The notes under the pieces are model-generated. The model saw nothing but the letters and a program-made list of their open reading frames with translations, searched no databases and was not told where the DNA came from. Of a stretch of DNA of 39,122 bases, positions 1-39,122 are shown piece after piece (the stretch's first letter is position 1; each line of letters opens with the position of its first letter). The position numbers and the translations under genes were made by a program. Source of the stretch: Candidatus Barnesiella excrementipullorum (GTDB lineage: Bacteria > Bacteroidota > Bacteroidia > Bacteroidales > Barnesiellaceae_A); contig DXFB01000160.1 of NCBI GenBank assembly GCA_019114665.1, forward strand, positions 1 to 39,122, in the 5' to 3' direction.

Positions 1-687
1 ATAGCACAAGCCATCGAGGCGTTTATGACTGTCCATGCCGACGACACACCGTCGATGTGCGAGGAGGCTGCCGCCCGAGAGGCCGCCGCCATAGATGCCG
101 ACGAGCTGCTCCGTTACGTCGAGGTGGCCGAGAGAATACTCTACACCCCATCATGCGACAGCCGGCAACGAGCCGTATACCGAGCCCTGATAAGACAATT
201 ATTGCAGAACGGAGGCGACGAGTTGGCCTTATTGCGCTACCGCTACCAGTACGAAATGCTCACCCGCAACAACGAAGGGGAAGTGGCCGACGATTTTGCT
301 TTTACCGACATCAACGGCAACGACCGACAACTATCGCACATTCAAGCCGACTACACGTTACTGATATTCAACGACCCCGACTGCGAGGAGTGCGCCATGC
401 TGCGCCGCTCCATCCTCTCCGACCAGACTCTTTCCGCAGCCATAACCGATGGGCGATTGCAAGTGATAGCCATATTCCCCGACTTGCCCACCCCCGAGTG
501 GGCTGAACAGATGCACCACTACCCGACCTCCTGGATAAAAGGCTACTCAGAAGATGTATCGGACCTATACGACGTACGGCAACTCCCGGCAACATACCTT
601 CTGGACGCCCGCCACACCATCTTGTCGCGCAATGCCGCCGTTACAGAGATGGCCGCTCTCATCACGGCAAACCACCTTCCCCAATAA
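1..687 (+). CDS. thioredoxin-fold (TlpA/DUF5106-like) protein, 5' end outside window
   Basis: Frame 1 is open from base 1 through the listed ATG at 25 to TAA at 685-687. A CxxC pair sits in 'LLIFNDPDCEECAML', followed by 'VIAIFPD' and 'QLPATYLLD'. This layout is typical of periplasmic thiol-disulfide oxidoreductase-like proteins. The family call is from motif layout only. Confidence 0.6.
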   Translation: MAQAIEAFMTVHADDTPSMCEEAAAREAAAIDADELLRYVEVAERILYTPSCDSRQRAVYRALIRQLLQNGGDELALLRYRYQYEMLTRNNEGEVADDFAFTDINGNDRQLSHIQADYTLLIFNDPDCEECAMLRRSILSDQTLSAAITDGRLQVIAIFPDLPTPEWAEQMHHYPTSWIKGYSEDVSDLYDVRQLPATYLLDARHTILSRNAAVTEMAALITANHLPQ

Positions 688-734
688 ACGCTGCCGTTCC
701 AGGCTGAAACAGACCGCCTACGCCATCATAGGAA

Positions 735-770
735 AGGGGAGAAAATGCTTTTACAAGCATTTTCTCCCCT
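735..770. terminator. bidirectional intrinsic terminator between convergent genes
   Basis: Perfect 16-bp inverted repeat AGGGGAGAAAATGCTT / AAGCATTTTCTCCCCT with a 4-nt loop (TTAC). It lies between the stop at 687 (+) and the stop at 811 (-). Confidence 0.75.
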
Positions 771-810
771 AGTCTCCAAACGGATCTGCCACGAATTCAA
801 CACTACATTA

Positions 811-2748
811 TTATTTCTCCATCGTATTGACAACAAAATTGCGTATGATACACTCCGTGCGGCCGGCATTGCCCTTGGCCACGCGCAGACGCAACCGATG
901 CGGCTTGTTTTCGAGCTCGGTCTCAAACATATAGACCCAGGGCAGGTAAAGCCAGCTACTCCACTCGGTGTACGTATCCATTCTCTTATAAGGAGCCCCG
1001 TCGACACTATATTCGAGAGTGGCGGCATGAGGCCCTGCTACACAGAAGATACCCACAGCTGTACCCGTAAAATCGAAAGTGAGGACTTTACCGGGCTTAT
1101 CGGCAACCAGCATGGGCACATCTACAAATCCGGGACGTGTTTGCACCGCACTATCGGGTTGCCACGCCTCTATATAACTCCAACCGTTGCGATACTCGGC
1201 CCGACGTATATCTACGAAGCGGCCGTTGCAGTAGCTATAATCGTCGAGTTTGTCGGCAGGCAGGGCATGCGCCTTCAAGGTATCGCCGGGTGCGCAGCTC
1301 CACATCTCGTCGAAGAGCGAGGCTATCGCCGCGGCATAATACTTATGCCCCATCATGTGGGGATGCGTACCGCCGAACTCTTCCCACGTAAACTCACCGG
1401 CAGCCATGCGGTCGGCTATCTCATGCGCCAAGTCGATAGAAGGGATGGCATAGTGGTTTGCCACCCGTTCGTGATTGAGAATCACATCGGGTATCCGGCC
1501 TTCGGCATAATCTTCTATAAAGGGGTCGTAGATAAAATGCAGCATGATAATATCTACCTCGGGACAAGCCTCACGGGCATGACGCACCTCGCCCTCCATA
1601 CCCCGTACCTGCTCTATGTAGTCGAAGTGGTTGGTATCATCGTTCACCGCCGCCTCGACAAAAAGCAAGTCTATCTCGCCTTTCGACAAAACATCATTCT
1701 CTATACGAAAAGCACCGGGGGTGGTACCGGTAGAGGGGATACCCGCACATACAAAATCAAATTCGGTATAGGGGAAACGCTGCCTCAGTTGCTGCATGAC
1801 AAGGTTGTGCCAGCCCTCCATCTCGGTGATAGAGCCGCCCAAGAAAGCAACCCGTGCCTTGCGGCGATATTGCATCTTATGGAACGAATTACTCAACGAA
1901 CCGCGGTAACGGATATAGTGTTTCTCCTTCTCTCCCGGCTGGTGGCGGAGTATGAAGTCGACAACAGGTTCGGGATTTTCGAGGCTGTGCGGATGATGCC
2001 CCACACCGGGTTTCAGGATAAGCTCAACGGGAGCACCCAGGTCGCTGTAACGGTCACGCCACACCTTCATATTCTCATCATACGGCACCTCGGTATCGCT
2101 ATCGCCACACACCGCCATGACAGGGATATGTGCAGCGGCCATCCGCTGCAAAAGGTCGGGACGGAAGGCGGCCAACCGCTCGCCTTCGGCATCGGTATCG
2201 TCAATCCCCCACAATCGCAGAGCGTCGTTCCACAGATCGGCACGCTGCCGGCCCGGCCAGCTCAACAGATTGCACACCGGGGCATCGACATATATACAGG
2301 CAACAGCCGAAGGATTCCGCGCCGCCCATTGAAGGACAAAGAAACCGCCCCGGCTAAACCCTTCGAGCGTCGTCTTCGGCGAAAGCCCGAGAGAATCTAC
2401 GGCAAACCGATAGAATTTGTCACCGGCAAGAAGGGCCGAGGGAGAGCCGTAACCGTGGGTAAGGTCATAATAGACCACATGAAAACCCTCTTGGAGCAAG
2501 GCCTTGTCTACCGCATCGAAGGCACCGAAAAACGCAGGCCGCCATATCCACGGTGAGCCGTCGGCCACACTGTCGGGTGTGACGACAATCGCCTCGCGAC
2601 CCTCAAAAACGAAATCGTGTCTGCCGGGCATAGATAGGCACGAGGCAACGTCACCTTGTACGGTGACGCTGCCTGCCAAACATCCTACTGAAAACCTAAT
2701 AACGACTGCCAACAGCAGTACGCACTTTAACCGTTTCATCAAACGCAT
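811..2748 (-). CDS. secreted two-domain carbohydrate esterase (alpha/beta-hydrolase + SGNH/GDSL hydrolase + C-terminal beta-rich domain)
   Basis: 645-aa ORF with ATG at 2748 (alternative ATG at 2739, 'MKRLKCVLLLAVV'). The hydrophobic signal peptide has a possible lipobox 'FSVGC'. The N-terminal half has the nucleophile elbow 'GFSRGG' plus 'CGDSD' and 'GVGHHPH'. The middle has SGNH block I 'VAFLGGSITE', block III 'VEAAVNDD' and block V-like 'GGTHPH'. It starts 16 nt downstream of GH97. Confidence 0.75.
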   Translation of the reverse strand: MRLMKRLKCVLLLAVVIRFSVGCLAGSVTVQGDVASCLSMPGRHDFVFEGREAIVVTPDSVADGSPWIWRPAFFGAFDAVDKALLQEGFHVVYYDLTHGYGSPSALLAGDKFYRFAVDSLGLSPKTTLEGFSRGGFFVLQWAARNPSAVACIYVDAPVCNLLSWPGRQRADLWNDALRLWGIDDTDAEGERLAAFRPDLLQRMAAAHIPVMAVCGDSDTEVPYDENMKVWRDRYSDLGAPVELILKPGVGHHPHSLENPEPVVDFILRHQPGEKEKHYIRYRGSLSNSFHKMQYRRKARVAFLGGSITEMEGWHNLVMQQLRQRFPYTEFDFVCAGIPSTGTTPGAFRIENDVLSKGEIDLLFVEAAVNDDTNHFDYIEQVRGMEGEVRHAREACPEVDIIMLHFIYDPFIEDYAEGRIPDVILNHERVANHYAIPSIDLAHEIADRMAAGEFTWEEFGGTHPHMMGHKYYAAAIASLFDEMWSCAPGDTLKAHALPADKLDDYSYCNGRFVDIRRAEYRNGWSYIEAWQPDSAVQTRPGFVDVPMLVADKPGKVLTFDFTGTAVGIFCVAGPHAATLEYSVDGAPYKRMDTYTEWSSWLYLPWVYMFETELENKPHRLRLRVAKGNAGRTECIIRNFVVNTMEK

Positions 2749-2764
2749 TATTACTGCCGAGATA

Positions 2765-4747
2765 TTATTTTATCGGGGTGAATACCATCACGAAACCACC
2801 GCCCTGCGCCATCTCCATAGAAATAGTTTCGCCGGCAGCATATCTCTTCACCTCCCGTTTATAACGCGAGGCATCGGTATCGCTTTTCTTCACATCCTTG
2901 AATATCTCCACTTCATACTCGGTACCTTGCGGCAGGAACGACAGGTCGAATACTACATTGCGACGTGTCCAATCGTTGATACCGCCTACATACCATTTTT
3001 CGCCCGATTGGCGAGCTACAACGGCATATTCGCCTACTTTTGCCAATAGCGGCACCGTCTTGTCCCATACCGTGGGAACAGCCGACAAGAACTTCAATAC
3101 ATCGGGATACTTACGGTAGGCATCGGGCGAATCGGCCAGCATGGCAAACGGCGACTCGATTAACAAATAGAGTGCCAGGTCGTGGCAACGTGTACCCAAT
3201 GTCGAGGGCAAACCGGGGTCGACGGGTTTGAATTTCTCCCGTGTCACATTGCGCATAGAGCCGGGGGTGTAATCGGTTCCGCCACCCAACATGCGGGTGA
3301 AGATAAACTGCAACTGATATACGGGATTGCTGGTAGTATCCCACTTGGCACATTCGGCTCCGCGCATGGCCTCATAGGTGAGGATGTTGGGATAAGCGCG
3401 ATGTAAACCTGTGGGCTTGCTGCATCCGTGGAAATCTACCATCAGATGCCGCTCGGCACAGGCACGTGCCAACTCTTCATACTCGGGCATTACATCGGCA
3501 TCGTCGCGGTCGAAGAAGTCTATTTTCACACCCGCGGCTCCCCATGCAGCGATAGAGTCGAGGTAAACATGCTTGTTCTGGAAGAGCGTAGCGGCAACCG
3601 TCCAGAGCCATACGCCAACGTTCTTCTCCTTACCATAACGGATAACCTCCTTAATATCTACATTCTTGTTGAGGTCGGCATGATTAAAGACATTGCTCCA
3701 TCCGGCATCTACCAGCAAGTATTCGATACCATTCTCGGCGGCAAAGTCGATGTAATATTTATACAACTCGGTAGAGAGATTCGAGTCATCGAAAGGTGCA
3801 TCTTCGAGAATATGGCAGTGCCACCACTCCCAAGTCGCTTTTCCGGGACGAATCCAGTCGGTATCGGCGATTTGCTGCGGTTTGGCCAAGAGATATATAA
3901 TCTCGTTGTTGAGCAACGTACGGTCGTCGTCGGTAACAATCACGATACGCCAAGGGAAGGCATGGTCTCCGGCCGTGCGGGCGATGTACGGCTCACGCTC
4001 CTTCACTACGGTGATGAAATTACCCCAGCTACCCATCTCTATGCGTTTGGGATAGGCAGCCCAGTGCCCTTGCATCTTGCCGTCGGTCTTGCGCAGGTAA
4101 AGGCCGGGATAGTCGTGCAGGTCGGCCTCGGCCACAACAACCTTATAATGTTGCATTTTGTTATCGAACAACATAGGCGTAATGCCATACACACCCTCTT
4201 TGATGTCCGAAACGCCGTCATAGAGTTTGTGGCTCAACTCCCACGAGGTGTAGTTGTTCGTCTCGGGCAGAATCACGCCGGGGTCATCGGCAAAATCAAA
4301 TACGGCCGTCTCATCGGCAATCACCAACGAATCGGCAGGGGCACGCTCGCCGAGGAAACGATATGCCGCACCCTCATTATAAAGGCGGAAACATACGGCA
4401 TAACCGCCATCGAAAGAGAGTGTCAGCTCATTGTAGCAATCGGCAATCTCTTTATTTTTACCGAAGAGCGGATATACTTTCCCGTTATGCTCTTTCTTGT
4501 CGACCGACAAAAGGTTCGATGTACCGTTCCATACCTCGCCGTTTTGCAACGAAAGGGCTATGGGAGATGCATTGACTACGGCATTGCCGTCATAACTGAT
4601 AGCATACGACAGCGACGGTGCGGTAGTAACATTCATCTGCAAACGACCGTCGGGCGATGTCAACTCGTACTCAGCCGCACGGATGCCGGTTAAAGAACCG
4701 GCAACCATGGCAGCTGCGAGTGTTGTTATAAACAACATATTTTTCAT
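2765..4747 (-). CDS. glycoside hydrolase family 97 (alpha-glucosidase/alpha-galactosidase type), signal peptide, no T9SS tail
   Basis: 660-aa ORF. GH97 hallmarks are 'FPWRIVIVTDDDRTLLNNEIIYLLAKP', 'GIEYLLVDAGW', 'GVKIDFFDRDD' and 'DFHGCSKPTGLHRAYPNILTYEAMRGAE'. The N-terminus 'MKNMLFITTLAAAMVAGSLTGIRAAE' looks like an SPI signal. Confidence 0.9.
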   Translation of the reverse strand: MKNMLFITTLAAAMVAGSLTGIRAAEYELTSPDGRLQMNVTTAPSLSYAISYDGNAVVNASPIALSLQNGEVWNGTSNLLSVDKKEHNGKVYPLFGKNKEIADCYNELTLSFDGGYAVCFRLYNEGAAYRFLGERAPADSLVIADETAVFDFADDPGVILPETNNYTSWELSHKLYDGVSDIKEGVYGITPMLFDNKMQHYKVVVAEADLHDYPGLYLRKTDGKMQGHWAAYPKRIEMGSWGNFITVVKEREPYIARTAGDHAFPWRIVIVTDDDRTLLNNEIIYLLAKPQQIADTDWIRPGKATWEWWHCHILEDAPFDDSNLSTELYKYYIDFAAENGIEYLLVDAGWSNVFNHADLNKNVDIKEVIRYGKEKNVGVWLWTVAATLFQNKHVYLDSIAAWGAAGVKIDFFDRDDADVMPEYEELARACAERHLMVDFHGCSKPTGLHRAYPNILTYEAMRGAECAKWDTTSNPVYQLQFIFTRMLGGGTDYTPGSMRNVTREKFKPVDPGLPSTLGTRCHDLALYLLIESPFAMLADSPDAYRKYPDVLKFLSAVPTVWDKTVPLLAKVGEYAVVARQSGEKWYVGGINDWTRRNVVFDLSFLPQGTEYEVEIFKDVKKSDTDASRYKREVKRYAAGETISMEMAQGGGFVMVFTPIK

Positions 4748-4776
4748 AGTGTGTGTAATTAAGAGATATTGGAAAT

Positions 4777-7700
4777 TTATACCATGTTTACTTGTGCTCC
4801 TTGATGGTTGATATCAAGTGCCAACACTTCCGAGAGGAAATGATGCGCCTTGTCCATCTCGCCCAAACCGCGATAGCCCAATCCCATCACATAGTTGCAA
4901 TGGATGCGGTTGCGTTTGTTCAGGTCATCGTCCCAGATAGCCAGGTCGGGCAACGAAACGGCAAAGTAGTCGATGCGGCAGTTATCGAAAAGGTGCTTCT
5001 CGCCATGCTTGATAAGTTTGTTGAAGCGGCCTCTTGCTTTCGCCTCATCGCCCAGCTCGCGCCAGGCAAGACCTTGGAAGAAAATCTTGTCGGGTTGCTG
5101 GTCGTTATAGAAGAATGCCTGTTGGGGCTCGTCGGAGCCTATCGTGGCAATGGTGAAGCAACGATTGGCTTCATCGATGTTACCCAGCCCCTTGTTGGCC
5201 AGACCTTTGTAATACCATATATCGTTCTCTTCGGCATTTTTCAGCTTGCCCTCTCCGAGGTTATGCGGATAGGCATCGGTAGCTTTCAGCAACTGCAAAG
5301 CCTCCTCATAGCGGGCATCGGCAATCGCCTGCTTGGCAAGCTCTACATGGCACAATACATACTGGCCTGTGATTTTGCCTTCACCGCCCTCCCACGGGTG
5401 GAACTTGCGTGCGGCAATCATGCGGCGGGCTTCTTCGTAACGACCCAGCTGATTATAAAGCGTGATGCGTTCGATAGACAAGTCGTCGCGCTCCTCCACT
5501 TGCTGCAAGTGTTTTTCGAGGAAAGCAAGACGATTCTCATAGGAGTAACCGAGCTTTTTGTAGAGCTGGTCAAGCTCCATAAGGATACGTGCATCGGTGG
5601 TGTCGAGCGCATAAGCCTTTTCGAGCAGAATGCGGGCACGCTCCTTGTCGTTGCGCTTATTGTAATAAGCCAGGGCCAGGTTACGCCATACGGTAGGGAA
5701 GGTATCGTCGATGCTGGTCGAAAGCTCCCAGCACTCGACAGCCTCATCGTAGCGGCGTGCAGCATACCAGAAGTTACCCAACGCATAGGCAGCCTTAGAG
5801 CAGTGTCCGGCATTGAGACGGATGGCATCTTGCAGGATGTTTACCTCCTCGATGCGGTTGGGGAAGCAATAGCGGTGGTCGCAGGCATCTCCCTTGCGAT
5901 AATACTCCAATGCCTTTGCTTCATCGCCTTTGAGCGAGTAGAAATAACCTACGGCATAAGCAACGATGGGATAAACGTCGGTAGTGTGCTGCATATAATC
6001 GCACAACAGGGCTATCGCCTCATCATAACAGCCGGCCGAAGCAAAGTCGAGGGCATACTCTATATATCCGTGTGCCCAGCCGCGCATCATGGCGCGCAAC
6101 TCGTCCATGTCAGCAGCATTTCCGCTGATAAGATATTTTTCATACCGGCAACCCATATTGAAACGGTCTATGGCCAATGAGTCGTCGATAAGGCGCAAGG
6201 CTTCGGCTGTACGGCCCAACTTGCGCAAGAGGGTTGCCTTCAACTGACGAGCCTTGTGGTTGTGCCAGTTGCGTATGAGAGAACGCTCTACCCATTCGAG
6301 TGCATTGGCATAGTTGCCGCGCAGGGTGTCTATCTGTGCAATACCATAGTAGGCAGCATCTTGCCAAGCGGCATTCCACGTAGCTTTGAAGAAGGCTTCA
6401 TAAGCCTCGTCATACTTGCGTTGCATGAGGCAGCACCAGCCCAAGTTGTAATAGGGCTCACCATCGTACGGGTTGGGGTTGCGCTCGGTGAGCGTAGCTA
6501 TGGCCGTACGGAAATGAGGCTCGGCAAGTGCAAAGCAGCCCTTGCGCATATACAACAAGCCCATAGCGTTATTGCAACGCACATCGCCGGGCTCGCGGCG
6601 CAATGCCTCGCTATAATAATCCATAGGATTGTATGTGGCATGACGATATTGTTCGAGGTGCAATCCGGTGAGATAGAGTTGCTCGATAGAGGCAATCTCG
6701 GCCGGGTCTTTGGCAGCCTTGGCAGGGTCGGGAATCGGTTTTATCTCGGGCTTGTCGGCACGATATTCCAACAAGAGCTTGCCATCGGGGCGATAAACCC
6801 GGGTGATAAGGTTGTCTGGCGTGATGCCGGGAGCCGAGAAATCGTCGAGATAAGGCGTACGGGGCGAGCATTCGATAGTCTTGTCTATGTATGTCTTGCC
6901 GGAGGCATCGGTTACCACAACGTGCAAATCTTTCTCTACGCCGGTGGTATAAAGGATGATTTTACCGGCACCCTCGGCATCGAGCTCAACATTCAGAATA
7001 GCATCTTTCGAGGCATTCTTCACATATCCCACTTCACTGTAAGGCATGAAGTATTGTACCCACGATTTCTCCTCATAAGGTTGCAACCAGGAGAAGTCGG
7101 GCTGATTATCGGTATATACACCGGTCATAAGCTCGATGTACGGCCCGTCTTCATCGGTAAGGTTACGGTCCCAAGCCTGTCCGAAGTCGCCGCAACCCCA
7201 TGTCCATTGTTTCTTGCCGGGCGATACGTGGTGGTTGGCCACATGCAACAAACCGCCCTTGACATCTTCCTCGTACCCGCCTACAAAGTCGAAGCGTGAC
7301 TTTATCGCCATATACGACGTCGGGACGGGGATATTCTTATACTTCGATATATCTACACCGGCCGAATAGTCCTGTTTATAATATACACCGGTAGCTATGG
7401 GGAACGACGATACGTCGCGCTTGCCATGGTCGAATACGGCATTCACATCCGGTGGGAACACCGAGTGGTAGTGGTCGTTGACTACAACAGCCGGGTTTGC
7501 CCACCACAAGAAGGTTTGCGGGAACGGCGTGCGGTTGTAGATTCTCACTTTTATTTCGATGTAGGCCTTATCGGGATGCAACGTAAAGCCCTGCATACCC
7601 TTGGTACGGAACATTCGCTCTACCTCGCTGCACCACACCGTAACACTGCCATCGGGATTGTTCTCGATAGAATAGTCGGTAGGCAGATAGGTCGACGGGC

Positions 7701-8115
7701 GGTGATGCTGAGGCCAGTTAAACTCAATTCCACCCGAAATCCACGGTCCGGTAAGCCCTACCAAAGCCGGCTTTACGACTTGATTGTAGTAAACGAAATG
7801 GCGTTTTTTCACCTTGTCGTACGCCATGTGGATGCGACCGCCCAACTCGGGCAAAATCATCACCTTGATATATTCGTTTTCGAGGAAAAAGGCGTTGTAG
7901 GCTTTCTCCTTCTTCTCATCATAAATTTTCTCTATAACAGGATAGGGATAAACAGAGCCACAACTGCCCTGATAAACCCGCTTTTCGAGAAAGATAGGAT
8001 TTTTCTCCTCTGCACCTATTTCATAGGTAGGCAGCACGATTTCTTCCTGCCAGGCACGCACCTCGCCGGGAGTATTTACCGTACTCTTGATTAAATATTC
8101 TGTTATCTTTTCCAT
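4777..8115 (-). CDS. DUF5107 domain protein with long C-terminal TPR array, predicted cytoplasmic
   Basis: 1112-aa ORF with no signal peptide or TM segment. The N-terminal ~450 aa carries DUF5107-type signatures: 'ELGGRIHMAYD', 'GGIEFNWPQHHRPST' and 'HVANHHVSPGKKQWTWG'. The remainder consists of repeated TPR-like helical hairpins, for example 'VWRNLALAYYNKRNDKERARILLEKAYAL' and 'IWYYKGLANKGLGNIDEANRCFTIA'. Confidence 0.85.
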   Translation of the reverse strand: MEKITEYLIKSTVNTPGEVRAWQEEIVLPTYEIGAEEKNPIFLEKRVYQGSCGSVYPYPVIEKIYDEKKEKAYNAFFLENEYIKVMILPELGGRIHMAYDKVKKRHFVYYNQVVKPALVGLTGPWISGGIEFNWPQHHRPSTYLPTDYSIENNPDGSVTVWCSEVERMFRTKGMQGFTLHPDKAYIEIKVRIYNRTPFPQTFLWWANPAVVVNDHYHSVFPPDVNAVFDHGKRDVSSFPIATGVYYKQDYSAGVDISKYKNIPVPTSYMAIKSRFDFVGGYEEDVKGGLLHVANHHVSPGKKQWTWGCGDFGQAWDRNLTDEDGPYIELMTGVYTDNQPDFSWLQPYEEKSWVQYFMPYSEVGYVKNASKDAILNVELDAEGAGKIILYTTGVEKDLHVVVTDASGKTYIDKTIECSPRTPYLDDFSAPGITPDNLITRVYRPDGKLLLEYRADKPEIKPIPDPAKAAKDPAEIASIEQLYLTGLHLEQYRHATYNPMDYYSEALRREPGDVRCNNAMGLLYMRKGCFALAEPHFRTAIATLTERNPNPYDGEPYYNLGWCCLMQRKYDEAYEAFFKATWNAAWQDAAYYGIAQIDTLRGNYANALEWVERSLIRNWHNHKARQLKATLLRKLGRTAEALRLIDDSLAIDRFNMGCRYEKYLISGNAADMDELRAMMRGWAHGYIEYALDFASAGCYDEAIALLCDYMQHTTDVYPIVAYAVGYFYSLKGDEAKALEYYRKGDACDHRYCFPNRIEEVNILQDAIRLNAGHCSKAAYALGNFWYAARRYDEAVECWELSTSIDDTFPTVWRNLALAYYNKRNDKERARILLEKAYALDTTDARILMELDQLYKKLGYSYENRLAFLEKHLQQVEERDDLSIERITLYNQLGRYEEARRMIAARKFHPWEGGEGKITGQYVLCHVELAKQAIADARYEEALQLLKATDAYPHNLGEGKLKNAEENDIWYYKGLANKGLGNIDEANRCFTIATIGSDEPQQAFFYNDQQPDKIFFQGLAWRELGDEAKARGRFNKLIKHGEKHLFDNCRIDYFAVSLPDLAIWDDDLNKRNRIHCNYVMGLGYRGLGEMDKAHHFLSEVLALDINHQGAQVNMV

Positions 8116-8133
8116 AGTGAATGATATGTGTGA

Positions 8134-9519
8134 TTATTTGATTAATTCCTTTTCCAATTCTTCGAGACTCTTTCCCTTCGTCTCGGGGAGCGTGCGCACG
8201 ATGAAGAGACCTCCTACCAGGCAAATAATGCCATAGAGCCAGAATGTCCACGCTGCGCCCAATCCGCTATTGAGTATCGGGAACGTATAGGTAAGTACAA
8301 AACAAGCTGCCCACAAAGCAAAGGTGCATACCGACATGGCTATACCGCGGATGCGGTTGGGGAATATCTCAGAAATAATTACCCACATGACCGTAGCAAG
8401 CGTCATGGCATAACATGCGATGGCAAGTACTACAATCACCAGCAGCAGCACACCGGTAAAGTGCATGTAATAGAACATACCCATCAGCGCATATATCGCC
8501 GCCAGGCCGAAAGCCCCTATCAGAGCAAGTTTCTTCCTTCCCCAGCGGTCGACGACAAACATGGCAATCACCGTGAAGACTACATTGGTAATGCCCGTCA
8601 CTACAATATTCATCAAGACATCCGAGATGCCGTACCCGGCCGACATGAAAATCTCTTGCGCATAGTTGAATATGACATTGATACCGCACCACTGCTGCAA
8701 AACGGCCATTACCACACCTATCAGCAACACCTTGCGCATAGAGGGGTGGAAAAGCTGACGGAAACCGCCTTGTCCCGTTTCCGAGGCAAGCGCAACCTTG
8801 ATGGCGTCCATCTCCTTAGCAGCTACCTCGGGGCCGGCAATGCGGGTAAAAATCTGCAAAGCCTTGTCGGTCTGTCCCACCGAGGCCAACCACCGGGGAC
8901 TCTCGGGCAAGAAGAATGCCAAAACGAAAAACAGCACCGACGGCACTATCATAGCCCAGAACATCCATCTCCAACCCATCTGTCCGTTCCACGAATAGAG
9001 TATCATCTCGGCCGTGGCACCTTCGGGCACCGGCTCGGCGATAAGCCAATTGACAATCTGAGCCGACAAGATACCCAGCACTACCGTAAGCTGGTTGATG
9101 GCAACAAACCTGCCGCGCATATGGGTAGGTGCTATCTCGGCGATATACATGGGCGACAGACTCGATGCGACACCGATAGCGAAACCGCCTATAAGACGAA
9201 AGATTGTAAACATAAGGAAGGTACTTGCAAATCCCGTACCCCATGCCGTACAAATAAACATGCCGGCCGCCAGAATAAGAATAGGCTTACGGCCAAACTT
9301 GTCACTGAAACGTCCGGCGGTAAGCGCTCCCACAAGACAACCTATAAGCGCGCTGCTCATAGCCCAGCCTTGCATGGAGGGATTGTCGGCAATACCGAAA
9401 AATTGTTCGTAAAACGGTTTCGCTCCTCCAATTACGACCCAGTCATAACCAAAGAGCAAACCACCCATAGCAGAAATAATAGCTATGCCAAAAAGGAATG
9501 CATTGGAATGTGTCTTCAT
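8134..9519 (-). CDS. MFS sugar porter family transporter (sugar/H+ symporter, XylE/GalP-like)
   Basis: 461-aa ORF. Sugar-porter signatures are 'GGLLFGYDWVVIGGA', 'GRFSDKFGRK', 'PESPRWL', 'VDRWGRKK' and 'PETKGKSLEELE'. The hydrophobicity pattern fits 12 TM segments. Confidence 0.9.
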   Translation of the reverse strand: MKTHSNAFLFGIAIISAMGGLLFGYDWVVIGGAKPFYEQFFGIADNPSMQGWAMSSALIGCLVGALTAGRFSDKFGRKPILILAAGMFICTAWGTGFASTFLMFTIFRLIGGFAIGVASSLSPMYIAEIAPTHMRGRFVAINQLTVVLGILSAQIVNWLIAEPVPEGATAEMILYSWNGQMGWRWMFWAMIVPSVLFFVLAFFLPESPRWLASVGQTDKALQIFTRIAGPEVAAKEMDAIKVALASETGQGGFRQLFHPSMRKVLLIGVVMAVLQQWCGINVIFNYAQEIFMSAGYGISDVLMNIVVTGITNVVFTVIAMFVVDRWGRKKLALIGAFGLAAIYALMGMFYYMHFTGVLLLVIVVLAIACYAMTLATVMWVIISEIFPNRIRGIAMSVCTFALWAACFVLTYTFPILNSGLGAAWTFWLYGIICLVGGLFIVRTLPETKGKSLEELEKELIK

Positions 9520-9548
9520 AGCTTGGTATTTTTAATCATTTTATGAAG

Positions 9549-9587
9549 CAAAGGAAAGCATTTGCAGCGGCATGGAAAATAGAAAAA
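9549..9587 (-). promoter_or_regulatory. putative activator-dependent promoter of the MFS/DUF5107/GH97/esterase operon
   Basis: Minus-strand reading gives TTTTTCTATTTT (9587-9576), then 19 nt, then TTCCTTTG (9556-9549), a one-off match to the Bacteroides -7 consensus TAnnTTTG. The box ends 29 nt before the ATG at 9519. The same architecture recurs at 33171-33209. Confidence 0.45.
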
Positions 9588-9599
9588 ATTGTTATCGGG

Positions 9600-9617
9600 A
9601 TGGACAATCTTACTTTT
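9600..9617. promoter_or_regulatory. 18-nt conserved box ATGGACAATCTTACTTTT (copy 1), candidate regulator binding site
   Basis: Identical 18/18 to 33222-33239 in the same orientation. It lies in the divergent AraC/MFS control region and keeps the same 12-nt spacing to the T-rich block as copy 2. Confidence 0.55.
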
Positions 9618-9645
9618 TTACCTTGTTTTTTGCAAAATTCGTGTT

Positions 9646-9653
9646 TACCTTTG
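9646..9653 (+). promoter_or_regulatory. -7 box (TACCTTTG) of a putative AraC-gene promoter
   Basis: Exact match to the Bacteroides TAnnTTTG consensus. It ends 26 nt upstream of the AraC ATG at 9680, and a TTTG lies upstream at 9629-9632. Confidence 0.5.
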
Positions 9654-9679
9654 TAAAAACCTCACCAACTTCTCCTGCC

Positions 9680-10567
9680 ATGCCCAAAATACGCGAAGGT
9701 TTCAAAGGTCAGCGAACGATTATAATACCCTCGTTCATAATAGAAAAAATAAAGCAAAATCCGTTGGGAAAGATGCTCTACATTACCGACATCGGGTTCT
9801 ACCCTACGGCATCGTACCACTACCGGGAACGCACCGCCGATGAAGCCACAGAAAATGTACTCATTTACTGTGTAAGGGGGAAAGGATGGTACTCTCTGGA
9901 CAAGAAGCGCTATCATGTGACCCAAAACCAGTTCTTCATTCTTCCCGAGCACGAAGCCCACGCCTACGGGAGCCTCGAAGACGACCCGTGGAGCATCTAT
10001 TGGCTGCACTTCAAAGGCGACATGGCCGCCTTCTTCCGCAAAGGATTCGACGTACCCACACACGTATCCTCCCCGAACAACCAGCCTTTGGAGACACAGC
10101 TGCATCTCTTTGAGGAGATATACAACACGCTCGACAACGGCTTTGGCAACAACAACATCATGTATGCCACTACAAGCCTGTTCCACTTCCTGGGGCTCAT
10201 GAAATATGTGGGAGAATATATCGAAAACAAAAACGAGAGAAGGCATGTAGATGCAACCGACCTTGCCATCGCTTTCATGCAAGAGAACATCAACCGCAAG
10301 CTCTCGCTCGGTGAAATAGCCGAGGAGGTAAATCTGTCTGTCTCCTACTTCTCCAACCTGTTTCTGAAAAAGACAGGCTTCTCGCCCTTACAGTACCTGA
10401 ACATGCTGCGCATCCGGAAAGCCTGCCATTATCTCGACTTCACCAATATGAAAATCAACCAGATAAGCCCGTTGGTAGGAATCGACGACACCTTCTATTT
10501 TTCCCGTCTGTTTACCAAAATCATGGGTATATCGCCCTCGGAGTACCGGGCCCACAAGAAAGGATAG
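9680..10567 (+). CDS. AraC family transcriptional regulator (N-terminal cupin-type ligand domain + C-terminal dual HTH)
   Basis: Start chosen at 'MPKIREGFKGQRTIIIP' (ATG 9680) rather than the listed 9572, because the extra 36 aa translate promoter DNA. Cupin-like segment: 'NVLIYCVRGKGWYSL...FFILPEHEAHAYG'. AraC HTH segments: 'LSLGEIAEEVNLSVSYFSNLFLKKTGFSPLQYLNMLRIRKACHYL' and 'FYFSRLFTKIMGISPSEY'. Confidence 0.85.
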   Translation: MPKIREGFKGQRTIIIPSFIIEKIKQNPLGKMLYITDIGFYPTASYHYRERTADEATENVLIYCVRGKGWYSLDKKRYHVTQNQFFILPEHEAHAYGSLEDDPWSIYWLHFKGDMAAFFRKGFDVPTHVSSPNNQPLETQLHLFEEIYNTLDNGFGNNNIMYATTSLFHFLGLMKYVGEYIENKNERRHVDATDLAIAFMQENINRKLSLGEIAEEVNLSVSYFSNLFLKKTGFSPLQYLNMLRIRKACHYLDFTNMKINQISPLVGIDDTFYFSRLFTKIMGISPSEYRAHKKG

Positions 10568-10570
10568 GAA

Positions 10571-13500
10571 TCAATACACCTCCCATTCATATATGCGGGC
10601 TATATCGCCGCCGTCACGCACCGGGCCGGTAATATGCAGCCTCACATAGCGGGCCCCGACCTGTGTAGCGAGGTTGCGGTCGGTCACATTCTTGGTATTA
10701 CCTGTTATTTTGTCTACCGTTTGCCAGGCATCCTGGGGTGTATGGCGCACTTGCAATTCATAATCTTTTGTTATGAAGGCCGGCGTCTCCTTTCCGGCGT
10801 GCATGACCCGCCACCCCTTCACCGGCAACACCTGTCCCAAATCGACCTCGATGTAATTGGGCTTCCCGGTATGAAAATCAGCCCACTTGGTGCGCTCATC
10901 GCCATCTATGGCAAAACGCGCCGCCTCATTTGGCGACGTCGCCCCCGAACATGATACAATCTCCTTACCCAACAAGAGGTTACGGGTCTCGAAGTTTTTA
11001 TACACGACATCGGCCTCTCTCATTGCCGTACGGAAAAGAGGGGTGGCCGGTTGCAGGGAAGCCGTTTCTTCGGTAAGCGTAGCTGCAAAAAGGACGATGC
11101 GCGAATTGCAGGGCAATACCAGCTCACGAGCCTTGGAGGGCAGGTCTATGACAAACCTAAATATATAGGTGTACTCGTATGCGCAATCTCTGTTCCCATT
11201 GAGGTCATGCCGATGCGTACCCACAAAAGCCGGCACCGGCTGCTTCAAATAGGCCTCTGTCTCGCCTTCGTGCCCCCACTGCCCTATAAATCCGCTATAA
11301 TAGGGGACCTCTATATTATATGGTTTTCCATCGACATAAAACGTAGCGGCATAATCGTCGAGCGTAGAAGCTGCCAGCAAATAGAGCCGGTTGTAAGCCC
11401 CGTCTTGCGGCAAGCGGATAGTGTCGCCGAGACACTTCACGCCATTGGCGGCATTCTCGTCGCCCATCACAAAGATAACACCGCCACTATAAAGCGTATC
11501 GGGGAAAAGCTCTGCCGCAAAAGAGTGCCCGGCTCCGTCGAAATCGGCCGTATTACGGAACTCGTTATACGAAACACAACGCAGGTTATAGGGGAGCTGC
11601 AACGGACGCGATGCGATGGGTTGCAACGGGTTGCGACAGGGCTGCGGAACAATCCGATAGGTTCGCACACCGTATGCCGGAAGTGCCACTGCAAATGCAT
11701 TATCCGTGAAAGGGAGCGTATCTTGCACTATCTCGGTTCCATCGCACATAAACACGGCCTGCAACGGAGCCACAAAAGAGAGCCGGGCTTGCGTTGCACG
11801 CCCCTGCTTCTCGCATAAGCGTACAATGTAACCGTTGCCGTCCTCGGCCTTTTTCAACGCCATCACTTCTACGCCGGGGTTATCTATCGAGAGCCACGAA
11901 CAGGCCCGCCCCCACTCTCCGCCGTGGCGCGAAACCGCAAACGCTTTCAGCCCGTTGTCATAAGCCTCGGCACGGCGCGGTATTCCGGCATCCGTTTCAT
12001 TGCCCTTATGGGCTATCATTGCATACCCAAACGTATGATACCCCATATCCTGCCGGCTCTGATAAAAGAAAGCACTCTCGGCAGCCGGCGTGTGCATGAG
12101 AGTAAGGCGCATGGTATGGTCATCGGGCTTGTCCCAGCCATATTTGGCATCGCTCAGTATAGAGATGCCGTAACCGTCAGACGTATCGGCCAACGATACC
12201 CAGCGATGGGCATAAGTCTCATACGCCGACGGCCGATTGGAAGGCCGCCCTACCGAACCGATTCCGATATCGTAACGTGCCGTATCGTTTGCCACGGCAA
12301 GGGGAAATGCCATCTTCAACAAGGCTCGCCCGGTATGCCAGTCCAACTCGTTACGCACCTCTACACGGTCACTGCCGGAGACCAGACTGATATACTGCAA
12401 CCAACGGGTGTCGCCATACTTGCGCTCCACACAGAGGGTGGCACGCAAAGCCCCGCACTCCACCAGCGACACACGACAAACATCGAACCGCCCGTCGGGA
12501 ACGCTCTGTATCACCTGCCACTTGATTTCCCACGCCGGCCATTGGAACGAATCGTTCCGGGTAAACAGCTGCGGGGCGATGCTCTCTCCGGGAGCTATCC
12601 ACTCCCGATTGTAACGCTTGTCGTACCACGACACCATATTGCCGTCGCTGTCGAGGAGGATTCGATAAATGCTGTTTTCGAGGGTGCTGTCGGTAGCCGC
12701 CACATCGCTCTTTTCAAGCGACCGGCCGGCCGGCCGCACATCGTAAACGGCCACTCCCATAGGAGAGACAGCGGCCTGCAAGAGAAGTTGCACACTGTCG
12801 TTTGCATACCCCAGCACCTGCGACGGCACTTTGCGACCCTTCTCGTCATATACCGCATAATACTTGCGGCCTTTCGGGGAAGGCACGCTTACCTCTACCA
12901 CATCGGTAACGGCATGCGACGACGGGTTGTATATAAGCAACGGCATACCCTTCACCCGCGTATCCAGCCTACGGCTCAGCGTGGCAAGCGAGGTTTCAAG
13001 AACGTCCCCAAACTGCCGCAGGGACAACAGCTCGTCGTTCCACGAATAGGTATAGGCGCGAGGGATAGACGTTCCTGTCAAATCATCGTGAAATTGATGC
13101 CATACAAACCTTTTCCAAGCCGCATCGAGGGTCGCAGCCGGGTAACTGCCGGGCAGCAACCAGTCGGCGACAACAGCCGCACGCTCGGCTGCCGCTGCCA
13201 AGAGCTCATTCTCGCGGTTATATAACTTCATGGCCGCCTGCGAGGTATAGCAGGCATTCCCATGCACATCCATCAACATCTCGCCTTTGTATATGGGCAA
13301 TTCGGGATGCGCCTCCAAAGGCCAGAAATCGCGATACATATCATCGCTTGCCGCCGATACGACATGCACCCTGCCCTCTTTTCCTACGGCATTCTCTACC
13401 GCCTCGACAGAACCTATGGTAGGCGAACCGCCTATATCTCCCGTTCCATAATAGTGATAGACGGCCCGTACGGGCGACGACATCGCCTTGTCATAAAGTT

Positions 13501-14182
13501 CACGACTGTCGGACAACCTCTCATCGGGTGCCCACACGCGGCTGTAATCGAAAGCATTGGCGGCTGCCGCTATACGGCTGCCGTCGACACCTTCCCATAC
13601 ACCGAAGGTAAAGGGATACTGCCCGTTTGCCGTCAACGCCGACCCTCGCCATTGCAGTTTCTGCGTAGAAAAACCTATCAGGTTACAGTGTGCGGCAATC
13701 GTAGGCAGGTTGTACGGAAACCCGAAACAGTCGGGAAGATATATATCGGACGACGAGAGACCAAACTCACGGCGATAAAACGTCTGACCCAGCAGGATGT
13801 TGCGTATCAACGACTCGGACGACGACACCACAACCTCGCAGGCTTCCCACGAAGCCCCGGCCACATGCCACCGGCCGGCAGCAATCTGTTGTTTCACGCG
13901 GCGATACAAGTCGGGATAATACTCTTTCATCCACGCATATTTCACACCGCCCTCGAAGTTGAATATATAAGAAGGGTAACGTTCCAGCAAGAAGAGGTTC
14001 TGCCGCGCCGTATTGGGCAGATACTCATTGATGGTTGCCGTGACATCCCAGTTCCACTGAGAATCGAGGTGTGCACCACCCACCAAATATGCCACGGGGG
14101 CATCGCCGGGCTCTTGGGCGAATCCCCGGCACACCCCCATGACTGAAACAAGCAATAGAGATATGATATGTTGTCTTATCAT
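10571..14182 (-). CDS. glycoside hydrolase family 38 alpha-mannosidase with C-terminal F5/8 type C (discoidin/CBM32-like) module
   Basis: 1203-aa ORF with signal peptide 'LLLVSVMGVCRGFAQE'. GH38 motifs are 'GGAHLDSQWNWD', 'YLPDCFGF' and 'VWHQFHDDLTGTS'. The last ~132 aa (10571-10969) are discoidin-like: 'FAIDGDERTKWADF...YIEVDLG...ARYVRLH...IYEWEVY'. Confidence 0.9.
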   Translation of the reverse strand: MIRQHIISLLLVSVMGVCRGFAQEPGDAPVAYLVGGAHLDSQWNWDVTATINEYLPNTARQNLFLLERYPSYIFNFEGGVKYAWMKEYYPDLYRRVKQQIAAGRWHVAGASWEACEVVVSSSESLIRNILLGQTFYRREFGLSSSDIYLPDCFGFPYNLPTIAAHCNLIGFSTQKLQWRGSALTANGQYPFTFGVWEGVDGSRIAAAANAFDYSRVWAPDERLSDSRELYDKAMSSPVRAVYHYYGTGDIGGSPTIGSVEAVENAVGKEGRVHVVSAASDDMYRDFWPLEAHPELPIYKGEMLMDVHGNACYTSQAAMKLYNRENELLAAAAERAAVVADWLLPGSYPAATLDAAWKRFVWHQFHDDLTGTSIPRAYTYSWNDELLSLRQFGDVLETSLATLSRRLDTRVKGMPLLIYNPSSHAVTDVVEVSVPSPKGRKYYAVYDEKGRKVPSQVLGYANDSVQLLLQAAVSPMGVAVYDVRPAGRSLEKSDVAATDSTLENSIYRILLDSDGNMVSWYDKRYNREWIAPGESIAPQLFTRNDSFQWPAWEIKWQVIQSVPDGRFDVCRVSLVECGALRATLCVERKYGDTRWLQYISLVSGSDRVEVRNELDWHTGRALLKMAFPLAVANDTARYDIGIGSVGRPSNRPSAYETYAHRWVSLADTSDGYGISILSDAKYGWDKPDDHTMRLTLMHTPAAESAFFYQSRQDMGYHTFGYAMIAHKGNETDAGIPRRAEAYDNGLKAFAVSRHGGEWGRACSWLSIDNPGVEVMALKKAEDGNGYIVRLCEKQGRATQARLSFVAPLQAVFMCDGTEIVQDTLPFTDNAFAVALPAYGVRTYRIVPQPCRNPLQPIASRPLQLPYNLRCVSYNEFRNTADFDGAGHSFAAELFPDTLYSGGVIFVMGDENAANGVKCLGDTIRLPQDGAYNRLYLLAASTLDDYAATFYVDGKPYNIEVPYYSGFIGQWGHEGETEAYLKQPVPAFVGTHRHDLNGNRDCAYEYTYIFRFVIDLPSKARELVLPCNSRIVLFAATLTEETASLQPATPLFRTAMREADVVYKNFETRNLLLGKEIVSCSGATSPNEAARFAIDGDERTKWADFHTGKPNYIEVDLGQVLPVKGWRVMHAGKETPAFITKDYELQVRHTPQDAWQTVDKITGNTKNVTDRNLATQVGARYVRLHITGPVRDGGDIARIYEWEVY

Positions 14183-14192
14183 TACTTACATG

Positions 14193-17120
14193 CTATCTGT
14201 TATAAGGTTCTACAACCAACCGATACGAACCGCCATCGAGCAAGGCGGCATCGAACTCCATCGTCACCGTCCGCTTCTCGCCGGGCATAAGCGTAAAGTA
14301 GTTGTCATTCATGAGCACCGGCAGGATACGCTCGCCATCGGTCGTGCGCACAGGCTTTACGTGCACGGCGAAAGCTACCGGGGCGCTCTTCGGATTAGAG
14401 ACGACCGCCGTAATCGTGGCACGGCCATCCTTCTCGACAAGTTTCGACGAGACCTTCACCTGTGCCTGCGGCAGCGAGTTGAGCGCCGTAAAATCGCGGC
14501 GGTCGCTGTTGCCCCTCCAATAGAAATTCTCGGAGAGCAGATTTCCTTCGCTGTCGGTGAGCCGCAAGCGGATGAAATGCGTATCGGAGAGCTCCTCGGC
14601 GACCGGACTTCCGCCCAAGACGTCGAAGTTCCATAACGAATAGCCATACCACCATCCGCGTTCTATGCCGAACATGCGCACATAACGGGCATCTACCTCG
14701 GGGAAAAGTATCTCCTTGACCCCTTCGCGCCCCTCATAGGTCTTATAAACTTCGTTCCATGTGCGGGCATCGTCCGACACCTGTATTTTATATGCTTTAC
14801 CATACGATGCTTCCCAGTTGAGCCGCACGCCGCCCACCGGCTGCTTGCTACCCAAGTCTACATAGAGCCATTCGTTATCGGCTACACGCGACGACCAGCG
14901 CGTGTCGCTCTTCCCATCGGTGGCATCGGCCGGCGAACTGTACTCTGACGAAGAGGCATACGTGGGCTTGCCCAAAGAGATAATCTCCCGCTCACGGGCA
15001 AACGGAATGGTCATACACTCCACAGCCGTATTGGAAGGAGAGTCGAATCTGACACGCCGCGTATAGGCCGGCACCTCCTTACCATCGAGATTATATACCT
15101 TCACCTCGGCCTGCAACCCCGAGAAGTCGCGTGCCGTGGTATTGGCCACCTTAACGGCATCGGTTACAGGATTCCAAAAGATATGCAACGGCTCGCAAGC
15201 GCTCTTGGCCCCCCAATATGCCCCCGTAAGGTCATAGTAGTAATCGTAGGTTTGCCATACCATCGAGGGATATGACGACTGTCCCATCCATATCATGATA
15301 CCCGAGGCATCGTCCCACATGTGGTCGAGCCAGCCCTCATACATGGCTTTGTTGGTTTGTATGTTCAGCAGCTGCGCTTTGCGGCAATACTCCTCTATGC
15401 CATCGGGAGCGCCAAACCCCTTGGTAAGCAAAGCATCGTACTGCACATGGTCGGCATTGGCTGCCGAAGGGCCGAAGTAGTGGAAGTTCCACATCTCGTC
15501 GCGAGGCCACCAGTTTTCACGAGGCATAAACTTGATGAAGCTGTCGTAGTTGGGCATGACAGCCGTACCTATCTCCGTACGGAAACCCCACCCGCGAGCC
15601 GGGTCGCCTTCGAGCCCGTCGGGATATTCAAGGAAATAGTAGCGGGGGTCGAAAGCCTTCCACATACCGCTGCCGGTAAGGCCGTCGGCGTGCGAGTTGG
15701 CCTGAAAATAACGGTCTCCGCCGTCGAAAGTACGTATGTTTTCGGCCATCCAGCCTTCGAGAGGAGGTTGCGGGTTAGACTCGTTATCGCCGCACCACAC
15801 GGCAATACACGGGTGGTTGCGCAGACGTTTTATCTTCTCTACGACGTTGAAATTGAATACATGGATGTCATACGGCAGATTGGGATTGGAATTTATCCAG
15901 AAGTCATCCCACACCATGATACCGTGACGGTCGCAAGCCTCGTAGAACTCTTCGTCGGTCGTAACTCCCAACCAGTTGCGTATCATGTTGAAGTTCATAC
16001 GGCGGTGCAAATCGACCTTCAAATCATACTCCTCGCCCCGACAGCGCAACATATACTCGGGCATACCCCAGTTGGCACCTTTTACAAATACAGGCACGCC
16101 GTTGATATAGATGTGGAAGGTATTGTCGTTCTTGTCATAGGAGTATTGGCGTATGCCAAAGGTAACCTCCTGCGACTGCGAAACAGCATCGTCTACCTTC
16201 ACCTCAAAACGGCAGCTATACAGATTGGGCTCGCCATATCCGTTCGGCCACCACAGGCGGGGATTGTTGATGCAAAGTTGCGGGAAATAACGCTTGTCGA
16301 ACCTGAGCGTGCGCATGGCATTGCCGTCGAGCTCTACCTCCTGCGAAAAAACGACATTCCCGGGAGTGATTGTACCCGAAACAACCGCACGAACCTTCTC
16401 GGGCGAGTTGTTGCGCACATCGAGCGCAACGGAGAACTCGGCACGCGCCCGCGAAGGGAGCGAGGTGCGAATCCACGGGTCAACCAGCGTAACCCGCCCC
16501 GTATTGGAAAGATATACCTTATCGGTAATACCGCTATTGAGACCGGGCACATAGGGCATCCAGTCCCAGCCGCCGCTACACAAATAGGTAGGGCTGCCGT
16601 AGTTGGCCAGCGGCGTTTGCGGAATGTGTACCAAGACCGCCAGCACGTTCATGCCGTCGCGTTTCACCTCACGGGTAACATCGAAACGGCCACGGTGCAT
16701 AAAACCGTCGAGTGTGCCCAACAGCTTCCCGTTGAGGTAAATATCGGCCTTGCGGTTTACACCGTTGAAATTGAGCCACACATACTCCTTGTCAAAATCC
16801 TGCGGCACGGCAAACTCGGCCCGATACCAGAAACTGCGGTCGTACTTGGCACGGTCTACCCGCGCAATGTTATCGCCGAAATTGGGGTCTTCTTCCAGAC
16901 CCGCGGCTACATACGAGGCAAATACAGTGCCGGGAACTATGGCATCGACCCACGACGAAACATCGAACCCAAGCGCCATAACAGCTGCCGGCTCGGCAAC
17001 ATCGTCCTGTGGAGCCACTTTCCACAAAACATCCTCATCACTATGCAGATACACCGGAGATGCGACAGCCGAAAGGGCAAGACACATCACTACACAAACA
17101 AGCATACTTTTTCTCAACAT
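14193..17120 (-). CDS. glycoside hydrolase family 2 (beta-mannosidase / exo-beta-glycosidase type) with inserted F5/8 type C module
   Basis: 975-aa ORF with signal peptide 'MLVCVVMCLALSAVASP'. The GH2 TIM barrel shows 'NFNMIRNWLGVTTDEEFYEACDRHGIMVWDDFW', 'AVWCGDNES' and 'WGFRTEIGTAVMP'. The discoidin insert is at aa ~717-835 (14616-14972): 'ATDGKSDTRWSS...WLYVDLG...ARYVRMF'. The stop lies 10 nt upstream of the GH38 start. Confidence 0.85.
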   Translation of the reverse strand: MLRKSMLVCVVMCLALSAVASPVYLHSDEDVLWKVAPQDDVAEPAAVMALGFDVSSWVDAIVPGTVFASYVAAGLEEDPNFGDNIARVDRAKYDRSFWYRAEFAVPQDFDKEYVWLNFNGVNRKADIYLNGKLLGTLDGFMHRGRFDVTREVKRDGMNVLAVLVHIPQTPLANYGSPTYLCSGGWDWMPYVPGLNSGITDKVYLSNTGRVTLVDPWIRTSLPSRARAEFSVALDVRNNSPEKVRAVVSGTITPGNVVFSQEVELDGNAMRTLRFDKRYFPQLCINNPRLWWPNGYGEPNLYSCRFEVKVDDAVSQSQEVTFGIRQYSYDKNDNTFHIYINGVPVFVKGANWGMPEYMLRCRGEEYDLKVDLHRRMNFNMIRNWLGVTTDEEFYEACDRHGIMVWDDFWINSNPNLPYDIHVFNFNVVEKIKRLRNHPCIAVWCGDNESNPQPPLEGWMAENIRTFDGGDRYFQANSHADGLTGSGMWKAFDPRYYFLEYPDGLEGDPARGWGFRTEIGTAVMPNYDSFIKFMPRENWWPRDEMWNFHYFGPSAANADHVQYDALLTKGFGAPDGIEEYCRKAQLLNIQTNKAMYEGWLDHMWDDASGIMIWMGQSSYPSMVWQTYDYYYDLTGAYWGAKSACEPLHIFWNPVTDAVKVANTTARDFSGLQAEVKVYNLDGKEVPAYTRRVRFDSPSNTAVECMTIPFAREREIISLGKPTYASSSEYSSPADATDGKSDTRWSSRVADNEWLYVDLGSKQPVGGVRLNWEASYGKAYKIQVSDDARTWNEVYKTYEGREGVKEILFPEVDARYVRMFGIERGWWYGYSLWNFDVLGGSPVAEELSDTHFIRLRLTDSEGNLLSENFYWRGNSDRRDFTALNSLPQAQVKVSSKLVEKDGRATITAVVSNPKSAPVAFAVHVKPVRTTDGERILPVLMNDNYFTLMPGEKRTVTMEFDAALLDGGSYRLVVEPYNR

Positions 17121-17152
17121 ATCCTACAAATATTACGGTATCACAATAAAGT

Positions 17153-18532
17153 TCATCGTTTTACAACCTCGGTCGTTCCATCGGCATAAGCGATACGAAC
17201 GATATAACGGGCTCCCGAAACGGGCAAAGCGACAACTGCATCGCAACCACTCACCGCAACCTGCGAAAGCAAGTTACCGCCGAAGTCATATACTGCCACT
17301 TGTGCCATCTCCTTTTGCGTCGTCAACAAGAGCGATTGCGAGCCGCGCACAACCTTGGCAACAGATACCTTTGTCAAACCTACGCCCGACACATCGATAC
17401 CTACGATATGGAATGCGCCCCAATCCATGTCGGCCTCATACAGCGGCATTTTGGTGGCATCGACAGCCAAGGTCACGTTCTCTACGGCAACACCGTCAAA
17501 AGCCTCGTACCCTACCAACGGCAACGTCTGGGCAGGACAGAATATAGAATCGAGAGCCGTACAGCCCGAGAAGGCCCAGTCGCCCACAAACGTGAGGTTG
17601 TACGACAACGATACCTCCTGCAACGAGGAGCAACCGAAGAATGCCGAGGTGCGTACCTCCTGCACACTTTGCGGCAACCTCACCTGCTGCAACGATGTCG
17701 TCCCATAAAACATGCTGCCCTCGACAATATCGAGCGACCACAGGTGTGTCCAGTCGGCCTTATCGACCGCCGTGTACATAAAGGCACCCTCGCCTATGCT
17801 GCCAACCGATTGCGGCAACTCTACGGCCGAAAGGTTTGAACAAGAGGCGAAAGCATAATCGCCTATGGTAGAGAGGCGCGTTGCGGCAGAAAAGTCGAGC
17901 GCACCCAATTGTGCATTACCGCGGAATACATCGCTACCCAAAGTTTCCAGCGAAGAACCGGCGGCCACATCGAAACTCATCATGACAACATCATAAGCAA
18001 AAGCCGCATCTCCTATCTCTACAACCGAAGCCGGCAAAACGAATTGACGCAGACGATTGCAACGCGAGAATGCTCCATTGCCTATGTATTGCAGCTCCTG
18101 CAACGACTCGACATTGGTTTCACGCAAGACATTGCACAAATAGAAGGCATTGTCTCCTATACTGCGTGTCGAAAGAGGAGCCGAGAAAGAGGTCATCCTA
18201 TTCATACCGAACGACTCTTGCGGCCGGGAAAAGGCATTGGCCGGGATAGCATCGGCTGCATAGGCCGTGCCCTCTACTTCGCAAGCCGCAATGGTAGCTT
18301 CCGTCATATCGATAGAAGAGATACGCGTAAGGCTATCGCGGATAAAGAAGAAGTCGCGAGCATCCACCGTACCTGTGATTTTCATATCGCTCAACGTAGT
18401 ATACTCCTCCTGCGGTACAAGCTCCGAGAGCGTACCGGGTTGCGTCACCATAAATTCTGTCACATCTTGCGCCGTTGCAGCAAGAGAAGCAAAGAGCAAC
18501 AAAGCTCCCATGAGGCATCTGTTATTTTTCAT
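17153..18532 (-). CDS. BspA-type leucine-rich repeat protein with T9SS C-terminal sorting domain
   Basis: 459-aa ORF with signal peptide 'LLLFASLAATAQD'. Repeated units match the BspA-like LRR pattern: 'IGDNAFYLCNVL', 'IGNGAFSRCNRLRQFVLPASV', 'IGDAAFAY', 'IGDYAFASCSNLSAVELPQSV', 'IGEGAFMY' and 'VGDWAFSGCTALDSI'. The C-terminus 'VAVYDFGGNLLSQV...ARYIVRIAYADGTTEVVKR' is CTD-like. Confidence 0.8.
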   Translation of the reverse strand: MKNNRCLMGALLLFASLAATAQDVTEFMVTQPGTLSELVPQEEYTTLSDMKITGTVDARDFFFIRDSLTRISSIDMTEATIAACEVEGTAYAADAIPANAFSRPQESFGMNRMTSFSAPLSTRSIGDNAFYLCNVLRETNVESLQELQYIGNGAFSRCNRLRQFVLPASVVEIGDAAFAYDVVMMSFDVAAGSSLETLGSDVFRGNAQLGALDFSAATRLSTIGDYAFASCSNLSAVELPQSVGSIGEGAFMYTAVDKADWTHLWSLDIVEGSMFYGTTSLQQVRLPQSVQEVRTSAFFGCSSLQEVSLSYNLTFVGDWAFSGCTALDSIFCPAQTLPLVGYEAFDGVAVENVTLAVDATKMPLYEADMDWGAFHIVGIDVSGVGLTKVSVAKVVRGSQSLLLTTQKEMAQVAVYDFGGNLLSQVAVSGCDAVVALPVSGARYIVRIAYADGTTEVVKR

Positions 18533-18535
18533 ATA

Positions 18536-19588
18536 TTACAGTATATCAAATTTATAATTAGTCGTATAGGAATATGTTTCACCCCGGCGCAAGCATGTCG
18601 AAGGGAAGGCGGGGTGCGAAGGTGCATCGGGATAGAACTGTGTTTCGAGGCACACTCCCGTGGCAGGCAACAGAGGCTCACCCTGTTTTCCCTCGGTACC
18701 GGGAAGAAAACCTGCCGAGTAGAACAAAACCGCGGGAAGCGACGTATCGACAACCATGCGCCGCCCGCTGGCCGGATGCGACAGGAGTGCAGCTCTGCGC
18801 ATAACCCCGGGCTCTCCCAAGAGATAGCAATGATTGTATCCGCGATTCCACTCCAATTGCCGGTGCGTCATGTGCAAGCTGTCGCCTATGGCATGGGCAT
18901 GAGTAAAATCGAACGGCGTACCCTCGACAGAGCAAAGCCGACCGGTAGGGATAAACGAAGCATCGGTATCGAGCATCGTATCGGAACATATCTGCAACAG
19001 ATGGTCGTCGACAGGTCGCGCGTTGCCCGAAAGATTAAAATATGCGTGGTTGGTCATATTGATGCACGTGTCACGGTCTGTCACAGCCCGGTGGCATATC
19101 GAGAGGTTGTGACTGTCATCGAAACAATAATCGACCTCGGCATGTACTTCACCGGGGAAACCACCCTCCAAATGGGGAGATACCAGTGTAAAACGTATGC
19201 CCTGCGGCAACCATTGCCAGCCCCACACCCGGCGGTTCCATCCGTGAAACCCGCCGTGGTTGGTATTGACCCCGTCATTCGCGTCAAGCCTATACTCCAC
19301 ACCACCTATCACCACACGGGCACGGGCTATGCGGTTGGCATACCGCCCTACCGTAGCTCCTATATAACAGGTATCGTCTATGTAGCCCTGCGCCGAAGGG
19401 TATCCCAGCAGCACATCGGCCAACCGTCCCCGGGCATCGGGCATGCAAGCCGACACCCACGTTGCACCGAGGTTCGTCAGTTCTACATAGGCGCCGTCGG
19501 CGGCCGTCAGGCGAAACAAAAAGAGCGGCTCGCCGGCATATTCGCCCCATTGTTTATAACTCAACTCCATATACGCTCCTATAAGCAT
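18536..19588 (-). CDS. galM: aldose 1-epimerase (galactose mutarotase)
   Basis: 350-aa ORF with a possible true start at 'MELSYKQ' (19570). Mutarotase signatures are 'GATVGRYANRIA', 'NTNHGGFHGWNRRVW', 'MTNHAYFNL' and 'GVCLETQFYPDAP'. There is no signal peptide. The stop is 3 nt from the LRR gene start. Confidence 0.85.
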   Translation of the reverse strand: MLIGAYMELSYKQWGEYAGEPLFLFRLTAADGAYVELTNLGATWVSACMPDARGRLADVLLGYPSAQGYIDDTCYIGATVGRYANRIARARVVIGGVEYRLDANDGVNTNHGGFHGWNRRVWGWQWLPQGIRFTLVSPHLEGGFPGEVHAEVDYCFDDSHNLSICHRAVTDRDTCINMTNHAYFNLSGNARPVDDHLLQICSDTMLDTDASFIPTGRLCSVEGTPFDFTHAHAIGDSLHMTHRQLEWNRGYNHCYLLGEPGVMRRAALLSHPASGRRMVVDTSLPAVLFYSAGFLPGTEGKQGEPLLPATGVCLETQFYPDAPSHPAFPSTCLRRGETYSYTTNYKFDIL

Positions 19589-19600
19589 TCGCTCTATTCC

Positions 19601-19626
19601 TCACCCGGCAAAACCATGCCGGGTGA
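19601..19626 (-). other. intergenic stem-loop between the GH27-like gene and galM
   Basis: TCACCCGGC / GCCGGGTGA form a 9-bp stem with an 8-nt loop. No U-tract follows on the minus strand, so this is not a canonical terminator. Confidence 0.4.
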
Positions 19627-19647
19627 AAGGAAAAAGAGAGCTCAGAT

Positions 19648-21915
19648 TTATTTGATGAACTTATAAGCAATGCTGCTACCTTCGGTATCCATACCGCGAT
19701 AGAGATAAACACCTTTACCCAGCGCAGCCACATCTACTTCGTTGTGAAGGCCATGCACCTGCAACTGGCAGACACCAGCCACATCATATACCACGCTGTC
19801 GACAACCGATGCATTTCCTGCAAATCGCAGCATCTGGGAGGCCGCATCATAGTAGCACGCTGTTGCATCGCCGCTTACCGCAGCCACACGGCTGTCATCA
19901 TAAGGATATATCTTGTAAAGGAGAGCATCGTAACGATGCACTACAACCGTCCATGTATCATCACTTATATCCTTGTCGCCGGTCCACAATTCGTGGAACA
20001 TATACTTCACGCCGGGAGTAAGCCCCAAACGACCGAAATCGAAAACACAATCGCGTTTCTGTATCGTGTAGTTAAAAGCGGCCACATAAAGCGTATCACC
20101 CACATTATACATAAACATATCGGCAGCTCCATCACCGACAACACTCTCTACGGGCTTGAAAGCCTTCGTCACACGAGCCACTTCATTGACATCACGATTG
20201 GTGGTGAACATACGTGCCCGTTCTTTGGCTGTTTCAGAACCTTCGTTGCTGAAATCGTCACCCAAGATAAAAATACCTGTAATGACCGATGAGGTTACCC
20301 TTGCGCGGTTTTCCATATACGTAGCGCCATTGAGCACCACGTGGTCGGCATCGTTATAAGAATATACATGGTCGAGCCACCAGCCATAGGTAAGCGAGTT
20401 GAGGGTATATTCGGTCTCCGAGATGCTGCGGTAAGAGTCGCAACCGATACGGCGGCTATGAGCATAATTGGCCGGGAAGAGGGGGGCAATAGAGAGGTTG
20501 ATAAACATGCGGTCGCCCACCAGCTCATTGAGGTACTGCATTCCTTGCGAATAGGCTTGGATGCCGGTAAACACCTCGGGGTCGTAGTGCTTGCCCTCTA
20601 ACGCGCCGTGCGACATGAAATCTATCTTGACAAACTCATATCCCCAATCGAGGAACTGCCCAAACTGATATGCCATGCGAGCCCGCGTAGCAGGATGCGT
20701 GGGGTCGAGAGCATATCCGCCGTCTATCTCCTGCACCTTGCCGTTGTTGTCATAGAGGTAACAATCGCCATATTTATATTGATTATTTGTTCCGGGAACA
20801 TATACATCGGGATTTTTACCCCACTCGGTAAAGGGTGTCCAGTAGATACCTGCCTTTTGGCCGGCTTGGTTGCAACGGCGCACAAACGACATGTGATTGC
20901 GGATAGAGAAGCCATAATCCCAGAAAGAATCAAGTCCTATAAAAACAGTACTGTCGGCATTGAGGAAACCGGCAGGTTGCAGTTCATTGGCAAAGAAATC
21001 TGAAACGGCACATGCCTTGTCGTAGTTGATATCGTCTTGTATCGCACCCCAACTGTTCCAACCGAAGGGTTTGGCAAACTTGCAAGCAAGAGGCGGTGCC
21101 ACCGAGGCGCAAAGGTCGGCATAAGTCTCCATACCGGTACGCCAGTCATCGAAGTATCCTACCATCACCATAGGCGATTTGACCGTCTTGCCAACCACTG
21201 CGCCATGCGGAAGCACATCGTGAGTAATCTCGTATGATACAGCACCTCCATAAACCGTCAGCGACTGCAAGTCGGCACTGCCCGAAGTCTCGGCAGCGAT
21301 ACCCGTTTTCCATACATCGTGCTCTATGGCTCCCGTCACCAATCCTTGACGGGTGTCGGCATTAAAGAGAGCCGATACATTGAAACTCAATGGATGCGAA
21401 GTGCCAAAAGAGGTGGTCTTGTAACGCACCCACATGTCGTTATCGAAGGGTACAAAGAGCGCATAATTGGGTTCTCCGTCTAACACCTGCGCAGCAGCAC
21501 CTGCATGCACGGGAGCCATATAATTGATAGTCAGATCCTCATCGGATGTGACAGAAAACTGGGTGAGGACAAAATCCTTATCCTCATATATATTGTATGA
21601 ATGTGTAATCTCTGTTATAGGTTGGGCCGTTGTACGCCCCTTTACAACAAGCTGTACGCCTGTACCGGTCTCGTCGCTCAACTGTGAACTCGAAATCGTT
21701 ATATCGGTAAGAGATGAATAAGAGAGTCTGTTGTCATTAAGCCCCCAAACGGCTTCGTTCGAAGAAAGAATCACACGTTCGCCACGCGAGAGAGTAGCCT
21801 TTCCGTCGGCACCTACCGCAAGTGTCCAATCGCCGGCCGTGATGGTCTCTTGTGCATGTGTATGCAACGACAAACAAGAGAGTAAGAAAAAAGATAATAA
21901 CAAGGAATTTCTCAT
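19648..21915 (-). CDS. clan GH-D alpha-galactosidase-like enzyme (GH27/GH36-related) with N-terminal beta-rich domain and T9SS C-terminal sorting domain
   Basis: Start chosen at 'MRNSLLLSFFLLSCLSLHTHAQE' (ATG 21915), not the listed 21975. The barrel entry motif 'KPFGWNSWGA' is GH27-like. 'YALDPTHPATRA' and 'YEFVKIDFMSHG' resemble clan-D nucleophile-region motifs. The C-terminus 'VVYDVAGVCQLQV...GKGVYLYRGMDTEGSSIAYKFIK' is CTD-like. Confidence 0.7.
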   Translation of the reverse strand: MRNSLLLSFFLLSCLSLHTHAQETITAGDWTLAVGADGKATLSRGERVILSSNEAVWGLNDNRLSYSSLTDITISSSQLSDETGTGVQLVVKGRTTAQPITEITHSYNIYEDKDFVLTQFSVTSDEDLTINYMAPVHAGAAAQVLDGEPNYALFVPFDNDMWVRYKTTSFGTSHPLSFNVSALFNADTRQGLVTGAIEHDVWKTGIAAETSGSADLQSLTVYGGAVSYEITHDVLPHGAVVGKTVKSPMVMVGYFDDWRTGMETYADLCASVAPPLACKFAKPFGWNSWGAIQDDINYDKACAVSDFFANELQPAGFLNADSTVFIGLDSFWDYGFSIRNHMSFVRRCNQAGQKAGIYWTPFTEWGKNPDVYVPGTNNQYKYGDCYLYDNNGKVQEIDGGYALDPTHPATRARMAYQFGQFLDWGYEFVKIDFMSHGALEGKHYDPEVFTGIQAYSQGMQYLNELVGDRMFINLSIAPLFPANYAHSRRIGCDSYRSISETEYTLNSLTYGWWLDHVYSYNDADHVVLNGATYMENRARVTSSVITGIFILGDDFSNEGSETAKERARMFTTNRDVNEVARVTKAFKPVESVVGDGAADMFMYNVGDTLYVAAFNYTIQKRDCVFDFGRLGLTPGVKYMFHELWTGDKDISDDTWTVVVHRYDALLYKIYPYDDSRVAAVSGDATACYYDAASQMLRFAGNASVVDSVVYDVAGVCQLQVHGLHNEVDVAALGKGVYLYRGMDTEGSSIAYKFIK

Positions 21916-21967
21916 AGCTAAACAGATAAAGATATAGAAAAGAGGATATCTTCCAAGATGAAATATG

Positions 21968-22001
21968 AAATCCACGCGGCGCGGACACGCCGCGTGGATT
22001 T
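21968..22001 (-). terminator. GC-rich intrinsic terminator/attenuator after the FG-GAP gene
   Basis: AAATCCACGCGGCG / CGCCGCGTGGATTT form a perfect 14-bp stem with a 6-nt loop. A T-rich run follows on the minus strand (TTTCATATTTCATCTT). Confidence 0.7.
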
Positions 22002-22083
22002 ATATGAGAAGAACCCACACTCGGTCTCTAAACCGATATAAACACTAAAAGGGAGGAGCCCGGAATGGGGTTCAAGAAGGTTA

Positions 22084-23937
22084 TCAGAGAACTACTTTGT
22101 CAACAGCTACACCGTCAGCAGCATTTACTTTCACTACATAAACGCCACCTTGCAAAGCAACCTCGGCAACACCGTTGGCTGCGCAGTTACCGGCAGCAAC
22201 TTGTGCACCATTTACGCTGTAAACTGCATACGAAACAACGGCATCGCTACCATTAACGATGTTGATTTCGCCATTAGCCACAAACGTCTTAACGCTCTCG
22301 CTCTCTACAGCATTCACACCAGCTGTTGCATTGGTAAAGGTGCTACCGCAGAAAGAGTTGTCGACAGCTTGTACACCAAACGTATAATCGTTGATGTTCA
22401 TACCTTTGAAACGATACGAGAGAGTGTTGAGCAAAGCATTCGTACGGTTTACTTTGAGGAAACCGGTGTTAATGTCGGCAGGTGACAAGCAGAAAATCTT
22501 ACCGTCGTTGCCTTTGGCATAAACGTTGTAACGAAGAGCCTCAGAAGGAGTCGTATCATCGGTAGCAGCTTGCCATGTAAGAACAACATCGGCACCCTCT
22601 TGTTTAACGCTGGTTACCTGCGGTGCAGTGGGAGCTGCATTAGCAGCGAAAGTACCGGTATTTACAACCAAATAGTTGGGCCAAGTAGGATTCTCGGGCG
22701 TATCACCACCACCGTCGCGATAACCGAAGAGTGAAATATCGAGCTTGCCATCGTTGTTGTAATCGACGAAAGTGATGTCACCGTCACGGGCACGGGCTGC
22801 ATCGGGATATACCTCTGTGGCATCTGTAAATGAGTTGTCGCCGTTGTTGAGGAAAAGTTTAACGGGGCTTCCGTTGCACCAGCCGATAGACATATAGTCC
22901 ATCCAACCGTCGTTGTTGATATCGCCGAAACCTACCGAGCTGTTAGAACCAGCCAAGCCGGTAACTGTCTCATCGAGAGAGGTAAATGATGTGCCGTCGC
23001 CATTGTTGATATAAACGCGGGCTACATGACCCCAGCTCAATGTAGAGGCGCTGCGGCCTGTCTCTATGATATCCATCTTGCCATCGTTGTTGACATCGAT
23101 GGGGAAGAGTGTACCTTGGTGCGAACCAAAACCGAAACCTGTTACAGCTGTAAAGGTCATGTCGCCATCGTTGAGGTAAACGGTAGGCGTACCGGCATCA
23201 CCCATATCATCGTTGTAACCGCCGATAACGAAGTCCATCAAACCATCGTTGTTGAAGTCGGCTGCATAAACGGTCGTACCGCTCATGGGGATGAACTCGG
23301 GATTAGACATCAGCTCGAAAGAACCATTTTGCGTATTGCGGAACAAACCGATATAACGCATAGTGGTCTCGAAAGGAGCATAACCGCTTACGAGCAAGTC
23401 GGTCCAACCGTCATTGTCGAAATCGGCAGCGGCGAAGAGGATACCCTTGCAATCTTGTCCGTCGGGAGAGAGTTGCGGGAGCAAATCTTCGATATCATAA
23501 TTTTCTACCAAATTATAATTGCCCGAAGGACCTTCGTTGTGGAAGAAATAAGTCATTGAGGTAGAAGCCTCGTTGCCATCCATTCTACCGGCAACAATCA
23601 GGTCGAGACAACCATCATTGTCATAATCAATCCAAGCGGCAGCTCCTACCGAAAGCTGAGCAAAAAACAAGTCGGTTTCTTCTGTAACGTTCGTGAAAGT
23701 GCCGTCTGTTTCCTGACGATACAAACCTACGTGCGGGCCTTGTCCCTGACCGGCTACGATAAAATAGTCCATCAGACCGTCGTTGTTATAGTCGGCCCAT
23801 GCCAACGTACCGGCAGCCGTCATTTCAGAAGCAAAAGCAACATCAGTTTTCACCTCGAAAGAGGGTGCTACCGGAGCCGCCATAGCTACCATGGCAGTTC
23901 CTACTGCCAAAGAAGCGAGTAATTGTCTTTTTTTCAT
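22084..23937 (-). CDS. FG-GAP/VCBS repeat beta-propeller protein with Fn3-like module and T9SS C-terminal sorting domain
   Basis: Start chosen at 'MKKRQLLASLAVGTAMVAMA' (ATG 23937). There are seven DxNxDGxxD-type repeats: 'WADYNNDGLMDYFIVAG', 'WIDYDNDGCLDLIVAG', 'AADFDNDGWTDLLVSG', 'AADFNNDGLMDFVIGG', 'PIDVNNDGKMDIIETG', 'FGDINNDGWMDYMSIG' and 'FVDYNNDGKLDISLFG'. 'PTAPQVTSVKQEGADVVLTWQAATDD' is Fn3-like. The tail 'YAVYSVNGAQV...GGVYVVKVNAADGVAVDKVVL' is CTD-like. Confidence 0.8.
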   Translation of the reverse strand: MKKRQLLASLAVGTAMVAMAAPVAPSFEVKTDVAFASEMTAAGTLAWADYNNDGLMDYFIVAGQGQGPHVGLYRQETDGTFTNVTEETDLFFAQLSVGAAAWIDYDNDGCLDLIVAGRMDGNEASTSMTYFFHNEGPSGNYNLVENYDIEDLLPQLSPDGQDCKGILFAAADFDNDGWTDLLVSGYAPFETTMRYIGLFRNTQNGSFELMSNPEFIPMSGTTVYAADFNNDGLMDFVIGGYNDDMGDAGTPTVYLNDGDMTFTAVTGFGFGSHQGTLFPIDVNNDGKMDIIETGRSASTLSWGHVARVYINNGDGTSFTSLDETVTGLAGSNSSVGFGDINNDGWMDYMSIGWCNGSPVKLFLNNGDNSFTDATEVYPDAARARDGDITFVDYNNDGKLDISLFGYRDGGGDTPENPTWPNYLVVNTGTFAANAAPTAPQVTSVKQEGADVVLTWQAATDDTTPSEALRYNVYAKGNDGKIFCLSPADINTGFLKVNRTNALLNTLSYRFKGMNINDYTFGVQAVDNSFCGSTFTNATAGVNAVESESVKTFVANGEINIVNGSDAVVSYAVYSVNGAQVAAGNCAANGVAEVALQGGVYVVKVNAADGVAVDKVVL

Positions 23938-23978
23938 AATGAATAGAATTAAAATGTTAAACAAATTATCTAAGAAAT

Positions 23979-24011
23979 CCATGCGGGTCAATCACGGAGA
24001 GACCCGCATGG
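23979..24011 (-). other. intergenic stem-loop downstream of the SusD-like gene
   Basis: CCATGCGGGTC / GACCCGCATGG form an 11-bp stem with an 11-nt loop, beginning 20 nt after the SusD-like stop. ATTTCTTAGATAATTTGTTT follows on the minus strand. It may be a partial terminator or an RNA-stability element. Confidence 0.5.
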
Positions 24012-24030
24012 CGATACAGAGAAGAAGTTA

Positions 24031-25599
24031 TTACTTCAAGCCGGGATTTTGGTCGGCCTCGGTAATAAATTCGTTTTGCGTAATTTCAGTGTATGGAATG
24101 GGGAAACGCTTGTGAGCATCGGTCATGTTGCCCGACTCGGCAGCCCACGGGTTACGCAATGTTGTGTACTCCACATATTTGCCGGTGCGGAGCAGGTCGT
24201 AACGGCGCCACATCTCGCCCATCAACTCGCGCATACGCTCGTCGAGAATCTTTGTGCGGAACTCATCGGCTCCCATACCGGGATTCCAAGCCATTTCGGC
24301 CGGCAGGTTCCAGTTCCAGGCACGAGCACGCACCTGATTGTTTACTACATTGACAGCCTCTGAGGTGTTGCCTGTCTCGTTGAGAGCCTCGGCATAGAGC
24401 AGAAGGACATCGGCATAACGCAGGTAATAGGTATTCTTACCACAGTTCCAGAAAGTTTGGTCGAGCTCGACAATGCGCTCATCCTCGTATTTCTTGATAT
24501 GCGGGTCTAACTGGTCGTCACCGAAACCGGGAGTTGCCGAAGAAGCCTGTCCGTTCCAGGTAAACTCATAGCGCAAGCTGGCATCTTTACGGGTATCGCC
24601 ATCTTCCCACACACCGCCATTGGCAACGGTGCTGTAAGCATATTGTGTAGGAACGGCCTCGTCGTAACCGCCGAAGGGGCAGCGTTGGTTCCAACCCGAA
24701 GCGGCACGCGTACCGCAGTACCATTGCAGGTAGTTGAGGTCGGTAGTGTTGTTGAAGTAGAATGTCCACAACGACTCTTGGTCACAAGAAACATTGGGGT
24801 CCCACAAGTCGCTATAATTAGTCATCAGTGAGAAACCGCCATTATTGACTATATCTTGCAAAAGTTCGAGAGCCAGGTCGTAACGACGATATTCAGAAGT
24901 CGGTTCGGCTGCCATATATACTTTGGCAAGCATAGCTTTTGCCGTCCACGTGGTGGGGATACGGCCGTCGCTTTGACGTGTATCGGGCAAATAAGTCATG
25001 GCTTTCGTATAGAGATCTACCATTTTCTTATATACCTCATTGAGCGATTTTCTGCCCGAGAGTTGCACCGAACCATCTTCGGCAATCGTTGTCAAAGGAA
25101 TTTCTCCCCAGTAGAATGTAAGCTCAAAATAAGCCGTTGCCTCATAGAAAGCAGCTTGTCCAATGTATGACTTCAACTCGGTTTGACGCGACTCTTCAAC
25201 GGTGCTGAGTTGCGGTTCGAGATAATGGAGAGCTTGAGCGGCTTGTACAGCCACGGGGAAACGCAAGTTCCAGAGCTCGGCAAAATAGGGGTTCTCGCTG
25301 TTATAAAGGGGCGAGAAGTCGTCGAATGCGCCTTTTGTAAGGTCATTGTGTTGGGCTTCACCTATTTTCAGCTCATCGGTACCGTGATTTACGCGCAAAC
25401 CTTCGCGCGAGATGCGGCACTTGCGCAAGTTGGAGTACAATCCGTTAAGATAGGGCTGAATGTTGTCCATATCCGAAAGGACTTGCTCTATGGAGAGCGA
25501 CGTTTGCGGCTCTTCAATCAGGAAATCGCTGCAAGCAGGCATAGCAGCCAAGCCTACTGCCAAAGCGAAAATATTTAATTTCTTAATAACCGATTTCAT
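24031..25599 (-). CDS. SusD/RagB family nutrient-binding outer-membrane lipoprotein
   Basis: Start chosen at 'MKSVIKKLNIFALAVGLAAMPACSD' (ATG 25599), which carries a lipobox Cys. The protein is Trp/Tyr-rich with TPR-like SusD segments: 'YRRYDLALELLQDIV', 'LRYADVLLLYAEALNE' and 'ERMRELMGEMWRRYDLLR'. It starts 20 nt downstream of the SusC-like gene. Confidence 0.9.
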   Translation of the reverse strand: MKSVIKKLNIFALAVGLAAMPACSDFLIEEPQTSLSIEQVLSDMDNIQPYLNGLYSNLRKCRISREGLRVNHGTDELKIGEAQHNDLTKGAFDDFSPLYNSENPYFAELWNLRFPVAVQAAQALHYLEPQLSTVEESRQTELKSYIGQAAFYEATAYFELTFYWGEIPLTTIAEDGSVQLSGRKSLNEVYKKMVDLYTKAMTYLPDTRQSDGRIPTTWTAKAMLAKVYMAAEPTSEYRRYDLALELLQDIVNNGGFSLMTNYSDLWDPNVSCDQESLWTFYFNNTTDLNYLQWYCGTRAASGWNQRCPFGGYDEAVPTQYAYSTVANGGVWEDGDTRKDASLRYEFTWNGQASSATPGFGDDQLDPHIKKYEDERIVELDQTFWNCGKNTYYLRYADVLLLYAEALNETGNTSEAVNVVNNQVRARAWNWNLPAEMAWNPGMGADEFRTKILDERMRELMGEMWRRYDLLRTGKYVEYTTLRNPWAAESGNMTDAHKRFPIPYTEITQNEFITEADQNPGLK

Positions 25600-25619
25600 A
25601 ATGGTATAGTATTTAAGGA

Positions 25620-28600
25620 TTAGAAAGTAATATTCAAACCGCAAACAATCATGCGAGTAGCAGGATACCAGTCGCCCATTTCGGGGTCATAACCTTTATA
25701 CTTGGTAGCCGTGAGCAGGTTGTTTCCTGTAACATAGAGACGCAAGTTCTCGATGTATGCTTTTCTCGTAAGCTCGGCGGGGAAGGTATAAGACAGTGTC
25801 ACGTTGGCGAGACGGAAGAACGAAGCATCTTGCAACGATATATCGGTTTCACTACGCGAATAGCGGCCGCTGGCAAAGAATGCACGCGGGATGGTAGTGC
25901 TTGGATTATCGGGTGTCCAACGGTTGAGCATGTCGGCATGTGCCGTAGCCACGGGCATACCCGAAGTATTCAGGAGCGTCTCATACAGAGAGCTGACAGC
26001 CTTGGCTCCATAAGAGAAGTTGCAGAATATATCAAGCGAAAGACCTTTCCAAGAGAGTGTCGTAGAGAGACCGCCATAGAACAAGGGGTCGCTGCTACCG
26101 GCAATATAACGGTCTTTATCATCGATAGTACCGTCGTTGTTGCGGTCTTTGGGGAGCACGTCACCGGCTTCGATAATGCGACCGGTAGCCTCGGAATATT
26201 TCTTGGCGAGAGCCAAGTCCTCGGGTGTGTTTTGTATAATACGGTCGAACTCGTAGATATAGAAGTTATTGATAGACTCGCCGATGAAAAGGTTACCGGT
26301 CGTCTGGATTTCGTTGTTGCTATATCCGCCAAGGTTGTAGATGTAAGTAACATCATCATAGAGCTTGGTAACTTTGTTACGGTCGTGTGCGATGTTGAAA
26401 CCTACGGTCCATGTCCAGTCTTTGGTTTGTATGGGAGTTGCATTGATAGCAAACTCAACACCTTGGTTGGTCATACAACCCACGTTATCCATTTTTCTAA
26501 GATAACCCGACGAAGCAGCCATACTACGCATCATCAACAAGTTGTCGTTATCGATATGGAAGTAGTCTATCGAGAAGTTAAGACGGTCGTTCCATGCACC
26601 GAAGTCCAAACCTACGTTGACTTGTTTTTGCTCTTCCCAGCGGAGGTCGGGGTTACCAAATTCACCGCCATTGGTGAAGATAACGCTTTCGAGGCTGGTA
26701 GAGGGCGAGAAGATAGTGTAGTATTTGTAACGGTCGATATTTTGGTTACCGGCAACACCATAACCTACGCGAAGACGGAGGTTGTTGATGTCGCGAACCG
26801 ACTCCATGAATTTCTCATTGGCGATATTCCACGAAGCAGCCACCGAGGGGAAGAAGCCCCACTTGTGGTTGGGACCGAACTTCGAAGAACCATCGAAACG
26901 GCCTGTAAGGGTAATGTAGTAACGTGCATCGTAAGAGTAGTTGGCACGCAACATATAAGAAGCGAGGGTCGAAGCCCAGAAGTCAGAAGCATACCATACA
27001 TTCTCTTTATCGGCAGCACCGCTCATGTTTTTATAACCGAAGAGGTCGTTGCCGTAACCTTGTGCGTTTATCTGGTTGTAGTTGCCCGACAAGCGCGAGT
27101 AGCTCATAGAGAAGAGAGCCGATACGCGGTGTACGTCATTGAACGTATTGCTGTACTGTACCGAGTTATCCCAAGCCCACTCTACGTTGCGACCTTTCTT
27201 TTGAACAGATTGTCCGTCGCGACCGTTGTTGATACTCTCGGCTGACTTGGTTCCGTAGTAAGAGTAGTCTTCGTAGTTCTGGAAGTTGAGTGAGAAGGTA
27301 GAACGGATGTCAAGACCCTTGATGGGGTTGATATTGACATACGATGTACTGAGCAAACGAGAAGAGATAAGGTCTCTCTCGATATATTTGGTAAGCAGAG
27401 GGTTGGTAGCCGACTGGTTCTCTACCAAACCGGTGAGCATATAAGTATAGTCCTCGCTGGGTTCCAAGAGCGGACATGCAGTAAGTGCGCTATAAAAGAT
27501 ATCGCCCTTGCTGGGAAGCTGCTCAGAGTAAGAGAATGAGTTGTTGGTACCTACCTTCAACCAAGATTTTATCTCTTGCTCTACATTGACTTTACCTGTG
27601 AAACGCTCGTAACCGGTCTCTATAACCTGACCTTTCTGTTGGTTGTAGCCGAAAGAGATATAGATATTACCCTTGTCGGTAGCCTTTTGGAAGCTGAGCG
27701 AGTGGTTCTGTTCCAAACCGGGTTGTGTAACCATATCGAGCCAGTTGTAGCTCATGCCGTTGTTGAGGGCATTCAGCTCGCGCTCCGAGAAGGCCTGGTT
27801 ACGTCCGGGCTCACGGGTGTAGTAGATACGCTCTGCCTGACGTTGGATTTGCTCCTCGGTCCAGGTAGGATGTTTATAACGCAACTCGGAGTTGACATAC
27901 GACTCGGCACGGAGATCGAAGAGCTGCTCACCGTTGAGGAAAGGAATGGTTTTCGTAAAGTCTTGGAAACCTACCCATCCGTCGTACGAAAGGCGTCCCT
28001 CTTTGCTCTTACCTTTCTTGGTAGTGATAATGATAACACCATTGGCACCGCGGGCACCATAGATAGCCGTAGCCGAAGCATCTTTCAAGACATCAATAGA
28101 CTCGATATCGTTGGGGTTAAGTGCATCGAAACCGCTATCCATTACCAAACCGTCGACTACATAAATCGGGTTTGTTCCATAAGAGATAGAGTTGTTACCG
28201 CGCACTTTGATAGATGCCGTTTCACCGGGACGGGGGCTGCTCTTTACATACACACCGGGAACCCGTCCTTGCAGAGCTTGGTTAATATCGGCGGTAGGGA
28301 CATTCTTAATGTTATCGGCAGAGAGGTGTTGCACAGAACCGGTAAGGTCGCTCTTCTTCATGGCGACACCGACAACAACTACTTCATCCATCTCAACAGC
28401 ATTTTCAACGAGATAAATTCTCATCTCCTCCTTGGAAGTAGCCTTCATGGCAAGGTCATTGTAACCGATATAGGAGAATTGAAGCGTCTCACCATCCTTG
28501 GCTTTGATGGTAAACTTTCCGTCCATGTCGGTCATGGTTCCTACACTACTGTTCTCTTTTACGACAATGCTGACTCCCACCATGGGATCGCCCGAGCTTT

Positions 28601-28691
28601 TGTCGTAAACCACTCCTCGCACCTGTGCAGATGCAACCGCGGGAAGCGTCATCAACAACACTAAAAGTGTCCTAAATGAGTAATTTTTCAT
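25620..28691 (-). CDS. SusC/RagA family TonB-linked outer-membrane transporter
   Basis: 1023-aa ORF with signal 'LLVLLMTLPAVASAQ'. The CarboxypepD_reg-like N-domain shows 'VRGVVYDKSSGDPMVGVSIVV...DMDGKFTI'. The plug shows 'IESIDVLKDASATAIYGARGANGVIIITTKKG'. The C-terminal residue is Phe ('GLNITF'). Confidence 0.95.
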   Translation of the reverse strand: MKNYSFRTLLVLLMTLPAVASAQVRGVVYDKSSGDPMVGVSIVVKENSSVGTMTDMDGKFTIKAKDGETLQFSYIGYNDLAMKATSKEEMRIYLVENAVEMDEVVVVGVAMKKSDLTGSVQHLSADNIKNVPTADINQALQGRVPGVYVKSSPRPGETASIKVRGNNSISYGTNPIYVVDGLVMDSGFDALNPNDIESIDVLKDASATAIYGARGANGVIIITTKKGKSKEGRLSYDGWVGFQDFTKTIPFLNGEQLFDLRAESYVNSELRYKHPTWTEEQIQRQAERIYYTREPGRNQAFSERELNALNNGMSYNWLDMVTQPGLEQNHSLSFQKATDKGNIYISFGYNQQKGQVIETGYERFTGKVNVEQEIKSWLKVGTNNSFSYSEQLPSKGDIFYSALTACPLLEPSEDYTYMLTGLVENQSATNPLLTKYIERDLISSRLLSTSYVNINPIKGLDIRSTFSLNFQNYEDYSYYGTKSAESINNGRDGQSVQKKGRNVEWAWDNSVQYSNTFNDVHRVSALFSMSYSRLSGNYNQINAQGYGNDLFGYKNMSGAADKENVWYASDFWASTLASYMLRANYSYDARYYITLTGRFDGSSKFGPNHKWGFFPSVAASWNIANEKFMESVRDINNLRLRVGYGVAGNQNIDRYKYYTIFSPSTSLESVIFTNGGEFGNPDLRWEEQKQVNVGLDFGAWNDRLNFSIDYFHIDNDNLLMMRSMAASSGYLRKMDNVGCMTNQGVEFAINATPIQTKDWTWTVGFNIAHDRNKVTKLYDDVTYIYNLGGYSNNEIQTTGNLFIGESINNFYIYEFDRIIQNTPEDLALAKKYSEATGRIIEAGDVLPKDRNNDGTIDDKDRYIAGSSDPLFYGGLSTTLSWKGLSLDIFCNFSYGAKAVSSLYETLLNTSGMPVATAHADMLNRWTPDNPSTTIPRAFFASGRYSRSETDISLQDASFFRLANVTLSYTFPAELTRKAYIENLRLYVTGNNLLTATKYKGYDPEMGDWYPATRMIVCGLNITF

Positions 28692-28703
28692 GATAAATTG
28701 GTA

Positions 28704-30938
28704 TTAGTATTTGATGAATTGTAACGTTTTCTTCATATCGGCAGTAACGACGACAAAGCAATACACTCCTTTGTCGACGCCCTCTAACGAAACCGAAAAA
28801 TGCGAGGCGGGCAAAGTCGCATTAACCGGTACGACACGTCCCAGCATATCGGCCATATAGACTGCCGTGACGGGCGAGGCGCTCTCGACACTGACAGCCT
28901 CTCCTGCCGGACGATAGGAGATTTTTATGGCATCGTCGCCACCGGCTACGGTGTTCTCTATTCCGCCCTGCCCCTTGGGATAGATGCGCATGGCCATTCC
29001 ACCGCCATTGGCAAGGTAATAGGAAATCTTGCTTTCGCTATTGAGTTCTATTGTCTCTATGGCACAATCGGTGGCTTCGCGGTTCGACATATCGGTATCC
29101 TTTATGACGTATGCCTCATACTCTTCGCCGGGGGTAAGGAAAGAGAAGTCTATCTCTACCGTACGGCTGTAATTGCTCTCCTCGCGCAAAGCATTGTTCA
29201 TGGCACCTACATACCATTCATCGCCCGAGCGGCGGGCCATGACGATATATTCGCCCATTTCGCCCTGCAAAGGCAGCGTCTCATCCCATACGGTAGGCAC
29301 TCGTTTGAGGAATTCCATTATCTCGGGCACCTTACGGTACTCTACCGGCGAGTCGCTCACGAATCCCAGCGCCTGGTGGAATACAACATACATCGCCATT
29401 GCATTGGCCCGTGTGCCCCACATATCGGGACGACCCGTAGGCTTGATTCTGAAACGGCGATAAGTACAGTTGCTCAACATACCGGGAGTAGCGTCGACCG
29501 AACCGCCCAACATACGCAAGAAGGGGAACTGCACCATATAGGTAGGATTGCAGGAATAGTCCCATTTATTGTTTTCAAGCCCGTGTACGGCTTCGTAACT
29601 GATAATATTGGGATATGTACGGTTCAAGCCCGTGGGTTTGGGACACCCGTGCATAAGCAAGAGCATCTGCCGCTGGGCTGTAAGCTCGGCCATACGGGTA
29701 AGCCAACCGATAGCTATTTGGTCGTCGCGTGCTATAAAGTCTACCTTTATACCTGCGATACCATAGCGTTTGAAGCGGTCGAGACGGGCCTCATCGTTAA
29801 GCATCATGTTAAAGAAGTCCCACACAAAGATGCGTACGCCACGCTCGGCGGCATACTGGCACAACTCTGCCATATAACCTTCGTCCCAGCCGGCATCGCA
29901 GGTCATATATTCCAGGCCATACTCGGCACAAAAATCTACCCAGTATTTATAGAGTTCGAGGGTACGAGGCTCATCGGGACCGTTGGGGATGTCTACGCCT
30001 TCGAGCACACCGTCGACCAACCAGTCAAAACCCGTCTTACCGGCCTTTATCCAAGAGGTATCGGCCAGTTTCTGCGGTTTGGCGAGCTTATAAATAAAGT
30101 CGTTATTGAGCAACTCTACATCGCTGCGCGAAACAATAATACCGCGCCACGGATACTCACGCGTACCCACCGTACGGGCTATATAATCGTATCGCGACAA
30201 TACGGCCTGCGAATCGTAGATACTCGAATTTTGTATGGTATTGGGATACTGTGCCCACTTACCATGCAGGTGACCATCGGCCGAACTACGCAAGAACATG
30301 CCGGGATAATCATCTATATCAGATTCTATAATGGTAAGACCCAGGCCTGTATCTTCGTACTTTATCATCATGGGGTTGACGCTAAACAACCCGTCGGGAA
30401 TAGCGGCCGCCGACTCGTACTTTTCGTACGAAAGCTCCCACTGCGACATACTCTCGGGAGCCTCTGAGAACCATACCGCGGGGTTGCCGGCAAAAGTAAA
30501 GTCGACAACCTCGTCGGTAATGATTATGTCCCCGTCGATACGCGTTACCAAACGCCATGCCACACCCTCATCATAGGCGCGACACACGAGCGAATAGTCG
30601 CCCAGATTGAGCGTCATTTCATTGTAATTCTCGTAAACCGACGGATTTTCTCCTATAACAACCTTTATTTCACCTTCAACATGATTTCGTTCTACCGAAT
30701 TTATGACAGGATTACTGCCCACTACACCATACTGTCTGATATCCAATCCTACCGGGGTAGTGGCAAGCTGCTCGCCATCGACAAGCAGTGCAACCGCGAG
30801 CTGCTCTCCGGCGGAAACACTGAGTTGAATGTTTCCGTCGGGCGATGCAACTACGTAACTCTCTTGGGCGGCAATCGAGCCGCATGTACACGTTGCCGCC
30901 AAGAGCGATGATATCAACAACTTAAAAGACTTATTCAT
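28704..30938 (-). CDS. glycoside hydrolase family 97 with T9SS C-terminal sorting domain
   Basis: 744-aa ORF. GH97 motifs are 'YPWRGIIVSRSDVELLNNDFIYKLAKP', 'GLEYMTCDAGW', 'GIKVDFIARDD' and 'HGCPKPTGLNRTYPNIISYEAVHGLE'. It has about 85 extra C-terminal aa relative to the 2765-4747 paralogue, ending 'AVYMADMLGRVV...DKGVYCFVVVTADMKKTLQFIKY'. Confidence 0.9.
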   Translation of the reverse strand: MNKSFKLLISSLLAATCTCGSIAAQESYVVASPDGNIQLSVSAGEQLAVALLVDGEQLATTPVGLDIRQYGVVGSNPVINSVERNHVEGEIKVVIGENPSVYENYNEMTLNLGDYSLVCRAYDEGVAWRLVTRIDGDIIITDEVVDFTFAGNPAVWFSEAPESMSQWELSYEKYESAAAIPDGLFSVNPMMIKYEDTGLGLTIIESDIDDYPGMFLRSSADGHLHGKWAQYPNTIQNSSIYDSQAVLSRYDYIARTVGTREYPWRGIIVSRSDVELLNNDFIYKLAKPQKLADTSWIKAGKTGFDWLVDGVLEGVDIPNGPDEPRTLELYKYWVDFCAEYGLEYMTCDAGWDEGYMAELCQYAAERGVRIFVWDFFNMMLNDEARLDRFKRYGIAGIKVDFIARDDQIAIGWLTRMAELTAQRQMLLLMHGCPKPTGLNRTYPNIISYEAVHGLENNKWDYSCNPTYMVQFPFLRMLGGSVDATPGMLSNCTYRRFRIKPTGRPDMWGTRANAMAMYVVFHQALGFVSDSPVEYRKVPEIMEFLKRVPTVWDETLPLQGEMGEYIVMARRSGDEWYVGAMNNALREESNYSRTVEIDFSFLTPGEEYEAYVIKDTDMSNREATDCAIETIELNSESKISYYLANGGGMAMRIYPKGQGGIENTVAGGDDAIKISYRPAGEAVSVESASPVTAVYMADMLGRVVPVNATLPASHFSVSLEGVDKGVYCFVVVTADMKKTLQFIKY

Positions 30939-30943
30939 AACAA

Positions 30944-33121
30944 TTATTCTTCTGTAAGGCGTATGATTTTGCTCTCAAACTGGTTATACATCGGGAAGCG
31001 TATCCCGTACTCCATCAGATAAGCGCCTGTATATGTCTTGCCTTCGAGCGGAGTAAACCATGAGTAAGTGTTGGGAGCCTTGTTAAGCTCATTGAGGCGA
31101 TAGCGCTTCTCGGGGTCGAGACCTTTGAGATAAAGCACCTGGTTGTTTCCGCCATTGATAACCTTCTCCAACAGATAGGTAAATACCACGGCATCTTTCT
31201 TATCCTCGCTCACATACATCATCGCTGTGCGTACACTCTCGTAGGGAGAAAGGAGACGGTACAAATCGCCGTGTTGCACGATTTCGCGAATACCGTAATA
31301 CTCTTGAATGGCATTCTTGGAGAACTCTTTCTCTTCGGGAGTCATGTCTTTGGGTTGGAGGTCCATACCGAGTTTGGCCGACATGGCAACATCGAAGCGG
31401 AATTTGAGAGGCACCGTACGGCCTGTAATATGGTTGGGTACCACAGACACGTGGCTTGCCAATGCCATGGAGGGGAAGAAATAGGTTGCACCCCATTGTA
31501 TGAATATACGGTTATATGCATCGGTGTTGTCGCTAATCCAGAATTCGTCGAAATAACGCAGCGAAGCATAGTCGATACGGCCGCCGCCACCCGAGCAAAG
31601 CATGATGCTTACATCGGGATACTTGGCACGCACGCGCTCAAAGATGCTGAGCAATCCACGTACATATTCTATCCAGAGGTGCGATTGCTTCTCGGCGGGC
31701 AGGTAAAAAGAGCCCGAGTTGGTAACAAAGCGGTTACAATCCCACTTGATATAAGCGATACCGGGATTTTCGGTCATCGTATTGTCTACAACCGAATAGA
31801 CGAAGTCTTGCACCTTGGGATTCGAAAGATCGAGAATGAGCTGGTTGCGGCTCAGGTCGAGAGGTCGGTTGGGCTGGGTAATTACCCAATCGGGATGTTT
31901 TTCGTATAACTCGCTGGCAGGATTTACCATTTCGGGTTCGAGCCATATACCAAATTTAATACCGTTCTTGTCGGCCTCCTCTACAAGATAACCGAGCCCG
32001 TTAGGCAACTTATTCTTATTAACCTGCCAGTCGCCCAAACCGGCATTGTCCGAGTTGCGAGGATGTTTTGTACCAAACCAGCCGTCGTCGAGCAAGAAAA
32101 GCTCAAAACCCATCTCGGAAGCATCCTTAATGATACCCGAGAGTACCTCCTCGTTGAAATCGAAGTAGGTAGCCTCCCAGTTGTTGAGGAGCGTGGTACG
32201 GGTGCGGTCGCCGCGCCATATACCATATTTCTTGGCCCAACGGTGGAAGTTACGGGTAATACGTCCCGTTCCCTCATCGGAGTAAGAATAGAGCATACGA
32301 GGGGTCTCGAATTTCTCGCCTTTGGCCAACGAATATTGTCCGGCGAAGGAGTTGATGCCGCATATTACGTGCAGATTGTCCAGGTTATCGACATCAAACG
32401 TCAGATTCCAACTTCCGGGCCAGGCCAAAGTTCCGCCCAATACCCGGCCCGAGTTTTCCTGTGCAGGAGCATCGAGGCCCAGCAAGAAGCACGCATGGGC
32501 ATGTTGGTTGGAGCGAACTCCCAACTTAGATTCCAAGACCTTCTTGCCTCGGGTGAGCTGCATCTCCTTCATCTTCATCTCATCGGCCCACTCGCCATAA
32601 AACTGGGTGAGATAGTAGGTCGGCTCAGAGAAGAAAAGGTGCGACGATGCGTAGTTGTAGAGCATGACGGGCTTCTTCTCGTTGTGCGAAATCACCGTCC
32701 AGGCCTCTATAACATTCTCTTTCTGATAAGCATTGAAACAGAGCACCACATCGAACGGGAAGTAGGTGTCGCGCAGCGTAATCTCGGTATACTGCACGCC
32801 ATCGGCCTCTTGCGCCGTAGTATGCGATACGTAGGCCAGCTCGGTAGAGGTATTTCCATCGGCATGAACGGCTCGCAACGCGGGCTCATTGACATAAGAG
32901 GTTCCAAACGTCGGGAAAGCATCGTTTTTGGTCATTTGTACCTCGGCTGCATCACCGTGAATAGAACTGCCGAAATAGCATTGGCGCAGCTTGTTCTGGT
33001 CATCGACTTTATAAACGAGCTGTACATCTTGTGTTGAAATCGTAATTGTTTCTCCGCTGGCAAAAGCCTGAGATGCTGTCAGAGCAATAAGGCATGATAA
33101 TATAGTACTTTTTCGTGCCAT
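30944..33121 (-). CDS. glycoside hydrolase family 36 alpha-galactosidase
   Basis: 725-aa ORF with signal 'LSCLIALTASQAFASGE'. GH36 motifs are 'FELFLLDDGWFG', 'IAYIKWDCNR' and 'CSGGGGRIDYASLRYFDEFWISDNTDAYNR'. Confidence 0.9.
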   Translation of the reverse strand: MARKSTILSCLIALTASQAFASGETITISTQDVQLVYKVDDQNKLRQCYFGSSIHGDAAEVQMTKNDAFPTFGTSYVNEPALRAVHADGNTSTELAYVSHTTAQEADGVQYTEITLRDTYFPFDVVLCFNAYQKENVIEAWTVISHNEKKPVMLYNYASSHLFFSEPTYYLTQFYGEWADEMKMKEMQLTRGKKVLESKLGVRSNQHAHACFLLGLDAPAQENSGRVLGGTLAWPGSWNLTFDVDNLDNLHVICGINSFAGQYSLAKGEKFETPRMLYSYSDEGTGRITRNFHRWAKKYGIWRGDRTRTTLLNNWEATYFDFNEEVLSGIIKDASEMGFELFLLDDGWFGTKHPRNSDNAGLGDWQVNKNKLPNGLGYLVEEADKNGIKFGIWLEPEMVNPASELYEKHPDWVITQPNRPLDLSRNQLILDLSNPKVQDFVYSVVDNTMTENPGIAYIKWDCNRFVTNSGSFYLPAEKQSHLWIEYVRGLLSIFERVRAKYPDVSIMLCSGGGGRIDYASLRYFDEFWISDNTDAYNRIFIQWGATYFFPSMALASHVSVVPNHITGRTVPLKFRFDVAMSAKLGMDLQPKDMTPEEKEFSKNAIQEYYGIREIVQHGDLYRLLSPYESVRTAMMYVSEDKKDAVVFTYLLEKVINGGNNQVLYLKGLDPEKRYRLNELNKAPNTYSWFTPLEGKTYTGAYLMEYGIRFPMYNQFESKIIRLTEE

Positions 33122-33170
33122 AGTATTAGTTAATTAATTTGTGAATTCTCAAGCGCAGTATTAGACAATG

Positions 33171-33209
33171 CAAAGTAAACCAGAGGCGACAGTAATAAAA
33201 ATAGAGAAA
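33171..33209 (-). promoter_or_regulatory. putative activator-dependent promoter of the GH36-GH97-SusC/D operon
   Basis: Minus-strand reading gives TTTCTCTATTTT (33209-33198), then 19 nt, then TTACTTTG (33178-33171). The box ends 49 nt before the GH36 ATG at 33121. The block spacing is the same as at 9549-9587. Confidence 0.45.
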
Positions 33210-33221
33210 CCAACTATTCGC

Positions 33222-33239
33222 ATGGACAATCTTACTTTT
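33222..33239. promoter_or_regulatory. 18-nt conserved box ATGGACAATCTTACTTTT (copy 2)
   Basis: Identical 18/18 to 9600-9617. It lies in the 193-nt GH95/GH36 spacer. Confidence 0.55.
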
Positions 33240-33314
33240 ATTGCTTCTTACTCCTACATATTATTTTGTTTTAGCTATCTGCAAGTTACATATTATAGAG
33301 CTGTATCGCGTTTT

Positions 33315-35705
33315 TTACTTCATTTCAAATATATCCCCCTTCTGCAACGAGACCACAACAAGGCCGTCGCTATCGGGCAGAAGCTCTTGCTTCACACCGT
33401 TTACATAGAACGATAAGTCATGTGCCGCATCGGGGATTTTTATGCTGAACAGATTGGAAGCCGTCGCTGTCAAACGGGCATCCTGCAACAAGCCGTCCCT
33501 CCATCGTACGGCTGCCTCGGCTCCTCCGCGTACACACAAGCCCGAGAAAGAGCCGTTGTTCCATTCGGCAGGAAGAGCGGGCAGAAACTCTATGTAACCT
33601 TTGTGGCTTTGCAGCAGCATCTCGGCTACGGCGGCCGAACCGGCCGTATTACCGTCTACCGCAAAAATATCCCATGGAGCGCCTGCTATACCTTTGGGCG
33701 ACATTGTAAAAAGATTCTCGCGCGACAAATCTGTGATAAGAGTTTTCAGGCAACGGTATGCCTCGCCGGCATCTCCCAGACGGGCATAATAACAGATGCT
33801 GTTGGCCCTGCTCCACTCTACGTCTTCCCAACCGGGAGCATTCAGGCGGTTCTCTATCGTCACACGGCATGCGGCTTCGAGTTCAGGCGTATTCACTTGA
33901 TAGTAAGGGAACAAGCCCAGCAAATGCGATGTATGCCGATGATTGGGATATATTTCGTCATAATCGTAATACCACTCTTGCAACTGCCCTTTTGCACCTA
34001 TTTTGAGCGGCGGCAACTTACCGACTGCCGCTTGCAGGGTATCGCAGAAATCGGCATCGATTTGAAGTATCTCGCAATAGTCTATAAGGTTTGTAAAGAG
34101 TTCGTAGGCAAGGACACGGTCTACCGTAGGCATCATAGAGAGGCAATATCCCTTACCGTTATAACCGAAGCCGTTCTCGGGCGAAATAGAAGGACCTGTA
34201 AGCAAGTATCCCGTATGGGGGTCTTCGGTCAGATAATCGAGCAGGAAGAGAGCATTCTCTTTCAACACCGGATAAGCCTCTTCACGCAAGAAGACAGTAT
34301 CGCGGGTAAAGGCGAAATGCTCTGCCATCTGCAATGCCAGCCACGTACCGCCGGTGGGGAAAGCACCCCAATATATTGAGCCGCTCGGGGAGGTATGTCC
34401 CCAACAGTTGGCCGTAGTATGAGCCGTCCAGCCTCGCGTCCCGTAGACCGTCCGCACCGTTTCGCGGCCGTAAGGTACAAGCATCTCTATATATTTGAAG
34501 AGTGGTGCATTACACTCTGCGAGGTTACAAACATTGGCATTCCAATAGTTTTGCTGGGTATTTATATCCAAATGATAATCGCAATTCCATCCCATGTTGC
34601 AGGCAAGATTGTCGTTCCAGTTTCCTTGCAGATTGAGAGGGAGCGGCGAGTTTTCCCGCGAGCCCGATATGAGGATATACCGCCCGTATTGCATAAAAAG
34701 TGCTGCAAGGCCGGCATCATCGGCTCCTTCGGCAAGCCGCTGCTGGCGTACATCGGTAGGTAAAGAGGAGGCAGAACCCGCACCCAGGTCCAGCGAAACG
34801 CGCGAGAAGAGGGCGCCGAAATCGGCGACATGCGCGGCACGCAACTCATCATACGGCATAGATACCGCCGCGTCGATGTGCTGCTGTGTGACAGAGGCCG
34901 GATTCTCGTTGCAAAAATCGGTATTGAGGTCGTAATAAATCACAGCCTCATCGGCATCCCGTACGGCAATCCCATCGCCATAAGCGGCGCAGCTTCCGCC
35001 TTTCAGCTCTACGCGAGCCATTCCACAGAATGCCACGCCGCTTTTTGCATCGGATTGAACATCGGTGTTACCACTGAAAACAATCTTATTACCTTCTACC
35101 TTTATTTTTGCACTTTTATTGAAATCGAAAGAGAGGTCAAACCCTACCGCCGCTCTCTTGTCAGAGGTTATCTTCATAACCATTACATCGGCGGGATGGG
35201 AACAGAAGAGTTCTCTTTCGTACAGAGTATCATTCACACGATACGACACCGAGGCAATAGCATCAGCGAGGTCGAGTTCGCGAGAAAAACCGGTTACGGA
35301 ATCGGAGTGCTGGAAAGCTATTTTCATATCGCCTACCGGCACATGACTACCAAACTTCGCAGCCCGTCCGGTCATATATTTCGAGGCCACTTCGTGCATA
35401 CGGTCGTAATCGCCGGCAAAAAAGAGTCTGCGCATTTCGGCCTGATGCTCGGCACCGCCCACCGGGTCTTGCTGTGCATCGTAATAGCCGGTCCAAAACG
35501 TTATTTCATTGAGAGCGATAGTTTCAACGGGAGCGCCGCCATATACCATGGCACCCAGCCGTCCATTGCCTACGGGCAGGGCTTTCATCCACTCATCGGC
35601 AGGTTGTTCGTACCACAATCGCCAATCGGTTTGTTCTTGTTGCGAGCAAGATGCCAAACAGCCCAGTGAGAGAGCTGCCGCAAAGAGAAGGTGTGTGTGT
35701 TTCAT
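33315..35705 (-). CDS. glycoside hydrolase family 95 (alpha-L-fucosidase / alpha-L-galactosidase type), likely lipoprotein
   Basis: Start chosen at 'MKHTHLLFAAALSLGCLASCSQ' (ATG 35705; alternative ATGs at 35711 and 35747). GH95 signatures are 'PVGNGRLGAMVYG', 'NEITFWTG', 'LQGNWNDNL', 'DYHLDINTQQNYW' and 'GPSISPENGF'. Confidence 0.9.
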   Translation of the reverse strand: MKHTHLLFAAALSLGCLASCSQQEQTDWRLWYEQPADEWMKALPVGNGRLGAMVYGGAPVETIALNEITFWTGYYDAQQDPVGGAEHQAEMRRLFFAGDYDRMHEVASKYMTGRAAKFGSHVPVGDMKIAFQHSDSVTGFSRELDLADAIASVSYRVNDTLYERELFCSHPADVMVMKITSDKRAAVGFDLSFDFNKSAKIKVEGNKIVFSGNTDVQSDAKSGVAFCGMARVELKGGSCAAYGDGIAVRDADEAVIYYDLNTDFCNENPASVTQQHIDAAVSMPYDELRAAHVADFGALFSRVSLDLGAGSASSLPTDVRQQRLAEGADDAGLAALFMQYGRYILISGSRENSPLPLNLQGNWNDNLACNMGWNCDYHLDINTQQNYWNANVCNLAECNAPLFKYIEMLVPYGRETVRTVYGTRGWTAHTTANCWGHTSPSGSIYWGAFPTGGTWLALQMAEHFAFTRDTVFLREEAYPVLKENALFLLDYLTEDPHTGYLLTGPSISPENGFGYNGKGYCLSMMPTVDRVLAYELFTNLIDYCEILQIDADFCDTLQAAVGKLPPLKIGAKGQLQEWYYDYDEIYPNHRHTSHLLGLFPYYQVNTPELEAACRVTIENRLNAPGWEDVEWSRANSICYYARLGDAGEAYRCLKTLITDLSRENLFTMSPKGIAGAPWDIFAVDGNTAGSAAVAEMLLQSHKGYIEFLPALPAEWNNGSFSGLCVRGGAEAAVRWRDGLLQDARLTATASNLFSIKIPDAAHDLSFYVNGVKQELLPDSDGLVVVSLQKGDIFEMK

Positions 35706-35761
35706 TATCATAGTATAGTAAAAGATTAAACGCAGGACGTATCGCAAATGTGATGTCGCTG

Positions 35762-35769
35762 CAAAAATA
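35762..35769 (-). promoter_or_regulatory. -7 box (TATTTTTG on the minus strand) of a putative GH95 promoter
   Basis: The plus strand reads CAAAAATA, so the minus strand is an exact match to TAnnTTTG. It lies 50-56 nt upstream of the candidate GH95 start codons. Confidence 0.45.
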
Positions 35770-35855
35770 GACCCTACTATACTACTAATAATAAAACAAT
35801 CGCAGCAAAGAATTGCACTTATGTCGCAAAACGGCTCTCTCCACGGTGTTATAGC

Positions 35856-35890
35856 ACATTTGTTATATTTACCGATACATTTGTTATATT
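35856..35890. repeat. tandem direct repeat ACATTTGTTATATT x2 with 21-nt period, candidate operator
   Basis: Copies at 35856-35869 and 35877-35890 are identical 14/14. A third TGTTATA core lies at 35847-35853. The repeat sits between the HTCS stop (35915) and the putative GH95 promoter. Confidence 0.6.
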
Positions 35891-35892
35891 CA

Positions 35893-35908
35893 CCATACCG
35901 CGGTATGG
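35893..35908. other. 16-bp perfect palindrome CCATACCGCGGTATGG immediately after the HTCS stop codon
   Basis: The sequence is self-complementary. As RNA it would form at most a 6-bp stem with a CGCG loop. No U-tract follows, so it is a weak terminator or a dimeric protein-binding site. Confidence 0.35.
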
Positions 35909-35914
35909 CAACCG

Positions 35915-38900
35915 TTATGCATGCTTATCGCGCTGTTGCATGACAAAAACCTTGGGCGTAACGCCAAACTGTTTCTGGAACAGACGGCTGAAATATGATG
36001 GAGAACCTATTCCTACCATTGTGCCCACCTCCGATATGGAATACTTCCCTTCGGCAAGCAGAGTAGCCGCTTGCTGCAAACGCACCAGACGAATATACTC
36101 TACCGGGGGAAGGTCGAACAGCTCTTTTGTCTTGCGATGCAGTGCCGACCGGCTCATGCAAAGGGTTGACGCAAGGCGTTCGACATTGAAACTCTCATCA
36201 GACATATTTTCCCGTATAACCTCGGCAATACGCTCCATAAGCTCCTCCTCGGCTTTGGTACGCTGCCCTATCTTATGCACAAGCGGCCTGCGGACTACCG
36301 CCTCTACCTCCTTCTGCCGGTTAAACAGCAGATTGTTGACCTTCGCGATAAGATAAGTAAACGAGAATGGTTTTTCCATGAAAGTATCTGCACCGAGTTC
36401 CAGCCCATGCAGTTTGCTTGGCAAGTCGCTCTTGGCCGAGAGCAATATGACCGGTATATGGGCATACTCGGGTGTATTTTTCACAATGCGGCACAACTCA
36501 AACCCATCCATAACGGGCATCATCACATCGCACACGACAATGTGTATGGTTTCGCGTTTCAGGACATCGAGAGCCTCCTGGCCGTTTGTGGCTGAAAAGA
36601 CAACAAAACGGTCACTGAACCTGTCTACCAGAAATTCCAAGACCTCAGGGTTGTCATCGACGACAAGAACCGAACTGCCCGACATATCGGTAGGGAAAGA
36701 GTCTCTATCGAGCATTTCATCGCCTGCGACCGGGTCGTCGTGACTGGCAAAGCGGTTCTCCCACACTATCACGCCATCTTGTTCACGGGGCAACGTCAGG
36801 GTGAATACATTGTATTTTCCATCGGGCGAGACAGAGAGGTCGAGATAGCCGTTGTGCAACTCTACAATAGAACGTGCCAGAGAGAGCCCCAGGCCTACGC
36901 CCGATGAGGTATCTTCTATCTGATAGAAAGGCTCAAAGATACGCTTTTGTTTCTCGTAGGGAATAATCTCGCCATCGGAAGCGACAGAAATGGAGAAATC
37001 GTTTTCTTCGCACGCCAAATCTACCTTTATCTCGCTGGCCGCATATTTGAGCGCATTGTTGAGCAAATTGCTCAATACTTTTGTAACCTCCTCTTTGTCG
37101 ATGGGCACGACACAGGAATCTACTCCATAAGAGACTATCAGCCTCTTTCCCGAACGGGTTATCGAGGGCTCGAAACAGGCCAGCGTCTCTTTAAGCAGCA
37201 CTACGATATCTTGCTTCGTATAGCTCAGGCTCATGCGGTTGCCCTCTATCTTCCTGAAATCGAGCAACTGATTGATGAGCGTGAGCAAGCGTTCGGTGTT
37301 CTTCTCTATCACTTTGAGCCATTTTTGCGCCTCGGCCGGCAGGTCCAGGGCGACAACGGCTTCGAGCGGGCCCTTTATAAGCGAGAGCGGCGTCTTTATT
37401 TCATGGGCGATAGATGTGAAGAACTCTACCTTTGCGCTGTACAGCTCCTTCTCTTTCCTCATTTCCAATAGATTGACGGCTCGCTGCGACTGCAACTCCT
37501 TGCGATGCTTATACCACCTGAAAAATCCATAGACGCACAATGTCACCATCAGTACATAGGCAATATAGGCATATATGGTACGCCACCACGGAGGCATCAC
37601 TACGACCGACAAGGTGGCGCCCTCATAATTCCATTTGCCGTCATTGTTAGAGGCTTGCACCCTGAACACATATTTACCGGGTCTCAGTTGCGAATAGGTA
37701 GCACTCTGTCGCGACGACGATACCCATCCGTCATCGACCCCTTCGAGCCGATAGCGGAACTTATTGGACGAGGGCGAAACATAATCGAGTGCCACAAAAT
37801 CCAACGAGATATTTTCCTGGTCGTAACGCAAAACCACCTCGGGGGTAAACTGCAAGGCAGACGAGAGCAACGAATCGGGAGCGCCTACAACGACGCTCCT
37901 GTTGTGTACCTGCATCCGCGTAATATAGACAGGCGGTACATGGTGGTTAACACCAAACTTATAGGGATTAAAGGCTATCAGCCCTTTGATTGTGCCGAAA
38001 TAGAATGTCCCGTCGCGGCTTTCGAGGGCCGATTTGTAATTGAACTGGTCCGACAACAAACCATCACGCTCGGTATAAACCCGTACCGCACGAGTCTCGG
38101 GATTGAAGCACACCAATCCCTTGTTGGTGCCAAACCAAAGGTTGTGATGCCAATCTTCCAATATCTTGTAACAGACATTATCGGGAAAGCCGTCTTTAAC
38201 AGAGAATGTCGTAAAATTGTCGGTAGAACGGTTATAGCGGCATATCCCCCCTCGGTCGGTCGAGAACCACACCTCACCCTTCCGCCCGATGGTAATGCTG
38301 CTCACTGAATTGGAACTCAGCGAGAGCGAGTCTTCGGGGTTTTCGGTATAGGTGCGCACCTGCTTGGCATCGAGGTTATAGCACATCACACCATTGCCCA
38401 TCGTGGCAATCCATATATTGCGGTTGCGGTCTTCCGCGATATCGTGTATATAAGCATCGCCAAAGGCATCGACCCGCTTAAATGCAAAATTCTCGTTCGG
38501 CGCATAATATACGCCCCACGAATTTCCCAGCCAATAGCCCCCCTCTGAGTCTTTGAAAAGAGCACACACGCTCGACTCATCCAACAAATTGAGGTCTTCG
38601 CCCGAATAGAAACGAGAGTTGTACGTATCTATGGAATAGGCCTCCATCCCCGACTTGAAGATGCCTACATATACCTGGTCACCGTCGGCCATAAGGGCCA
38701 GATTGGTACGCGAAGCACTCCGCGCATTGTCGATATGCTTGAAAACGTGCTGCTTGGGATAAAATATATTCACCCCCTTGTCTTCGGTACCTATCCATAT
38801 ATTTCCGTTGCTGTCCTCGCACATTTCTCGGATGCGCTTACCTTTGATAGAGCCAGCCGAATTGACGGGGAAATACTTGCGGAAAGTATAGGCACGCTTG

Positions 38901-39122
38901 GGCAGATAGTCGACACCGCCAAACAAAGAACCAAACCAGATACCGCCTTCACGGTCTTCGTATATGGTAAATACATTGTTATCGGAAAGGCCGTAAGGAT
39001 TGAGGTCGTCCTCGCAATAATGATACACTGCTCCATCGCGCTCGTTGACGATATAAAGCCCGTCTTGTGTTGCCACCAATATATGACGGCGGTCGTAACA
39101 CTTCACGCAGCGTATTATCTTG
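35915..39122 (-). CDS. hybrid two-component system sensor histidine kinase/response regulator (HTCS), N-terminus outside window
   Basis: The frame stays open to the window edge, because the listed start at 39106 is an internal GTG. The periplasmic region has beta-propeller repeats plus a Y_Y_Y-type segment 'RYRLEGVDDGWV...GKYVFRVQASNNDGKW'. The TM segment is 'WWRTIYAYIAYVLMVTLCVYGFF' and the H-box is 'FFTSIAHEIKTPLSLI'. The receiver shows 'VLVVDDNPEVLEFL...VVCDVMMPVMDGFEL'. The AraC-type HTH shows 'SRSALHRKTKELFDLPPVEYIRLVRLQQAATLL...PSYFSRLFQKQFGVTP'. Confidence 0.9.
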   Translation of the reverse strand, partial: KIIRCVKCYDRRHILVATQDGLYIVNERDGAVYHYCEDDLNPYGLSDNNVFTIYEDREGGIWFGSLFGGVDYLPKRAYTFRKYFPVNSAGSIKGKRIREMCEDSNGNIWIGTEDKGVNIFYPKQHVFKHIDNARSASRTNLALMADGDQVYVGIFKSGMEAYSIDTYNSRFYSGEDLNLLDESSVCALFKDSEGGYWLGNSWGVYYAPNENFAFKRVDAFGDAYIHDIAEDRNRNIWIATMGNGVMCYNLDAKQVRTYTENPEDSLSLSSNSVSSITIGRKGEVWFSTDRGGICRYNRSTDNFTTFSVKDGFPDNVCYKILEDWHHNLWFGTNKGLVCFNPETRAVRVYTERDGLLSDQFNYKSALESRDGTFYFGTIKGLIAFNPYKFGVNHHVPPVYITRMQVHNRSVVVGAPDSLLSSALQFTPEVVLRYDQENISLDFVALDYVSPSSNKFRYRLEGVDDGWVSSSRQSATYSQLRPGKYVFRVQASNNDGKWNYEGATLSVVVMPPWWRTIYAYIAYVLMVTLCVYGFFRWYKHRKELQSQRAVNLLEMRKEKELYSAKVEFFTSIAHEIKTPLSLIKGPLEAVVALDLPAEAQKWLKVIEKNTERLLTLINQLLDFRKIEGNRMSLSYTKQDIVVLLKETLACFEPSITRSGKRLIVSYGVDSCVVPIDKEEVTKVLSNLLNNALKYAASEIKVDLACEENDFSISVASDGEIIPYEKQKRIFEPFYQIEDTSSGVGLGLSLARSIVELHNGYLDLSVSPDGKYNVFTLTLPREQDGVIVWENRFASHDDPVAGDEMLDRDSFPTDMSGSSVLVVDDNPEVLEFLVDRFSDRFVVFSATNGQEALDVLKRETIHIVVCDVMMPVMDGFELCRIVKNTPEYAHIPVILLSAKSDLPSKLHGLELGADTFMEKPFSFTYLIAKVNNLLFNRQKEVEAVVRRPLVHKIGQRTKAEEELMERIAEVIRENMSDESFNVERLASTLCMSRSALHRKTKELFDLPPVEYIRLVRLQQAATLLAEGKYSISEVGTMVGIGSPSYFSRLFQKQFGVTPKVFVMQQRDKHA

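Follow-up and report, generated by a model that had tools for sequence, protein, structure and literature searches.

An AraC-family regulator, an MFS sugar porter and a DUF5107/TPR protein form a fixed three-gene unit across the phylum, present in hundreds of Bacteroidota genomes. Judging by its predicted fold and conserved residues, the DUF5107/TPR protein is probably an undescribed sugar-processing enzyme, and it is, as the initial annotation had proposed, the best candidate for such a function in the window, i.e. the whole 39,122-nucleotide stretch of Candidatus Barnesiella excrementipullorum DNA analysed here. We infer its substrate class, catalysis and reaction type, for which the best reading is that it acts on galacto-configured sugars as a small-galactoside hydrolase or an anomerase. 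To the model as a whole, a galactoside module with a cofactor-independent DUF5107/TPR enzyme and an AraC-controlled PUL, we assign a probability of roughly 0.4.

ORF calling placed four genes on the minus strand in the order MFS porter, DUF5107/TPR, GH97 and tandem esterase, with the AraC gene diverging from them (Table 1). Their coordinates and close packing agreed with the initial annotation, the gaps being 16, 29 and 18 nt at the esterase/GH97, GH97/DUF5107 and DUF5107/MFS junctions. Gaps of this size are too short to hold a hairpin, and a scan of positions 1-10700 placed no terminator-like match in the junctions, as had been claimed; the 12 matches over that region are no excess over the 10.4 expected from shuffles. 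The hairpin beyond the esterase gene was confirmed by direct reading, with a folding energy of -31.3 kcal/mol (z = -7.3 against shuffles). It sits amid convergent genes, lacks a T-run and is a candidate bidirectional terminator for the porter operon and the thioredoxin-like gene at 25-687.

Table 1 Features of the porter operon, its control region and the adjoining PUL
Feature	Position	Strand	Basis or remark
Hairpin, perfect 16-bp stem and 4-nt loop	735-770	.	Direct read and folding energy
Esterase	811-2748	-	ORF
GH97	2765-4747	-	ORF
DUF5107/TPR	4777-8115	-	ORF
TPR solenoid of DUF5107/TPR	aa 477-1112 (~4780-6687)	-	Pfam, AF2, Foldseek
Beta-sandwich domains of DUF5107/TPR	aa 20-455 (~6751-8056)	-	Pfam, AF2, Foldseek
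Sugar-porter MFS	8134-9519	-	ORF; heads the operon
Weaker second half-site CTATTTTCCATGCCG	9568-9582	-	28 nt downstream of the first site; holds, on the opposite strand, the earlier AraC ATG (9572)
Operator-like site TAAGATTGTCCATCCCGAT	9594-9612	-	PWM 17.5, best in the window; faces the porter operon
TAnnTTTG-type element TACCTTTG	9646-9653	+	Sequence read; 27 nt before ATG 9680
AraC-family regulator	9680-10567	+	Pfam cupin AraC_binding, two HTH_AraC motifs, HTH_18
PUL gene string	10571-33121	-	ORFs, Pfam, NCBIfam
GalM (galactose-1-epimerase), signal-less	18536-19588	-	NCBIfam galM
Second operator-like site TAAGATTGTCCATGCGAAT	33216-33234	-	Within the 193 nt preceding GH36 (start 33121)

Among 80 genome loci encoding DUF5107, the porter was found in 72 and the AraC gene in 66, and in 49 loci the porter gene directly preceded DUF5107 in the same orientation (median gap 36 nt). 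A reciprocal search through the porter found DUF5107 directly downstream in nearly all of 80 metagenome loci. The linkage persists across Bacteroidota classes despite extensive rearrangement of other genes, and among 138 flanking ORFs surveyed with Pfam there was no other conserved neighbour, no family occurring in more than 5 of them. DUF5107 shows 55-71% identity across the phylum, compared with 41-68% in the porter and 36-47% in AraC. The DUF5107/TPR protein is found in no fewer than about 600 species-level genomes and forms more than 900 clusters at 50% identity, and it abounds in species of the human gut (Bacteroides salyersiae, B. nordii, Paraprevotella, Coprobacter). The same survey did not bear out the linkage to GH97 that had been predicted along with that to the porter and AraC: GH97 occurs in 11 of the 80 genome loci and the esterase in a single one. 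Rather than conserved partners, the two are additions of particular lineages, the GH97 being accessory to the operon, and the proposal that the esterase de-O-acylates the same ligand found no comparative support.

Enzymes encoded near the module are almost all exported galactoside-cleaving types: besides GH97, they comprise GH2_20 beta-galactosidase (28 loci), GH36 (12-13), GH95 (8), GH35 (7) and GH30 (5). All of these glycosidases are exported, while the co-localised GalM, which adjoins the porter/DUF5107 pair in 16 of the 80 genome loci and in numerous loci of gut metagenomes, is signal-less. As a signal-less GalM is also encoded in the window, the DUF5107/TPR protein cannot be the sole cytoplasmic partner that it had been taken for.

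The GH97 of the operon matched GH97_N, Glyco_hydro_97 and GH97_C in Pfam and is nearest to retaining alpha-galactosidases, at 619 bits under the NF053844 cutoff of 800 in NCBIfam. The esterase (645 aa) joins an alpha/beta-hydrolase region (aa 80-255) and a GDSL/SGNH region (aa 302-469), with Abhydrolase_1/Peptidase_S9 and Lipase_GDSL_2 matched in one protein. Both N-termini are hydrophobic and signal-like (MRLMKRLKCVLLLAVVIRFSVGC in the esterase), in agreement with the signal peptides ascribed to them. Beyond the AraC gene, the PUL gene string encodes GH36, GH97, SusC, SusD, FG-GAP and a 775-aa Melibiase_C protein and continues with the cytoplasmic GalM, LRR, GH2 and GH38. SusC (25620-28691) and SusD (24031-25644) adjoin, the arrangement of a Sus-like PUL, and are flanked by GH97, GH36, GH95, GH2 and GH38. 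The string is a candidate for one or more co-regulated PUL operons under the second operator-like site.

The regulator combines a double HTH_AraC motif with a cupin domain, as AraC/XylS proteins do, and stays below the NCBIfam equivalog level of E. coli AraC (97.6 bits, cutoff 208). Gene callers and the longest ORF start it at 9572 (331 aa), whereas a start at 9680 gives 295 aa, close to the family median of 298 aa. Since the shorter protein fits this median, ATG 9572 falls inside a conserved operator-like half-site, and the spacing of TACCTTTG, which we take from the consensus TAnnTTTG to be a Bacteroides -7 promoter element, suits the later start, position 9680 and the 160-nt control region described initially are the better reading.

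The site facing the porter operon is a candidate AraC binding site, and TAAGATTGTCCAT a candidate target sequence of the regulator. The porter-operon site has 13 exact nucleotides in common with the site upstream of GH36, or 18 counting the flank, and the window holds two matches to this shared sequence against 0.03 expected in shuffles. Its exact 13-nt recurrence before the GH36-led PUL operon links module and PUL, as had been supposed, and suggests that the two are co-regulated. In related loci, tandem TCCAT operator-like motifs lie upstream of the porter operons, with 57 sites in forward and 4 in reverse orientation against 7.9 +/- 2.9 expected and a spacing of 21 bp in 14 loci; computed spacing, orientation bias and enrichment are those of a tandem direct-repeat operator of AraC/XylS regulators. 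When the motif was applied to intergenic regions outside the training set at a threshold of >=17 bits, 19 matches were obtained against 1.1 +/- 1.0 expected, upstream of SusC, GH2_20, GH95, GH36 and GH30. Where the porter and DUF5107 genes are apart, the latter is directly preceded by operator-like sites. These patterns suggest that AraC binds the TCCAT motif, and the AraC linked to DUF5107 appears to control whole PULs.

The porter was described as a 12-TM-type sugar/H+ symporter, with which its matches to Sugar_tr (372.9 bits, Pfam) and TIGR00879 (338.7 bits, NCBIfam cutoff 237.8), its approximately 12 hydrophobic segments and the motifs PESPRWL and PETKGKSLEELE all agree. Aligned to 4GBY, its pocket retains Q168, Q288, Q289, N294, N325 and W392 of XylE; every monosaccharide-contacting residue of XylE is kept. 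Two other positions of the XylE sugar-site set are changed, with leucine at 415 (Q415L, in 70/70 DUF5107-linked porters) and asparagine at 298 (Y298N, in 64/70). The D-xylose transporter XylE was rejected as an identity for the porter on account of these substitutions and a score of 388 bits below the NF007484 cutoff of 608.

In the DUF5107/TPR protein (1112 aa), the match to DUF5107 (PF17128) covers aa 54-358 and scores 189.6 bits (cutoff 24.4), and many TPR models matched besides. As no 19-residue Kyte-Doolittle window exceeds 0.97, the protein of the window has neither a signal peptide nor a TM segment and is cytoplasmic, as the initial annotation had it. Its AlphaFold (AF2) model (pLDDT 94.9, pTM 0.92) predicts that a beta-sandwich of the galactose-mutarotase type precedes a TPR solenoid; the N-domain has the beta-supersandwich of aldose 1-epimerases. 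A Foldseek search, recommended at the outset for the N-terminal part, recovered this fold: after 5CD6, the nearest structures are stand-alone aldose-1-epimerases (E 1e-12 to 1e-8), among which 3MWX, 4BZE, 3K25, 2HTB and 2CIQ matched with probability 1.0 and target-normalised TM of 0.60-0.68. At the level of profiles, Pfam returned no aldose-epimerase or GH family at E up to 10, no similarity to Aldose_epim (PF01263) was detected by Pfam or by hhalign (DUF5107 against a GalM alignment, probability 0.8%), and only DUF5107 and TPR models, none of a known GH family, matched in Pfam and NCBIfam.

(Near-)invariant positions across 70 diverse members are E131, H137/H138, N194, N207, H230, K302, Y326 and E328. 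D100, D336, W125, W205, W306 and W315 are invariant too, as are the non-consensus residues W580, R811 and E909 of the TPR region. H138, H230, D321 and E328, all (near-)invariant, follow the GalM residues H96/H170/D243/E304 in sequence order, to which this correspondence is confined. By alignment, the invariant carboxylates E131, E328, D100 and D336 occur alongside invariant Trp residues. In the model, these residues may line one pocket into which the TPR residues would reach.

The protein may instead be a very large enzyme of the mutarotase type that works on the imported monosaccharide, converting its anomer or ring form, possibly with epimerisation or isomerisation, and supplying the form required by a kinase or the AraC sensor, with the TPR part serving oligomerisation or docking to the porter. 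Its nearest folds are catalytic aldose-1-epimerases and not non-catalytic GH/PL sandwich domains, H138, H230 and E328 are ordered as the His/His/Glu of GalM, and its motif SGGIEFNWPQHH resembles GG-x-P-x-x-(F/W)-P, presumably the motif of YeaD-type epimerases. Retention of all monosaccharide-binding residues in the porter, together with partner exo-glycosidases that yield monosaccharides, would point to monosaccharide import and hence favour an anomerase or isomerase over a glycosidase. Transporters are indeed paired with mutarotases elsewhere (rbsD with rbsACB, fucU with fucP, galM with galP), and such an enzyme requires no cofactor, consistent with the exported clade described below. However, because a canonical GalM is encoded alongside the pair, both in the window and in the loci counted above, a second galactose mutarotase would be redundant. 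A mutarotase would also leave 640 residues of conserved TPR with W580, R811 and E909 unaccounted for, lacks the expected Aldose_epim similarity, and would be odd as the second enzyme of a minimal SusC-SusD-GH123-DUF5107 locus. We regard this alternative as rather unlikely.

The solved structure closest to the DUF5107/TPR protein is BDI_1685 of Parabacteroides distasonis (PDB 5CD6, a structural-genomics entry named 'TPR-domain containing protein'), in which the same DUF5107 beta-sandwich precedes a helical domain (22% identity; Foldseek E 2e-25, rmsd 3.5 A over 349 columns). It retains E131, H138, N194, N207, H230, K302, Y326, E328 and D336, so that the window protein shares both fold and conserved residues with this DUF5107 structure. 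In contrast to the DUF5107/TPR protein, BDI_1685 is half as long (580 aa), exported and equipped with a C-terminal PF22256 (BDI_1685-like_C), and its type is found in PULs beside GH123, GH97 and GH2, including the minimal locus above, and not next to porter and AraC genes. A further clade has a signal peptide together with the same length (~1100 aa), architecture and invariant residues as the signal-less proteins; its gene contexts are heterogeneous and its loci frequently lack an AraC gene or porter. The cytoplasmic placement made initially therefore holds for the window protein and not for the family. Of the polar residues from E131 to E328, only H137 is not shared by 5CD6 and the signal-peptide clade. 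The same invariant residues in 70 members, in 5CD6 and in both clades argue for a cofactor-independent activity on either side of the membrane.

The mixed contexts of the exported clade and the TPR part, a very good match to canonical protein-binding repeats, count against an enzyme, and such repeats would suit a scaffold.

A non-enzymatic signalling adaptor, whose mutarotase-like domain binds the imported sugar and whose TPR solenoid binds AraC or the porter and tunes transcription or transport, would have parallels in type III secretion systems, where AraC-family regulators have TPR co-activators, and in yeast Gal3/Gal80. It accords with a self-contained unit of regulator, transporter and DUF5107/TPR that has no further conserved catabolic gene, with the apparent control of whole PULs by the linked AraC, with the protein-binding character of the repeats and with mutarotase-like sandwiches that are non-catalytic elsewhere, e.g. 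the YidC P1 domain and NDH subunits, which are among the Foldseek matches. Yet the signal-peptide clade, with its identical residues and architecture, cannot meet AraC because the latter is cytoplasmic, and its loci often have no AraC gene or porter at all. DUF5107/TPR is more conserved than AraC or the porter, which is unusual in adaptors, AraC already has its own cupin ligand-binding domain, and the LcrH/SycD model TIGR02552 scored 27 bits against a cutoff of 104.8; at 1112 aa and with an N-terminal sugar-fold domain, the protein is unlike the small stand-alone TPR proteins of that family. An adaptor thus seems distinctly improbable. Still less credence, indeed very little, can be given to mere co-inheritance of the genes with a DUF5107/TPR protein whose role is unrelated to sugar, e.g. 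a general chaperone or scaffold. The heterogeneous contexts of the exported clade would suit it, but linkage survives wide rearrangement across Bacteroidota classes, the reciprocal porter search agrees, operator-like sites accompany porter-separated DUF5107 genes, and the beta-sandwich holds invariant polar residues.

In the preferred model, in which DUF5107/TPR is an enzyme, the exported exo-glycosidases of the PUL (GH36, GH97, GH2, GH95 and others) would trim galactose-containing glycans in the periplasm, and the porter would take up the resulting small galacto-configured sugar. AraC would sense this sugar or its product in the cytoplasm and, via tandem TCCAT sites, activate the operon of the porter as well as the GH36-led PUL operon. 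DUF5107/TPR, a cofactor-independent carbohydrate-active enzyme, would act by acid/base chemistry on the anomeric centre of the sugar taken up, in a mutarotase-type pocket (E131, H137/H138, N194, N207, H230, K302, Y326, E328, D336) over which the TPR solenoid (W580, R811, E909) forms a cap. The first-choice reaction would be cleavage of a small galactoside left intact by the periplasmic enzymes, the released galactose passing to GalM and the housekeeping Leloir enzymes in the logic of melR-melAB or lacZY. The alpha-galactosidase-like GH97 and the esterase, both exported, would be additions of the lineage of the window. A broader version, just as tentative, is that DUF5107/TPR founds new cofactor-independent carbohydrate-active enzymes, either a novel GH family for galacto-configured linkages or an anomerase/isomerase class, with the cytoplasmic clade obligately coupled to the porter, the exported clade working within PULs and AraC, through tandem TCCAT sites, acting as a phylum-wide cytoplasmic master switch of galactoside PULs.

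Known systems resemble the module in part. In melR-melAB and lacI-lacZYA of E. coli, a regulator (AraC-family in mel) stands beside a symporter and one cytoplasmic enzyme feeding central metabolism; the DUF5107 module differs in having an uncharacterised family in the enzyme slot, a porter of the sugar-porter family instead of GPH or LacY, and a regulator that also appears to govern Sus-type outer-membrane machinery. Aldose-1-epimerases (B. subtilis GalM 3MWX/4BZE, YeaD 2HTB, yeast hexose-6-phosphate mutarotase 2CIQ, L. lactis GalM 1L7K) share with DUF5107/TPR the beta-supersandwich, the ordered His/His/Glu, the linkage to sugar transporters and galactose metabolism. DUF5107/TPR departs from them in its ~10% identity without a profile match, a larger domain with an extra beta domain (aa 365-455), the 640-aa TPR solenoid and the co-occurrence of a bona fide GalM. 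A galactose-mutarotase-like beta-sandwich serves as GH catalytic domain in the periplasmic GH186 beta-1,2-glucanases OpgD/OpgG. E. coli MdoD (9E08) is among the Foldseek matches of DUF5107/TPR, a weak one (TM 0.24-0.26), and GH186 shows no sequence similarity to it and has a different second domain. In the carrageenan locus of Zobellia galactanivorans, control of a galactan-degrading PUL lies with the cytoplasmic AraC-type regulator CgrA, with an MFS permease; a DUF5107 protein is not known from that system, which unlike the DUF5107 module possesses catabolic genes dedicated to its monosaccharide.

The usual account of Sus-type loci relies entirely on known CAZyme families and on regulators that sense the periplasm. 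If the model is correct, PULs would here be controlled by a cytoplasmic AraC sensor supplied by a dedicated porter, and an activity for DUF5107/TPR, a 1,100-residue protein conserved beyond its own transporter and with a crystal-structure relative, would fill a recurrent gap in PUL annotation, possibly as a new CAZy family or enzyme class. The short list of candidate substrates comprises galactose-type sugars and small galactosides, and both candidate catalytic residues and a candidate operator have been identified. The literature searched assigns no function to DUF5107, its sole mention giving the function as unknown, in line with the initial statement that it has no assigned activity; in stramenopiles, the genes indicative of phagotrophy include DUF5107 along with digestive enzymes.

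The four minus-strand genes facing the divergent AraC-type regulator lie where the initial annotation had placed them, separated by gaps of only 18, 29 and 16 nt in the ORF table, and the hairpin described beyond the last of them has a 16-bp stem without mismatches and folds with an energy of -31.3 kcal/mol (z = -7.3). The proposed localizations also held, as the GH97 and the esterase carry signal-like N-termini and the DUF5107/TPR protein has no hydrophobic segment that could serve as signal peptide or transmembrane helix. Scans for T-run terminators and sigma-70 promoters gave matches at shuffle level only, and such scans are expected to be uninformative in Bacteroidota. Gene callers extend the AraC gene to an upstream ATG, giving a protein of 331 aa, whereas the start chosen originally is preferable because the resulting length fits the family median (about 298 aa, where the extension is absent), because a TAnnTTTG-type element precedes it, and because the upstream ATG is the reverse complement of a CCAT core inside the conserved second operator-like half-site.

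Features of the porter operon, its regulator and the adjoining Sus-type locus
Feature	Position	Strand	Basis or remark
Hairpin	735-770
Alpha/beta-hydrolase + GDSL esterase, single polypeptide	811-2748	-	Pfam
GH97, complete	2765-4747	-	Pfam
DUF5107 domain (aa 54-358), then many TPR models	4777-8115	-	Pfam DUF5107, 189.6 bits
Sugar-porter MFS	8134-9519	-	Pfam Sugar_tr, 372.9 bits
AraC regulator, divergent (HTH_AraC, AraC_binding)	start 9680 (preferred) or 9572	+	Pfam
Gene-caller extension of AraC	9572-9679	+
TAnnTTTG-type element	9646-9653
Operator-like site upstream of porter	9594-9612		matrix; intergenic, correctly oriented
Operator-like site upstream of GH36	33216-33234		matrix; intergenic, correctly oriented
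BspA-type leucine-rich-repeat (LRR) protein, exported, in PUL	17153-18532	-
Galactose-1-epimerase (GalM), signal-less	18536-19588	-
775-aa protein, exported	19648-21975	-	weak Melibiase_C match only
FG-GAP repeat protein, in PUL	22084-23991	-
Hybrid two-component regulator, cut by window end	35915-39106	-	Reg_prop, Y_Y_Y, HisKA, HATPase_c, Response_reg, HTH_AraC

A genome scan retrieved at least 598 relatives of the DUF5107/TPR protein, and the best 80 loci were searched by tblastn with all window proteins. These loci come from Bacteroidia, Flavobacteriia, Sphingobacteriia, Chitinophagia and Cytophagia, and their DUF5107/TPR proteins are 55-86% identical along all 1,100 residues. The porter was found in 72 and AraC in 66 of these 80 best loci, GalM in 16, GH36 in 13 and GH95 in 8. 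Linkage to DUF5107 as originally anticipated is thus borne out for porter and regulator, but not for GH97 (11/80) or the esterase (1/80), which are lineage-specific additions in the window. The porter lies immediately upstream of DUF5107 on the same strand in 49 loci (median gap 36 nt), and a reciprocal metagenome search with the porter (80 loci, 77-97% identity) placed DUF5107 directly downstream in nearly all loci of sufficient length. Recurrent gut arrangements are GH95-porter-DUF5107-GH97 and GH97/porter-DUF5107-GalM, with carriers including Bacteroides salyersiae, B. nordii, Paraprevotella clara/xylaniphila, Coprobacter fastidiosus and Jilunia. ORF clustering and a Pfam census of the 138 other flanking ORFs yielded no kinase, isomerase or phosphorylase as a further conserved cytoplasmic partner (PfkB occurred in 2 of 138) and no further recurrent Pfam family. 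Given these linkage counts and the lack of another recurrent neighbor family, the conserved unit is AraC, porter and DUF5107.

Porter and DUF5107 genes overlap by about 30 nt in several loci (L035, L071). Two 90%-identity protein clusters (those of P0010 and P0034) mix DUF5107 proteins of about 1113 aa with sugar-porter proteins of about 461-464 aa, which suggests fused or read-through porter-DUF5107 gene calls in some assemblies.

A Sus-type locus, encoded on the strand of the porter operon, makes up the remainder of the window. Going downstream, its order is GH95, GH36, a second GH97, SusC, SusD, FG-GAP, the 775-aa protein, GalM, LRR, GH2 and GH38; the AraC gene is inserted in convergent orientation to GH38. 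Because this GalM is signal-less, the DUF5107/TPR protein is not the only cytoplasmic partner encoded in the window, contrary to the initial annotation. The hybrid two-component regulator lies upstream of GH95, and the locus may therefore be under two layers of control, this regulator and AraC. The 775-aa protein, with an E-value of about 3e-4 to a Thermotoga GH36 alpha-galactosidase, may represent an uncharacterized alpha-galactosidase-like family. In 7 loci a relative immediately precedes DUF5107, as in a Chitinophagaceae string of SusC, SusD, the relative, DUF5107, GalM and porter. The LRR and FG-GAP proteins each have relatives in just one or two of the 80 loci.

The strongest support for regarding the module as an arm of this PUL, as had been suggested, comes from predicted AraC sites common to both operons. 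Across 49 intergenic regions between AraC and the first gene, 57 copies of a TCCAT core, set in (A/T)AA(G/A)AT(T/A)(G/A)TCCAT, point toward the regulated operon and 4 point the other way (7.9 +/- 2.9 in shuffles), and 14 loci carry two TCCAT copies 21 bp apart. The matrix derived from these sites was applied to 378 intergenic regions not adjacent to an AraC gene and gave 19 matches scoring 17 bits or more (1.1 +/- 1.0 expected), situated upstream of SusC, GH2_20, GH95, GH36 and GH30 genes. The two best matches in the window precede the porter and GH36, have the exact 13-mer TAAGATTGTCCAT in common (2 matches vs 0.03 expected), and are each followed, about 48 nt downstream, by a -7-like element of CTTTGC type. 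With oriented matches and a common 13-mer at both promoters, this computational evidence suggests that the porter operon and the GH36-led PUL operon are both under AraC control.

The DUF5107/TPR protein belongs to a large family, with 4,052 clusters at E up to 1e-3 and 983 at E up to 1e-30 among 1.84 billion representative proteins, most of them likewise about 1,100 aa long. AlphaFold2, run on a 70-sequence alignment, predicted beta domains (20-455) followed by a helical repeat region (477-1112) with pLDDT 94.9 and pTM 0.92, and the helical part matches canonical TPR proteins. In Foldseek the N-domain alone was closest to 5CD6, a structural-genomics entry without function (BDI_1685 of Parabacteroides distasonis), and then to stand-alone members of the aldose-1-epimerase family (B. 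subtilis GalM, Slr1438, YeaD and yeast hexose-6-phosphate mutarotase; E 1e-12 to 1e-8, TM 0.60-0.68 relative to target). Below these came sandwich domains of GH38, GH2, GH36 and PL enzymes, YidC and MdoD. The predicted fold is of mutarotase type. In hhalign the N-domain gave no match to an alignment of GalM sequences taken from the window and 16 loci, and scanning Pfam with E-values up to 10 matched DUF5107 alone, so homology to mutarotases rests on fold only; by sequence the protein is a clear DUF5107 member outside the aldose-1-epimerase family, and it matched no known GH family.

Invariant across 70 diverse members are D100, E131, H138, N194, N207, H230, Y326 and E328, with H137, K302, D321, D336 and D340 nearly so. 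On the TPR side W580, R811 and E909 are invariant, R811 taking the place of the consensus Tyr in a TPR helix and E909 lying in a conserved non-TPR loop, FHPWEGGEG. The 5CD6 sequence, at 22% identity, retains E131, H138, N194, N207, H230, K302, Y326, E328 and D336. The more distant representatives, 17 of the 70, have signal peptides and exactly the same invariant set, so the putative pocket, whatever its activity, would act without cytoplasm-only partners or cofactors. As this pocket is identical in exported PUL paralogues, as the protein shows higher conservation than the transporter, and as the unit is self-contained without kinase or isomerase, a cofactor-independent carbohydrate-active enzyme is favored over a signaling adaptor. 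A single sequence on one 8-kb Logan contig (P0218, 1399 aa) adds a C-terminal Exo_endo_phos domain and may be either a genuine fusion or an artefact of gene calling.

Such an enzyme might be of mutarotase type and act on an imported monosaccharide, as its nearest structural relatives, the aldose-1-epimerases, would suggest. The porter is compatible with this, since relative to XylE (4GBY) it keeps F24, Q168, Q288, Q289, N294, N325, W392 and W416 and hence an apparently intact monosaccharide site, and the periplasmic partners are exo-acting. DUF5107-linked porters fall into two subtypes with a mutual identity of only about 42%, and as Leu at 415 (70/70) and Asn at 298 (64/70) persist across both, they probably share a substrate class other than xylose, for which a monosaccharide or a small glycoside would both fit.

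The variable neighbors of the module, from ORF clustering and Pfam, are mostly galactoside enzymes. A GH2 clade close to PDB 8U01, a member of subfamily GH2_20 with reported beta-galactosidase activity (PMC12243196), occurs in 28 loci; the other variable neighbors are GH35, GH30, GH36, GH97, GH95, SGNH esterases and sulfatases. Cytoplasmic glycosidases were considered as a sign of oligosaccharide import and rejected, as all co-localized GH36, GH97, GH2_20, GH35, GH30 and GH95 proteins have signal-like N-termini; GalM has none. Four distant lineages (L007, L028, L043, L078) have a GH30 (Glyco_hydr_30_2) gene and a small exported esterase of SGNH/GDSL type within or beside the porter-DUF5107 string, directly upstream of DUF5107 in L007 and L078. 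These insertions echo the esterase at the operon end in the window and hint at acylated galactoside substrates.

The 5CD6-type subfamily, in which DUF5107 is joined to a C-terminal PF22256 domain, again has galacto-configured contexts: SusC-SusD-GH123-DUF5107, SGNH-GH97-GH3-GH97-GH123-DUF5107 and beta-helix-GH2-SGNH-DUF5107. GH123, a beta-N-acetylgalactosaminidase family, lies immediately upstream of DUF5107 in two unrelated Bacteroidota loci (L170 9001-10822, L171 6461-9816), one of them a minimal SusC-SusD-GH123-DUF5107 locus that also encodes an ECF sigma factor.

From the observed layout, localization, linkage, fold, conserved putative-pocket residues and motif statistics, we infer that the DUF5107/TPR protein could be a glycosidase for a small imported galactoside, a reading to which, jointly with the AraC regulatory model, we assign a probability of roughly 0.4. 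Evidence is divided, and we rank this only slightly above the mutarotase-type enzyme. In favor of the glycosidase speak the true GalM that often lies alongside, the minimal GH123-DUF5107 PUL, the conserved TPR-side residues and, by analogy, the logic of melAB/lacZY-like operons. The module would follow the same regulator-permease-enzyme logic as these classical operons; unlike in them, its enzyme slot is filled by an uncharacterized family and its AraC would reach into a Sus-type locus. There is a substantial chance, if still short of even odds, that the protein hides a new enzyme family.

Contexts of the exported clade of about 1100 aa (GH30_2; GH16 and sulfatases; GH2; beta-helix proteins; AP_endonuc_2/GFO_IDH_MocA/ThuA) were rejected as a guide to substrate, being too heterogeneous. 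On three Planctomycetes-like contigs (L084, L086, L088) signal-peptide DUF5107/TPR proteins lie near AP_endonuc_2 (xylose-isomerase-like), a GFO_IDH_MocA oxidoreductase and ThuA, a gene set typical of 3-keto-glycoside pathways.

The literature searched contained nothing on the PF17128/IPR033396/5CD6/BDI_1685 protein (matches to the string '5CD6' were due to chance), no paper on neighboring BDI locus tags or RefSeq gut homologues, and no description of the module, the TCCAT motif or a DUF5107 activity. The sole paper found to name DUF5107, as unknown, lists it beside digestive enzymes among 28 orthogroups indicative of phagotrophy in stramenopiles.

Follow-up and report, generated by a model that had tools for sequence, protein, structure and literature searches.

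A conserved 21-bp direct repeat probably places two carbohydrate-utilisation operons of a Barnesiella-like genome under one AraC-family regulator

The window, by which we mean the whole 39,122-nucleotide stretch of DNA analysed here, has 51% G+C and is a Bacteroidota polysaccharide utilisation locus (PUL). A previous reading, made from the letters alone (the sequence-only reading), had named an MFS sugar porter, DUF5107, GH36, SusC/D, AraC and HTCS genes, and all of these identities were confirmed by Pfam. The genes that matter for the argument are as follows.

811–9519, minus strand: operon 1, encoding the MFS sugar porter (8134–9519), a DUF5107-TPR protein (4777–8115), GH97 (2765–4747) and an esterase (811–2748), from Pfam
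9680–10567, plus strand: AraC-family regulator, the proposed binder, from Pfam and from the N-terminus and length of its homologues
22084–33121, minus strand: operon 2, encoding GH36 (30944–33121), GH97 (28704–30938), SusC (25620–28691), SusD (24031–25644) and an FG-GAP protein (22084–23991), from Pfam
33315–35747, minus strand: GH95, between the HTCS gene and the second copy of the box described below
35915–39106, minus strand: HTCS, its N-terminus cut off by the end of the window

Genes in operon 1 are separated by 16–29 bp, and their order is kept in five of the compared loci, among others. Operon 2 has gaps of 5, 12 and 39 bp and an overlap between SusC and SusD. Past operon 2, the minus strand continues with a Melibiase_C protein, a galactose mutarotase, a BspA-type LRR protein, GH2 and GH38 (to 10571), the last of these being convergent with the plus-strand AraC gene. 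The Melibiase_C protein (775 aa, 19648–21975, minus strand) has that weak match alone and no NCBIfam match; together with its neighbour, the FG-GAP protein at 22084–23991 on the minus strand, it recurs in three orthologous PULs.

The DUF5107-TPR protein (1112 aa, 4777–8115, minus strand) has no signal peptide and is predicted to be cytoplasmic, and its gene appears in every case to be co-transcribed with that of the MFS porter. Over the N-terminal 480 aa it is 65–86% identical across Bacteroidota (Echinicola, Flavobacterium, Niastella and others), a conservation that is enzyme-like. The only sequence match in the PDB was 5cd6, an unannotated ‘TPR-domain containing protein’, and an AlphaFold2 model of the DUF5107 domain (mean pLDDT 55.7) was too poor for a fold search.

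The AraC-family protein, called as an ORF at 9572–10567, matches HTH_AraC twice, HTH_18, AraC_binding and Cupin_2 in Pfam, and it therefore combines a cupin ligand domain with two HTH motifs. Its homologues measure 295 aa and have the same N-terminus, from which we place the true start at the ATG of position 9680 (MPKIREGFKGQR...) instead of at 9572, where the called ORF begins. Between this gene and the MFS gene lies a 160-bp divergent control region that contains the first copy of an 18-nt box; the second copy lies upstream of GH36. The elements of these promoters are listed below.

9549–9556, minus strand: -7-like box TTCCTTTG of the MFS promoter, 22 nt past TCTAT and 29 nt ahead of the ATG at 9519
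9579–9592, minus strand: promoter-proximal (weak) half-site ACAATTTTTTCTAT upstream of MFS, in which TTTTCTAT repeats TTGTCCAT 21 bp downstream
9600–9617, minus strand: box copy 1, the promoter-distal (strong) half-site AAAAGTAAGATTGTCCAT, with its core GTAAGATTGTCCAT at 9613–9600; the exact 18-mer, found in all orthologous AraC/MFS intergenic regions
9646–9653, plus strand: canonical -7 box TACCTTTG, read from the sequence as that of the AraC gene's own promoter; its complement CAAAGRTA is a conserved island
33171–33178, minus strand: -7-like box TTACTTTG of the GH36 promoter, 22 nt past TCTAT and 49 nt ahead of the ATG at 33121
33201–33214, minus strand: proximal half-site GTTGGTTTCTCTAT upstream of GH36, at the same 21-bp repeat
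33222–33239, minus strand: box copy 2, the distal half-site upstream of GH36; the exact 18-mer, in a whole site that scores 52.7 bits

Written on the plus strand, both copies (9600–9617 and 33222–33239) read ATGGACAATCTTACTTTT. They are the only matches in the 39-kb window at up to three mismatches, where 0.02 would be expected, and none of 100 shuffled windows contained two or more matches of the 18-mer. With a position weight matrix (PWM) built from related sites, the whole site at the first copy scored 59.5 bits, and no further match of at least 12 bits was found within the window beyond the two sites. Read on the minus strand, each box is followed by 12 nt and a T-rich block (TTTTTCTATTTT at 9587–9576 and TTTCTCTATTTT at 33209–33198), and 19 nt past that block come TTCCTTTG-C (9556–9549, written whole TTCCTTTGC) and TTACTTTG-C (33178–33171, written whole TTACTTTGC). 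All coordinates, spacings and distances given in the sequence-only reading proved correct on recheck. The two stretches, each of about 70 nt, agree in three islands alone (18/18, 11/12 and 8/9) and have diverged in the spacers.

Other readings of the same letters were discarded. No Rfam family matched the window at the gathering score, which rules out the box as a known RNA element. A small-ORF start (M-D-N-L-T-F, plus strand) was rejected because it is out of frame with the AraC gene and is followed by stops or antisense coding, and also because the conserved unit is a DNA repeat. The sequence TAATATGTA, which occurs twice upstream of box 2 at a 32-bp spacing, showed no excess over chance.

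The 18-mer is the well-conserved, promoter-distal half of a tandem direct repeat, with an overall consensus of AGTAAnATWRTCCAT for the distal half and a weaker ...TTnTCTAT for the proximal half. At every locus, including both window copies, the half-sites start exactly 21 bp apart (TTGTCCAT versus TTTTCTAT). When 16-mers from 68 unique sites were compared with their own flanking sequence, the self-match reached 9.94 of 16 positions at offset 21 versus 3.1–5.5 at other offsets between 8 and 35, and it still peaked at offset 21 (5.87 of 11 versus 2.3–4.2) when the TCCAT/TCTAT pentamers were left out. The repeat is near perfect at GH2 promoters of the B. nordii group, where GTAAGATTATCCAT-N7-GTAAGATTATCTAT places near-perfect 14-mers 21 bp apart, and its form in environmental lineages is TAGTAATATAATCCAT / TAGTAATATATTCTAT. 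An AraC/XylS operator is likewise built as a direct repeat, with half-sites of about 17 bp lying on one face of the helix and their centres about 21 bp, or two helical turns, apart.

The repeat is also held at a fixed distance from the core promoter. In 59 of the 68 unique sites, the -7-like box has its TTTG exactly 26 nt past TCTAT and itself starts 22 nt past it, and spacings shifted by 1–3 nt were seen in 0–1 of the 68. Such rigid phasing is what an activator that contacts RNA polymerase requires. The consensus of the -7-like box is TTnCTTTG, and its commonest 8-mer is TTACTTTG (22/68). Bacteroides housekeeping promoters of the sigma-ABfr type carry TTTG at -33 and TAnnTTTG at -7. The sequence-only reading had remarked that both window boxes deviate from this at position 2, and the T found there (TTACTTTG, TTCCTTTG) turns out to be a feature of the whole family, the canonical TAnnTTTG occurring in few of the 68 sites. 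At the -33 position no TTTG element was found, the four bases past TCTAT being mostly TTTT, TTTA, TTCT or TTTC across the 68 sites, and such a non-consensus -33 fits an activator-dependent promoter. The T-rich block had been read as -33-like; a T-run does occupy the place expected of a -33 element (9578–9576 in copy 1, directly after the proximal half-site at 9579–9592), but most of the block belongs to the second half-site (TTnTCTAT). With conventional Bacteroides numbering of the -7 box, relative to a predicted transcription start, the operator would span roughly -73 to -35, and its weak half would abut the -33 position.

Comparison across genomes showed that this architecture is widespread. 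We retrieved six AraC orthologues by protein alone (59–83% identity, including 83, 73, 66, 63 and 59%), and all six retain the divergent pairing of AraC with MFS-DUF5107. In the six intergenic regions the box, TCTAT and TTTG are kept and the remainder diverges, TCTAT being invariant; the conserved islands follow each other as the AraC -7 box, AAAAAGTAAGATTRTCCAT, TTYTCTAT 13 nt on and TTACTTTG 22 nt on. The box is thus present upstream of orthologous MFS-DUF5107 operons in related genomes, a comparison that the sequence-only reading had proposed. The same architecture precedes GH36, GH2, GH97 and GH95 genes in Bacteroidales, Sphingobacteriaceae and environmental Bacteroidota. A scan with a degenerate pattern, using one genome per species, returned 36 stretches, of which about 30 were in Bacteroidota and had the full architecture including the -7 box, which is absent from the pattern; the others were scattered in other phyla, in about the number that a rough estimate gives for chance matches.

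At the 64 unique sites outside the window, the downstream gene encodes an MFS porter (29), GH36 (8), GH97 (4), a SusC-like protein (4), GH2 (3), galactose mutarotase (3), GH95 (2) or DUF5107 (1), and at 10 sites it is unknown or lies at a contig edge. Genomes of B. nordii, B. salyersiae, Bacteroides HRGM_3638 and Barnesiella CALUJY01 have two to three sites each, and the box is also present in Parabacteroides sp. Marseille-P3160. The closest genomes were those of an uncultured Barnesiella sp. (AraC 95% and GH36 96% identical) and of the uncultured Porphyromonadaceae MAG UMGS48 (AraC and MFS 96%), and in the closest one available the strict pattern matched the same two promoters and no others. 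An equivalent of box copy 2 is kept in loci L032, L124 (45.1 bits) and L126 (21.9 bits). Sphingobacteriaceae show the order AraC-[box]-GH95-GH36, with the box past the AraC gene on the same strand.

Two observations from this survey stand apart. In B. nordii, B. salyersiae, Bacteroides HRGM_3638 and an uncultured Bacteroides, a divergent GH2 / GH97-FG-GAP control region contains operators facing both ways, and the GH2-side site, with two almost identical half-sites, is the clearest display of the repeat. Additionally, a contig binned as Coprobacillus sp. CAG:698 has a Bacteroides-type GH36 promoter with the box, nearly identical to that of an uncultured Bacteroides; it probably comes from a Bacteroides and was mis-binned into a Firmicutes MAG.

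The distribution of the sites points to the adjacent regulator. A homologue of the window AraC protein (36–96% identity) lies within 2.5 kb of 38 of the 64 unique non-window sites and is divergent in 36 of these 38, whereas just 3 of the 64 lie in a locus with an HTCS-like gene. We also assembled, without reference to the motif, 80 AraC-homologue loci from metagenomes (699 kb), in which homologues at 46–55% identity had a site of at least 20 bits in 19 of 26 loci, versus none in five shuffles of the 699 kb. In 18 of the 19 the site is in the AraC/MFS gap and in the MFS orientation, and in the remaining one it precedes an MFS gene located at the cluster's far end. No full HTCS occurred among these 46–55% loci, a short HTCS-like match of 28% in a single locus being the nearest to one. 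We consider it likely, with a probability of about three in four, that the box is the strong distal half of an activator operator of the AraC I1-I2 type for the regulator at 9680–10567, and that both operons belong to one regulon, since the same operator stands ahead of the MFS-DUF5107-GH97-esterase and the GH36-GH97-SusC-SusD operons. The core of the sequence-only reading, an upstream activator site that is common to the two operons, keeps a constant distance from the -7 box and unites them in one regulon, is supported by these data and reinforced by conservation across many genomes.

Co-occurrence of site and AraC gene holds across genomes with one exception, a human-gut Bacteroides clade of AraC homologues (57–61% identity; loci L005, L044, L050–L075 and L102), in which the AraC/GH36 intergenic region has no box. 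TTTGAG-containing repeats are found there instead, for example ATTTTGAGGGTAT ... ATTTGAGTAGGGAT ... TTTTTGAGC. We found no recognition-helix changes that would explain the loss, the helices being nearly unchanged. In B. nordii-like members of the same clade, an AraC-mutarotase-DUF5107-MFS cluster carries boxes of 49–57 bits at its far end, at the MFS promoter, and B. nordii, B. salyersiae and related genomes also have strong boxes at promoters of GH36 and GH2/GH97; the missing boxes of the clade may likewise lie outside the loci examined.

This exception, the 26 of 64 sites that have no AraC homologue within 2.5 kb and the many AraC paralogues of Bacteroidota genomes would suit a genuine operator bound by a factor encoded elsewhere, either a paralogous AraC-family protein or a global carbohydrate regulator, with the adjacency of the AraC gene being incidental. 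We regard this as unlikely: the divergent AraC/box arrangement persists from Barnesiella-like genomes to a Flavobacteriaceae MAG (Pricia) and environmental lineages, over protein identities of 36–96%, sites distant from an AraC gene look as extra regulon members are expected to look, and CRP-type dimers bind palindromes, unlike the direct repeat seen here.

Assuming that the adjacent AraC protein does bind, it might mainly repress, or the site might serve AraC autoregulation only. The distal edge of the operator lies about 28 nt upstream of the AraC -7 box, so that the distal half-site overlaps the -33 region of the AraC promoter, and both AraC and MelR repress their own promoters. However, the rigid 22-nt spacing is to the -7 box of the target gene and not to that of AraC, on whose side the spacing varies by a few nucleotides and alignments need gaps. 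The site is also found at promoters with no AraC gene nearby, such as those of GH36 and GH2, and it lies upstream of the -33 region, not over the -7 box or the start site. A primarily repressive or autoregulatory role thus seems quite improbable.

The sequence-only reading had left two candidates for the binding protein, the adjacent AraC regulator and the AraC-type output domain of the HTCS. The latter is encoded two genes upstream of box copy 2, and HTCS motifs have been predicted as direct repeats with a mean spacing of 21 bp (PMC3878776), which means that geometry cannot choose the binder, but distribution can. Next to HTCS orthologues of 71, 65 and 61% identity (in L124, L125 and L126), the HTCS-GH95-GH36 synteny is kept, and the HTCS/GH95 intergenic region has kept different repeats, AAYAAATGT. 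The AraC box precedes GH36 in two of these three loci (45.1 and 21.9 bits); in L125 the GH95-GH36 gap is 26 bp and has no box, although in this genome the AraC/MFS promoter still has one. The box was accordingly not a motif conserved beside HTCS orthologues and lost or changed with them. Moreover, the DNA-binding domains of the AraC and HTCS proteins are just 34% identical over 53 aa. Taken together, the distribution (including the 3 of 64 sites above), the HTCS repeat and the domain divergence attribute the box to the AraC protein and give the HTCS an operator of its own, and binding of the box by the HTCS output domain is very improbable. The proposal of a duplicated promoter fares worst, and a relic of recent segment duplication in this genome with no shared regulator can hardly be upheld: two stretches of about 70 nt do share one layout in one genome, but only the functional islands match, their spacers have diverged and dozens of unrelated genomes, distant taxa among them, have these islands too, which contradicts such a relic and indicates independent operator copies.

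In the window itself, the HTCS/GH95 region contains AATATAACAAATGT twice on the minus strand, at 35877–35890 and 35856–35869, the copies being 14/14 identical with a 21-bp period. With the HTCS stop codon just before it, this repeat (35856–35890) stands upstream of GH95; after it come GCGACATAAGTGCAA and a canonical -7 box, TATTTTTG (~35763–35770). By sequence, the AATATAACAAATGT / AAYAAATGT repeat is a candidate HTCS operator, and the PUL is predicted to be under HTCS control in addition to that of the AraC protein. A scan of 33000–36000 revealed no terminator-like hairpin between GH95 and GH36; sigma-70 matches in the same interval were discarded as meaningless for Bacteroidota. The lack of a GH95/GH36 hairpin, along with the one orthologous locus that has no separate GH36 promoter, suggests a dual route to the SusC/D core, which is probably reached both by HTCS-driven read-through and from an AraC-dependent internal promoter.

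Returning to the AraC operator, a plausible mechanism can be drawn from AraC at I1-I2. The cupin domain would bind a cytoplasmic sugar, upon which a dimer of the regulator would occupy both half-sites and recruit RNA polymerase, leading to activation. The effector is probably galactose or an alpha-galactoside product imported by the MFS porter, a guess made from the gene content of the regulon: a sugar porter, the alpha-galactosidase families GH36 and GH97, GH95, GH2 and galactose mutarotase. The operator at the MFS promoter lies just upstream of the regulator's own divergent promoter, an arrangement that would allow autoregulation. A more tentative extension, possible but on the whole doubtful, is that a single SusC/D operon receives two inputs, from a periplasmic HTCS at the GH95 promoter with read-through and from a cytoplasmic AraC at the internal GH36 promoter, forming a feed-forward loop in which an imported breakdown product reinforces the PUL; AraC-MFS-DUF5107 would then be an ancient, phylum-wide module for uptake and sensing, with DUF5107 an enzyme acting on the imported sugar.

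Such a system has close parallels in E. coli. AraC at araI (I1-I2) of pBAD likewise has a cupin sugar-binding domain and two HTH motifs. Its operator, like the one predicted here, is made of two direct-repeat half-sites about 21 bp apart, the strong one distal and the weak one proximal and next to the -35 element (here the predicted -33 position), with the regulator gene divergent from the target operon across a common control region. In contrast, the half-site sequence is unrelated and the promoter here is of the Bacteroides type (-7 TAnnTTTG-like), and no counterpart of the distant O2-type looping site of AraC was noticed. MelR, which controls melAB in melibiose use, is also an AraC-family activator that is encoded divergently from its target operon and acts on an alpha-galactosidase and a sugar porter, and its target promoter has direct-repeat sites, one overlapping the -35 region; however, MelR acts together with CRP and from four or five 18-bp sites, and the regulon described here also takes in a SusC/D outer-membrane system. 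The window protein is an orthologue of neither: it scores 97.6 bits against the NCBIfam AraC equivalog (cut-off 208) and 39 bits against MelR (cut-off 253), although its HTH region alone resembles MelR.

Within Bacteroidota, RhaR (BT3768) of B. thetaiotaomicron is the sole AraC-family member among the non-HTCS regulons reconstructed by comparative genomics in Bacteroides (PMC3878776); it too is a sugar regulator, but its sugar (rhamnose), regulon and motif differ. The family of the window AraC is absent from the 31 regulons of that study (PMC3878776). The operators predicted for HTCS proteins of Bacteroides PULs resemble the one described here: they precede PUL operons, repeat directly at a mean spacing of 21 bp and are recognised through an AraC-type HTH output domain (PMC3878776), and one has been footprinted for BT4124 (PMC13292587). 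The box differs in that it does not co-occur with HTCS genes, and in this PUL a separate candidate repeat (35856–35890) goes with the HTCS. We found no description of the motif or of the regulator family in the literature on AraC proteins with alpha-galactosidase, raffinose or melibiose, on GH36 with GH97, or on DUF5107.

By analogy, then, the regulatory logic is ordinary, working like AraC/pBAD and thematically like MelR/melAB. More interesting are the breadth of conservation, the likely dual control of SusC/D and the constant pairing with the uncharacterised DUF5107, which is the most constant target whose function is uncharacterised. Descriptions of PUL regulation in Bacteroidota usually centre on HTCS, SusR and ECF-sigma/anti-sigma systems, and cytoplasmic one-component regulators are poorly mapped. 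Our analysis supplies a predicted operator, with consensus, geometry and coordinates, and a candidate regulator for it, in a regulon (MFS porter, DUF5107, GH36, GH97, GH2, GH95 and galactose mutarotase) that is conserved from gut Barnesiella-like bacteria and Bacteroides to soil Sphingobacteriaceae, and in which one SusC/D operon may combine periplasmic with cytoplasmic sensing.

The motif also helps annotation, as it explains over-extended calls of AraC ORFs. On the AraC strand the operator supplies ATG, through the CAT of TCCAT and a second CAT at 9572–9574, and these false upstream ATGs lead gene callers to extend the ORF to 313–331 aa versus 295. Over-long calls of 331, 321 and 326 aa were seen in three of the retrieved proteins, and two further loci are affected as well. 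In Pricia sp., the apparent true start codon of AraC (MDNPTLKEGF...) is itself overlapped by the box.
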